A stretch of 64,000 bases of DNA, taken from Bugula neritina. Lineage: Eukaryota > Animalia > Bryozoa. The stretch covers positions 15,814,998-15,878,997 of the forward strand of contig OZ037767.1 of the NCBI GenBank assembly GCA_964035545.1, given 5' to 3'. The translations under genes were made by a program, and so were the position numbers. The first letter of the stretch is position 1; each line of letters begins with the position of its first letter. The notes under the pieces were generated by a model. That model was not told the origin of the DNA. It searched no databases and saw only the letters and a program-made list of their open reading frames with translations. Positions 1 through 64,000 of this stretch are shown piece after piece.

Positions 1-2984
1 TTGATGCATAAGTTCTTTTTGTAATATTAAAAGTATAACTTGCTTAATTGCTATTCAATGCCCTTTGAAGTTTCCAACTGTAATTAATTAGTTGATTTGG
101 CAGCATAGTATCGATGATTGATGAAGGCAGCCGATATAATTATAAGCATAAATATCTATATCTACATGAAGATGTCATTCCCAATGATTGTTATTCTGAA
201 ATCAGCTGATTAAGTTATCACAAACTAAACATTTTGACCAGCGGCTTGCAATGCAACTCGGTGAAATTTTAGACCTAGATGAATTGAATTTCTTACTGAA
301 AATCGTGAAGGTATTAAAGTTTAAAGTGAAAGTTTAAAGGGTCATCTCTCTGCGAATTCTAATAGCATGGTGCCAATTAGACTTGAAAAAATTTCAAGGC
401 ACTATAAAGCACTAAGCCCATTCTTACAAGTAGTTTCAAAGTGCACTGGAATTTCAGTTTACTTGTCATTGTATAGAATCCTGATCTACACTATATAGCA
501 TTCACTATTGCCTGCTTCTTCTAAGCATCTATAATGCATTAACTACAGTTTGCTTTAAGAAGTGAATTTCTACTTGGTATTTTTTCCTTATCGTTCTGTT
601 GTTTGCCAGTAGTCTTAATTTAATGGATTTTCCCTTTTCAAAAGTGGTTGTGAGAATCAAAACGCATCATGCAGCCTGCAACTACACAATGAGTCAGTAA
701 TTTCTTCCATTAAAGTAGCTCTTCTGGTTACCCTTGCTCACCTAAAAGCCTGAGCCTCATTCAAATTGCAAGTTTTTAGAGTTGTTAATTTTTCATGCAA
801 TCTTTCATTTTTTTTTGTTAGGCACAAAATTAGTATTCACTAGACCTAATCTTTCATCTGCATGTATGCCTATTGTTTGTTCATTAAAGAAAAACCTCTG
901 CTGAATATTGAACTAATAATGAAAACGAATTCCCTAAACTAAAAGTAGCAGTGTGATTTTGGTATTACAATCAGTTGTTAGCATAGAGTCAAGTTATTGA
1001 CAGGAATTTTCAAATTGAAATGAATGAATTTCATTGTAAGTCAGCAAGATTTAGTCTAAGTAAACATAGCATTACATCATGTTCTTATTTAACATTGGTA
1101 GAAGGCAACATTTATTTTAAGGACTGTTGTAAACTTAAATGTAATTTTAGGTACTTTCCATGTTTGTTATTGTAGATGGTCTTGTTCTTTGGAATGGATG
1201 TGACAACTCCTTGTGTCAAACTTAACTGATTGACTACTGAATCCCAATCATTTTTTGCCAAAAAATGTGAAAATGGAGTGCATGTCTACTTTATTTGAGA
1301 AAATATTAAAAATACTTTTGAAAATTAATCTAGCCAAACAATACAACAGTTTCATTTTATTAAAAAACATCATTTGCCCAAAATGTATTATGTAATCGAA
1401 CAATTTCTAGAAAAAAAGTGCTTTCCTCCAGTTTTGCTAATGAATTACATATTTCATTACATGCTTGTCTTTATAATTTTATTAATTGTTTTTTCTGGTG
1501 AGTCAATTGAAGTCAATTCAACCTAGAAAAGTCTGATTTTCAGACTTAATTTCAAGCGAGAATATTCACATTTTTAGGTCTGCGTTTGCAAACATTGTTG
1601 TGTTACTTTACTTTTTATATTTTTTGAAATAAATATCTTTTTAGCTTGTGCCTATTCATGATTAGAATAGTATACTAATATTTAACTTTTCTTCAATTTT
1701 AATAGATGAAAATGTTGATCAGTTGGAGTATTCAGTTTAGCTGAATTTTACTTGCTTCTGCGAAAACAATCTTTTGGAGTTGTCTGCCCTCTCTTTAGGT
1801 AATTTTTTGACCTATGGTCAACACAATAATTATAACTTTTTAAAGATGCTTGTGAACCTAACAATATAGCACAACTATCAAACCACATTATTCAATATCT
1901 GCATAAAATTTAGCCAATAATCTGCCACCCAATGAGCTTGAAAAGATATTAGAATTCTAGCTCAGTGCTGCCATCAATGTAGATATTTATAATGATATAA
2001 AGCCAAAACTCATTATTTATAATGATATAAAGCCAAAACTCATTATTGCATGAAATTATCTAACCATTCCTGACGAAGAATCGAGATAATAACTCCAAAG
2101 TTGGTCAGTTGAAACCACAGCAATAATACTTTAATCCTTATAATTATCAGGTTTAATTTTATACCAAGCCCCAATAAGTACATATCACTATGACAACACA
2201 GCCTAAGCACCTCCAATGCAAGAAATTTAGTATTGTGGTGCTACAAATCCTCCAGTTACAAATGAGTAGAGCTTTCATGATTATTGGTCTACCATAATGT
2301 TTATTTAGCTGTAGGAACTAGCATAAATGCTATTATATGTGGGAGGTATTTGAAAAGCTTCCAACTCCATCTTCAACTACGGGCTATTATAATTATGCGG
2401 ATAAACGAGATACTACACTCAGACTGCCCTGTTATAGTACTATGATTGGCTACTGCAAAATTTTTGCCGATAGACAACATTTATTTATGATGTAATGTAT
2501 CTCGTATTGGCACATAAGTGTCATGTCTGAAGACGAGATACTGTGAAATTATGCCCTGTTAATTTTATAACTTTTACTTTTAGTTTTAGTATTTTGGTTT
2601 TACATCAAAATTTACATCATTATGATTATCATTATGATTACAAAATGAAAATAATTATCATTAATCATTACCTTTTAATTTATGATTATAATTAATGTTA
2701 GAATTACCACAATTACAATCATAATGATAATCATAATGGCATAATCATAATCATAATGCCAATGATAATCACAATCGTAACACTAATAATAATAGTAATA
2801 GTCAAACTCAAGGATTGAGCCAATGATTCAGATTGTCTAAATTTAATTAAATAAATTTCAGCCTTGGGTTTAACTTTACAGTTCACAATTTTATTTTACA
2901 TTACGACTGAGAGTCACAGTAAGACTAAGAAAAAGAGTAAGTCATACCTTTCTTGCAGTTATTTCCAAAGTTTGTAGTTGTACT

Positions 2985-3112
2985 GGTACAGTAGTAGACC
3001 TAGTAGTAGTACTAGTAGTAGTAGTAGTAACAGTACTATTAGTAGTAGTAGTACTAGTACTAGTAGCAGTACTAGTACTAGTTGTAGTACTAGTATCAGT
3101 GGTAGTAGTAAT
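2985..3112. repeat. Degenerate (TAG/TAC)n simple repeat
   Basis: tagtagtagtactagtagtagtagtagtaacagtactattagtagtag... Confidence 0.85.
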
Positions 3113-4149
3113 AGGACTGCGATCTTAGATGTAAGTCTAATGAAATACGAATAAGAATAGTATAAGTATAACTTTTACATATTTAGTTTTACTATAAGTG
3201 TAAATATAATGAGTAATAGTAAAACTCAAAGTATATACATTAACTCAGTTTAGCATTAATGATAAAATATAATAATTATAATAAAGTAATATGATCACCA
3301 TTACGATTATAATTAAAATTCTTAGTAACACTTTTATGATACTCAGTTTAATTTATTAATATTAAACATTAGTTTGGCTACCACAAATAACTAATAAGTG
3401 CTACTATAGGTAACTGTAAAGATAAGTATAAATTTAACTATAACATAGACTATCAGCAATAATAATATATCATATTGATATTAAACTATATATGGATAAT
3501 GCAAATCATAGATCATACCTCATGATAATTATTCCTAATGATCTTACTTTTTATATGCTGATGCTAATAAGTAGTAATTTTAAATTTGATAACTCATGAA
3601 TGATGAATAAGATAACAAGAATAATACTGGACCTAGTAATACTATTAGTCCTACTACTAGAATTTTATTATCTTATATTATCTTATATTTGTAATACGCT
3701 TCTTTTAGTAATACTGCTGGTCAAAGTTAGTGTTAATCATATTTATAGTTAAATGTTGAAGGAATAAATTAGTTCATAACATAAACATTTCACTATGTGA
3801 ATATGAAATTTAATATGAATATCCCAATTACACTTGCTGTTGCTCTTTAGAGACTAGAGTTATAACTTATAACTATGATATAATAATGAATACCATTATT
3901 TTAACTAATCATATTACTCAGCTAATGTTAATGATAACTGTAAGTCTAAAAACCATTACGGTTATAGGTATCACTGACAAATATTATTAATAATATAATC
4001 ATTCGTTTTATACTTGTACCTATATTTATATTTATACTTATACCTATTTTTATACTTATGATCATATCTATACTTTCACGTATGCTTGTACATTTTACTC
4101 ATAGTATCAGGGTGGCAATCGAAAAGTCATAATCGATATGCTAATCCAA

Positions 4150-7140
4150 TAATAGAACCAACTGCACTATTATTATTATTATTGTTGATTGACCGTAGTT
4201 TTTTAGCTGGTGTAACCTTTTACCATTGGCCTAGTTATACTAAGCTGAAATGGCTAGAACTTTCCTCAGGATGTGAGCTTATCCTGATCCTAGTAAGGGT
4301 GTCTGCTGAATTAATGAGCATTTGTTTTCAGCTACTCCAAGTAGTGTCAGCCAGCCTACAATCTTGTATAAAGCTCCAAAGGGTCCAGTTACAACGGGAT
4401 GACTTTTTTGATGTTTTCCAAAGGCGGGTTTATTCTAGTGCTAAATTCTGATATTTTCCTAACTTTTCGAATTTTTTTTTTTACTCTGTAGTTAACAGGG
4501 ACTGTGATATCAATTATCGTTGTTTCAGCATTATGCTTGTCAACTACTAATATATCGGGTCTCCTAACTTTGATGACTACGTCAGTGTGTATGTTAAAAT
4601 CTTACAAGGTTTTCACATTATCATTTTCCAGTACTTATTCTGCTTGATGGCCGTACAAATTCTTACTTTTCTGAAACCCACGAAGTTCACACAACTACTA
4701 TTGAAATTATCAATGCCAAAAGGTTGTGTTTTTTCTTATATTCTCCTTCTGCTACCTTCTCAAACTCACTCAATACGTGCATCGAAGTTTTGTCTCTTGC
4801 GTTACACATTCCACACTTCTTGCTACCCTGTTCTCTCATCATAGCCACTTTATAATTTCTAGTAGTGAATAGTTGATCTTGCGCAGCTCTCAGCAGTCCT
4901 TCTGTTTCCTTTTTCAGCCAACCATACTTCAACCAGTTCCAGGAAAATGCTTTCATGTCTTCCACCATTTTGATGTATTGACCACGTGAAGCTTTTCTTT
5001 ACACTCATCAGTTCTTTCTATCACTTTATCATTATTTAGTTCTACCGCTGTTCTATCTTTTAGGAAGGTATTCAGTGTGGTGTTTCTATCAGTCTATGTT
5101 ATATTTATGTAGTCTGACATGCTGCAGTTTTCAATCTTTATGCATTTTTCAGTTGACAACATTCTTCTACCGCCTTCCCTTCTGCTAAAATACAGCCTGC
5201 CTACATCTGCTCTCGGATAGGGTGCACGGTTTGTTGTCATTAGCTTCCTTGTCTTTCAGTCTATATTTTTTAGCTCATGAAACAGTTCAGTCAAGTATTC
5301 TAGCTGTGTAATGCACTGCTGTTACTGCCCATGTGTTTATTGCTCTGATTGTGTTCTCACCATTCAGTTTTGAATCCAGAACTTTTCTTATTTGTTTGTA
5401 GTACTCCTTGATCTTATTTTTCATTTCATATATTTGTATTCCATCAATCTCAAGAACTCCTAGATATTTATACGGCTTCTCACCCAGATCTTTGATTACC
5501 TGTTCATCACGCAAACTGATTCCTGTGTCCTTAATTTTCTTTCCCTTTCTCATAACCAGTGTGGCACATTTTTTAATCCAAATTTCATTTCTATATTCCT
5601 TGTGAAGATCCCGGCAGTGTTTACCAAAGCTTCCAGTTCCCACTTTGATTTCCTATTTACCTTCAGGTCATCCACATATAGGAGATGGTTTGTTTTCTGT
5701 CTCGTCGAAATTTGCATCATTGAGCCGCTTCTGTCATGCGAATCGGTAGTTGGAGAAAAGGGATAGAGATAAAGAGTCTCCTTGGAAAATTCTTAGTTTG
5801 ATCTTTATTTCTCCTATCTTTTCTTCCAGGTATTTCAGTTGTGTTTTCCAGGTTTCATGCTTTTTCTTATCAACCTTATGACATTAATTGCTATTCTAGT
5901 TGTTTGCATCGTTTCTAAGATCTAATTTCCTTGTCTTTACATATGCTCCAATTTGTTGCTAACTTTATTTAGTCATTCTGCATTGGTATTATTTTTAGTT
6001 GGCTGACCCCATATATTTTATCAGAATGCTTTTGATTTCCTTGTCAGGTGCCTCTTTAGATGTACGTATTCATTTCCTCGTAATTCTTGATAAAAGCGCT
6101 TATCATTGTAAACATTGTGTTCTGATTATATTGATCAACTCATTCTGTATATCTGTTTATCTTCTGGCTTACAGCTCTCAGGTTTTGCTTCAGTTTTTCA
6201 ATCACTACACCACACTCTTTGTTTTTTATCCTATATTTTTCTTCAACCATTCTTCTCAATGAATCATTGTAAGCTCTACTTTTTCACTCTGCTATTTTAC
6301 TTAAGTCTGATCTAATTTCTTTTTATTTCTTCTGCAGTCGTATTTTCCATACTTGTACATTGTCACTTTTTCTTTTTCCTTTTTGTTACACACTTGTTCT
6401 GTTACTATTTTTCGCACAAGCCATGGTGGTGTTATTAAGCTCAATGGTAGTAATAATCTCAACACAGTTTAGCACATCATTAATCTGTTTTACTGCCTGT
6501 AGTAATTTGACCCTCTCAATGTGCCCAAGGGCTCTTATAGTGTTGGTCGATCATTAGATAGTTTGTTTTGCTCATTTATAATTTTTCTACTAACACTTTT
6601 TCTACCTCTGAACTAGGTACTCTTAAAGTTCTCATGGCTGATTTATATGCTATCTCATGTTGTACTATAACATCCTCTATTTGCAAATTTAGCTCTTCAT
6701 TATCAATTGCATGATGTGCCTAGTTATTGCAAGGTTTCTTCTTCAATCTTATGGAGTTCTTCTTCCATAAAATGCTTGTGTTTCTTCAATCCGCTAGTCT
6801 CTATTCGCTGATGTTAAACTCTCCTCTGTTTTCCAGCGTTTGCACATTCTTTTTAAATAATTCTTTGATCCGGGTCTACAGAGCTCATACATTGTTTTTC
6901 TATAACCTCTCAATTTGGGTGTACTTTCGAAGCAGCATTTCATGACAACTTTGTTGTCTTCTCTTGAGTATCTTCTTCTGGTTGTGCCAGTAACGGGTTG
7001 ACGGCCGTAGGTTGCCTGGTCCTCCACATACCCACTGCCAGACGAGACATGCCATGTTTAGTTAGACATACCATTAACGTCGTTGGCTTTATTAGTTCTA
7101 TTTTAATGGATCATATTATTATTTTTAATTATTATTATTA
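4150..7140 (-). mobile_element. Decayed non-LTR retrotransposon, R4/Dong-like (RT + CCHC + restriction-like endonuclease)
   Basis: Fragments read KKCATLVMRKGK..YKYLGVLE..RAINTWAV (RT/thumb), ETEGLLRAAQDQ..CGMC..HVLS..EY..HN (CCHC), RPDILVVDK..IIDITVP (REL). Many stops and frameshifts. (TAA/TTA)n runs at both ends, as known for Dong/R4. Confidence 0.8.
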
Positions 7141-10100
7141 TCACTATCAGTAGCAAATAAATAATTTTATATTTGTTATTAGTTACTACTTATAGAAATT
7201 GAGTGCCACAGCTTGAGGGTTATAAAGTCAGTCTTAGTCAATGTAATGGGGATGCTGATACTGACATTTGGCTTCGAGCTCATAGTTAAATTGCTAACAA
7301 CTATACCTAAGGATAACAGGAGTAATAAAATGTTAATTTATAAGGATTATAACCTTAGAGTGGAGATATTATTCTCAATTTATTTAGTTTTTACTTTACT
7401 AACTTTTATTTTATTCATCAACCTTACTGTCTATTTAAATAGCAAACTAAAGAATAATTATGAAGGCCTTTGAATTGAAGTACTTTTCTGTAGCTGATTA
7501 GATTTCAAGTATTAAAATAACATACTAAGACAGAATACCATTATATGAGCTAGATTAATAAAGTAAAGAAGATTTCTTTGTTAATCAAAATATAGGTGTC
7601 ACATATGCCTATTTTTAAGATTATGTTCTTATATGTGCTGTCTTTTTAATATTTTTAAAGTGCTACATTTTGAGGGTAGCCTACATCAATATGACTGCCC
7701 TGTAATTGCTTGTCAACTATAAGAGTTAGACCTATAAACTGTCTCATTTTCAAATTATCTTTACTTTTCTAATTGATGTTAACATGACTATTCCTATTAG
7801 TATTTTGGTGTTTACCATTAGTAATGTTTGAACTAACATCAATATCCTTGTTAATTTGTCTAATTATTCAAATTTTAATATTCATCATTTGTGAACAGTA
7901 ATAAAATTTTGTCTTTCTTAAATTAATGTGATGCTAGATTAGCTACTCTAGCGAGTGTGTATTGTGCAATGAGTACTAATGCCATATTTTTGCACTTCTT
8001 GTTCTATATAATTTAGATTTAAGGTAACAATTCCTAAAGCTATCACATAATGCTGCTATCAGTTATAAAGATGTCACTGATCCAAACATTGAAAACCAGC
8101 TGAGTGCATGCAAGGTTGAAAACTTATTTTCTCTGGTTAGGTAAGTAGAAAGGTATTTGCTGTAATTTACAACTATTTTGTTTTCAACATCCTTGATGTT
8201 CATCTCTAAAAGATAAGTAGCACATAATGGTACCTGTTTTACTTAGCAGAAGAAATTATTGTCAAAGCTTTTTTACTACATTTTAAATTGTATGACACTC
8301 TTTTGACTACATTTGATTTCATATCTCAAATAATTATATTTCTGACTCATGAAACTGTAACCACACACTTGAGAACAAAATAAATAATGATATGGAAGCT
8401 TTCTTTAACTTTGTCAATTTAGTCAACAGCCAATGACTGAAAACATGTTTTGTACACTATTGATTGCCTCTCTATTTCCGCTATAAGGCAGAAACTTTAA
8501 TCTCAAAATTTAAGACACTGGCAGTTCTTCCCAATAATACGTTGTTCAAAACAAATATTTTTTGCCAAGTAATATAGTATTTAATTATATTTTTTAGTCA
8601 AAGAAATTTGTTTGGTTTCTTGTGTCATCTTGAATAGCTTGTTATTCATTATCTTTTTCTTCCTGTTATGACTATGAGTGTATATAACCTTTGCTGACAG
8701 GTTTTTCCCCCATCACTATATGTTTCTCTGTTTACTCTCTAACAGTTTTATTTCCGTTCATTTTTTAGAGTTTACTAAAATGACATGGGTGTGCTTTGTT
8801 GTGGCTCCTAATTGAGCGCATCCGTTGAGATTATTGGAAGTTTTGTTGAAACTGAGCTGAGGCCTCTTACTCCTAAAGGCAAGAATTTGAGTCATCTTAG
8901 CTACTTGTAGCGTATCAACATCGAACAGCACCATTCCACTACTCTAAGCTTAAGGTTTTGGCTGCATTAGATCAACAGGTAAGTTTAATAGTTTGTATTT
9001 CGTACACTATTTCATGATGTCTGTTCAGCATTTACTTGGTAGCACACATTTATAAATTTTGCATTCTTTTAGTTTTTTGCAGTACAACTTTTCTACGCAA
9101 CTATTACACTGTTGTTGCTGTTAATTGTAGTTTATTCTGCTTGACCATGCAATTATTGAATTATGTTGCAAAGGTGATTGAGTCCTTTTATTTAATTTAG
9201 TACACACTGGAAATCTGCAGTTTTTAGCCATTTTTACAATTTAGCTGCTAATGAACAATGCTTTTTGCTTAAAATTAGTGAGACATCAAGAAATACACCT
9301 AAATAATCAAGGTTCTTCTTAATTTTGCATGATTTCTCATGTTTTTTCCTATTTATTCATTTCATTTGGATTGCCTACTGTTACAAACTAACCGTGGCGA
9401 TCCCCAGTCAGAAGTTGCTGTAATTAGAAAAAAGCATAGGAAATCAAAGAAAATTAAAAAGAGCCTCGATTATTTAGGTGTATTTATTGATATTTTTTTA
9501 GTTTCGGGCCAAAACTCATGTTCATTAGCAAAAACTTGAGATCTTCAGTATGTACTAACTTAAGTAAAATGAACCAATTGCAGTAAATTTCTGCATTTTC
9601 TAATACTTCTTAAATTTACACCTAAAATAGTGCTGTCCTAAGAAAATGACACTAGCTGCTGTCTTCATGTATGTGCCCCAATTGTATATAATGCTGTTGA
9701 TTTGTTTAGTGCTTTTTCTATTTGTTTGTTATATAACTTTTCTTTTATGGTTGTTGCCAGCACCTAAAGCATTATTCATTAGTGTCAATTAATTTTTACT
9801 CACAGTTTTACTGTTACATAGTTTATAAAGCCCTTGTGTCAACTTTTCTAGATATCCTGGTTAAAATTGTTCCACTTGATGAATGGCATAGGGCATATGC
9901 AATAGCAAAACAGTTGCAGGCTGTTTTGGAAAAAAAATTGTGCATATAACCTTTATTTTATACATGTTATTTAGGCTTTGGTAGAACTGTTGGAGAGCCT
10001 TCCTCTTGAATAAAGCTACTCAACTTCCCGGATTCTACTTTATTGACATTAACCCACTACTTACAAAACGCCTTGAAATTTAGCTAATAAATTATGTATT

Positions 10101-10865
10101 TTGTGATTTTTTTTTTAAATGTACAATGTTATGTATAAATTACAATCAGTTTATATATATATACATGTCTTTTACTACTTAGTATTACAGTGTAAAAAGC
10201 ATTTCAGGGTTAACAATTTAATTAATTGGCCCTAACAGTAATTATGTATAATACAGATTTGCAGATGCTTTAAATGAACCCAAAAAGCTGATGTTGTTAA
10301 ACAGTGTACAAAATAGTCACCTCATATCAGCCAGACATGCTTAGTCATTACCTAGCATTAAAATCATATTATGAATGCAGTCAAGTTTTGATATGCATCC
10401 CTATTATTGATAGTTTGTGAACCAGCAATTAAATATCAAGAAGCAATATTACTAACCAACGTGCTGGTTAAAGAGTTTCAAGTTGTAGTTATAGTATCAA
10501 ACTATTATAATGGCATAAAAACTATCAGTTAAAACATCTTATTAATATTTACTACAGGAATACATATTATAGGTGTGCTAAAAATCTGGTAGAAGCATCA
10601 ATTATTTTAGATGTTTTGGATTTAGTATCTCTGTACTATAATGTAATATACAGAACATCAGGTGCTGTCTCCACAGTGCATTGATGGCACTAATGAATAT
10701 TAATACATGCAGGCAGTGTTGGTAATGATTTATTGAAATAGGAGTTTAAAAACTGTTTAAACAACAATGAAAAGCCTGAGATTAGTCCAAGGAGAGGGGT
10801 ATTTCAAGCTAGCAGATGAGCAATATAGATGCGAAAGTCTTGCCTAAAAATCATTATTGTTATAT

Positions 10866-11170
10866 TGTTATAGTTTTCAGATTTAGGGTTGATGTGCCAC
10901 CAAGAGAGTCTATTTAACACTAGAGAAACTTCACCAGTTAAGTCGAGTAGATATCGTTATATTTAATACAAGAATACATAATAAAAATCCAATGTACAAC
11001 AGTAATGATACGCACGTCTATTTAGTTTACAGCACTATCCTCAACTGAGCTAGTAGCGCGAAGCGGCTACTATTACTAATAAAACAGCTTAGCTAATTGG
11101 CTAATACATTGTTCCGGGTCAATACGCAACCTCGCGTATTGTGTTGCTGGTAGCTCCACGAGCCACCACA
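10866..11170 (-). repeat. E1 3' LTR
   Basis: Direct repeat of 18007-18311; preceded on the minus strand by PPT GGAGGGGGCAG (11171-11181). Confidence 0.97.
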
Positions 11171-11434
11171 CTGCCCCCTCCAGCAGAAAGCCCACTTTCT
11201 GATAAAATAAGATTCACATAAAAACGTATACTTCGTTGTGGGGGGGGTAAGAGAACAGTATAAAAGTATATAAAAAAACAACAACTGGTAAAAATATACA
11301 GGTATATATAACGTACACTAAGTAATAAGCAAGAGAAGGTCCTATCTACATATAGAGTACGTGCCACCATTACGGTAGGGAATGCCACAGAGAGGTAGGG
11401 GAATGAGTAGTAGGGAGTTGTAGGTAGACTCGAG

Positions 11435-12508
11435 TTAACTGCGGGCCGCACGCTTCATGCGTTTAATAGACTCCTGTAAATATTTGAGTTCACTGGAGGC
11501 TGCCTGTATCCGTGGGGCCAGCCTGTACACTTCTTGCTCCAAGTCATGCGCCCTAGCTTCTACCTCACGTAGGTTACGGGCCCAGGGGGACGAGCGAGAG
11601 GATGTTGGCTGCCTGTGTCGTTTCCGCTCTGAGGATGGAAGAGGAGGAGGGAGTGTATACGCATTGGTGTCTACTCTCTGTAGTACGACACGAGGAAAGG
11701 TATGCGGCATGCGTATAGGACTGTGAGGTGGAGAGTTAGCAGACTGTGTAGGTTTATCTGCGGCTCCAGAGATGATGGGTCGCGGGGAAGGGAAGCCTTG
11801 CTCCAGGCGAGATAGCCGAGCTGAGTCAGTGATGAGTGGTTTGATGGCGTTGAGAAAGGCAGGATATGATGATTCGTCTACTTCATAGACATGTCCTTGA
11901 TAGCACTGCATAGTACGTTGGTGCCGCAGTAGGTAATCACGATTATAGCTATATTCTCCGCAAGGGCAGAAAGTGGTGATGTAGTGCTGCGGCAAGTGCA
12001 CCTTTAGTCTGCAGTGGGTTGTGAATCGCTGCTGGCAGAGGTTGCATTCACGATTACTCTCACCTCCTTGATGGGTCCTGATTTCTCTCTCTGTGGCAGG
12101 GGTAATCCAGTTGGAGGTTGCTTCCAACTGGGGTGGCAGTTGCCTGGTGGTAGGAGTTGTTGGGGCCGGCTCTGGGTCCCATGCCATCTCTAGAGAAGGC
12201 ATGTCAGTAGAGACGGGCGCGAGTGTGTCTACAAAAGTAGAATTATTGTTAGGTCGCGGTGGATCTTTACAACATAATTCTAGTGACTGTCGACCGTTGC
12301 TAGCCTGAGAGTCACAGCTTTTGGAATGCACTCGAGGAACTGATGAATCATGTGTGGACTGACCAAGAACAGTGTCTAGCTCCAGGTCTAACAGACCGTC
12401 GGCCATTACAGTGTCTTCATCGTCATTCACATGAAACGTGGTTCCCAGTAATTCTGATTCAATCTGCTGAATTAGTTCAGAATTTACTGGCATCGAGCCC
12501 GTTTCCAT
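11435..12508 (-). CDS. E1 ORF3: accessory protein with C2H2 + CxC..H..C zinc fingers and C-terminal coiled coil (357 aa)
   Basis: CNLC-x12-H-x3-H then CPC-x12-H-x5-C; Pro/Ser-rich linker; heptad-like LREVEARAHDLEQEVYRLAP...LQESIKRMKR; intact; homologous to 28805-29626 and 51461-52534. Confidence 0.85.
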   Translation of the reverse strand: METGSMPVNSELIQQIESELLGTTFHVNDDEDTVMADGLLDLELDTVLGQSTHDSSVPRVHSKSCDSQASNGRQSLELCCKDPPRPNNNSTFVDTLAPVSTDMPSLEMAWDPEPAPTTPTTRQLPPQLEATSNWITPATEREIRTHQGGESNRECNLCQQRFTTHCRLKVHLPQHYITTFCPCGEYSYNRDYLLRHQRTMQCYQGHVYEVDESSYPAFLNAIKPLITDSARLSRLEQGFPSPRPIISGAADKPTQSANSPPHSPIRMPHTFPRVVLQRVDTNAYTLPPPLPSSERKRHRQPTSSRSSPWARNLREVEARAHDLEQEVYRLAPRIQAASSELKYLQESIKRMKRAARS

Positions 12509-12525
12509 GAATAGGAATACAAGAC

Positions 12526-15500
12526 TTATACTGGCTTACCTGGGAACTCGGTATTAATGTCCATACTCAACGTTCTTGGTAAGGTTGGAGCTGGTTGTGA
12601 GATACGTCTGCCTTTGGCGATGTCAGCATAAGAAAAGGCTGAGCATCGTTTCTGAGGCACGAGGTCGGAACTATTTGCTTTACGCGCATTAATTCCTCCC
12701 ACTATTCCGCCCTCGCAAAAGTTGATATTTGCGTGGGGTTCACAACTCCAACATTTTATCGTACGGTTTTCCCCTAGACTTTCATGTGTGCCGCTTTTAA
12801 CGCAGTCACATACGAAGTCTTTCAAGTATGCGGGGGGTTGCCTCGTACGCTGTCCCCTTTCTAGGGGGGGTGACACGCTTGCCGGTTCGTTAGTAGGGGC
12901 TTCAAATGGCGTCTCTACTTCACCGTTAGTGGTCACCTCTTCTTGTTCTCCGGATGGAGCCCCTCCCTCCGTGGGGGTTTGCACTTCCGGAACCGGCTCG
13001 GTTTCTGGAAGTGATGGAATTAGACTTGGCGGTGGCGGACACGCTTCTGTTGACAAAAGCTGCCGCTCCTCTCTCACCAAGTTTTCCTCCCGCGGTATGA
13101 CCACTTCGTATTCAGGTCCATGCCGCCGTCGCCCGCGCGTCGTTGTCTGCCTCCTGGGCTCTAACAACGGGGGGGGCTTTTCCCACTCCGCCGGGGCTAG
13201 CCCAATACGGTTTCAAGCGAGACTCATTCTGGATAGACACCTGTCCTGAGCGCTCGATCTTGTACGTATGATTGGGCATAGCCTCGACGACCACGTAGGG
13301 GCCTACGAACTTAGGCTTCAGCTTATCAGCCTGTCCGCGGCGCCTACGGTAATTGACCATCCACACCTTATCTCCTCTTTGATAGAGGGGTGGTTCATCG
13401 GAATCTTCGTGCCGCACCTTCCACTGCTGTTGACGCAGTATCTCGTGTGCGGCCTTCATCCGTTCCACTAGTTCACTGGCATACTCGTGGACTGAGTTAT
13501 CCTGCTCTGGAACGTGATAGGTGAGATGGTCAGGGACACGAGTCTCTCTCCCGAGCATCAAGAGGTTTGGGGTCTCACCAGTACTGGTGTGTGGGGTGCT
13601 ACGGTATGCACGCATGACTTGCGGCAACACCGTATCCCATTCCTCTTGACCTCGTCCAAGGAGGAGACTCCGGAGCGCATCACCTAGCATCCGGTTGTTG
13701 CGCTCCACCACCCCGTTACCTTGAGGGTGGTAGGGGGTGGTCCTGCTCTGATTTACTCCCCAGAGGTGGCAAAGGTCACTCATCAGTTGAGACTGGAATT
13801 GAGCGCCTTGATCAGAGTGTATCTGTTCGGGAAGCCCAAAATAACAGAATACATGTTGGTCTAGTGCCCTGGCCACTGTTGGGGCTGATGCATCTGGGAT
13901 AGCCAGAGCATCCGCCCACCTAGTAAAGTGGTCGGTTAGTACTAGGATCCAATTATTGCCTCTGGGGGTCAGGGGCATGGGTCCGACCAGGTCTACAGCG
14001 ACTACTTGCCAGGGCCTACCAGCATATAGCCTCCGCCGTCCTGCTTCACCAGGGGGGCGGCTATGCTTACTGGCCTGGCAGATCTCACACTGTTTGACTC
14101 TGAGCCGGACGTCACGCTCCATCTGCGGCCAATACCACCGGAGTCGTAATTTGGATATCACTCGCTTGACCCCTGCGTGGGCCTGCTTGTGAGTATCCCA
14201 AATCAACTCACGGCGGATGGCTGTGGGGCAGACTACCCTCTTCCTTTCCGGGTGTCTGCCGCTGGCAGCTAGAGAGATGGTTAGCAACCCATCCTGCCCG
14301 ATCCGCAGCGAGTCCCAACGCTGACAGTATAGCCGGAACTCGGCGCATCCCTGTCGTATGCGTTCCTCGCTGGGTCGTCGCCCTTCCCTTTTGGCCCGGT
14401 AGATGTCTGCCACGACTCCAGGCAGCTCTTCTTGGAGCTTCTTCAGCTCTCGAACATTACCGGCCAGTACAGGGTTGGCGCGGAGGTTTTGTACATCCTC
14501 CGGGGACTCATCAACTCTTTGCCTGAGTTGACCTTGATCCCAGTCAAACGGTGCTCCGTGATGAGCCAGCGTCTCCAACTCGCATCGTGGGGGACCTCCG
14601 TCCCTCCTCTCGATGTTGAGACACTGTTTGCAACCTCCGTCAGGTCGGCGACTCAACCCATCCGCATTGCTGTGTCTCTTGCCCGGTCGGTGTTCGATCC
14701 GGTACGAGAATTCAGCTAGGATTTCGAGCCACCGGGCGACCTGACTAGAGGGCTCTGCTCTCCTGCACAACCAGATCAGCGAGGCATGATCCGTACGCAG
14801 CCGGAACTTCCTGCCATATAGGTATGGTCTGAAGTGCTTCACTGACTTGATTACTGCCAGCAGCTCCTTGCGGGTAGTGCAGTAATTTCGTTCAGCGGGA
14901 GAGAGAGACTTGCTGTAGTAGGCTACTACTACTTCTCGGCCTTCCTGCACTTGTGACAGCACAGCGCCAACATTCTGGTCACTGGCGTCCGTGTCTAGGA
15001 TGTACTCCAGAGTGGGGTCTGGGTAGGCCAAGATGGGCGCCGTTAGGAGGCAGCCCTTGAGGCGGTCGAACGCTTCTTGTTCGACTAGAGTCCACTGCCA
15101 CGTCACTCCCTTTGCGGTAAGCCGGTTTAACGGCTGGGCTATGCCCGCAAAGTCTGGTATGTATTGCCTGTAATACCCTACCAGCCCCAAGAAAGCCCGG
15201 AGTCCGGTCAAGTATTGAGGGGTGACCCAGTCTTCTACTGCCCGTACCTTTTCGGGATCCGTTGCCACGCCGTTTCGACCGACAACGTGCCCCAGGTACT
15301 TGACCTCCGGCTGCAACAGAGCGCACTTGGAAGGTTTGAGCTTAAGACCGGCACCTCGGAGTCTCTCGAAAACCTCCTGCAGACGACTGACATGTGTCTC
15401 GAAGTCTGGAGAGATTACGATGACATCATCGAGGTAGACCAGCAGTGTCTTCCAATGGAGTCCGCTAAGGACTTGTTCCATCAGCCTCTGGAAGGTGGCT

Positions 15501-17148
15501 GGGGCGGAGGTTAACCCGAAGGGCAGCACCTTCCACTTCCACAAACCGTCCCGTGTAATAAACGCCGCTTTCTCTTGGGCGTCGGGACTCAGAGGAACCT
15601 GCCAATAGCCGCTTAGCAAGTCTAACGTACTGAAGTACTTGCTGCCGGCTAGGGCGTCCAATGACTCGTCAATACGAGGTAGAGGGTAGGCGTCCTGTAT
15701 GGTTACGCTATTGAGTTTGCGGTAGTCCACACAGAACCGCCAACTGCCGTCTTTCTTCCGGACCAGTACGACTGGCGAGCTCCACGCACTATGGGCGGGC
15801 TCTATCAGTCCCCGGTCCAGAAGATCCCGTACTTGTCGGCTAACCTCCTTCTCTTTCTCCGGCCCCAGCCTGCGCGTGGGCTGCCGGACAGGGACTGTCC
15901 CTGCAGTCAGCGGTATTTCGTGTCTGACAATTCTTGTCAGTCCCACGTCATTCTCCCCGCTGCTGAACACATCACCGTAGTCGCGTAGTAACTTGGCCAT
16001 AGCTTGGCGTTCTCTGTTACTCGCGCAGCCGCCACTGGCTGTTTCGTATAACTCCCGGAGATGTGTCGGGACTGCCCCTCGTCCCTGAATAGGGTGTCGA
16101 GGGGGTGCCTCCGTCGCGTCACCCAGCGACGGGCCCACGTCCTCTTCCTGGACGGAATGGAACCGGCCCAGCATTGACCCAGCCGGGAGCTCAATGGGCT
16201 CCGTAAAGGGGTTGACGCACTGCACTAAGACCTCCCCTCGCTCAGTTAGTCGGTTTAAACTACTGGCGAGTTGGATCTTTTCGTGCGCGCTTTCAACGAC
16301 CCCGAGCCTGGCTATCCGGTTGCTGTTCACTCGGCAGTGGATAGTAGCTCTGGAGCGTCCGGGTACGGTGCAGTTCCGAACTACCTGAACACCGCCCACC
16401 AGAGGACGCCCAAACTTATCCACACAGGCGAGTTCTCGCCCGCCCATCAGCACCACCGACTTACTAAAATCTATTCGGCACTGGTGTTGCTTCAAGAAGG
16501 GCATGCCGAGGATAGCATCTTCCTCCAGTTGACCTATGATAAAGGTCTCCTGTACAGCCTGATCTCGGACACGCCCAGGGAGCTCGATAATACCATAAAA
16601 GGGGATACATGACCCGTCTGCCAGGGTGCCATGTTCTCCAGTATACGGTCGTACTCAATCCCTGTCCCGGCGGGGCAGTGCCTCAAAGACTCTACGGCTG
16701 AGAAGGTTGGTAGTACAACCGGAGTCGAGCAGGAAAGTGACGGCGTTGCCGGCCACCTTTCCGGGTAGGAAATAGCTCTCTCCATGTGGTTGTACTTTCA
16801 CCCCCCCCCCGCATGTGCTGTCCTGGTTTGACAGGACGGCGGGGGTTTCACCCGTGGTTTACGGGGCTTCCGGCGGCGAGGTTGGTGCCGGCGGGGTCTG
16901 GGCCTCTCCACTGGGCCTTCTGGCTCCATTTCAGTGGCGGGCTCCTCCTCCCGAGGTAACCGGTGAAACCGGTTAGCGAGTGGCAGGGAAAAGGTACTGG
17001 GCCGTTGTGCGGGCCTACTAGTCCTGCGTGGTACCTGCCACTCGGGTAGAATGTTCCGCCGTGTCCGTACGGACAGACGACGGCGTGTTCCACCATACTC
17101 CTTTAGTTGCGGCCCGCGGGGAGGGAGAGTGTCCGCGGGCCGTGACAG
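12526..17148 (-). pseudogene. pol: E1 pol (PR-RT-RNaseH-integrase), interrupted
   Basis: ORF 13112-16504 has YLDD, DASD, HHCC, DDE and GPY/F motifs. TGA in the protease at 16655-16657, G10 frame break at 16801-16810, extra G at ~13169-13176 separating the tail ORF 12526-13167. Confidence 0.93.
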
Positions 17149-17973
17149 TTTAACGCCCCCTGGTATTGGGGTCGTCCTTTCTGTCCCTGGTCCTGATCAG
17201 CGCTACTCCAGCCTTGCCCCACAGGTGTTGGGGGCATCCGCAAGGCCTGACCGGGGCCAGCACCGGCCAGAATGGTTACCAATTGTCCCAGCATCTCTAC
17301 CATCTCTACGGTCCACTTCGGCTTCCAGTGAGAGGGCTTCGGAGCCTGTCGTAGCCCGAGCAGCGCTGACTCCAACTACTGGTGGGTTCCGTTGTGCTCG
17401 ATGCATTTGGGTAGCCAACAGGTAAGCTTCTCCAGCCTTCAGGGCATCCTCTATTCTGGTTATCCCTTTAGCTCGTAGGTGATGGTCTAGGCCCAGGTCG
17501 TTTAGGGACTGGACAAAGGCGTCATAGGTGTAACGCTCTTGGTGTTGTGCTGGCAGATCGCTATATGCAATATGCGCCAGCTTCTTCACCGTCGCGGCAT
17601 GTTCTTGCAGCGAGGTCCGCGGGGTGCGGCACAATCTCTTCAGCTTGGTCCTAGCGTCTATGACGGAGGTGCCAAAACGGGCCCGCAGCGCAGCCAGTAT
17701 GCCGTCTACGTCCGTTCCCACTCCGTACGGCTTGGCTTGCTCCGTCACCGCTCTCCGCAATTGAATGAGGGCCACTCTATGCGGCCATTGAGCAACTTCC
17801 ATTACCTCTCTAAATTCTTGTATAAATTGTTCGACATCTTCCGACCCAGTAAAGGTGGGAGCTTTCAAGCAATGTCTATAAGCTTCTTCTCCTTCATGAT
17901 TCACAGGATTAACAGCATTTCTACGCTCACCTTCTACTGGGGGTGGTTGCATTCTAGCGTTTTCAGTCTCCAT
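17103..17973 (-). pseudogene. gag: E1 gag, frameshifted near the C-terminus
   Basis: LKAPTFTGSEDVEQFIQEF gag N-terminus; duplicated catctctac at ~17292-17309 (+4 nt vs E3) splits it into ORFs 17203-17973 and 17103-17375. Confidence 0.9.
17110..17154 (-). promoter_or_regulatory. -1 ribosomal frameshift signal (G_UUA_AAC + 10-bp GC stem)
   Basis: Minus strand GTTAAAC TGTCA CGGCCCGCGG-loop-CCGCGGGCCG; the -1 frame is homologous to the E2 pol N-terminus. Confidence 0.8.
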
Positions 17974-17987
17974 CTTTGATATACACT

Positions 17988-18005
17988 ATCCCACCGCTGC
18001 CACCA
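17988..18005 (-). promoter_or_regulatory. E1 primer binding site, tRNA-Leu
   Basis: TGGTGGCAGCGGTGGGAT, complementary to the tRNA-Leu 3' end ATCCCACCGCTGCCACCA, 1 nt inside the 5' LTR. Confidence 0.9.
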
Positions 18006-18006
18006 C

Positions 18007-18311
18007 TGTTATAGTTTTCAGATTTAGGGTTGATGTGCCACCAAGAGAGTCTATTTAACACTAGAGAAACTTCACCAGTTAAGTCGAGTAGATATCGTTA
18101 TATTTAATACAAGAATACATAATAAAAATCCAATGTACAACAGTAATGATACGCACGTCTATTTAGTTTACAGCACTATCCTCAACTGAGCTAGTAGCGC
18201 GAAGCGGCTACTATTACTAATAAAACAGCTTAGCTAATTGGCTAATACATTGTTCCGGGTCAATACACAACCTCGCGTATTGTGTTGCTGGTAGCTCCAC
18301 GAGCCACCACA
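18007..18311 (-). repeat. E1 5' LTR
   Basis: 305-bp direct repeat, followed on the minus strand by the PBS. Confidence 0.97.
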
Positions 18312-18315
18312 ATAT

Positions 18316-18777
18316 CTAGTCATTAATTTCTTGCAATAAATCTATTTCACTATTGAGAAGAACAAAATTAGCTAGTAAACACTGTAATAGAGTCAAGGCA
18401 CTTTGGCAGTGCTAGTTTAAAATAAACCTGGGATAGTCGAATAGCAGAAGTACTTTTTGATGCATAATATAATTATGTACAGCTTAAGATTTTGCAATAC
18501 TGTGTTTTCAGTGCGATATTAATTTCAATAGCTACATTAAAATAATGTACAATTCTAGCAAGTGATGCAAAATCTTCTAAAATGCTATGACTGTAGCAGT
18601 TTGCTACTAGTCTCAAGTAACAAACCAAATAGCCTTTCTTTGTGCCATCATCCAAATGCCAAACAAATAACTCATTCACTCTGTAACAACAAGGTGGTCT
18701 CCCAAGTAGATTGTTAGACATTTCAGGCATTAATAACCAAAAGCTTTTCACTTTGGCATAATTGTATAGTTACCCAG
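18316..18777 (-). pseudogene. Decayed last exon of WSC paralog C, interrupted by E1
   Basis: Acceptor tatttatttag|18777; residual peptide CYSHSILEDFASLARIVHYF resembles gene B CLHTQNSLSFASISHIFYAHF; stops and frameshifts. Confidence 0.4.
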
Positions 18778-21700
18778 CTAAATAAATAATGTATTCATGG
18801 TATTGTAATTCCAAGCCATGCATTTATCTGTGAATGCAGCTAAGTATTTAATACGGCCATATATTTATGTACTATGTAGCAATGCCTAATGTAGCTGTCA
18901 AGCTTCTACTTATACTCATTTTACTGATGCTTTACTTCTGATTACATGATTACAAACATAGCAGTTCAAACAAAACTATTTTAGATAGGAATAAAAATAA
19001 TGCTCCTAGCAAATGTTGTAAAACTATTTTCCAAAAACATAAACTTTGCAAAAAAACTTTTCAGAAAGTTATAATGCATTTATCATATTATTGTTTCATT
19101 TAAAAGTTATAATGATAGAATATTATACTTGAAACACACTCAAATTTTTAGATTCTTGTAATATTGTTAAGCAAGAGTTAACAGTAAGATTGGCTGTAGA
19201 GTAGAATGTTTAGCTGTTTGTACTGAAGCTAACAAGTAACTGGCATTAAAAAGAGATGTAGATAAAAAGTGACAGAATAACAACTGGCTTGTATATTGGT
19301 AGTGCAAAAAGCTGTATATAACAGTTTAAACAAATACCCATTAGAATAAATGGTAACCCAGTACTTAAAATGTGGTATGTCATAATACATATTTGTGGTG
19401 TATTGACTAGGCTAGATCAACACATAGCACTACATAATTGCTTTAGTATTTACAATTAGTTTGTGGTCTGGTGGGATTTGTTGATAGCCATTGTCTTTAT
19501 TAACATAACAGTTTCATAAAATTAGCAGTTTTCCTTATTCACCTAGTTAATTTTTAAGATTTATGTACAATATTTACATATTAGGATATAAAAATATCTT
19601 CAACCAGTGAATATCAAAATAATGATTAAAGACATATTTTACGTCATATTTTTGTGGCAATCTAAATAATAAGCTGGTCTAAATTGTACTTGTGCAAACA
19701 GAACCAGCTCATGAATATATGTTGTCTTTTTTTAACTTGACAGTTAATCTAATATGGATGTGTATTTTATACTTGCTTTTGTGTTTAAGGTGATAAAATT
19801 GCACTGCAGGTAGAGTTGAAATTAAACATGATCTATTCATTGCTAAAGTATTACAGCTATGAATAATATATATGTGATTACCTGAGTGATATCACAATCT
19901 TCACTTGCTAAGTCAGTTTAAATACAGGAAAAAAAAATTAATCTGGGGAAAGATTATATATGAGAAGCTGTTTTTGTAATAATTTCCTGCTCTAGGGTGA
20001 TTTAGAAGAATTGTTTTAATGCAAAACTTTTGCATACATGAGTTGAATAAAATCATTGAGAGTTTTATGAAGGTCTATTTGTGTATAGGTAGCCCTAATG
20101 CATGTCACAACTCAAGTTTTTAGATTTTATGTAATTTGTGGTGCAAAGTTGCAAATAAAAACCTTATTTTAATAATACTTAGACATATGCAAGTAATAAA
20201 GATAATGAAAAAAATGCTATAGTTGCTAATTAGCTAATATTACTTGCATATGATGCAAATATTTGTATGCATGCATGTTTAGTTTATTAGCATTGGTTAG
20301 ATATAATTGAATATATAGATTTGATGTGGAAATTGAAGAAAATCAATATGTTGTGTTCTATATACAACAACAGTTTTTACATTGGTTTGTTAATTACTTC
20401 ATAAATCATTTATTACTTCATGCAATATTTGTTCCTGCAACTTTGCAGAGTGGCAAAATGCATTTCAAAGACATATATTAAGTGATTTTAATTATACTAG
20501 AATTTTCAAACCAAGAATTTTTGGGGAGTTTTCTTCTTCCTCAGACATATGTGGCAATTGAACACATAATAAGTTGTAGGCCACAACTCCTTTATACAAC
20601 CTTGCAAGAAATTATGCAGCCATTTAAATAGAAAAGGAATTATTGAATTTATTTATTCAACATTATTAGTATTTTATAAATATTTGTTGCATTTAATTAA
20701 TGAGCATAAAATTTGTTTTACAAATACTGTAATTAACAGCATGGTAAAATATATTATATATACTGGTATATATTTTGTATTGTATTAGATTTAGGCTACA
20801 TTGCTAATTAAAATGAGTTAATGGCTAAGTTTAAATATCTTCGACTTATAGATAACATTTTTATGTGCTATAAAAATTTAACTCGTTTGTTACGGCATTT
20901 CTCCATGCATAAAAGCAAAACTTACTGCAAGAAATCCTTAGCTAGAAAGATAAATAATAATTTACTCTAATTACATCAAAAGCTAATATCAGCAAGCATT
21001 CTATAAATAATGGGAATTTACCTAGCGTAGTTTTTCTTAAACTAGCTAAGCTTGCTTGGTACTTTAATAAGTTTATTGGCATAGTGTATTATTTTATACT
21101 TATATATTTTTAAGACTTTAAGGAAAATGATGTTTTAGCTGCGTTATTCCTAATGCAAGCCTTATAAATTTACAATATATACTAAAATATTATATTTGTA
21201 ATTAGAAAGAAAGCAAATTACTTTCATAAACTTATAATTATCGCATTCTGTTATTGTTAATGCTTGAATAACAAATTGAACACGGCATATGCTTCCCTAA
21301 CCAGATGCTTTTAAACGGATTAAAAATAATTTGTCAATTTCTAATTATGAGGAACAAACTCCTCGGTAGTTTCTACATTTGCGCATGACTTTATCAAGAT
21401 AGGCTTGCTTTTGTGTCAACCTGTAGCCAGTGCAACTATACTTTATGTAACGAGTAAAACAGACTCATTTCAAAGTACACAGTCTAAAGGGTAGGAATTA
21501 CTACAGAGAAAAGTGCCGGTTAAAAGTTAATTATAATTGGAAATAAGGTGAAATATCAGTCAGAAATTAAAAAGTGTCAACTAAAAAGGTGTATTGTTAT
21601 TTCTTTTTGGCTTAATGAAAATGTTTTTTGAGGAAGAAGTACGAGAAACATTTAGGAGGGGTTCATATCCACCACTGGCGACTACCTGTTTATTGATGAA

Positions 21701-22304
21701 GAACTATCCAATGATAGTACAGTATTATGGTCTTTTGCCTTATAATTGGCTTTGATTTTTTTATGTCTAATTACGAGATACTAAACAGATGCAAAGTATG
21801 TTGTGCATAGGCAGTTTTTTTATGTCTCTAAACAACATTCTAGGAAAATATATACTGTGATTTCCAGTCAGAAATTCAATTTGGCAGCATTGAAATTTAT
21901 CCAATAAGTTGCATTGCATTATTAAAGTCACTCGTAAAAATTATTGTACTGTGATAACTTAATCGGCCGAGTTCAAAATAACAATCAAAAGGACTAATAA
22001 CTCTTTGTAAACATCATTATTTAGTTATGACTTGAGCGACTGTAGATGACATTCCAGTAGGTTTATAATTATATTGTCAACGCTTTCTCAATTATCCCTT
22101 TTATGCTGTCAGCTTTATTAATTCAGGATGTTTTCAAAAGTAGTTAAATAGCAACTTTTTTCTATAATATTATAGTAACATTCTCTGATTCTCTGATGAC
22201 AAGTCTATGATCTGAACTGCGAAATTTTATGGTTACACAGTTTGTGAATTAAAATTGCATGGCAGAAACAAATATATAACAACTTTTAGAATATATGCTT
22301 GCCC

Positions 22305-22610
22305 ATTATTACTGGTCTTATATAATTATTACTGATCTTATAAATCGGGACCTATTAAACTCCTCCTTTGTAACTAGTCCTATATAATACCGGTCTTCTT
22401 AAAATAAGCTGGTCCAATAATACTGATCCTATAATATACTGACCCTATATTACCTACAATAGGCCTATAGTAAGCTGGTCCTATATAATATAATAAAATG
22501 GGCCTATATAATACTAGTCCTACAGTGTTGGTGCTACAATACTGGTCTTATAATAAGCTGGTCCAATAGTATTGGTTCTATTAAAATGGCTCCATAACAT
22601 TGGTCCTATC
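22305..22610. repeat. Degenerate minisatellite, ~15-17-bp unit (ataatactggtcct)
   Basis: Recurring tactggtcct/tactgatcct/agctggtcc units. Confidence 0.75.
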
Positions 22611-22743
22611 ATTCAAAATATATTTATAAAAATAATGTTTATATATTATATATAGCTGAACAATCAGTATATCATAGTTTATTATACATAGAAACAATCA
22701 CAATTAATTTGAAGGACAACTGTTTATAAACCAATCACATTAC

Positions 22744-22908
22744 CTGGGAAAGTCTTGTAAATACTGTTCCTCCATGTTCCACCACACATTTGACTACTGT
22801 TCCCTCTGCATGCTCTACGACACTCAGTTTCCCCTACTTCACCATATTTGCTGTATTCAACACCACAGTAACACTGGTCAGTAGATTGTACTCCTGCATA
22901 TGGCTGCC
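22744..22908 (-). CDS. WSC-domain gene C, coding exon 3 (second half of WSC)
   Basis: tttcag| QPYAGVQSTDQCYCG...CRRACRGNSSQMCGGTWRNSIY |gtaa; 165 nt, phase 1-1 like paralog A. Confidence 0.85.
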
Positions 22909-23172
22909 CTGAAATTAGTAATTTGCTAATTGATCTTTATAAATATAACAACACGATAAATCACAAAACACAATTTTTTTGTAGTTCAGCTACAATTGGC
23001 AGATTCAAGCTTATATTCCTTTGTCGTGTTAAAATGGAAGAATACTGAAATCGATGAAAATTAAAAATAAACGTTTTCAAAGAATCAACATAATTATCGG
23101 GTATAGTAGGTTCTTACACAATATTTTTGGTATACTGCAGTTATTTTTGAAAACAGTTATAAAAATATTCAC

Positions 23173-23325
23173 TTCGTATAGTGCAGTAGCCAATACAAAG
23201 CTCTACGGTCATCAAACGAGTTGAAAATGCTATGGGTAACGCTCTGTTCCTAGAGTCCTTGTAACAACCAATCAGCTGGTTGAGAGTGTACACCAGATGC
23301 CAACACAGCCAGAGTTGCAGAAGCA
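23173..23325 (-). CDS. WSC-domain gene C, coding exon 2 (signal peptide end + first half of WSC)
   Basis: tttaag| LLQLWLCWHLVYTLNQLIGCYKDSRNRALP..MTVELCIGYC |gtga. Confidence 0.85.
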
Positions 23326-23626
23326 CTTAAATTATACAACTAAATTAGTCAATGTTTTGTAAAAAAAAGTTTGAACTAACGGACGCAAGTATTTAAAAAA
23401 AAATATAATTTAGAATTAAAAGTTTTGAATAGATAAAATTAAAGCAAAATATAAAAACATAAAATATTCACATTGTAAGTTAAAACATAATTTTTTAGTT
23501 TAGATATAAAAAGCAGATATAATAAACTACATTGCAATAATTGACAGTTTGAATTTTTTTAAGCTAATGAACATGTTTTTCATATTTCAAATCTTACGAA
23601 GCCAACTGAAGCAAAGCATATCTTAC

Positions 23627-23651
23627 CAAGCCTTAGCTGGCAATATTTCAT
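23627..23651 (-). CDS. WSC-domain gene C, putative first coding micro-exon
   Basis: ATG AAA TAT TGC CAG CTA AGG CTT G|gtaaga joins in phase to give signal-peptide-like MKYCQLRLVLLQLWLCW. Confidence 0.6.
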
Positions 23652-25245
23652 TATTACTATGTCTAGCCAATTCAACTTTTAATCATGCAGTTAATTGGCT
23701 TTGAGTTTGTAATAACTTTTATTTCTAGATTAGAGATTTATTTTGGAATGCAAAATACTTTAATTAGTTTGCACATATGTAAGATACACAACTTGGTTTG
23801 CCTGTGAAATTGTAACACTACTCCAACCTTATCCTAAAAGGCCTAGACTATATATTTATTCTATGAATTTATTTTCAAATATAAGGATACAACTTGTTTG
23901 GAAAAATAGATCATAATATTGTTAATGAATCGCAAAGTAAACGGGGAAATCTAATTGATTACAAAATGCAAACATCCCACATCCTATATATATACTGCAC
24001 ACTTAAAGCCGCACAATTATGAATTGTATAAGTAGTTTTAATTTTACTTTAGGTAATATTTTAAACAATTTTTTGTAGCAAAATAATTTCTTATAGACAT
24101 TTTCTTAAATTAATTTTCGTCGACATGTGTTATAATGAATGATATATTTTGATGTTTTTAATCATATGTTACTTTAGGTAACATTTTAACAACTCATATA
24201 CTAGTATTTGTTTATAGATCTGTCTATAATTTAGAATGAATCGGTATAAATTGTGCTACATTGTATGGGTATGCTGCTTTAAGATGGCAATCTTATATTT
24301 TTGCTATAGTTGGTGCTAATTATAAGCATAACATATTATTATGATTATCGATATATTTATTATTATAATGGTGTTGTAACATTGACATATATAAAATAAT
24401 ATAAATATTGACTATTTACATCATTTTAGATTAATGTTGAAACAAAGATTATACGTAAAGATATTACTTTTATAGTTGTTTTTCATTAATTGGTGTATCT
24501 ATTATGACAACATGCATTGAAATTATTCGCCCACTCTCAGTTACACAACAACTCTATCATAACATCAAGAGAATCACAATGAAACAAGATACCAACATTT
24601 TATCATCTATTAACATGAAATATTTGACAAAGTTAAACATTATCAGACATATTCAAATGTTTACTGTCACCATTAGCATGAATATAGATTTTTCATACTT
24701 TTTATGACACTAATAGCATGAATTATCTTTGTATTCTGTTTATTTATTATAAATAATACATTAACTTTACCAGTTTTCTATATTCGACGATCTTGCTCTT
24801 ATAACACACTTTATGTTACTTGATAATTGCAAAGTAAATATTATAAGGGTATCTCTTAAGTTGCCGGCACTTTAAACTGTAAGAACAAAATTTTCAACAT
24901 GAGAATAATGAGGAAAAATCTATAAATGAAATTTTTTGTTATATATGACGGCATTGTTATAGGCTCTTTCAATAAGTTCACTTCGTAGATGCTACAACAG
25001 TAAGTTACTAACAAACTTTATTAATTTTATAGTGAAATATCATTTTCTTAAATTACATAATTCGAACAGTTTTAGTTTCTATGTGGTATATAGCTGATTA
25101 AAGCACTACATAGAGCTGAGAAGCTCTGAACTTTAGTGAAATTAGTATTTCATTGTCAGAAGTGGCTGGTGCGTGTATATGACTGTACTGTACTGTACTG
25201 ACTGTACTGTATTCCGTGTGTGCATATAACTCTTGAAAAGACTCT

Positions 25246-25251
<6 letters not shown>

Positions 25252-25298
<47 letters not shown>

Positions 25299-25304
25299 TA
25301 TATA
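25252..25304. repeat. (TA)n microsatellite just upstream of the gene A start
   Basis: Run of TA dinucleotides. Confidence 0.95.
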
Positions 25305-25341
25305 TTGAAGTAAACAAAGAACTTGTTATATCAGAGTAGAG

Positions 25342-25504
25342 ATGAAGAATATTCTAGAAATATACGCTCTGATTCTGCTGATACAAGTGACTACTTCAGA
25401 ATACATGGGATGTTATAAAGATAAAGGAGAGAGAGCATTGCCTTTAGTCACTAAAGTTACTAATATGACAGTAGACTTCTGTATAGGCTACTGCATCTAT
25501 AGAG
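25342..25504 (+). CDS. Gene A exon 1: signal peptide + first half of WSC domain
   Basis: MKNILEIYALILLIQVTTSEYMGCYKD..RALP..MTVDFCIGYC; G|gtaaag phase-1 donor. Confidence 0.88.
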
Positions 25505-25566
25505 GTAAAGAGAATACGACGTAAATCTGTTTTTCTATTTAATATATTTTACCGTTATTATATAAA

Positions 25567-27282
25567 CCGTAAAATGGGGTAACTTTAGCCACTTGAGGTA
25601 ACTTTGGCCACTTTGGAAAAAATGTTTAAAATGTAGCTGGTGCTATATCTATGAAGTCTAAAGATGTTTTAATTGTATATATGCACTGACTGTAGGTTGG
25701 TGCATCCTATTCCTGAAAAATAATTGATATACTTATTTGCTGCTTCTTGCTGTCAGCCATTTTCAATTTCCTGTTTGACAACAAGATTTTCAGCGCTGTC
25801 CAACTTTAATCTATTTGAAGGCATTAGAAAAGCTGGACTTATTTTCTTTTTTGTATTAAAGAACTTTGGTAAGTATTTAACCAGGATATTTGTAATTTAG
25901 GTAAATAAATTGAAATCTAAAATTAAAATATGTGTCTTGAATTCACTGTGTACAATTTTTGACAAATTTGGGGTAACTTTGGCCATGACTAAATGGTACT
26001 CCAAAGTAGGTTTCTGGCAGCGCTGCGAACTTTCTGTTACTTCAGACACATAGTACATTCCTTTCTATAGGCACAATCATTTGATTCACCTATACCCAAT
26101 GCTTTAGTTATATATTTAAAACAAATTAGAGTCCGAAATATGAAATAATTACATGGGGAATTATGCATTTTTGTTCCCAGACAGCAATTTTGTGTTTAAT
26201 GTTTTTTTTTTATATAAGAATTTGACCATGCATTGTAAAATGTATTTTTCAAGACAATTATACTCAGAAAATATTAAAGAAAAGTAACATCTCCAAGATA
26301 TGGTATATCTGAGGAGATCATTGGTTTTGCTTTATTCACAAGAATTGGCAGCTGGAAAGTCTTGACAAGAAGTGGCTAGAAATATGATATTACCAAAGGA
26401 ACACTACAAAACAGAGCCGCATGAAGACACAAGCTGAAGCCTCGAAGCCAAACTGTGTTATCACAAGTAGAGGAGGTAGCCATTGTTGACCATACCTACT
26501 ACAAAGCTGGCTCAATGGGGCTTTCCATTAGATAAAACAGACTTTCGTATAGTCAAGACCTATTTTGACAAATGTGAAAGAAGAGTGCAACATTTCAAAA
26601 GCAACTACCCTCAAGATCACTGGAGTCTCAGTTTTATGTCAAGACATAAAGATAGCTTGTCTCACAGGTTGTGCCAAAACATAGCACCGGAATGGGCAAC
26701 AGTTAATTCTAAAGACATTACGCATTATCTAAAAAATCTACAGTTAACTGTCACAGCCTATAGTTTGAAAGGGCATACTTGAATTTAAGATTAAATTCAA
26801 TGGAATTTGAACTTGTACAGTGATTTATTCAATGTTGCCAGCAAAATACATGATTTTTTATACATATACAAAAGTTTTTACACTTAATAACAATGTACCT
26901 CGAATAGCCGTGGTTTCAATGCAATAATTACACTATTATAGCTTGCATTTTGTCTAAAATAATTTTTTTTTGTAGCAATGAAGTTGAATAATGTTGTTCT
27001 TTAATTTCTAACTGGCTAAAAAAGCTCCAAGTGCTGCCAGCTTTAGCTACATGTAGAATAACGACACCGGCCAAAGTTACCCCGAAAATAGGGTAACTTT
27101 GGCCACCTACTTTTTTTAATACCACAGGAGATCTAGCAGTCCCAAACTGCAAATGGTTCTTTCATTTAGTGCATATGTTGATAAGCTTCATTTAGCATCC
27201 AAAAAATTTAAAGAATATTGTAATCCTTTCATATGACACCCAAAATATGTCTCAAAACGGCCAATGTTACCCCATTTTACGG
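25567..27282 (+). mobile_element. Decayed pogo/Tigger-like (CENP-B HTH) DNA transposon in gene A intron 1
   Basis: TIRs ccgtaaaatggggtaac / gttaccccattttacgg; repeated gggtaactttggcca motifs; transposase remnant QWGFPLDKTDFRIVKTYFDK..W..SFMSRHK..LS.R..QNI. Confidence 0.8.
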
Positions 27283-27544
27283 AACTTTATTACATATGTA
27301 ATGTATTAAAATTGTGATTCTTTTACACCAATTATATGACTAATATTATCTTTTTCTCAAATATAATAAGCATATAATAATATTATATTATATTCTTAAA
27401 CAGCAATTATATTTTTATTATGTTGATCTCATCCAGCTCTATAATACTTATGGCATCTTGATATTTAATTATTTTTGTACAGCAACTATATAAACATTAT
27501 ATATTTCTTGTATATAGTAGTTATAAAAATGTTACATTATTATT

Positions 27545-27890
27545 GTTTGTTTTTGTTTGTTTGTTTGTTTTCTTTATTTCAATCAAAAAAAAACAAAAGG
27601 ACAAAAAAAATACAAATATACAACAGTAACACAAAAGGAGCTAAATTCAATTTATATATAATATCAATTGAAGTCAAGATGGGGGCCCATGTGCTCAGTA
27701 GCATAGCTATTCAAGGAGCGGGGCCCAAGTGGCAGTTGAAAAAATAGTGGGAACTATTTATTCAGATTAAGTTAAAGATTTTAGTAGGTGCTTTTTCAAC
27801 AATATTTTAAATGTGGCAAAGCTTTGATGATGTCTTAAAGTCAGAGGTAGCTTATTCCAATTGCTAGACATCTGGTAGGACACTTGACGA
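27545..27890 (-). mobile_element. 3' fragment of a CR1/L2-group LINE
   Basis: Minus strand WNKLPLTLRHHQSFATFKILLKKHL* (typical ORF2 end), short 3'UTR and (AAAC)n tail. Confidence 0.6.
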
Positions 27891-27961
27891 TGTATATTAG
27901 ATATCTAAACATTATATCATTATTCTATTGTAATTATATAAATGCTATCTGCTTATTTTAG

Positions 27962-28126
27962 GCCAGATGTATGCTGGTTTGCAGGATGGCAGAGAATGCT
28001 TCTGTGGTACAACCTTTGACCTCTATGGAGCTCTAGACGAATCAAGTTGTAGCAGTAGTTGCACGGGAAATGCGAGTCAGATATGTGGGGGAAGTTGGGC
28101 AAACAGTGTATACAGAGCACTGTCAG
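27962..28126 (+). CDS. Gene A exon 2: second half of WSC domain
   Basis: ttttag| YAGLQDGRECFCG..CSSSCTGNASQICGGSWANSVY |gtaag; phase 1-1. Confidence 0.9.
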
Positions 28127-28327
28127 GTAAGATGAGAAAAATGAGATGAGATGAGATAAAATGAGAAAAGTTTTTTAGGTAATACATGAAATTGGAGTTT
28201 TTTAATCTTCACAAGACTTATCAAATTTTATTTAACCAAGTATATATTTACTTTTACAGACGATTGTTATTCTAAAAAATTGGCTGATAGGGAAATAGCT
28301 TTTGAAGGAACATTAAAATAATTAAAC

Positions 28328-28519
28328 TCATAAAAACACGATACATTATTTCTAACAAGTTACACATCTAATCTATTTCACACTCTAGCTTCGACTGAGT
28401 TAGCAGCGGGAAACTACAATTGCTGCTAACTATCAACTACGCTAATTGGTTAGCCATTGTTCCGGGTCAATTACGCGACCCTACATGTTGTGCTGCTGGT
28501 AGTTCCACGAACCACCACA
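28328..28519 (-). repeat. E2 3' LTR, truncated (outer 113 bp missing)
   Basis: Matches 35525-35716 only; no TSD at the left junction. Confidence 0.92.
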
Positions 28520-28804
28520 CCGCCCCCACCAGCAGAAAGCCATCTTTCTGATATATATAAAAAAAACATTCAATAGTAATTGCATACATCAGTGGACAAA
28601 TAATACATAATATACAGGAAGAGACATAATAATAGACAGAGTCATTATAACGATCCGTTGCATACAATTGGCCAGCTGTAGATAGACGAGGAATACTAGC
28701 TAGCTGTGGTGTTAGACAGGGGATAACCTGTTAAGCAGTCAAACATTTACATGACATCTGGGCTTCTCCCGAGAGGCAGAGTTGGAGTACTCCGAGTAGT
28801 CTAA

Positions 28805-29665
28805 CTAGAGTCCTTGTTGGGCACGCCGGTGCTTGGCTTGGCATGTACGCAGTTTCCGTTTCATACGGCATACGGATCCCTTGAGCTGGAAGAGTCCTGT
28901 TGTAGTGTTAAGTAGGTCTGGTGCCAGCTGGGTGAACTCTTCTTGTAATCGTAGGAGGCGTTCTTCTACTGTGGCTAGTCGTACTGGGTCGGGGGACGGT
29001 GTCCGTCTGCGGCGTAAGGGTGGACTGGGGGACCTGGTCCGTCTCTTCGCCGGGGTAGGGGAGATCTCTCCTTCTTCTGGATATGTAGTTTCCTCGGGGG
29101 TGTATGTAATTTGAGGGCGGTCAGACACCAACGGGGATTGTTGGCGGGCGTTGTCTAACACACGTTGGAACCCCGAGGATAGAACGGCTAATAGCATGGC
29201 CTTCTTTACCAGAGGTCGTATATATGTGAGGAACTCCGGGTACAGCTTAGCGTCGACCACATAGTTTTCTCCAGGGAAACAGCCCGCCGCTCTGTGTCTG
29301 GTGACGGGGTAGGGATACACATCATTGTACCCGCAGGGGCAGAAGGTCAGTAGGAGATGAGCATTGACGTGTAGTTTAAGGGAGCGGTGGGAGGCGCAAT
29401 CTTCACCACAGATCTGGCATCTCGTCCGTCCTCTGGACCCCCAGGCTGTTTCTATTTCTTCTTCGGTTTGTGGAGACACCCACCGCCAACGGCGGCGTAG
29501 TGGCTCAGGCCGGTCACCACTAGCATAGTCCTCCGGATACGGAGCGGGAAGCGTTCTATCCCGTACCCTGGTTGTAGCGGGTCGAGTGTAATCTGAAAAA
29601 GTTTCAACAGTGTTAGTACAGTACACTGCTGTGTTGTCAGCTTGAACAGCTTGGCAACTCCTAAT
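28805..29665 (-). CDS. E2 ORF3: zinc-finger / coiled-coil accessory protein (no 5' ATG; perhaps spliced)
   Basis: CQIC-x12-H-x3-H, CPC-x12-H-x4-C, Y.VD...YP.FL..I.PL, RS/P-rich linker, LATVEERLLRLQEEFTQLAP coiled coil; frame open from 29665. Confidence 0.8.
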   Translation of the reverse strand: MRSCQAVQADNTAVYCTNTVETFSDYTRPATTRVRDRTLPAPYPEDYASGDRPEPLRRRWRWVSPQTEEEIETAWGSRGRTRCQICGEDCASHRSLKLHVNAHLLLTFCPCGYNDVYPYPVTRHRAAGCFPGENYVVDAKLYPEFLTYIRPLVKKAMLLAVLSSGFQRVLDNARQQSPLVSDRPQITYTPEETTYPEEGEISPTPAKRRTRSPSPPLRRRRTPSPDPVRLATVEERLLRLQEEFTQLAPDLLNTTTGLFQLKGSVCRMKRKLRTCQAKHRRAQQGL

Positions 29666-30440
29666 TCAGTTACCTCGTAGAGATTAATGATAGTGAATAG
29701 TCAGATAGAACCGTATTGCAATGAGATTATAAAAATCTCTAAGTCAAACTGAGTTCTTACTACGGTATTTCACTAACCTATCTCCAGCTCGATTGACTCA
29801 GTGAGTCAGAGCTGAGCGATGCAATCTAGTTTCGTATTAAGATATAGTTAACTCACCCCACGATCTGTTGTCGTAAGACATACTGAATATGTGAAATGGT
29901 TTGAACTACTGCTTAGAAACACGTCTACTCTTGACTGCATCAGCGTATGAAAAGATCGAGCAACGTGGTTGGGGTGCGTGATTAAGACTTTGTGCACCCG
30001 GCGGATGAATTTTGTTTCTATTTCCGCCGATACAAAAGTTGATATTTCCGTGGTGTTGACAACTCCCACATTTGCTCGATTCTTTTCTCGTACGGTTTTC
30101 CCCTAGACTTTCATGTGTGCCGCTTTTAACGCAGTCACATACGAAGTCTTTCAAGTATGCGGGGGGTTGCCTCGTACGCTGTCCCCTTTCTAGGGGGGGT
30201 GACACGCTTGCCGGTTCGTTAGTAGGGGCCTCAAATGGCGTCTCTACTTCACCGTTAGTGGTCACCTCTTCTTGTTCTCCGGATGGAGCCCCTCCCTCCG
30301 TGGGGGTTTGCACTTCCGGAACCGGCTCGGTTTCTGGAAGTGATGGAATTAGACTTGGCGGTGGCGGACACGCTTCTGTTGACAAAAGCTGCCGCTCCTC
30401 TCTCACCAAGTTTTCCTCCCGCGGTATGACCACTTCGTAT

Positions 30441-33400
30441 TCAGGTCCATGCCGCCGTCGCCCGCGCGTCGTTGTCTGCCTCCTGGGCTCTAACAACGGG
30501 GGGGGCTTTTCCCACTCCGCCGGGGCTAGCCCAATACGGTTTCAAGCGAGACTCATTCTGGATAGACACCTGTCCTGAGCGCTCGATCTTGTACGTATGA
30601 TTGGGCATAGCCTCGACGACCACGTAGGGGCCTACGAACTTAGGCTTCAGCTTATCAGCCTGTCCGCGGCGCCTACGGTAATTGACCATCCACACCTTAT
30701 CTCCTCTTTGATAGAGGGGTGGTTCATCGGAATCTTCGTGCCGCACCTTCCACTGCTGTTGACGCAGTATCTCGTGTGCGGCCTTCATCCGTTCCACTAG
30801 TTCACTGGCATACTCGTGGACTGAGTTATCTTGCTCTGGAACGTGATAGGTGAGATGGTCAGGGACACGGGTCTCTCTCCCGAGCATCAAGAGGTTTGGG
30901 GTCTCACCAGTACTGGTGTGTGGGGTGCTACGGTATGCACGCATGACTTGCGGCAACACCGTATCCCATTCCTCTTGACCTCGTCCAAGGAGGAGACTCC
31001 GGAGCGCATCACCTAGCATCCGGTTGTTGCGCTCCACCACCCCGTTACCTTGAGGGTGGTAGGGGGTGGTCCTGCTCTGATTTACTCCCCAGAGGTGGCA
31101 AAGGTCGCTCATCAGTTGAGACTGGAATTGAGCGCCTTGATCAGAGTGTATCTGTTCGGGAAGCCCAAAATAACAGAATACGTGTTGGTCTAGTGCCCTG
31201 GCCACTGTTGGGGCTGATGCATCTGGGATAGCCAGAGCATCCGCCCACCTAGTAAAGTGGTCGGTTAGTACTAGGATCCAATTATTGCCTCTGGGGGTCA
31301 GGGGCATGGGTCCGACCAGGTCTACAGCGACTACTTGCCAGGGCCTACCAGCATATAGCCTCCGCCGTCCTGCTTCACCAGGGGGGCGGCTATGCTTACT
31401 GGCCTGGCAGATCTCACACTGTTTGACTCTGAGCCGGACGTCACGCTCCATCTGCGGCCAATACCACCGGAGTCGTAATTTGGATATCACTCGCTTGACC
31501 CCTGCGTGGGCCTGCTTGTGAGTATCCCAAATCAACTCACGGCGGATGGCTGTGGGGCAGACTACCCTCTTCCTTTCCGGGTGTCTGCCGCTGGCAGCTA
31601 GAGAGATGGTTAGCAACCCATCCTGCCCGATCCGCAGCGAGTCCCAACGCTGACAGTATAGCCGGAACTCGGCGCATCCCTGTCGTATGCGTTCCTCGCT
31701 GGGTCGTCGCCCTTCCCTTTTGGCCCGGTAGATGTCTGCCACGACTCCAGGCAGCTCTTCTTGGAGCTTCTTCAGCTCTCGAACATTACCGGCCAGTACA
31801 GGGTTGGCGCGGAGGTTTTGTACATCCTCCGGGGACTCATCAACTCTTTGCCTGAGTTGACCTTGATCCCAGTCAAACGGTGCTCCGTGATGAGCCAGCG
31901 TCTCCAACTCGCATCGTGGGGGCCCTCCATCCCTCCTCTCGATGTTGAGACACTGTTTGCAACCTCCGTCAGGTCGGCGACTCAACCCATCCGCATTGCT
32001 GTGTCTCTTGCCCGGTCGGTGTTCGATCCGGTACGAGAATTCAGCTAGGATTTCGAGCCACCGGGCGACCTGACTAGAGGGCTCTGCTCTCCTGCACAAC
32101 CAGATCAGCGAGGCATGATCCGTACGCAGCCGGAACTTCCTGCCATATAGGTATGGTCTGAAGTGCTTCACTGACTTGATTACTGCCAGCAGCTCCTTGC
32201 GGGTAGTGCAGTAATTTCGTTCAGCGGGAGAGAGAGACTTGCTGTAGTAGGCTACTACTACCTCTCGGCCTTCCTGCACTTGCGACAGCACAGCGCCAAC
32301 ATTCTGGTCACTGGCGTCCGTGTCTAGGATGTACTCCAGAGTGGGGTCTGGGTAGGCCAAGATGGGCGCCGTTAGGAGGCAGCCCTTGAGGCGGTCGAAC
32401 GCTTCTTGTTCGACTAGAGTCCACTGCCACGTCACTCCCTTTGCGGTAAGCCGGTTTAACGGCTGGGCTATGCCCGCAAAGTCTGGTATGTATTGCCTGT
32501 AATACCCTACCAGCCCCAAGAAAGCCCGGAGTCCGGTCAAGTATTGAGGGGTGACCCAGTCTTCTACTGCCCGTACCTTTTCGGGATCCGTTGCCACGCC
32601 GTTTCGACCGACAACGTGCCCCAGGTACTTGACCTCCGGCTGCAACAGAGCGCACTTGGAAGGTTTGAGCTTAAGACCGGCACCTCGGAGTCTCTCGAAA
32701 ACCTCCTGCAGACGACTGACATGTGTCTCAAAGTCTGGAGAGATTACGATGACATCATCGAGGTAGACCAGCAGTGTCTTCCAATGGAGTCCGCTAAGGA
32801 CTTGTTCCATCAGCCTCTGGAAGGTGGCTGGGGCGGAGGTTAACCCGAAGGGCAGCACCTTCCACTTCCACAAACCGTCCCGTGTGATAAACGCCGCTTT
32901 CTCTTGGGCGTCGGGACTCAGAGGAACCTGCCAATAGCCGCTTAGCAAGTCTAACGTACTGAAGTACTTGCTGCCGGCTAGGGCGTCCAATGACTCGTCA
33001 ATACGAGGTAGAGGATAGGCGTCCTGTATGGTTACGCTATTGAGTTTGCGGTAGTCCACACAGAACCGCCAACTGCCGTCTTTCTTCCGGACCAGTACGA
33101 CTGGCGAGCTCCACGCACTATGGGCGGGCTCTATCAGTCCCCGGTCCAGAAGATCCCGTACTTGTCGGCTAACCTCCTTCTCTTTCTCCGGCCCCAGCCT
33201 GCGTGTGGGCTGCCGGACAGGGACTGTCCCTGCAGTCAGCGGTATTTCGTGTCTGACAATTCCAGTCAGTCCCACGTCATGCTCTCCGCTGCTGAACACA
33301 TCACCGTAGTCGCGTAGTAACTTGGCCATAGCCCTGCGCTCTCTGTTACTCGCGCAGCCGTTACTGGCCGTCTCGTATAACTCCCGGAGATGTGTTGGGA

Positions 33401-34538
33401 CTGCCCCTCGTCCCTGAATAGGGTGTCGAGGGAGTGCCTCTGTCGCATCACCCAGCGACGGGCCTACGTCTCCCTCTTGCACAGAGTGAAAACGGCCCAG
33501 CATCGACCCAGCCGGGAGCTTGATAGGCTCGGTAAAGGGGTTGACGCACTGCACTAAGATTTCCCCTTGCTCAGTCAGCTGGTTCAGACTGCTGGCAAGT
33601 TGGATCTTTTCGTGCGCGCCTTCAACCACCCCGAGTCCAGAGATCCGGCTACTATTCACCCTGCAGTGAATGGTAGCCCGGGAGCGGCCTGGTATGGTAC
33701 GGTTGCGTACCACTTGCACACCTCCTACTAAAGGGCAGCCGAACTTGTCGACGCAGGCGAGTTCCCGCCCGGACATCATCATTGCAGATCTGCTAAAATC
33801 TATGTGACATCCGTGCCGTTTAAGGAACGGCATCCCGAGGATAGCATCCTCCTTGAGCTGACTGACGATGAACGTCTCTTGGATCGTTTGATCGCGGACT
33901 CGTCCCGTCAGCTCAATTATACCATAGAAGGGAAGGCACGACCCGTCAGCTAGGGTGCCGTATTCCCCTTCGTATGCTTCCATCTCGCCCCTGACCCTAG
34001 CGCTGAGGGTGTCGAAGAGTTGGCGGCTTAAGAGGTTTGTGGTACAGCCCGAATCAATGAGAAAAGTAACAGCTTTGCCTTCCAGTTTACCGGGCAAGAA
34101 ATAGCTGTTCCCATGGGGCTGCACCTGAACTCTCCCTTCAGGCCTTACTCTCGCAGGGAGTACCTCCCTCGCTTTGGGTCGCGAAGGAGGTCTCTTGGGG
34201 CGGTGATGGGTAGGCCTCGGGGGTGCCGAGGCTAGATCCTCAGCTACCTTTGTGTGCTCCCATCCAGATTCTTGGACTTGCAGCCCTGTGAATCTGTTGT
34301 GAAGGGGCATAGAAAAGGCAGCCGCGGGGCGAAGCCCTTTGCTGGTCCGTCGTGGCTGTTGCCACTGTTGGTTGCCAGTACGCGGTACCCGTCTGGGTGA
34401 CCTGCGTTTCTTCTTCCCTAGAGGTTTCATCGTCGGCCCGCGGAAGGTGGGAACATCTGCGGGCCGCGGTAGTTTAACCCCTGATTTAGGAAGGGACAAT
34501 ATCGGCGGAAATGTCCTTGATTTCCGCACTCCCAGCAA
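30441..34538 (-). CDS. pol: E2 pol polyprotein (PR-RT-RNaseH-IN); tail beyond GPY/F frameshifted into 29906-30496
   Basis: FLIDSGC, YLDD, DASD, H..H..CEIC, DDE, FVGPY motifs in a 1365-codon ORF; entered by -1 frameshift at 34472-34478. Confidence 0.95.
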   Translation of the reverse strand: MLGVRKSRTFPPILSLPKSGVKLPRPADVPTFRGPTMKPLGKKKRRSPRRVPRTGNQQWQQPRRTSKGLRPAAAFSMPLHNRFTGLQVQESGWEHTKVAEDLASAPPRPTHHRPKRPPSRPKAREVLPARVRPEGRVQVQPHGNSYFLPGKLEGKAVTFLIDSGCTTNLLSRQLFDTLSARVRGEMEAYEGEYGTLADGSCLPFYGIIELTGRVRDQTIQETFIVSQLKEDAILGMPFLKRHGCHIDFSRSAMMMSGRELACVDKFGCPLVGGVQVVRNRTIPGRSRATIHCRVNSSRISGLGVVEGAHEKIQLASSLNQLTEQGEILVQCVNPFTEPIKLPAGSMLGRFHSVQEGDVGPSLGDATEALPRHPIQGRGAVPTHLRELYETASNGCASNRERRAMAKLLRDYGDVFSSGEHDVGLTGIVRHEIPLTAGTVPVRQPTRRLGPEKEKEVSRQVRDLLDRGLIEPAHSAWSSPVVLVRKKDGSWRFCVDYRKLNSVTIQDAYPLPRIDESLDALAGSKYFSTLDLLSGYWQVPLSPDAQEKAAFITRDGLWKWKVLPFGLTSAPATFQRLMEQVLSGLHWKTLLVYLDDVIVISPDFETHVSRLQEVFERLRGAGLKLKPSKCALLQPEVKYLGHVVGRNGVATDPEKVRAVEDWVTPQYLTGLRAFLGLVGYYRQYIPDFAGIAQPLNRLTAKGVTWQWTLVEQEAFDRLKGCLLTAPILAYPDPTLEYILDTDASDQNVGAVLSQVQEGREVVVAYYSKSLSPAERNYCTTRKELLAVIKSVKHFRPYLYGRKFRLRTDHASLIWLCRRAEPSSQVARWLEILAEFSYRIEHRPGKRHSNADGLSRRPDGGCKQCLNIERRDGGPPRCELETLAHHGAPFDWDQGQLRQRVDESPEDVQNLRANPVLAGNVRELKKLQEELPGVVADIYRAKREGRRPSEERIRQGCAEFRLYCQRWDSLRIGQDGLLTISLAASGRHPERKRVVCPTAIRRELIWDTHKQAHAGVKRVISKLRLRWYWPQMERDVRLRVKQCEICQASKHSRPPGEAGRRRLYAGRPWQVVAVDLVGPMPLTPRGNNWILVLTDHFTRWADALAIPDASAPTVARALDQHVFCYFGLPEQIHSDQGAQFQSQLMSDLCHLWGVNQSRTTPYHPQGNGVVERNNRMLGDALRSLLLGRGQEEWDTVLPQVMRAYRSTPHTSTGETPNLLMLGRETRVPDHLTYHVPEQDNSVHEYASELVERMKAAHEILRQQQWKVRHEDSDEPPLYQRGDKVWMVNYRRRRGQADKLKPKFVGPYVVVEAMPNHTYKIERSGQVSIQNESRLKPYWASPGGVGKAPPVVRAQEADNDARATAAWT
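34414..34478 (-). promoter_or_regulatory. -1 frameshift signal with predicted H-type pseudoknot
   Basis: GTTAAAC, 5-nt spacer, stem CGGCCCGC/GCGGGCCG; loop TTCCC can pair with downstream GGGAA. Confidence 0.78.
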
Positions 34539-35380
34539 AAACTGACTGTTTCTCCCTGTGGCGGCGCCGATGGCCGCATGGGCTCAGGGGCGGTACTCAC
34601 TGGGTTTTGTGGTGTCAGTGTTGCTATCAGCTTGGCTAGCATGTCCGTCAGTTGAGTGACTTTTGATGCCGTCGCCAACTGGGACACGGCAGCCGCGGCG
34701 GGGGTTTCCTCCCCTTGTCCCGCGGCCGTGTCTGCGCAGTCTATCTCCACTTGGCGAGAGCTTCCGCGACTTTTATGCATTTGGTTAGCTAGGAGGTAAG
34801 CTTCCCCCTCAGTCAGAGCATCTTCAACGGTGGTGACTCCCCTAGCTAGAAACTGGTGGTGGAGACCCAGATCGTCGACAGATGCTATGAAAGCGTCGAG
34901 GGTGTACCTCTCGCGGTTGACTGGGGGCAAGTCGCTGTACGCGATCTGTGCCAGCTTCATGACCGCGGCGGCATGCTCCCGCAGCGGGGTGCGGGGATCA
35001 CGCCGCAACCTCTGTAATCGGGCCCTGGCATCTGTAGCCGAGAGGCCAAAGCGGGCCCGCAGAGAAGCAAAGATATTATCAATGTCTACGCCCAGCCCAT
35101 AGGGCTTGGCTTTGTCCATCAATGCCATTCTAAGCTTCAGCAGGGCCACCCTAGGGGGCCACTGAGCGACGTCCATTACGTCGCTAAACTCTTGAATAAA
35201 TTGTTCCACCTCCTCTTCACCCGTGAAGGTGGGCGCCTTTAACCTGTAGCGGTCTTCAGCTAGTTCTCGCGGAACCCTTCGCTCTTCTACTACATGGTTA
35301 ACAGGCATTGTCTCTACAGCATTGTCTCTACGCTCACCTTCGATTGCCGGTGGTTGAATTTCAGCATTGTCAGTCTCCAT
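34427..35380 (-). CDS. gag: E2 gag with CCHC zinc knuckle (317 aa)
   Basis: Intact ORF; CWECGNQGHFRRYC knuckle. Confidence 0.93.
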   Translation of the reverse strand: METDNAEIQPPAIEGERRDNAVETMPVNHVVEERRVPRELAEDRYRLKAPTFTGEEEVEQFIQEFSDVMDVAQWPPRVALLKLRMALMDKAKPYGLGVDIDNIFASLRARFGLSATDARARLQRLRRDPRTPLREHAAAVMKLAQIAYSDLPPVNRERYTLDAFIASVDDLGLHHQFLARGVTTVEDALTEGEAYLLANQMHKSRGSSRQVEIDCADTAAGQGEETPAAAAVSQLATASKVTQLTDMLAKLIATLTPQNPVSTAPEPMRPSAPPQGETVSFCWECGNQGHFRRYCPFLNQGLNYRGPQMFPPSAGRR

Positions 35381-35411
35381 CTTGGATGCACTATCCCACC
35401 GCTGCCACCAC

Positions 35412-35716
35412 TGTTATAATTTTCAGATTAGGGTTGATATGCTATCCAGAGAGTCTATTTATCTAGTATAGAACTGCACCAGGCTAAGTCGAGTGAACGA
35501 GTATATTTTATACACAACTATACATCATAAAAACACGATACATTATTTCTAACAAGTTACACATCTAATCTATTTCACACTCTAGCTTCGACTGAGTTAG
35601 CAGCGGGAAACTACAATTGCTGCTAACTATCAACTACGCTAATTGGTTAGCCATTGTTCCGGGTCAATTACGCGACCCTACATGTTGTGCTGCTGGTAGT
35701 TCCACGAACCACCACA
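35412..35716 (-). repeat. E2 5' LTR
   Basis: 305 bp, TG..CA, tRNA-Leu PBS at 35393-35410; diverged from E1/E3 LTRs but same termini. Confidence 0.95.
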
Positions 35717-35737
35717 TTATTATTATGCTATTTTTAG

Positions 35738-36981
35738 AAAATGCCAAAACACGAAAAAACAAACCCGCAAACTTAGTCCACATCAGAAATATTGAAGTTA
35801 AAGAAATAAGTGATGACATCATATCCTTTATCGAACATCCGGCTGATTCTACTAAAATATTAGCGGCTACATCAAAACAACTTGTAGAGATCAATCACCA
35901 TGGAGACTGTATAGCAGTAGCTGGTGTGCAGCTACAAGGTTGTGCCTATCAATCGAATGAATTTTCTTTTTCCTCGATCGGTCACTTTATCTATGCCCAG
36001 TTCACCAAACTGAAAGTCTCTCACAGTCTTTTCAACAAATCAACCATTTTGGTTGCTGATGCAGGTAATCACTGCGTAAAGTTTCTCATTCTAAAAGACT
36101 TATCATCTTTTGAGTTTGACAATTCAATAAATGACTACCATGTTGGTAAGTGTGGATCTTTTAAAAAAGAATCGTTGTTGGAGAGCCTTCAAAGTTTAGT
36201 TGATCCTAAAGAAATGGAGCTGAACAGCCCAAAACATCTTTCTCTGTACCATGACTCTGAGACTATCAGACTGGTTGTTAACTGTGTACTGACTGAAGTA
36301 TACTCTGTTATTGTTAGTATCTATCCAACTCACACTGTAGCATACGAGTACAGTGGACACCCTGGGTATGTTACTGATGTTTCTGAAAATCTCTATTGGC
36401 CATTATTTCGATCAAAAGGATTGAAAAGTCTTTCAACTGATAACAGCACATCAATAAACCAAATCCTTGTCATTAATGGGAGTTACTCAACTACTGCAAA
36501 TTATTATTGTGATTCCAGGAACAGTTCTGCTATTCCCAGACTGTTTCAAAGTTGGCCTCTAGTAATTGCAAATGGTGAATTGAAATCCCTGGTTTATAAT
36601 TCGACAAGCAGTGAAATCAAACTAACTAACATAAATATTGCTAATCTTTCTACAAAAACACCCCCTGAGTTTAACCTGTTCACTACAACAAAGGAATCCA
36701 ATCATATTATTCTCTACAGTCAAAGCCTAAAGAAATTTTATAATGCAAAGGCATTTTCTCGCTATCAGAAAATTCTGGAAATGTCTTGTAGTAAATATGT
36801 TATAGAAAAAGCAATTGTGGGTGGACCTGAAAGTTGTGCTTACATCTGCAGTAAATATGGTAGTCAGTGTGTTGCTTTTTCTGTTAATAATTATGATAAT
36901 TCTTGTTACATTCATGACCACTTTGACTTGGCCGATGCCTACATATCTAATGACTCAGTTTGTTATTTATCTATATCATAA
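35738..36981 (+). CDS. Gene A exon 3: NHL/beta-propeller-like region + C-terminal PAN/Apple-like Cys domain
   Basis: tttttag|AA AAT GCC in phase with exon 2; ILVADAGNHCVK and LNSPKHL NHL-like motifs; ESCAYICSKYGSQCVAFSVN..NSCYIH; paralog of 62668-63917. Confidence 0.85.
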
Positions 36982-37142
36982 TTATAACATATAATTGCAT
37001 AGTTGAACACCACTTTCTGATGACAACATTAATGATGATTTACTCTAACTTATGTTAATTTTTAATAATCATAATTATATTATTTTCATTCACTTAAATA
37101 TTTTATGAAAATGATACACAGTGGTTTTTAAAAATTATATGC

Positions 37143-37144
<2 letters not shown>

Positions 37145-37193
<49 letters not shown>
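37145..37193. repeat. (TA)n microsatellite flanking the PLE
   Basis: TA run. Confidence 0.95.
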
Positions 37194-37196
<3 letters not shown>

Positions 37197-37291
37197 AAAT
37201 GAGTGTTTATAAAACGTTACTAGAGTGCTCTATAGAAATAAATCTAGAGCGTAAACATTAGAAGAAATAAAATGAGATTTGATTAATATAA

Positions 37292-37354
37292 TGGCATTTA
37301 TTACTAGTAGTTTCGTACACAAGAACGATGTGCACTCGTCAGATAAATTAGCCA
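37292..37354 (-). ncRNA. Minimal type I hammerhead ribozyme (mirror copy)
   Basis: Reverse complement of 38423-38485. Confidence 0.8.
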
Positions 37355-37852
37355 CTATGAATGCTTACAACTATAAATAATGTAATATGTAAATGTACAC
37401 AGATTAAAGCTAGAAGATTAAAATATAACAAAAAGCAGCATTGTAATTAATTGGCTATGTTACAGCATTTTTGAGTAGAAATTTACTACTATGTCTGCAT
37501 ATGGATAAAAAGTCATAGCGCTTATTGAGGGAAGACAACTGTGGCTTATAAAGAATGAAAAATTTTTCCCATGAGCATAGCTGACAGATTTTAGTGTTGT
37601 TGTTGTATGGTTGAGTTTTTCTGAGAATTTTCCAGGATATGGTAAAATCCAGACCTTTGTCTTTTAGGGTCCAGATGTGTTTACTCAACTCAGTTTGCAT
37701 GCGCTTGGTTGGGTGTCTGAAAGAAGCAAGGTGGTTGTAGTATCTTGCCTTGAATGCAGTGGAGGAAATTCCTATATATGTTTCAGCAGTATCTTTTGTT
37801 GGGACGGATACTTTGGCCTGGTACACAATGTTTGAGGTGGTGCATTCTCCTG

Positions 37853-38322
37853 TTATTAAATGCAACACTACCCCTATTTCACAGGCAGGCTGTAACTGTA
37901 GAAATGTAAAGACATGCCCGCTCCCAGGAGAATGCACCACCTCAAACATTGTGTACCAGGCCAAAGTATCCGTCCCATCAAAAGATACTGCTGAAACATA
38001 TATAGGAATTTCCTCCACTGCATTCAAGGCAAGATACTACAACCACCTTGCTTCTTTCAGACACCCAACCAAGCGCATGCAAACTGAGTTGAGTAAACAC
38101 ATCTGGACCCTAAAAGACAAAGGTCTGGATTTTACCATATCCTGGAAAATTCTCAGAAAAACTCAACCATACAACAACAACACTAAAATCTGTCAGCTAT
38201 GCTCATGGGAAAAATTTTTCATTCTTTATAAGCCACAGTTGTCTTCCCTCAATAAGCGCTATGACTTTTTATCCATATGCAGACATAGTAGTAAATTTCT
38301 ACTCAAAAATGCTGTAACATAG
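37853..38322 (+). pseudogene. PLE GIY-YIG endonuclease fragment (mirror copy 37455-37852 on the minus strand)
   Basis: See translation of ORF 37750-38322; its N-terminal 35 codons are merely the antisense of the other arm. Confidence 0.85.
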
Positions 38323-38422
38323 CCAATTAATTACAATGCTACTTTTTGTTATATTTTAATCTTCTAGCTTTAATCTGTGTACATTTACATATTACATTAT
38401 TTATAGTTGTAAGCATTCATAG

Positions 38423-38485
38423 TGGCTAATTTATCTGACGAGTGCACATCGTTCTTGTGTACGAAACTACTAGTAATAAATGCCA
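38423..38485 (+). ncRNA. Minimal type I hammerhead ribozyme of the PLE pseudo-LTR
   Basis: Stem I ATTTAT/ATAAAT (extended TGGC/GCCA), core CTGACGA, stem II GTGCACA/TGTGTAC, GAAA, short stem III, GTA cleavage triplet. Confidence 0.82.
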
Positions 38486-38513
38486 TTATATTAATCAAAT
38501 CTCATTTTATTTC

Positions 38514-38622
<109 letters not shown>

Positions 38623-39057
38623 AATTACTATATATACAGAGTCTGTACTATTTATTACAGACGGTAGATTGCTATATTATATTTGTGTATCAACAAATCA
38701 ATAAAATAAAAATCAAAGATATTGTTTATTTGAAGCTTTTTTGGAAATTTATTATAAATATTTGTAGGTTGTGTAATTACTGATTATTTATAGCTATAAA
38801 TAATATTTATAACAGATCGTTTTATTATAATTTTTAGATGACATTGTTTTAAAGAACATAATATGTATTAATTCAATCAAATTTATTTGACTCACAAGAA
38901 AATGCAGCACAATTATTTGTAAATTAAAAACTTCTTATTAAATAAAGATTGAGTAACAATCAAGTCAGTAAATTTTAACTATTGATACTTATATAAGAGA
39001 GTAAGTTAAACAGAAATGTTCATCTTTGCACAGATACTTGCAAGAATATCTATAGTG

Positions 39058-39186
39058 TATATAGAACTTTATAGATATAGAAAAGTTATAGATATAAAAT
39101 AGTTATAGATATAAAATAGTTATATAGATATAGAATAACTATAGATATAGAATAGTTATAGATATAGAATAGTTTTAGATATAGAA
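39058..39186. repeat. Minisatellite, ~18-bp unit (tatagatatagaatagt)
   Basis: Several tandem copies. Confidence 0.8.
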
Positions 39187-41567
39187 ATGCTGCAGTCAAT
39201 AAATTAAGCAGATCTACAAATACATTATTCTATATAAACAATCCTTCACCATTTTATTGATATTAAAACGATCCAACATGCAATCAATATTGCAAATATT
39301 TACTTTTTTTAAATGCATTAATACTAATATTGTTTACATAAGTGCATTTGATGAAAATAATAGTAATAGTTATAGAAGACAATGTAATGTTTTTTACTTG
39401 GTTATGTAATACTTCGTTTATCTGTTTTTTTTTCTACCAAATATATAAAATAATATTTTAATAAACACAAAATCATTCACCGTTTTTACACATTTTGCTT
39501 TTTTATAAATTAAAGTTTTTCCACGCTTTTTAAATCTGCAATCTTCAAGTGTTTTCCTACAAAAAAAGTTTCTAAATTCATCAACTTAATAATAATCACT
39601 GTCTATTCTTTTTAAAATACACGATGTTTATCTTAATTATTTTCAAGAAACTTAAGTAAAAAGTTCGTTATTAAAAATTGAGAAATCATCGCCAAATCCA
39701 AGATACATCAATTTAATATTGCATTTAAGTTCATAAAACAAACATAAGCCATTACAATATTACATCTAAATTTATGAAATATATTATTTTCTGTTTTTGA
39801 TAATAGACTTTTTTGTTTCAATACAAACCATTTTTAACAAAAATGCTTCTGGTTATTTTGAGAATTCGTTAAAGTTTTAAAAGTGGTCAAATTCCTGCAG
39901 CTGCAAGGATTCAGTAAAATCACTCTTATTGCTTATAGCTAATGGGCTTTGAAATTATGTTTGTAAAAAATTAATAATGTGAATATCTATTATAGAAGCT
40001 AGAGTAAGACTTAGTGCCTTGTAATTAAGTATTATTTTACAGGCATCCTCAACACTGACATATAACTCACAACAAAAAAGATATTCTTTCGTGTTTGAAT
40101 ATTGGAGCTAAAAATTATTGATTAATTTTCAATTTATAATAGAAACAAAACATGGAGGTTTACTATATACATTTAAGAACTTTAAGCTACAAAGCAACAC
40201 TAAGTACAACAATTTCAGACCAGCTATAGAGATCAAATCTTGAAGAATAAAATCCAATCTTGTCAAGATACTGAAGTCAGGTATTATGAGAATTAAATAT
40301 ATATACCTACATTTTGCTTTCTATGTTTCACCTTTTACATGCAGTTTAGGTTTTATGATTTATAAATTTTATTTTATATTCCACATTTTACACTCTGTCT
40401 TCTATATTCTGTTTTCCTATTGCATATTTGCTATTTTATGCTCTAAGTTTCACCTTCCAGGTGTGACATTCTACATTTTAAGTTTTACATTTCGTATTCT
40501 AAATACCGTATCATATTAGAGGTAATGTCTTATATATTTTAGTAAGGTGATCATAATATCACAGCTTTGAACTTGAAGTATAAATTTTATAAGAATGTAA
40601 GATGTTATTAAATTAGTTGGGTGATAAAGTTTGAAAATGTACAATATAGCATGAAGTTATTAATTATTCTAGTATTGATGAGCCATGAGTTTATTTTACA
40701 AGTTGTTTTTAAAATGAGGTGATACATTTTTTATAAGCTGTAAAAGTGTTAGGATTGTTAGAATAACAAAAAAATAGTTTTTCTCTGTAAATTATTAAAA
40801 CGAGATCTTGAAATTATTAATTTAAAGTTTTTTAGGAGTTTATTCAAACTTAATATATAGTTTTAGAAAATAGGTTTAATAGTTATCATCATGTTTAACT
40901 TGGAAACCAAAAAAACTTTTATTTAATAATACATTTCAAAATGTTAAGATATTATTCTTTACTAAAATGCCTATACTGTATAAGGTAATAACATTTTGCA
41001 AATTGTCATTAGCAGATGACAAATGAAATACCAATACGTTCTTATTTACAGTATAATGGTTTCATCCCAGCTTGATATAGACGCAATTTTTTATTTTGGT
41101 ACCATATAGTTATATAGTAATATATTATAGCTATAATATATATACCTATATAACTGTTGTATTGATTGCTAAATAGCTAAAATACTAATAGCCATATTAC
41201 AATAGGTAACATTAATTATCTGAAATAATATTCTAATTTTCACAGATTTGTGTGGGACAGAAAATAGTATAATAGACATTAATAATAGACATATTACCTT
41301 TAATTAATGACTATACTCATTAACGAAATATCTGTTCAAACAAGGAGCAAAATATATTCAAAATTGATGTTAATGCAAATCAAAGAAATTAATAATGTGC
41401 TAAATATGTGCTTCATTTAAATATACATATATATTTCAATAATATTAAAATAAATTGCACATAAAATATATATTATACCAAAATAAATAATTAGCGTCTA
41501 ACTGAGAAGCGTCTATCTAGGATAACACCAAAACAAACTGTTTTTATTACTACCAGCTGTCTAGAAG

Positions 41568-41724
41568 ATGCATCAATATCTGATGTGTATAGCACTGGTT
41601 CCTATAGTTTATGGTTCAGTGTACATGGGTTGTTACAAGGACACCTCAACTAGAGCTCTACCATTGAGGTATGATTCTAATGACATGACAGTCGACCTTT
41701 GTATTGGCTACTGCATTTACAGAG
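41568..41724 (+). CDS. Gene B exon 1: signal peptide + first half of WSC domain
   Basis: MHQYLMCIALVPIVYGSVYMGCYKDTSTRALP..MTVDLCIGYCIYR G|gttagt. Confidence 0.88.
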
Positions 41725-41984
41725 GTTAGTATTCCATTCACTTACTAAGTTGATTTTTTACAATATAGTGAAATTGTAACCTATGAAGCAGAGCTAATAA
41801 ATTAGCCATCAATTTAGGAGTAACTCGCAATATCTTGAAACTTCAAAGGAATTGCAATTATCCTGACATATAAGATTGCTACATACTTATACGTAAAATA
41901 ATTGCTGTGCTTGCTTTAAAGTTTAGACATTTTACCTGAGCTACAGGTATTTAAATAGGGCCATGCAGTTGGTATCTATAGCAT

Positions 41985-42115
41985 AGTAAGTCGCAGTGGT
42001 CTAGGGGTCAGAGCGTTTGCCTACAAGTAAACACAAAGTAATGAGTTTGAGCCCCATTATAAGCCAGTAGTGATGTTAGGAAGAGCATCCAGTCATAATT
42101 GCTCCTGTGCCTCAT
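41985..42115 (+). mobile_element. tRNA-derived SINE remnant
   Basis: A-box-like TGGTCTAGGGG, degenerate B box GAGTTTGAGCC, then AGGAAGAGCATCCAGTC resembling a conserved invertebrate SINE core. Confidence 0.5.
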
Positions 42116-42920
42116 ATGAATAAGTCTTAAGCCAGCTTTAACAAAAACCCCTTCTATCAGAGATCTTCTCATAGGTATGGTGACTATAAACTTGTGTGAG
42201 TTGGTATATATTAGCATGTGTGCACATAATAATATATCCAAAAAAACTTGCATGTCGCAATATATATTGAATATCTATATAACTTTGAAATCTATAGCTA
42301 ACTAGTTGTTTGATTGGCTATAAATATCATATTACAGTAAATTATTTAAAGTGAATTGATTATATCAAATTAATATGTTAGCAAGCGTAAAGTCAACTAA
42401 TATTAATAATCGCCTTAGTTGTAAACTGATTCAAAAAATGTAAATAAATCAATAGAGAAAGTTTATGCATATACAAGCAATTAGCTGCTTGTTATATTTG
42501 TTCAGTAAGTGTAAATATTATACATGTTCAGAAACTGCTTGCTTAAATTTAGCTAATTAATAGCAAGTATAAACATTTTGTTATTTATATAAATGCTATG
42601 ATATTAAGTTTATCAGAGGAAAATTCAATTACACAATTATTTGACTAGTCCTAAAAAAGTTTATGAATATTAAACTTAATTAAAGAATGCTCAAATAATA
42701 GTTTTTTAATCAAAGTTTTATTCACATTAACTAGAAAGCCCAGCTCTCTATCACTATATAGCCATGATATATTTGCTAAAATTTTGGGAAAAAGTAATTA
42801 TGTTATAATGGCAAAATTGCTACTTATGTTTTCTAGTACATATATATGCTCATTAAACCATAATTTCTATTCAAATAAAATGTTGACATGAATATTAATC
42901 AACCCTGCTGGTATTTCAAG

Positions 42921-43088
42921 GTCACCCCTACGCTGGTTTGCAGACGGATGACACTTGTTTCTGTGGAAGTGAGTACGACAAGTATGGAGTTGGTGAAGAA
43001 ACGAGCTGCAGAGACCCTTGTAAAGGAAATACTAGTCAGATATGTGGAGGAGGCTGGAGAAACAGTGTCTATAAAATAACTGGGAAAG
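42921..43088 (+). CDS. Gene B exon 2: second half of WSC domain
   Basis: ttcaag| HPYAGLQTDDTCFCGSEYDKYG..CRDPCKGNTSQICGGGWRNSVY..K G|gtac. Confidence 0.88.
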
Positions 43089-43431
43089 GTACATAAAAAA
43101 TCAACTCAAATTGAAATTGAACAATTACATTTCAATGCAAATAAGGAAAATAAAAATATTTTTGATGCTTATTTACTATTATTTTAAAGCCTAAAAATTT
43201 GTATATTTGTACCTAAATTTTAATAAGATTTTAATCGTACACAGAGAGAAATATTAGTGTTAGAGTGAACATTAGCTGACAACTAAAACCTCTCGTTTTT
43301 TGGATCCCTAAATTGACCAGCAGTGAACAGAAATTAGTGTCAGGTACTGTTCACAGTGAATAGTATGTTAGATCAATGTTGATATAAAGAGTTGTGAAGT
43401 TGATTCTTTGTATTTATCACAATGAGCCAAA

Positions 43432-43680
43432 TTATGTTCAATGGTGATCTTATATATTTTCAATGGTGATCTTATTTATGCTCAATAGTGATATTATATA
43501 TGTTTAATAGTGATCTTATTTATGTTCAATAGTGATATTATATATGTTCAATGGTGATCTTATTTATGCTCAATAGTGATATTATATATGTTTAATGATG
43601 ATCTTATTTCTGTTCAATGATGATCTTAGATATGCTCAATGCTGAACTAAGTTATACTCAAAGCTGAACTTATAAATGTT
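43432..43680. repeat. Minisatellite, ~22-bp unit (tatgttcaatggtgatcttata)
   Basis: About ten tandem degenerate copies. Confidence 0.85.
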
Positions 43681-46600
43681 CCATGCTGCTCTAATTTTTG
43701 TTGGAAATAAACTTCTGCAAAAATTATTACTGATCACTCTGAACTAACTTGTCATAACTTCTAACCAGTATGAGAGTATAGTAATGTGGATTTTATTGTA
43801 TATGATAGTTGAATATAAGAAATGCAACAAAAAATAACTTCTAAAGATTAAAATAAGAAAAAAAAACATGAAAATAAGCATTTGAAGAATTTTTCTACGA
43901 CTGTAAATTCAGTTAACTTTTCTCAATATTAGCAGAACCTGCTAAGACCATAGTGTGTGTCATTACATTCTTGCTCTGTAGTGTAGCGATAACCAAGCAG
44001 TTGTGGTGTGTAATGGCTAGCACACCTGTGTGCAAGTTCGAGGTCTGTGATAGTAACCTAAGTACGGGAGGGGGAAGTTTTATAACTAATTCCAGCGGTT
44101 AGTAAAGTGTGGTAGAACTCCGAGAGGAGTTGAGTGGTCAGGGAAGCTTGAAGGAGTAGTATAAAAAAGGCAGCTGAGTTCTTGAAAAGTGGGTAAGGTG
44201 TAGTGTCGAGAGCACCCAGTGGCGCTTGTAATGTAGTGGTGAGTGTGCCTGCTTGCAGGCTGAGGGTCTCAGCATGATTCAAAGTTTTGTAGCGGTCAAA
44301 TTCTTTTTTGTGCTCCTATTCAGCATCTTTGAGTGCATGTTCTTAGAAAATGTTATGGGATCTACAACAAAAGATAAAAGTTGGGTAATATTTAAACTGT
44401 ATTAGTATGAACAGTAAACATTTGGTTACCATATACAATCACAAGCAGCTTATAAATAAAGTTCAACTTTGAAGAAGCTGAAGTCTAAGGCCAAAACTAA
44501 TAGTATCAATGATGTTAGCTATGAATCTTTCAGCATATTTTCAGCACCATCGTACCAATCGTTTGATTATGAATAACCATACAGGCTTTGGCAAACTTAT
44601 GATCATTATGTTGCGTAGTGTTTGGGTTAGTTTGAGCTTATCACAATTTAGTAAAAATTTTGGCTATCATTTTATTTTACTTCTTTCTTAATTACAAATG
44701 CAAGAGCTGTTGGGCATAATTAGTTTAGTTAATAGAAGCTTCTCTGCACTAAAATTATCTCAAAATGTCAGTGAACCACAATTTAAGCTGGAGTCAGCAT
44801 TTTATATGGACCCCTCATATCGAGATAACAAATGTGACCAGTCGCGACAAAACCGGGGATATGGCGGCGTTTATAAAGTGTAGTAAATGAAGGTTTAATT
44901 TGGAAATACTTAGATTTGAAATTAATTTCCAATTTTTAGATTTTAGAATTTTCTAATACAAAAACATCCAAGGATTTTAAAAATCATACTTTCGTAAGCA
45001 TTTGATGATTCCTTCAGCTCTAAAATTGCATTTAAAGGCGGTAAGCTTCCAGGTTATTTATTACATTTGAGCAAAAGTTTGCATGCTTTTCAACTGTTTT
45101 ATCAGCATTTTACCCAATTTCTTATACGAAAACACTACAAAAATGTAAGTAAAAGTGGTCATATTAGGTGTCTTAGACTTGCCCAGACTTGCCCGCGAGC
45201 GTGCCCTCCGTGACGTGGGGATGGCAAAATAGCCCAATTGTAGCGTGAGTTTATATCGCGTAAAGTTATTAAGAAGCGGGTTTGTCACAGATTCTCGTTA
45301 TTCGTAGCTCAAATCACATGAATGTTACTCTTCGGGCGGCTACTAATAACTAACGTTAGCTACGCAACATCAAGAAAGGTAACTAATTTAACTGTTTTCA
45401 AATGGACTATTCCATTTCGCTAGTTTGTAACTTGCTGTAAATCACAAAATAATTATTTTCCCTATTTTAATTTCAATTATCATGTCGACCACACTACCAG
45501 AAAATTACTCTTAAATATGCAGTAAATGATGATTTTCAACCGTTTTGTGATGAATTATAGGTTAGTAGTTGTCTACGTAAAACCAAGTTTTGAAATTTGT
45601 AACTGAATCAGTGAATCACAGTATCAGTATGAGTGTCACTAGTCTAACTCTATTTCTATGACATTGACTCTCACTCTAAGTCTATGACTATCGCCTATTG
45701 GTGAACTATTATTAATAATATTCAATGGTTATATTTATTAATACAGTAATACTATTATTAGTCATAATGATAATCATATGACAGTATCAGTATGTTAATG
45801 TTACGGAGCAGGATCAGTTTCGAAACTAATACTTATACTTATAGTTATAATATTAGTTATAACTATAAGTATAACTATAACTATAAGTTATACCGATAGC
45901 TATATTAATATAAATATTTATATTCATAGTAATACTAATAGCAAATGTAATATTAATATTATTATGTTAATAGTTATACTTGTAAGTTATAATATAAAGC
46001 AAACGACACAAGTATTAATTTCAATTTGAACTGCTGGTCTTGAAATGAAAAGTGAAATAAATATAAATAATAAAATATAAATTATAATAATTTAATTATA
46101 CTAATACTTATACAGAAATATAATTATAATAAATTTATAAAACTTAAACAACTTTTAATTTAAGGAACAACTTTAAATACAAACATAAAGATAATATTAA
46201 ATGATTATAATCATAATGATCATAACAATAAATATAATTATGATTCCAATAATTATCAATATATTATATAATATTTATTGCAAGTGAAAGTTAGTTATTC
46301 TCCGCCAGCTGCATGAATGTGACTGGTAAATTTTGTAACCTTTGGCAGTAATAACTTTGTAGCATAAATTAGACACATTTTTATGAAAATACATAATTTT
46401 AATGCTATAGCTGCTAGTAATTCTAATGGGTGTAATAATATTACTTTCACCAGCATTAATTTTTACTTTGTTCATCTCTTCATAAAGCATTTTCTAAATC
46501 CTTTTTTGAATAAATATACATATAATGTGCTAAATAGATTACATATGTTGGGGTTCTTCCTATACTGCAGCTCAGCCTACACTCCCCCCCCCCCCCCCAC

Positions 46601-47284
46601 AAATGTTCCTAAACTACTAGCTTCATCAGGATACAGATTGATGGAGCTGTATTGATAAAAACTTCTCTTTTTAGCAGTAGAGGCATCATGAAAAAAAAGG
46701 CAAGTATTTTACTAAATATGAATGCGGTTTTTTACTTCTACAAATTTGATAGCCTACACTATTCTATTTAAATGGAAACTGGTCTGACATAATGTGTCTG
46801 CAATTTATTAGTTATAATATAGTAAATACTATGCGGGCCTATAGATCAAATGGCTCAAAAAAAAATTAAATAAAACATTACACAATGCTGTATTTATTAG
46901 CAATGTGATACTTAGCAACTAATTTCACATTATTTTTTGCAAAGTTTCATATATCTACATATGTTTGTTCAATTCAGTGTTCTGAAGTAGAAGGTTCCAA
47001 CAGCAGGGAAAAGCCTTGAACAAGATATTATGTTCTACATCTCCAACTCATTTTAACTTTGCTGGTCAGTGCATTGTGTATCTGGAGCATAGTTTTGTGT
47101 TTTTAAGTAGTCCATCAGATACCTTTGTAGATAGTAAAGATTAAAATGTTTGTGCAATGATGTCCATAATGTTGAACTGATTTATTGAAACTAAAACTGT
47201 TCTTAATTATAACAAAACTTGACAATCTTTACATAAAGAATAATGTCCTATAATCTATCTTCATTGTAAACAAAATTAGAAAGT

Positions 47285-47876
47285 TCCACACCAGCAAATT
47301 GTTAATCATCATCTGTAGGTGGAAGACGCGTGCACTCAGTTATAAAGGCAAGCTGACAGTGGTTTTCTTTGCCTTCTATGAAGATTTGGAAAGAGCCAGA
47401 AAATTAATACTCTATAACTGCAAAACCATGTTGTAGTGTCTTATGTTATTGATTGAATCACCTAAAAGAAAAATTGTTGTATCATTATAATTTTACTGTT
47501 AATGAATTAGATAATCTACTTATCTTGGTAAATATATTCAAGAACAAATACTATAGTGTAACTCAGTTTTGGTTATGTGTATGCTCCTTAAGCGATTTTA
47601 CAGCAGATATCAAACTATATATTAGAGACTGATATAGGAATTACATTTAAGCTAACCATGATGATGTAAATAGCTGTTGTATGTGACTTCGAGAACTCTG
47701 CTGGCCATGTCAGTTCAATTACACCAGGGTGATCTGTTACGAATTTCATGTCATTATTGAAATTCAGCTTTTTCAAGTGCCTCTTCACAACTCTGGCAGC
47801 ATTCTGACTGCTCCTTAGCTTTCTGCACCTGAAATTTCTTCTACTTGCACCATTCTTCTATTGGTGGAATGTTAGC
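47285..47876 (-). pseudogene. Decayed two-exon P2X7 cytoplasmic-ballast / KolX-like Cys-rich domain
   Basis: EEWCK*KK..SECCQSCEE..VTDHPG..RVLEVTYNSYLHHHG and FCSYRVLIFWLFPNLHRRQRKPLSACLY; stops and frameshifts. Confidence 0.6.
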
Positions 47877-50434
47877 CTATAACAAACAGGTGTACCAAAG
47901 CTAAAAAAAATATCTAATTCAATGCACTAGGATATTATTCAACTCATTTAAATTTAATATATAGCAGTAAAACAATCACATAATTGTATTTATTTTATCA
48001 GCTTTACTTTACAAAGCTGAACCATATAATTTAGTAACTTGTCACCATAATAAACTTTGTACAACATACAAATTGAAAACCTGATGTGATTGCTTTTTTA
48101 ATAGAATATACATCAAAAACATGTTACTTTGATAAGCGTGTTTATAATAAAAGTATTAAACCAGTTAAAAAAAAATTATTTTGTTGTGTAATGGATCACA
48201 AAACTAAATCATTTTAAACCTGTAGCTCAATGTTCCTCAAGCAACGGGCTGCTATGACTAATTAATTTTCTATCATTGCATTTGACTGTTCTACTTATAG
48301 TGTATTGGCGAGTTAAAATTATTGGTAATTTAATGTATATTTTAGCTACCTCTGTACAATCAATGTCATAGTAATATCAATTAGGTTTTAAATTTCACTG
48401 AGTTTATAGTAAATTATTGCAATCGGTACATAACATTTGGCTAGTTGTCTAGTTCATTAAATAACCATACGAACTTAAATTTACAACATGAAAAAACACA
48501 CAAAGCAAAATTAAAATAATCATATTATGAACCAATGTAATTGATAAGCGATAATGCTGTTGTAAAACATAAATTATCAAATTGAAATAGTTATTATTAC
48601 TATTAGTATTACTATCATTATAACAACTATAATTATTATTAGTATTACTATTACTATTAGTATTAGCACTAGTAGTAAAAAATGAGTAGAGTTCAACATA
48701 TACAATCTAGCTCACAGTTACTATAAAAGTAGAAGTAGAACTTTTAAAACTATTAGTATTATCTCCATCATTATCAGAACTATGAGTAATACTAGTACAG
48801 TACTAGTAGTTGTACTAATAGTAATACTAGTTATCAATACTAATAGACAATAGTAATAGTATCACTATGAGTATGAGACTTGGGCTGGCAGTGATTATCA
48901 CTATCAGCATCATCATAGTGATAGTCAAAAGTTACAAGAATTAGAAGCCATATTCATATGGATATTCTCATTGAGTTATGCACAGTCATATTCATAGTAA
49001 TAGTCAATCACTGATTGAGTTAATGTCATAGTGATACTCATACTCATAATTAATTTGTACGATACTCATACTCATAGTGATAGTGATACGTCACCGTGAA
49101 TTTCAATTTAATAATAATTTTAATTTAATATTAAAGTGATATTAATTATTATCATTGAATCATTCATTGTATTTGTTGCTAATATTATGTCTTACTCTTA
49201 GTCTAACAGCAGCTCTATGAAGAAGTTAAACATAACTGATAACAAAACACATTTAAAAAATAATACTGTAACAATCAATATAATGCATATCAATATGAAT
49301 ATGCTAGCAACCTAATTTTCAGCCCACTTCATTAACTTTCTGTGCAGTATTGTGAATTGTGATAAAATGAATTTATTAATGGTGACCTTGACATCTTCGT
49401 CCAAATGCCTTTCACGTCAAGCCCCGAACCAATTTGTAAAAATTTTGGATTTTTTACTTTTGATTATTTTTTACGAAAAGAGCTTCAAAATAAATTTAAA
49501 AAAAAGTGAGCTGTTGTCCACATGAAAAGAAATATATGAGTTAATTTTCTAAATTCAGAAAGTTACCAGAGGATCACAATATTTTTTTTAAAAAATCTTC
49601 ATTTTCACGACAAGCTCTATATATTAATATAGAAAAATAGAAGACAACTCTACTTTCAGATTTTTCATGTGCCACGGTCACGTCAATCTCAGTGCTATTA
49701 ACACATATATTTTAATTCATTTTTTCTGGTATATTGAGTTGAGATTTTTTGTATATATTTTGTGAATGCAACTAAAAAAGTATGATCTTTTAATTAACAG
49801 TAATTGATTTTATCAAAATAACCTGGATGCCTACGATGTTTAAAGTTGGTAACTAAGGCTTTCAATTTTTTAAATGATGAAAAAATTGCGAAGTTATCAA
49901 TTAAAGAAAGAAGACAATTTTAGTCATTTCTATAGCGTGAGATCTTGCAAATTTATTTTTTATCAAATAAATGTAGCTTACGCCTCTCTCTTTGTATTTT
50001 CAGAAGCATCATATTTAAAATTCAAGGCTAGTTTTAGTTTTTCATCGTGTTCCATCCAAAGTTAGCTTTTAAGTTACTGAGCTGTTTTGCCCTTCGGTAA
50101 TAATTGCTGAACTTAATCTTTATCTTTAGCGTTCAAGCTTGAAAACCACAACAATACAGGTAATTATACTCAAAACAATCATTTACGCTACTAACTTAGA
50201 ATTTTGCCAGGATTATTTGTAATTATCAATTTAATAATATTTATACTATCACTATGAGTATGATAGTGACTATGACTAGGAGTAGGAGTATGTCTTAGTC
50301 TATTCTATTGACTGATGACTATTCTATACTACTACTACTAGTAACTATTTAAATGACTCTCACTATGACTCCCAGTTTGAGGTACGGTTACTCATAATGA
50401 TAATCATAGTGAATATTATTCATGATCTACTCAT

Positions 50435-50521
50435 TAGGCACTTTTAGGCACTTTTTAGCACATTTAGGCACTTTTAGCACATTTAGGCACTTTTTAGCAC
50501 ATTTAGGCACTTTTAGCACAT
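50435..50521. repeat. Minisatellite, 19-20-bp unit (ggcacttttagcacattta)
   Basis: ~4 tandem copies. Confidence 0.9.
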
Positions 50522-50889
50522 GACTACTGATACTGGTATTTGGTAGTAAAACCAAATGTAGCTCATTAATGATTAATATTAATACTAATAGTAATAGTAA
50601 TAGTATAACTATAAGTATAAGTAATACTAATTATTAATTATAAATTCACTATTACTATTAGTATTGCTGTATTACTATTACTAATACTAATAGTATTTGA
50701 GTCTGACTCTGAGTTTCGCCTTTGCTCTTAAAACTTGATACTCATACTGATAGTATTATATTTATTGATTCATTCTATAGTTAATATTTCAATTTACATT
50801 AGACTTACTCTTAGTCTTGGTAACTTTTAGCCTCTGTCTTAGATTTTTTCAACACAGTAACTGATTACTATTACTATTAGTATTAATAT

Positions 50890-51194
50890 TGTTATAATTT
50901 TCAGATTTAGGGTTGATGTGCCACCAAGAGAGTCTATTTAACACTAGAGAAACTTCACCAGTTAAGTCGAGTAGATATCGTTATATTTAATACAAGAATA
51001 CATAATAAAAATCCAATGTACAACAGTAATGATACGCACGTCTATTTAATTTACAGCACTATCCTCAACTGAACTAGTAGCGCGAAGCGGCTACTATTAC
51101 TTATAAAACAGCTTAGCTAATTGGCTAATACATTGTTCCGGGTCAATACGCAACCTTGCGTATTGTGTTGCTGGTAGCTCCACGAGCCACCACA
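50890..51194 (-). repeat. E3 3' LTR
   Basis: Direct repeat of 58027-58331. Confidence 0.97.
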
Positions 51195-51460
51195 CTGCCC
51201 CCTCCAGCAGAAAGCCCACTTTCTGATAAAATAAGATTCACATAAAAACGTATACTTCGTTGGGGAATAAGAGAACAGCGTAAAAGTATATATAAAAAAA
51301 AACAACAACTGGTAAAAAAAATATACAGGTATATATATCGTGCACTAAGTATAAGCAAGAGAAGGTCCTATCTACATATAGAGTACGTGCCACCATTACG
51401 ATAGGGAATGCCACAGAGAGGTAGGGGAATGAGTAGTAGGAAGTGGTAGGTAGACTCGAG

Positions 51461-52534
51461 TTAACTGCGTGCCGCACGCTTCATGCGTTTAATAGACTCC
51501 TGTAAGTATTTGAGTTCACTGGAGGCTGCCTGTATTCGTGGGGCCAGCCTGTAGACTTCCTGCTCCAAGTCATGCGCCCTAGCTTCTACCTCACGTAGGT
51601 TACGGGCCCAGGGGGACGAGCGAGAGGAAGTTGGTTGCCTGTGTCGTTTCCGCTCTGAGGATGGAATAGGAGGAGGGAGTGTATACGCATTTGTGTCTAC
51701 TCTCTGTAGTACGACACGAGGAAAGGTATGCGGCATGCGTATAGGACTGTGAGGTGGAGAGTTAGCAGACCGTGTAGGTTTATCTGTGGCTCCAGAGATG
51801 ATAGGTCGCGGGGAAGGGAAGCCTTGCTCCAGGCGAGATAGCCGAGCTGAGTCAGTGATGAGTGGTTTGATGGCATTGAGGAAGGCAGGATATGATGATT
51901 CGTCTACTTCATAGACATGTCCTTGATAGCACTGCATAGTCCGTTGGTGCCGCAGCAGGTAATCACGGTTATAGCTATATTCGCCGCAAGGGCAGAAAGT
52001 GGTGATGTAATGCTGCGGCAAGTGCACCTTTAGTCTGCGGTGGGTTGTGAATCGCTGCTGGCAGAGGTTGCATTCACGATTACTCTCACCTCCTTGATGG
52101 GTCCTGATTTCCCTCTCTGTGGCAGGGGTAATCCAGTTGGAGGTTGCTTCCAACTGGGGTGGTAATTGCCTGGTGGTAGGAGTTGTTGGGGCCGGCTCTG
52201 GGTCCCATGCCATCTCTAGAGAAGGCATGCCCGTAGAGACGGGCGCGAGTGTGTCTACAAAAGTAGAATTATTGTTAGATCGCGGTGGATCTTTACAACA
52301 TAATTCTAGTGACTGTCGACCGTTGCTAGCCTGAGAGTCACAGCTTTTGGAATGCACTCGAGGAACTGATGAATCATGTGTGGACTGACCAAGAACAGTG
52401 TCTAGCTCCAGGTCTAACAGACCGTCGGCCATTACAGTGTCTTCATCGTCATTCACATGAAACGTGGTTCCCAGTAATTCTGATTCAATCTGCTGAATTA
52501 GTTCAGAATTTACTGGCATTGAGCCCGTTTCCAT
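51461..52534 (-). CDS. E3 ORF3: zinc-finger / coiled-coil accessory protein (357 aa)
   Basis: Intact; 6 aa differences from E1 ORF3. Confidence 0.85.
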   Translation of the reverse strand: METGSMPVNSELIQQIESELLGTTFHVNDDEDTVMADGLLDLELDTVLGQSTHDSSVPRVHSKSCDSQASNGRQSLELCCKDPPRSNNNSTFVDTLAPVSTGMPSLEMAWDPEPAPTTPTTRQLPPQLEATSNWITPATEREIRTHQGGESNRECNLCQQRFTTHRRLKVHLPQHYITTFCPCGEYSYNRDYLLRHQRTMQCYQGHVYEVDESSYPAFLNAIKPLITDSARLSRLEQGFPSPRPIISGATDKPTRSANSPPHSPIRMPHTFPRVVLQRVDTNAYTLPPPIPSSERKRHRQPTSSRSSPWARNLREVEARAHDLEQEVYRLAPRIQAASSELKYLQESIKRMKRAARS

Positions 52535-52551
52535 GAATAGGAATACAAGAC

Positions 52552-55500
52552 TTATACTGGCTTACCTGGGAACTCGGTATTAATGTCCATACTCAACGTT
52601 CTTGGTAAGGTTGGAGCTGGTTGTGAGATACGTCTGCCTTTGGCGATGTCAGCATAAGAAAAGGCTGAGCATCGTTTCTGAGGCACGAGGTCGGAACTAT
52701 TTGCTTTACGCGCATTAATTCCTCCCACTATTCCGCCCTCGCAAAAGTTGATATTTGCGTGGGGTTCACAACTCCAACATTTCATCGTACGGTTTTCCCC
52801 TAGACTTTCATGTGCGCCGCTTCTAATGCAGTCACATATGAAGTCTTTCAAATATGGTGGGGGCTTCCTCGTACGCTGTCCCCTTTCTAGGGGGGGTGAC
52901 ACGCTTGCCGGCTCGTGAGTAGGGGCCTCTAACGGCGTCTCTACTTCACCGTTAGTGGTCACCTCTTCTTGTTCTCCGGATGGAGCCCCTCCCTCCGTGG
53001 GGGTTTGCACTTCCGGAACCGGCTCGGTTTCTGGAAGTGATGGAATTTGACTTGGCGGTGGCGGACACGCTTCTGTTGACAAAAGCTGCCGTTCCTCTCT
53101 CACCCAGTTTTCCTCCCGCGGTATGACCACTTCGTATTCAGGTCCATGCCGCCGTCGCCCGCGCGTCGTTGTCTGCCTCCTGGGCTCTAACAACGGGGGG
53201 GCTTCTCCCACTCCGTCAGGGCTAGCCCAATACGGTTTCAAGCGAGACTCATTCTGGATAGACACCTGTCCTGAGCGCTCAATCTTGTACGTATGATTGG
53301 GCATAGCCTCGACGACCACGTAGGGGCCTACGAACTTAGGCTTCAGCTTATCAGCCTGTCCGCGGCGCCTACGGTAATTGACCATCCACACCTTATCTCC
53401 CCTTTGATAGAGAGGGGGTTCATCGGAATCTTCGTGCCGCACCTTCCACTGCTGTTGACGCAGTATATCGTGTGCGGCCTTCATCCGTTCCACTAGTTCA
53501 CTGGCATACTCGTGAACCGAGTTATCTTGCTCTGGAACGTGATAGGTGAGATGGTCGGGGACACGAGTCTCTCTCCCGAGCATCAAGAGGTTTGGGGTCT
53601 CACCAGTGCTGGTGTGTGGGGTGCTACGATATGCACGCATGACTTGCGGCAACGCCGTATCCCATTCCTCTTGACCTCGTCCAAGGAGGAGACTCCGGAG
53701 CGCATCACCTAGCATCCGGTTGTTGCGCTCCACCACCCCGTTACCTTGAGGGTGGTAGGGGGTGGTCCTGCTCTGATTTACTCCCCAGAGGTGGCAAAGG
53801 TCGCTCATCAGTTGAGACTGGAATTGAGCGCCTTGATCAGAGTGTATCTGTTCGGGAAGCCCAAAATAACAGAATACATGTTGGTCTAGTGCCCTGGCCA
53901 CTGTTGGGGCTGATGCATCTGGGATAGCCAGAGCATCCGCCCACCTAGTAAAGTGGTCGGTTAGTACTAGGATCCAATTATTGCCTCTGGGGGTCAGGGG
54001 CATGGGTCCGACCAGGTCTACAGCGACTACTTGCCAGGGCCTACCAGCATATAGCCTCCGCCGTCCTGCTTCACCAGGGGGGCGGCTATGCTTACTGGCC
54101 TGGCAGATCTCACACTGTTTGACTCTGAGCCGGACGTCACGCTCCATCTGCGGCCAATACCACCGGAGTCGTAATTTGGATATCACTCGCTTGACCCCTG
54201 CGTGGGCCTGCTTGTGAGTATCCCAAATCAACTCACGGCGGATGGCTGTGGGGCAGACTACCCTCTTCCTTTCCGGGTGTCTGCCGCTGGCAGCTAGAGA
54301 GATGGTTAGCAACCCATCCTGCCCGATCCGCAGCGAGTCCCAACGCTGACAGTATAGCCGGAACTCGGCGCATCCCTGTCGTATGCGTTCCTCGCTGGGT
54401 CGTCGCCCTTCCCTTTTGGCCCGGTAGATGTCTGCCACGACTCCAGGCAGCTCCTCTTGGAGCTTCTTCAGCTCTCGAACATTACCGGCCAGTACAGGGT
54501 TGGCGCGGAGGTTTTGTACATCCTCCGGGGACTCATCAACTCTTTGCCTGAGTTGACCTTGATCCCAGTCAAACGGTGCTCCGTGATGAGCCAGCGTCTC
54601 CAACTCGCATCGCGGGGGACCTCCATCCCTCCTCTCGATGTTGAGACACTGTTTGCAACCTCCGTCAGGTCGGCGACTCAACCCATCCGCATTGCTGTGT
54701 CTCTTGCCCGGTCGGTGTTCGATCCGGTACGAGAATTCAGCTAGGATTTCGAGCCACCGGGCGACCTGACTGGAGGGCTCTGCTCTCCTGCACAACCAGA
54801 TCAGCGAGGCATGATCCGTACGCAGCCGGAACTTCCTGCCATATAGGTATGGTCTGAAGTGCTTCACTGACTTGATTACTGCCAGCAGCTCCTTGCGGGT
54901 AGTGCAGTAATTTCGTTCAGCGGGAGAGAGAGACTTGCTGTAGTAGGCTACTACTACTTCTCGGCCTTCCTGCACTTGGGACAGCACAGCGCCAACATTC
55001 TGGTCACTGGCGTCCGTGTCTAGGATGTACTCCAGAGTGGGGTCTGGGTAGGCCAAGATGGGCGCCGTTAGGAGGCAGCCCTTGAGGCGGTCGAACGCTT
55101 CTTGTTCGACTGGAGTCCACTGCCACGTCACTCCCTTTGCGGTAAGCCGGTTTAACGGCTGGGCTATGCCCGCAAAGTCTGGTATGTATTGCCTGTAATA
55201 CCCTACCAGCCCCAAGAAAGCCCGGAGTCCGGTCAAGTCTTGGGGGGTGACCCAGTCTTCTACTGCCCGTACCTTTTCGGGATCCGTTGCCACGCCGTTT
55301 CGACCGACAACGTGCCCCAGGTACTTGACCTCCGGCTGCAACAGAGCGCACTTGGAAGGTTTGAGCTTAAGACCGGCACCTCGGAGTCTCTCGAAAACCT
55401 CCTGCAGACGACTGACATGTGTCTCGAAGTCTGGAGAGATTACGATGACATCATCGAGGTAGACCAGCAGTGTCTTCCAATGGAGTCCGCTAAGGACTTG

Positions 55501-56826
55501 TTCCATCAGCCTCTGGAAGGTAGCTGGGGCGGAGGTTAACCCGAAAGGCAGCACCTTCCACTTCCACAACCCGTCCCGTGTGATAAACGCCGCTTTCTCT
55601 TGGGCGTCGGGACTCAGAGGAACCTGCCAATAGCCGCTTAGCAAGTCTAACGTACTGAAGTACTTGCTGCCGGCTAGGGCGTCCAATGACTCGTCAATAC
55701 GAGGTAGAGGGTAGGCGTCCTGTATGGTTACGCTATTGAGTTTGCGGTAGTCCACACAGAACCGCCAACTGCCGTCTTTCTTCCGGACCAGTACGACTGG
55801 CGAGCTCCACGCACTATGGGCGGGCTCTATCAGTCCCCGGTCCAGAAGATCCCGTACTTGTCGGCTAACCTCCTTCTCTTTCTCCGGCCCCAGCCTGCGC
55901 GTGGGCTGCCGGACAGGGACTGTCCCTGCAGTCAGCGGTATTTCGTGTCTGACAATTCCAGTCAGTCCCACGTCATTCTCTCCGCTGCTGAACACATCAC
56001 CGTAGTCGCGTAGTAACTTGGCCATAGCTTGGCGTTCTCTGTTACTCGCGCAGCCGCCACTGGCTGTTTCGTATAACTCCCGGAGATGTGTTGGGACTGC
56101 CCCTCGTCCCTGAATAGGGTGTCGAGGGGGTGCCTCCGTCGCGTCACCCAGCGACGGGCCCACGCCCTCTTCCCGGACGGAATGGAACCGGCCCAGCATT
56201 GACCCAGCTGGGAGCTCAATGGGCTCGGTAAAGGGGTTGACGCACTGCACTAAGACCTCCCCTCGCTCAGTTAGTCGGTTTAAACTACTGGCGAGTTGGA
56301 TCTTTTCGTGCGCGCTTTCAACGACCCCGAGCCTGGCTATCCGGTTGCTGTTCACTCGGCAGTGGATAGTAGCTCTGGAGCGTCCGGGTACGGTGCAGTT
56401 ACGAACTACCTGAACACCGCCCACCAGGGGACGCCCAAACTTATCCACACAGGCGAGTTCTCGCCCGCCCATCAGCACCACCGACTTACTGAAATCTATT
56501 CGGCACTGGTGCTGCTTCAAGAAGGGCATTCCGAGGATAGCATCTTCTTCCAGTTGACCTATGATAAAGGTCTCCTGTACAGCCTGATCTCGGACACGCC
56601 CAGGGAGCTCGATAATACCATAAAAGGGGATACATGACCCGTCTGCCAGGGTGCCATGTTCTCCAGTATACGGTCGTACTCTATCCCTGTCCCGGCGGGG
56701 CAGTGCCTCAAAGACTCTACGACTGAGAAGGTTGGTAGTACACCCGGAGTCGAGCAGGAAAGTGACGGCATTGCCGGCCACCTTTCCGGGTAGGAAATAG
56801 CTCTCTCCATGTGGTTGTACTTTCAC
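52552..56826 (-). CDS. pol: E3 pol polyprotein (PR-RT-RNaseH-IN + long tail)
   Basis: Uninterrupted 1424 codons with LDSG, YLDD, DASD, HHCC, DDE, GPY/F; upstream transframe part (56836-57173) is offset at a G10 run. Confidence 0.95.
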   Translation of the reverse strand: MKVQPHGESYFLPGKVAGNAVTFLLDSGCTTNLLSRRVFEALPRRDRDRVRPYTGEHGTLADGSCIPFYGIIELPGRVRDQAVQETFIIGQLEEDAILGMPFLKQHQCRIDFSKSVVLMGGRELACVDKFGRPLVGGVQVVRNCTVPGRSRATIHCRVNSNRIARLGVVESAHEKIQLASSLNRLTERGEVLVQCVNPFTEPIELPAGSMLGRFHSVREEGVGPSLGDATEAPPRHPIQGRGAVPTHLRELYETASGGCASNRERQAMAKLLRDYGDVFSSGENDVGLTGIVRHEIPLTAGTVPVRQPTRRLGPEKEKEVSRQVRDLLDRGLIEPAHSAWSSPVVLVRKKDGSWRFCVDYRKLNSVTIQDAYPLPRIDESLDALAGSKYFSTLDLLSGYWQVPLSPDAQEKAAFITRDGLWKWKVLPFGLTSAPATFQRLMEQVLSGLHWKTLLVYLDDVIVISPDFETHVSRLQEVFERLRGAGLKLKPSKCALLQPEVKYLGHVVGRNGVATDPEKVRAVEDWVTPQDLTGLRAFLGLVGYYRQYIPDFAGIAQPLNRLTAKGVTWQWTPVEQEAFDRLKGCLLTAPILAYPDPTLEYILDTDASDQNVGAVLSQVQEGREVVVAYYSKSLSPAERNYCTTRKELLAVIKSVKHFRPYLYGRKFRLRTDHASLIWLCRRAEPSSQVARWLEILAEFSYRIEHRPGKRHSNADGLSRRPDGGCKQCLNIERRDGGPPRCELETLAHHGAPFDWDQGQLRQRVDESPEDVQNLRANPVLAGNVRELKKLQEELPGVVADIYRAKREGRRPSEERIRQGCAEFRLYCQRWDSLRIGQDGLLTISLAASGRHPERKRVVCPTAIRRELIWDTHKQAHAGVKRVISKLRLRWYWPQMERDVRLRVKQCEICQASKHSRPPGEAGRRRLYAGRPWQVVAVDLVGPMPLTPRGNNWILVLTDHFTRWADALAIPDASAPTVARALDQHVFCYFGLPEQIHSDQGAQFQSQLMSDLCHLWGVNQSRTTPYHPQGNGVVERNNRMLGDALRSLLLGRGQEEWDTALPQVMRAYRSTPHTSTGETPNLLMLGRETRVPDHLTYHVPEQDNSVHEYASELVERMKAAHDILRQQQWKVRHEDSDEPPLYQRGDKVWMVNYRRRRGQADKLKPKFVGPYVVVEAMPNHTYKIERSGQVSIQNESRLKPYWASPDGVGEAPPLLEPRRQTTTRGRRRHGPEYEVVIPREENWVREERQLLSTEACPPPPSQIPSLPETEPVPEVQTPTEGGAPSGEQEEVTTNGEVETPLEAPTHEPASVSPPLERGQRTRKPPPYLKDFICDCIRSGAHESLGENRTMKCWSCEPHANINFCEGGIVGGINARKANSSDLVPQKRCSAFSYADIAKGRRISQPAPTLPRTLSMDINTEFPGKPV

Positions 56827-57127
56827 CCCCCCCCCGCATGTGCTGTCCTGGTTTGACAGGACGGCGGGGGTTTCACCCGTGGTTTACGGGGCTTCCGGCG
56901 GCGAGGTTGGTGCCGGCGGGGTTTGGGCCTCTCCACTGGGCCTTCTGGCTCCATTTCAGTGGCGGGCTCCTCTTCCCGAGGTAACCGGTGAAACCGGTTA
57001 GCGAGTGGCAGGGAGAAGGTACTGGGCCGTTGTGCGGGCCTACTAGTCCTGCGTGGTACCTGCCACTCGGGTGGAATGTTCCGCCGTGTCCGTACGGACA
57101 GACGACGGCGTGTTCCACCATACTCCT

Positions 57128-57993
57128 TTAGTTGCGGCCCGCGGGGAGGGAGTGTGTCCGCGGGCCGTGACAGTTTAACGCCCCCTGGTATTGGGGTCGT
57201 CCTTTCTGTCCTTGGTCCTGATCAGCGCTACTCCAGCCCTGCCCCACAGATGTTGGGGGCATCCGCAAGGCCTGACCGGGGCCAGCACCGGCCAGAATGG
57301 TTACCAATTGTCCCAGCATCTCTACCATGCGGTCCACTTCGGCTTCCAGCGGGGGGGCTTCGGAGCCTGTCGTAGCCCTGGCAGCGCTGACTCCAACTAC
57401 TGGGGGGTTCCTTTGTGCTCGATGCATTTGAGTAGCCAACAGGTAAGCTTCTCCAGCCTTCAGGGCATCCTCTATTCTGGTTATCCCTTTAGCTCGTAGG
57501 TGATGGTCTAGGCCCAGGTCGTTTAGGGACTGGACAAAAGCGTCATAGGTGTAACGCTCTTGGTGTTGTGCTGGCAGATCGCTATACGCAATCTGCGCCA
57601 GCTTCTTCACCGTCGCGGCATGTTCTTGCAGCGAGGTCCGCGGGGTGCGGCACAATCTCTCCAGCTTGGTCCTAGCGTCTATGACGGAGGTGCCAAAACG
57701 GGCCCGCAGCGCAGCCAGTATGCCGTCTACGTCCGTTCCCACTCCGTACGGCTTGGCTTGCTCCGTCACCGCCCTCCGCAATTGGATAAGGGCCACTCTA
57801 TGCGGCCATTGAGCAACTTCCATTACTTCTCTAAATTCTTGTATAAATTGTTCGACATCTTCCGAGCCAGTAAAGGCGGAGCTTTCAAGTAATGTCTATA
57901 AGCTTCTTCTCCTTCACGATTCACAGGATTAACAGCATTTCTACGCTCACCTTCTACTGGGGGTGGTTGCATTCTAGCATTTTCAGTCTCCAT
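57128..57993 (-). pseudogene. gag: E3 gag, 1-nt deletion near 57867
   Basis: aaaggcggagct vs E1 aaaggtgggagct; remainder is ORF 57128-57823; slippery site at 57173-57179. Confidence 0.9.
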
Positions 57994-58026
57994 CTTTGAT
58001 ATACACTATCCCACTGCTGCCACCAC

Positions 58027-58331
58027 TGTTATAATTTTTAGATTTAGGGTTGATGTGCCACCAAGAGAGTCTATTTAACACTAGAGAAACTTCACCAGTT
58101 AAGTCGAGTAGATATCGTTATATTTAATACAAGAATACATAATAAAAATCCAATGTACAACAGTAATGATACGCACGTCTATTTAATTTACAGCACTATC
58201 CTCAACTGAACTAGTAGCGCGAAGCGGCTACTATTACTTATAAAACAGCTTAGCTAATTGGCTAATACATTGTTCCGGGTCAATACGCAACCTTGCGTAT
58301 TGTGTTGCTGGTAGCTCCACGAGCCACCACA
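58027..58331 (-). repeat. E3 5' LTR
   Basis: 305 bp, PBS adjacent. Confidence 0.97.
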
Positions 58332-61300
58332 ATATTAGGCCTACTAGTACTAGTCAAACTACCAGTTCCTTTTGTGATTTTTAAATTAGCTCAAAGTTTG
58401 ATTTAAAATATAATGATAAAATCTTTATCACATTATGCAGGCTTACAGCTAGTGTTACTGTCAAAACTCAATTGATAATCATATTTATATTGATGAAAGC
58501 ATCACCTATAACCAAATTGAAATGATAAATGTGACTAAATGTAAATGAGTATAATGATGAAATATTAATGCGAGTTCGTGATGATTCTATAGTTGACTGA
58601 CTTAGTTTTTCAGTAAGTTACTTTTAGTTTTATTTAGTGAGTAGTAACACTAATTGAATGCATAAATAGTCTAAACTTTTTAATTTTATTATAAGATGAG
58701 CAAAAATTTATTCATATTTTAAAGTAATTTATTGAATTCAAATTGATTTTATAGTAAAAGTCTTTAATAGATTCAGTTGCACTTAGCTAGCTTTTTTACT
58801 CAATTAAATGCCTATCTAAAGACATTGCTTCAAAATTGCCAATTGCATATAATATGCTAGATATTCAAGTGCATAATGTGTAATTATACTGATAATACTA
58901 TGTTAATATAGAATAATCCGATATTCTGTACATTTTAGAAAGTGAACTTGTGAGGGCATTAGAGTGAAGACTTATACCTACACAACTCTACTCCCTTTCA
59001 ATCTAATACTTCTAATGTAGACACTCCGAATTTTGGCTTGCAAGGTTATGGCTTCTGCTTATTTCATTCATAAAAAGGTTTGCAGTCTTTTAATGATGTG
59101 CTTGAAAATTATCAAGAATTTTTTTAATTCAAATTGTTCTGTTGAATTCAATAAATTTAAACGTTAATGAAATGCAGGATCACAATTAACTGCTGCCATA
59201 ATAGTACCACAAAAGTGTTTAGCCAACTAAATTTTTATAATATAACTGGGTATAATTTCTAATCAAGCAACCGTTTCCTTTTGCTATTTAAAAGAAGTCA
59301 AAATTGTACTTTCAGCTCTGGAATAGACAATAAGTGGGTAGATTGGCAGGATGGATGTCAAGTAGCAGCATCTATAATTGCTAGAAATTCAGCTGATGAT
59401 AGTGATGAAGCTTTTGCCACATACATGGTGTTATGTGTCCATACTCCGTAAACTCATATTATGAAGACCAAGGAAGTAGAAAGATGATAGGTGCCTTCTT
59501 TGCAAAAGCCGTAGAAGCTACCTAATTTTCTTTTCTTGATAAGAGTTAATTCAAACATAATGGTTGTATCCAGGCTAGAGTTTTTACTGCATTTTATTGG
59601 TTTTTTAAAATAATGTATCTAATGTTTTAAATGTGAAAATTAATGCCTAATAAAACTCAAAAGTTCTAATAGCTGATTTTATGTTAATATTTTCAACATC
59701 TCAGCCAAATCAATTGCTAAATTTAGTTGCCGTTAAAAATTATAAAAATATTTATGAATGAACCTCGCATGATCTCATAATAGTCAAATAATTTTCTCAT
59801 GAGTGTTCTCCTCATTAAGCAATAATTATGAAACAGCACAGCTCAATAGCTGCAGTTTGATATATTACACAATATATTAGAGGAGAAGAAGATATTCAAT
59901 GTATAACAGGAAGCAGCTGCCATTTTGTTTTATATGACTTCCTGCTGACTTGGATGTCTAATTTGAATATCTCAACACACAAACTTGCTGAAACATCCTC
60001 TTCTTTGCTGGAATTGTTAAACCTTTCAACCATTAAACAAAGTAAAAAGCAAATTGACAAATAAATTAGACAAAAAGTTTGGCGGCCATGTTTGACCTAA
60101 TTAACATGTTGAGGCAGCATGAAATTTAGTTTAGCAAAAAGCCCAAACTTTCACAATTATTTTGATACCAAATTTGTCACTATTTCTTTTATACAAAGAC
60201 CCGTTGCTAAGGCTTGTAAATTGTAAACAAATAATTCTCAACTTATTCTAGAGTTGCCAACTTTAAACGCGATTTTCTCGAAACAGTAATTTAGAAATTC
60301 TAAAAACGTTAAAGTTTTTAAATACTGATATCTCAAGTTCTATTTATGCTAGAGACTTCAAATAAAGTGCAAAATGTTTGAAAAAGTCTGCTCTATCACT
60401 CCATAGTAATAACTAGGTTTTCAACATTTTATATACATCCCTTGCTTTGTGGTGCCAGGTCACAAATATTGATAAGTTTCAGTATGTCTATAAATTGAAA
60501 AACAAATAAAGTACTACCAAGAAAAATATTGCTACTTAAACATGTTTTTATATTTAATTGTGCTGTGCAAAGATAAATAAAAGAATAAACTGGTAGCACG
60601 GAAATTAATAAAAAAATTTGCCAACTCACCACTAATATTGGCATTTTGGTACTTAGCTATAAAACAAGAAGCTAGCTTGGCAGCTGCTTAAGGCTAATAA
60701 CTACTTGTAGGCTGCTAAACTGCATTATTAACAATATGAATACTTCTACAATGGGGGGGGGGAAATTCAAATTAATGAATTTAGCACAAATTGCTAGAAG
60801 GTGAAGTGGAAATAAAACGCTACATTTTTTGAAAATATATTGTTACAGGAAAACTTGTATCAAATTGATGTAGGAATAGAGTAGTTTGGGAAATATCAGT
60901 TAATGTGGTCTCTTAAAAGTTATAGTTGCACAAATTCAATTATCTGTCTACAGCAATAGTCATACTGTCATTGTGATATCAAATGACAACGTTAAGCAAA
61001 TGATTGAGCTTACCTTTTGCTGCAATGACAACTTCAGTTCCTAACTCTGAAAGAAAGTGATCATCTTCTATCTCTGAGGGGTAGCTGCAATCTTTACCCA
61101 TGTGATGAAATGATTCAATGTTTTCCATGTTGTAAGGTTGTTTGGAAGCACAAATTCACTGAATCTCAAAGCACAACCTCTTAGTCTGAGCCTCTGGTGT
61201 TCACTATGCCGGCAGAATATTTCTTCGGTCAATAGCAGTGTATGAAAACTATGTGCTGTTATGTAATAACCTTTGTTTTGCGCTTTCGATGCTTGGTAAG

Positions 61301-62667
61301 CCAGTTTCTTGCCTTTGAATCACAATTTAAATATTTCCTTACTATAGCTCTGTTATGCAACATCTTCTTTTGTTCCACCAGGTAGTTTACACAAGTTTAC
61401 ACAAGGCTTTTGAAGTGGTTCAACTGATCCACAATTGACTATTCACTAGCTTGTTTCATTGTTAATTTTAAGCTTCTTGTTTGAAACACATTTGCTGATA
61501 ACTGAGTACATTGGAGTTTAATGGTGCATCTCCCTGATTTCTCTTTTACACACATTTTAAATTAGTTGGCTTTCCTTTCCATGAATGAAATTGACTAGTG
61601 AAGCCTAAACTACCCATGCAAGAGATATGTGCAGTTGAAATTTTTTGTTGATAAATTCAACTTAAGTCTTTGATAAACGGAGTGGGGCAATGTTTAATAG
61701 TAGTCTGGTAACAAGCTATTTGAAAATGTCTTGGGTTCAAAAAAATTTCGAAATCATAAACAGCTAGTAGGTTGAAGGAGTTTCATTCCACTTATATGCT
61801 CCTCAGTTAGGTTGTATTCTTTGTTTTGGTACTAAGTATTATATACCTATATACCCTTATAAAATTATAACTTTCATATCAATTGCTAAACATAAAATAA
61901 CCATTAATATGATATAATTGCAATAATATTTAAATTTTTTCAAATTTGTGTTGAAAAAAAGCATTAAATGCATTAATAATAACATTTTTTCAAAAAACAA
62001 AAAATATAGAAAATGCAAAATTAATAGGTTTATGCAGAGCAAAGAAATTTATTTGTGTGCCAATTATAAAAAGCAATTGACTCAATTTTTTTTAAATGCA
62101 CATAAATTTCAATAGTATTCAAATAAATTGCACGTAAAATGTATAAATAGCATCTAACTGGGAAGCACCAATCGAAATGACCCAAATGTAGGGTTCAACT
62201 CTATCCTAGCTTCCTATAAAGGTTTGTGAACGAATAATGTTGTTAGGTGCGGATTGTTCCATAATTCTTATGTAAATAAAATTTTGCTTAAACATATGTA
62301 GTTGTAGCATTGATCTCACTTTCTGCTCCTATCAATTACTGTTTAGCTTCATTAAGACCTAGGGATGATAATTACGTAATACTTGTGAAAAGTAGCGTTG
62401 ACTTAACAACTAAGTGGTTTCAGAGCTACTACAAAATATTTTTCAGCTTACACTAATCGGATTAATTTTCAATTTCATCAAAATAAGTGCAGGTCTAACA
62501 ACTATTAGAGGTGTGGTGCAGGCTATACCGACAATAAAAGGCTCTTTGAACAGCTTTAGTGCAAGCACTGCACTAATATTTCTCACTGTGTAAAATATGC
62601 TTAGATTTAAAGTCACTTCAACAATGTATCAAACAGCTGAATTTTGTTCAAATTATATATACTGTAG

Positions 62668-63917
62668 AAAAGAATGAATCTAGCCAAAGTGTACCAAGAC
62701 CCATTCGCTATGTCGGCAAAATTGAAGTTGGAGAAATGACTGATGACATCATATCCTTTATTGAACATCCAACTGATTCTACTAAAATAATGGCAGCTAC
62801 ATCAAAACAACTTGTAGAGATCAATCATCATGGAGACTGTACAGTAGTAGCTGGTGTGCAGCTGCAAGGTTGTTTGCATACGCAAAACTCACTTTCATTT
62901 GCTTCCATCAGTCATATTTTTTATGCTCACTTCACTGATCTGAATTTACATCACTTCCTGTTTAACAAGTCTGTCATCTTGGTGGCTGATGAAGGTGACC
63001 ATTGCATTAAATTCTTTGAATTTCAACAGAAACCTTTGTTCTCTAATTTTCAAACCTACAAAATTGGCAATTGTGGACTTCCACAAGTATCCCCTTTGTT
63101 AGCTGATAAAGTTCGACACTTTAGTGAACCTCAGGCAATCATGCTGAACACCCCAAAACATCTTTCTCTGTACCATGACTCTGAGACTATCAGACTGGTT
63201 GTTAACTGTGTGCTGACTGAAGTATACTCTGTTATTGTTAGTATCTATCCAACTCACACTGTAGCATATGAGTACAGTGGACACCCCGGGTACGTTATTA
63301 CCGACATGTTAAATCATTTTGATTTTCCAATGATGAAATCACAGGGATTTAGCAGTGTGGAAAACAAAAGTGATTTAGCAAAGGTTGATTTGCATATTGA
63401 GGATAATCTTGGCAAATTAATCGGGGTTTATTTTTATTTTTGTGAGTCAACTATTAGTTCAGAAGTTCCCAGACTGTTAAATGATTTGCCAACAATATTA
63501 TTGAGTGGTAAAATTCAGTATTTGATTTACAATCATACTAGTCAGGAGCTGTTCATACGGAATTTACAAATTTTACATCTTCCTCTGGAAGCAGAGTCTA
63601 AACTGAGTCAATATACTGTAGCACGTGATTCTCTCATACTCTACAGTCAAAGCCTGAAAACATTTTATTTCACAAAGAAATATTTTCAATATCAGAGAGT
63701 TAGTGAGAGTCAGTGTAGTCATTCTATTATACAAAAGTTACAGGTGAATGGAGCTGAATCTTGTGCTTATGTCTGCTTTAAATATGGCAATCTTTGTGTT
63801 TACTTTTCATTTAATAGTGTAGACAACTTCTGTTATATTCATAATGAGGTCAGCAATACTAGTTTCATTACTACTCCAGGTTTCTACTGTTACACATCTT
63901 TAAATTATATATTTTAA
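62668..63917 (+). CDS. Gene B exon 3: NHL/beta-propeller-like region + PAN/Apple-like domain
   Basis: actgtag|AA AAG AAT in phase with exon 2 and with ORF 62736-63917; paralog of gene A exon 3. Confidence 0.85.
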
Positions 63918-64000
63918 ATGTTTAAACAATTTGTTGGTTCTTTTAACAACGATATTATATCCCAATTTTAATTTAGTAAGTTATCACACAAATAATAACT

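Follow-up and report, generated by a model that had tools for sequence, protein, structure and literature searches.

Three LTR retrotransposons in a 64-kb window of the Bugula neritina genome (64,000 nucleotides, the whole stretch of DNA analysed) carry, between pol and the 3' LTR, a zinc-finger/coiled-coil gene, ORF3, that is almost certainly real and maintained by selection. The gene apparently represents an undescribed domain family among the known non-env accessory genes of LTR retrotransposons and, to judge from conserved splice-like signals, it is probably expressed from spliced RNA. The function that we favour, tentatively and with slightly less than even confidence, is that of a transcriptional activator which would bind the LTR or an internal promoter of its own element.

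Gypsy elements of animals that lack env are generally regarded as having two genes and depending on host factors and, to our knowledge, few of their accessory proteins have been studied (CERV, the MDG1 sORFs). A zinc-finger gene that occupies the env slot, is under selection and is probably spliced, with hundreds of clusters of relatives, would show a transposon supplying a sequence-specific regulator, as the complex retroviruses do. The predicted splice structure, and the lack of a methionine ahead of the fingers in the second copy, go beyond an earlier sequence-only reading of the window, which also missed the mosaic nature of that copy and the host-like homologues in bryozoans. The broadest picture would be a Gypsy lineage with self-regulation in the style of complex retroviruses, based on a two-exon, alternatively spliced zinc-finger gene of a new family (encoding an activator and a short modulator), exchanged among subfamilies along with its cognate LTR and gag and repeatedly passed to bryozoan hosts as transcription factors; we regard this whole as possible but doubtful.

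The elements and their third gene

The elements (E1, E2 and E3; Table 1) lie on the minus strand of the window, which is their sense strand; at the ORF3 sites the plus strand is full of stop codons. Their pol domains follow the order protease, reverse transcriptase (RT), RNase H, integrase (Pfam), which identifies them as Ty3/Gypsy, and further hallmarks of that group are present, namely TG...CA LTR ends, an ATAT duplication (E1, E3) and a primer-binding site. The LTRs of E1 and E3 are 305 nt long and 99.7% identical within each element; this identity, the ATAT duplication and an empty-site join for E1 (10861-18312) in read run X1 indicate that the insertions are young. The three elements are related, share one strand and occupy 48 kb (10866-58331) of DNA with a local GC content of about 30%.

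Table 1. Elements, genes and predicted splice features, in window coordinates
Feature	Position	Strand	Basis
E1, type A, full-length Ty3/Gypsy	10866..18311	-	4-bp target duplication ATAT, LTRs, X1 join
E1 3' LTR, 305 nt	10866..11170	-	LTR comparison
E1 ORF3-A, 357 aa from first ATG: acidic N-terminal part, double zinc-finger, basic linker, coiled coil	11435..12508	-	
ORF3-A predicted coiled coil, aa 312-353	11450..11575	-	heptads; conservative substitutions among relatives
ORF3-A finger 2, C-x-C-x12-H-x5-C	11903..11968	-	
ORF3-A finger 1, C2H2 (C-x2-C-x12-H-x3-H)	11984..12046	-	pattern; weak Pfam match below cut-off
E1 predicted short intron, 311 nt; next exon starts at 12228; overlaps ORF3-A codons 1-93	12229..12539	-	sequence only
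E1 predicted mini-exon: ATG + 8 codons + phase-1 donor (12540), in last pol-frame codons	12540..12564	-	
E1 integrase C-terminal tail frame, severed from core by frameshift; phase-1 acceptor candidate 12860	12526..13212	-	
E1 pol (RT, RNase H, integrase); premature stop just upstream, 16657	13112..16654	-	Pfam
E1 gag with a frameshift close to 17308; predicted donor (phase 1) follows codon 14, exon ending at 17931	17203..17973	-	
E1 primer-binding site, presumably a match to the tRNA-Leu 3' end	17988..18005	-	sequence
E1 5' LTR; TATA-like box at LTR position ~205-210	18007..18311	-	
E2, type B, mosaic	28328..35716	-	sequence comparison with type A
E2 3' LTR, truncated to 192 nt	28328-28519	-	
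E2 ORF3-B, stop-to-stop frame of 286 codons; predicted exon start 29592 (phase 1, TACTAAC branch site)	28805..29665	-	
ORF3-B folded double-zinc-finger core, aa 50-180	29126..29518	-	AlphaFold pLDDT 93.8, pTM 0.85
E2 predicted short intron, 264 nt	29593..29856	-	sequence alone
E2 predicted mini-exon: ATG + 8 codons + phase-1 donor (29857), aligned with type A	29857..29881	-	
E2 pol	30441..34583	-	Pfam
E2 gag, open, weak CCHC knuckle match; predicted phase-1 donor, last exon base 35338	34427..35380	-	
E2 5' LTR, ~74% identical to type A LTR	35412..35716	-	
E3, type A, target duplication ATAT; LTRs 50890-51194 and 58027-58331	50890..58331	-	
E3 ORF3-A, second copy; predicted acceptor, exon start 52254; mini-exon 52566-52590 (donor 52566)	51461..52534	-	
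E3 pol, open up to donor at 52566	52552-56883	-	
E3 gag, frameshifted near 57879; predicted gag donor, last exon base 57951		-	

A sequence-only reading of the window had proposed a sense-strand third ORF between pol and the 3' LTR of each element, and all three frames are indeed open there. Two qualifications apply. E1 and E3, both type A, are 97.8% identical, so that the three elements supply only two independent versions of ORF3, the other being the type B gene of E2. Furthermore, the frame at 28805-29665 is not a free-standing ATG ORF, its first Met being codon 157, downstream of both fingers.

It had also been claimed that ORF3 stays open despite gag or pol lesions in every copy, and the lesions are as described: besides the defects of gag and pol listed in Table 1, E1 has a frameshift in the integrase tail near 13176, E2 has the same tail frameshift together with its shortened 3' LTR, and E3 has the gag frameshift. 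E1 (~13176) and E2 (~30505) have different LTR types and the same frameshift between integrase core and tail; that variant has therefore been copied at least once.

ORF3 is shown to be under purifying selection. Between E1 and E3 it has accumulated 21 synonymous differences on 258 sites and 6 nonsynonymous differences on 813 sites, giving a dN/dS of 0.086, as against 0.068 for pol and 0.52 for the pol tail. The ratio excludes a chance ORF and upholds the selection proposed earlier; its closeness to that of pol, and the position of the gene in three LTR elements, likewise support the view of ORF3 as a retrotransposon-borne, non-env gene. The highest 19-residue hydropathy of the two types is 0.56 and 1.24, so that ORF3 has no membrane segment, as had been expected, and the protein model is a soluble zinc domain plus helix; an env or env-like identity is thus ruled out.

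Between about 15900 and 12900 (E1 coordinates), that is, over RT-RNase H-integrase, E2 matches type A at 99-100% identity, as against some 64-77% in LTR and gag and 57-80% across the gag-pol junction and protease, with ORF3 at background level. This mosaic fits a cognate pairing, in which ORF3, LTR and gag would travel together on a shared enzyme core; a single double crossover would suffice to link them without co-adaptation, because they are neighbours through the LTR. The presence of two ORF3 types on a shared pol provides a built-in specificity test (ORF3-A/B against LTR-A/B).

Domain architecture and predicted fold

Types A and B are 30% identical over 277 columns (E 1e-28), and the features first noted by eye are present in both: the C2H2 finger, the adjacent CPC-x12-H-x4/5-C finger, the Y.VD..YP.FL..I.PL...L..GF block, the basic Pro/Ser/Arg linker and the C-terminal heptad helix. 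The fingers are joined by a short, hydrophobic linker of 5 residues. Each of the zinc ligands C/C/H/H/C/C/H is conserved in 55-59 of the 59 rows aligned, and the final Cys is invariant (56 of 56). All eight ligands are retained by 51 of 69 relatives, while 18 of the 69 have lost at least one, as expected for a mixture of live and decaying copies. Conservative substitutions among the relatives are found in the core and the coil, and are absent from the linker and the N-terminus.

AlphaFold models ORF3-B residues 50-180 as one compact domain of about 130 aa, confidently combining a C2H2 and a C2HC finger (Table 1), followed by a disordered linker and a 59-residue helix. Searches with the model gave no significant match in the PDB (Foldseek), among viral protein models or by VIA-align (in one run the coiled coil only; in another a best Z of 3.8); the absence of a match does not show the fold to be new. 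Below significance, the finger pair overlays the tandem DNA-bound C2H2 fingers of Kaiso (Z 3.6, rmsd 3.0, 57 residues), and the best sequence matches among solved structures are the DNA-binding C2H2 proteins SALL3/4 (E 0.011-0.03). Sequence searches of Pfam, NCBIfam and the PDB placed no family above cut-off for the ORF3 proteins of the window; finger 1 scores below the curated zf-C2H2 cut-off although its C-x2-C-x12-H-x3-H ligands are conserved, and one relative, P0145, passes that of zf-C2H2_4. Neighbours in the ESM Atlas are unnamed clusters and generic C2H2 or BTB-ZF proteins.

At helix position 6, finger 1 has a hydrophobic residue in most rows; finger 2 of type B contains prolines, and helix positions 1-2 of finger 2 are occupied by Arg in 97 of 152 and by Asp in 89 of 152 rows. 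A two-copy complex prediction scored 0.08, which speaks neither for nor against a dimer. We infer from the fingers, linker and coil that ORF3 binds nucleic acid, enters the nucleus and dimerises; the zinc-finger/coiled-coil design would fit a nuclear regulator.

Predicted splicing and proposed regulatory function

ORF3-B, with its first methionine behind both fingers, needs splicing or a non-AUG start. Both types have, near the start of the A/B similarity, a CTAAC branch site, a T-rich run and a phase-1 AG, which together form the predicted acceptor. The pattern itself is unselective, with 6-7 matches per element and the E2 (type B) site missed. Residues at the junction fit the expected N-Y-A-G in 32/32 type A and 14/15 type B relatives that cover the site, a fit that leaves 8 type A and 19 type B rows uncovered and that common descent may inflate. 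Two predicted donors are conserved, one after gag codon 14 and the other at the end of a unit of ATG + 8 codons at the pol end, and all predicted donors and acceptors are in phase 1. The mini-exon unit occupies aligned positions in the two types although the codons differ.

Among 425 GT sites of E1 the mini-exon donor ranks best and the gag donor ties for second-best; in E2 it is the gag donor that shares first place, the mini-exon donor lying below the top eight. Shuffled sequences reproduce the unit at its exact length in about 0.2% of cases per type, and at any length in 2-3%, for a pattern picked after it had been seen. In run X2, an RNA library assembled as contigs, pieces fall on ORF3, pol, gag and LTR at depth 2-7, which cannot show transcription or splicing, and no joint from that run was among the 15 joints listed, a further 209 lying outside the listing. 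Further phase-1 acceptor candidates occur inside the pol tail of E2 (30189) and E3 (52886), as in E1. Just upstream of the mini-exon, a Cys/His-containing motif is preserved where the pol tail ends in both types (12526-12750 and 29906-30060, minus strand) despite diverged DNA.

On the self-activation reading, RNA would arise from the LTR or from a promoter at the pol end, and either the gag codon-15 donor or the mini-exon would be spliced onto the ORF3 acceptor. The protein would then enter the nucleus via its basic linker and self-associate via its coiled coil, and the finger pair would recognise a target site in the cognate element. Activation would fall to the long forms, whose N-terminus is acidic (type A translated from its own ATG, and most distant clades); the short spliced form, without the acidic region, would modulate.

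An activator is favoured because the first finger is of the classical kind, acidic N-termini recur across clades and some relatives are host-like. Transactivators of the Tas type carry an acidic activation region. Acidic, W/F/L-rich tiles of 39 aa lie N-terminal of the fingers in 37 of 58 long-N-terminus proteins, against 3 of 89 C-terminal of them, counts that depend on the thresholds set and on related, non-independent rows. The joint divergence of LTR, gag and ORF3 on a common pol also supports the reading, as do the compact core, the resemblance (below significance) to DNA-binding fingers and the Arg and Asp of the finger 2 helix. Against it, the hydrophobic position 6 of finger 1 and the prolines in finger 2 of type B are unusual for fingers that read bases, an acidic N-terminus is missing from type B, and ORF3-A codons 1-93 show no conservative-substitution signal, though the linker shows none either. 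No type-specific word longer than 9-10 nt is common to the LTR and the pol-end region, where cross-type pairs match as well, and no response element was therefore found.

In foamy viruses an internal promoter close to where env ends drives Tas, which in turn activates that promoter and the LTR (PMC12789967). ORF3 would be like Tas/Bel1 in position and logic (it would be a regulator encoded immediately ahead of the 3' LTR, may have a promoter where the upstream gene ends and is proposed to activate its own element) and unrelated to it by descent: Tas belongs to Retroviridae with env, and ORF3 has no sequence or fold match to viral proteins.

Upstream of its acceptor, ORF3-A retains a start codon and an open acidic stretch of 93 codons, which 21 of 49 relatives cover and which is conserved at 73-75%, as against 51-56% in the flanking disordered coding parts. 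High conservation combined with the missing conservative-substitution signal would fit the main rival reading, unlikely overall but deserving weight, in which the ORF3 protein, made from spliced RNA in the manner of Rev and CERV, would bind a structured element in the short intron and free intron-containing genomic RNA for export or from splicing. E1 and E3 differ only once in 12300-12699, compared with about 3 differences per 100 nt nearby, and as a hint the predicted introns fold better than shuffles (z -2.55 for type A, -2.83 for type B). Recent recombination could account for the low divergence, however, and many other windows of the 3' pol region fold equally well; the 3' UTR and pre-LTR segments show no excess of folding over shuffles, and an Rfam search gave no match. 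The Arg-rich linker would suit such a factor, which would need no acidic region in type B, but the acidic N-termini are left unexplained, and types A and B have no export-signal-like motif at a common position.

The closest precedent for such a factor is CERV of C. elegans Cer1 (Ty3/Gypsy), a nuclear accessory protein made from spliced mRNA, without which genomic RNA is not exported. Its gene overlaps gag, and its 517 aa comprise H, M and G-protein-like domains together with a C4 finger; it is reported to have no homologue outside nematodes (PMC10309623). The gene logic is similar, in that the CERV mRNA is spliced and shares its first exons with gag, as predicted for ORF3, and the NLS, leucine zipper and cysteine finger of CERV are comparable with the basic linker, coil and fingers of ORF3. 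As far as description allows comparison, ORF3 differs in lying after pol and in having C2H2 + C2HC fingers and a C-terminal coil; the H-M-G layout is absent from it, its ligands being different and its model holding no G-protein-sized domain.

A gag-start splice layout by itself needs no export factor, because Tor env, a membrane glycoprotein unlike ORF3 that occupies the same slot between pol and the 3' LTR, arises either by splicing from a gag-start donor or through an internal promoter (PMC4402516).

Relatives, hosts and known accessory genes

Word-seeded searches recovered 49 type A relatives among 1847 candidates and 57 type B relatives among 1730, one of the latter being identical to ORF3-B and possibly from the same source. 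With a profile the family grew to 296 clusters, defined at 50% identity; the listing covered the best 150 of them. Distant relatives keep one layout: an acidic N-terminus, a pre-finger Trp, two fingers, the VD block, a basic linker and a terminal helix.

Two relatives outside the window are joined to pol sequence. In P0258 a single frame runs from RNase H through integrase, tail and acidic region into a distant ORF3, with 56% identity to E3 pol over RNase H-integrase and 35% over the ORF3 core; in P0130, one of 253 proteins tested, the pol-tail motif stands shortly before the fingers. These proteins support a retrotransposon-borne gene; some bryozoan relatives look host-like. Scans of metagenome contigs for an ORF3 alignment plus pol, and of viral contigs for ORF3 plus RT, found none, so that a constant position after pol rests on the three copies in the window and the two proteins.

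The fused proteins also suggest that ORF3 might be a targeting module attached to integrase, with short-intron removal (type A) or read-through joining pol to the fingers and steering insertion like a chromovirus chromodomain. The pol frame of E3 does reach the donor at 52566 in phase with ORF3. Type B, however, has a stop before the mini-exon, the frameshift common to copies 1 and 2 severs the tail from integrase, and the mini-exon ATG is conserved; a weak search among proteins of 672-2000 aa found no other pol-ORF3 fusion, P0258 having surfaced as a cluster member. We consider this reading improbable.

The far faster divergence of ORF3 than of pol, as seen in P0258, and the high diversity of the family would be consistent with host conflict and hence with a sequence-specific anti-silencing factor that binds element DNA and removes or blocks repressive chromatin, for which the plant VANC proteins are the comparison system. 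Fast divergence is, however, common among accessory genes, and no enzyme or chromatin-reader domain was found by Pfam or fold comparison; this role seems to us rather unlikely.

Organism names were on 5 of the 30 clusters looked up, and all are bryozoan gene models (Watersipora subatra, Bugula neritina). Several bryozoan relatives are host-like, with isoforms, doubled domains, adjacent loci, SUMO-type motifs and an extra shared N-terminal domain. The last is a short domain common to P0242 and P0250 (Bugula, adjacent locus tags) and P0181 (Watersipora), absent from the ORF3s of the window and without a match in Pfam; the finger domain is present twice in P0249, P0250 and P0145. Such models might mean that ORF3 is a captured host zinc-finger gene of little benefit to the element, or that host genes have been mistaken for element genes. 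Either is very improbable: ORF3 shows a dN/dS like that of pol in multi-copy young elements, it follows pol in a distant lineage (P0258), and ligands are lost in 18 of the 69 relatives, as in decaying copies. The ORF3s of the window are not single-copy loci outside mobile elements, which some bryozoan relatives may be.

The host-like relatives are scattered over a weak tree of 72 cores (128 columns, built with a quick method only from 142 motif-complete sequences thinned at 66% similarity). We infer that the finger domain has moved between element and host, by capture or domestication, and an origin of ORF3 by capture of a host gene is possible. The host-like bryozoan homologues offer a case of a transcription factor born from a retrotransposon or captured by one.

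Other accessory genes share single traits with ORF3. The Drosophila MDG1 group has conserved non-env accessory ORFs, sORF1 and sORF2, the first with a nuclear product; as far as the source text extends, they differ from ORF3 in lying upstream of gag, in being 70-110 aa long and unspliced, and in encoding a helix-turn-helix or membrane protein without zinc fingers (PMC11952523). The earlier statement that animal Ty3/Gypsy elements have no characterised equivalent does not hold, given that CERV (PMC10309623) and MDG1 sORF1 (PMC11952523) are described, in the parts available, as nuclear accessory proteins. The bdelloid LTR elements Juno, Vesta and TelKA have an ORF3 after pol that is non-env or env-like, differing from the present one in that the excerpted account makes them enzymes (DEDDy exonuclease, GDSL lipase) or membrane proteins (PMC5408684). 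Plant aORFs such as Grande gene23 occupy the slot between pol and the 3' LTR and have a nuclear product, although gene23 is antisense and from a plant (PMC7264820, in part). The accessible passages on Tor env and gene23 contain no mention of a finger domain of the ORF3 type (PMC4402516, PMC7264820), those of PMC13524379 and PMC2774666 contain nothing on such a gene, and no description of the family was found in the main text of the openly accessible literature searched.

Other features of the window may be recorded. Two long, related, host-like frames on the plus strand, 35596-36981 and 62577-63917, share 77% nucleotide identity (35788-36373 against 62718-63297) and carry a PAN/apple-like domain at the C-terminus (E 4e-4 in one) as well as a weak NHL match; E2 sits at the 5' end of the first. 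An inverted repeat of 601 nt at 37252-38525, its arms 99% complementary and separated by 72 nt, lies between TA microsatellites and encloses a frame with a weak GIY-YIG match (E 0.049), possibly a Penelope-like fragment. A tandem array with a 22-nt period occupies 43389-43718.
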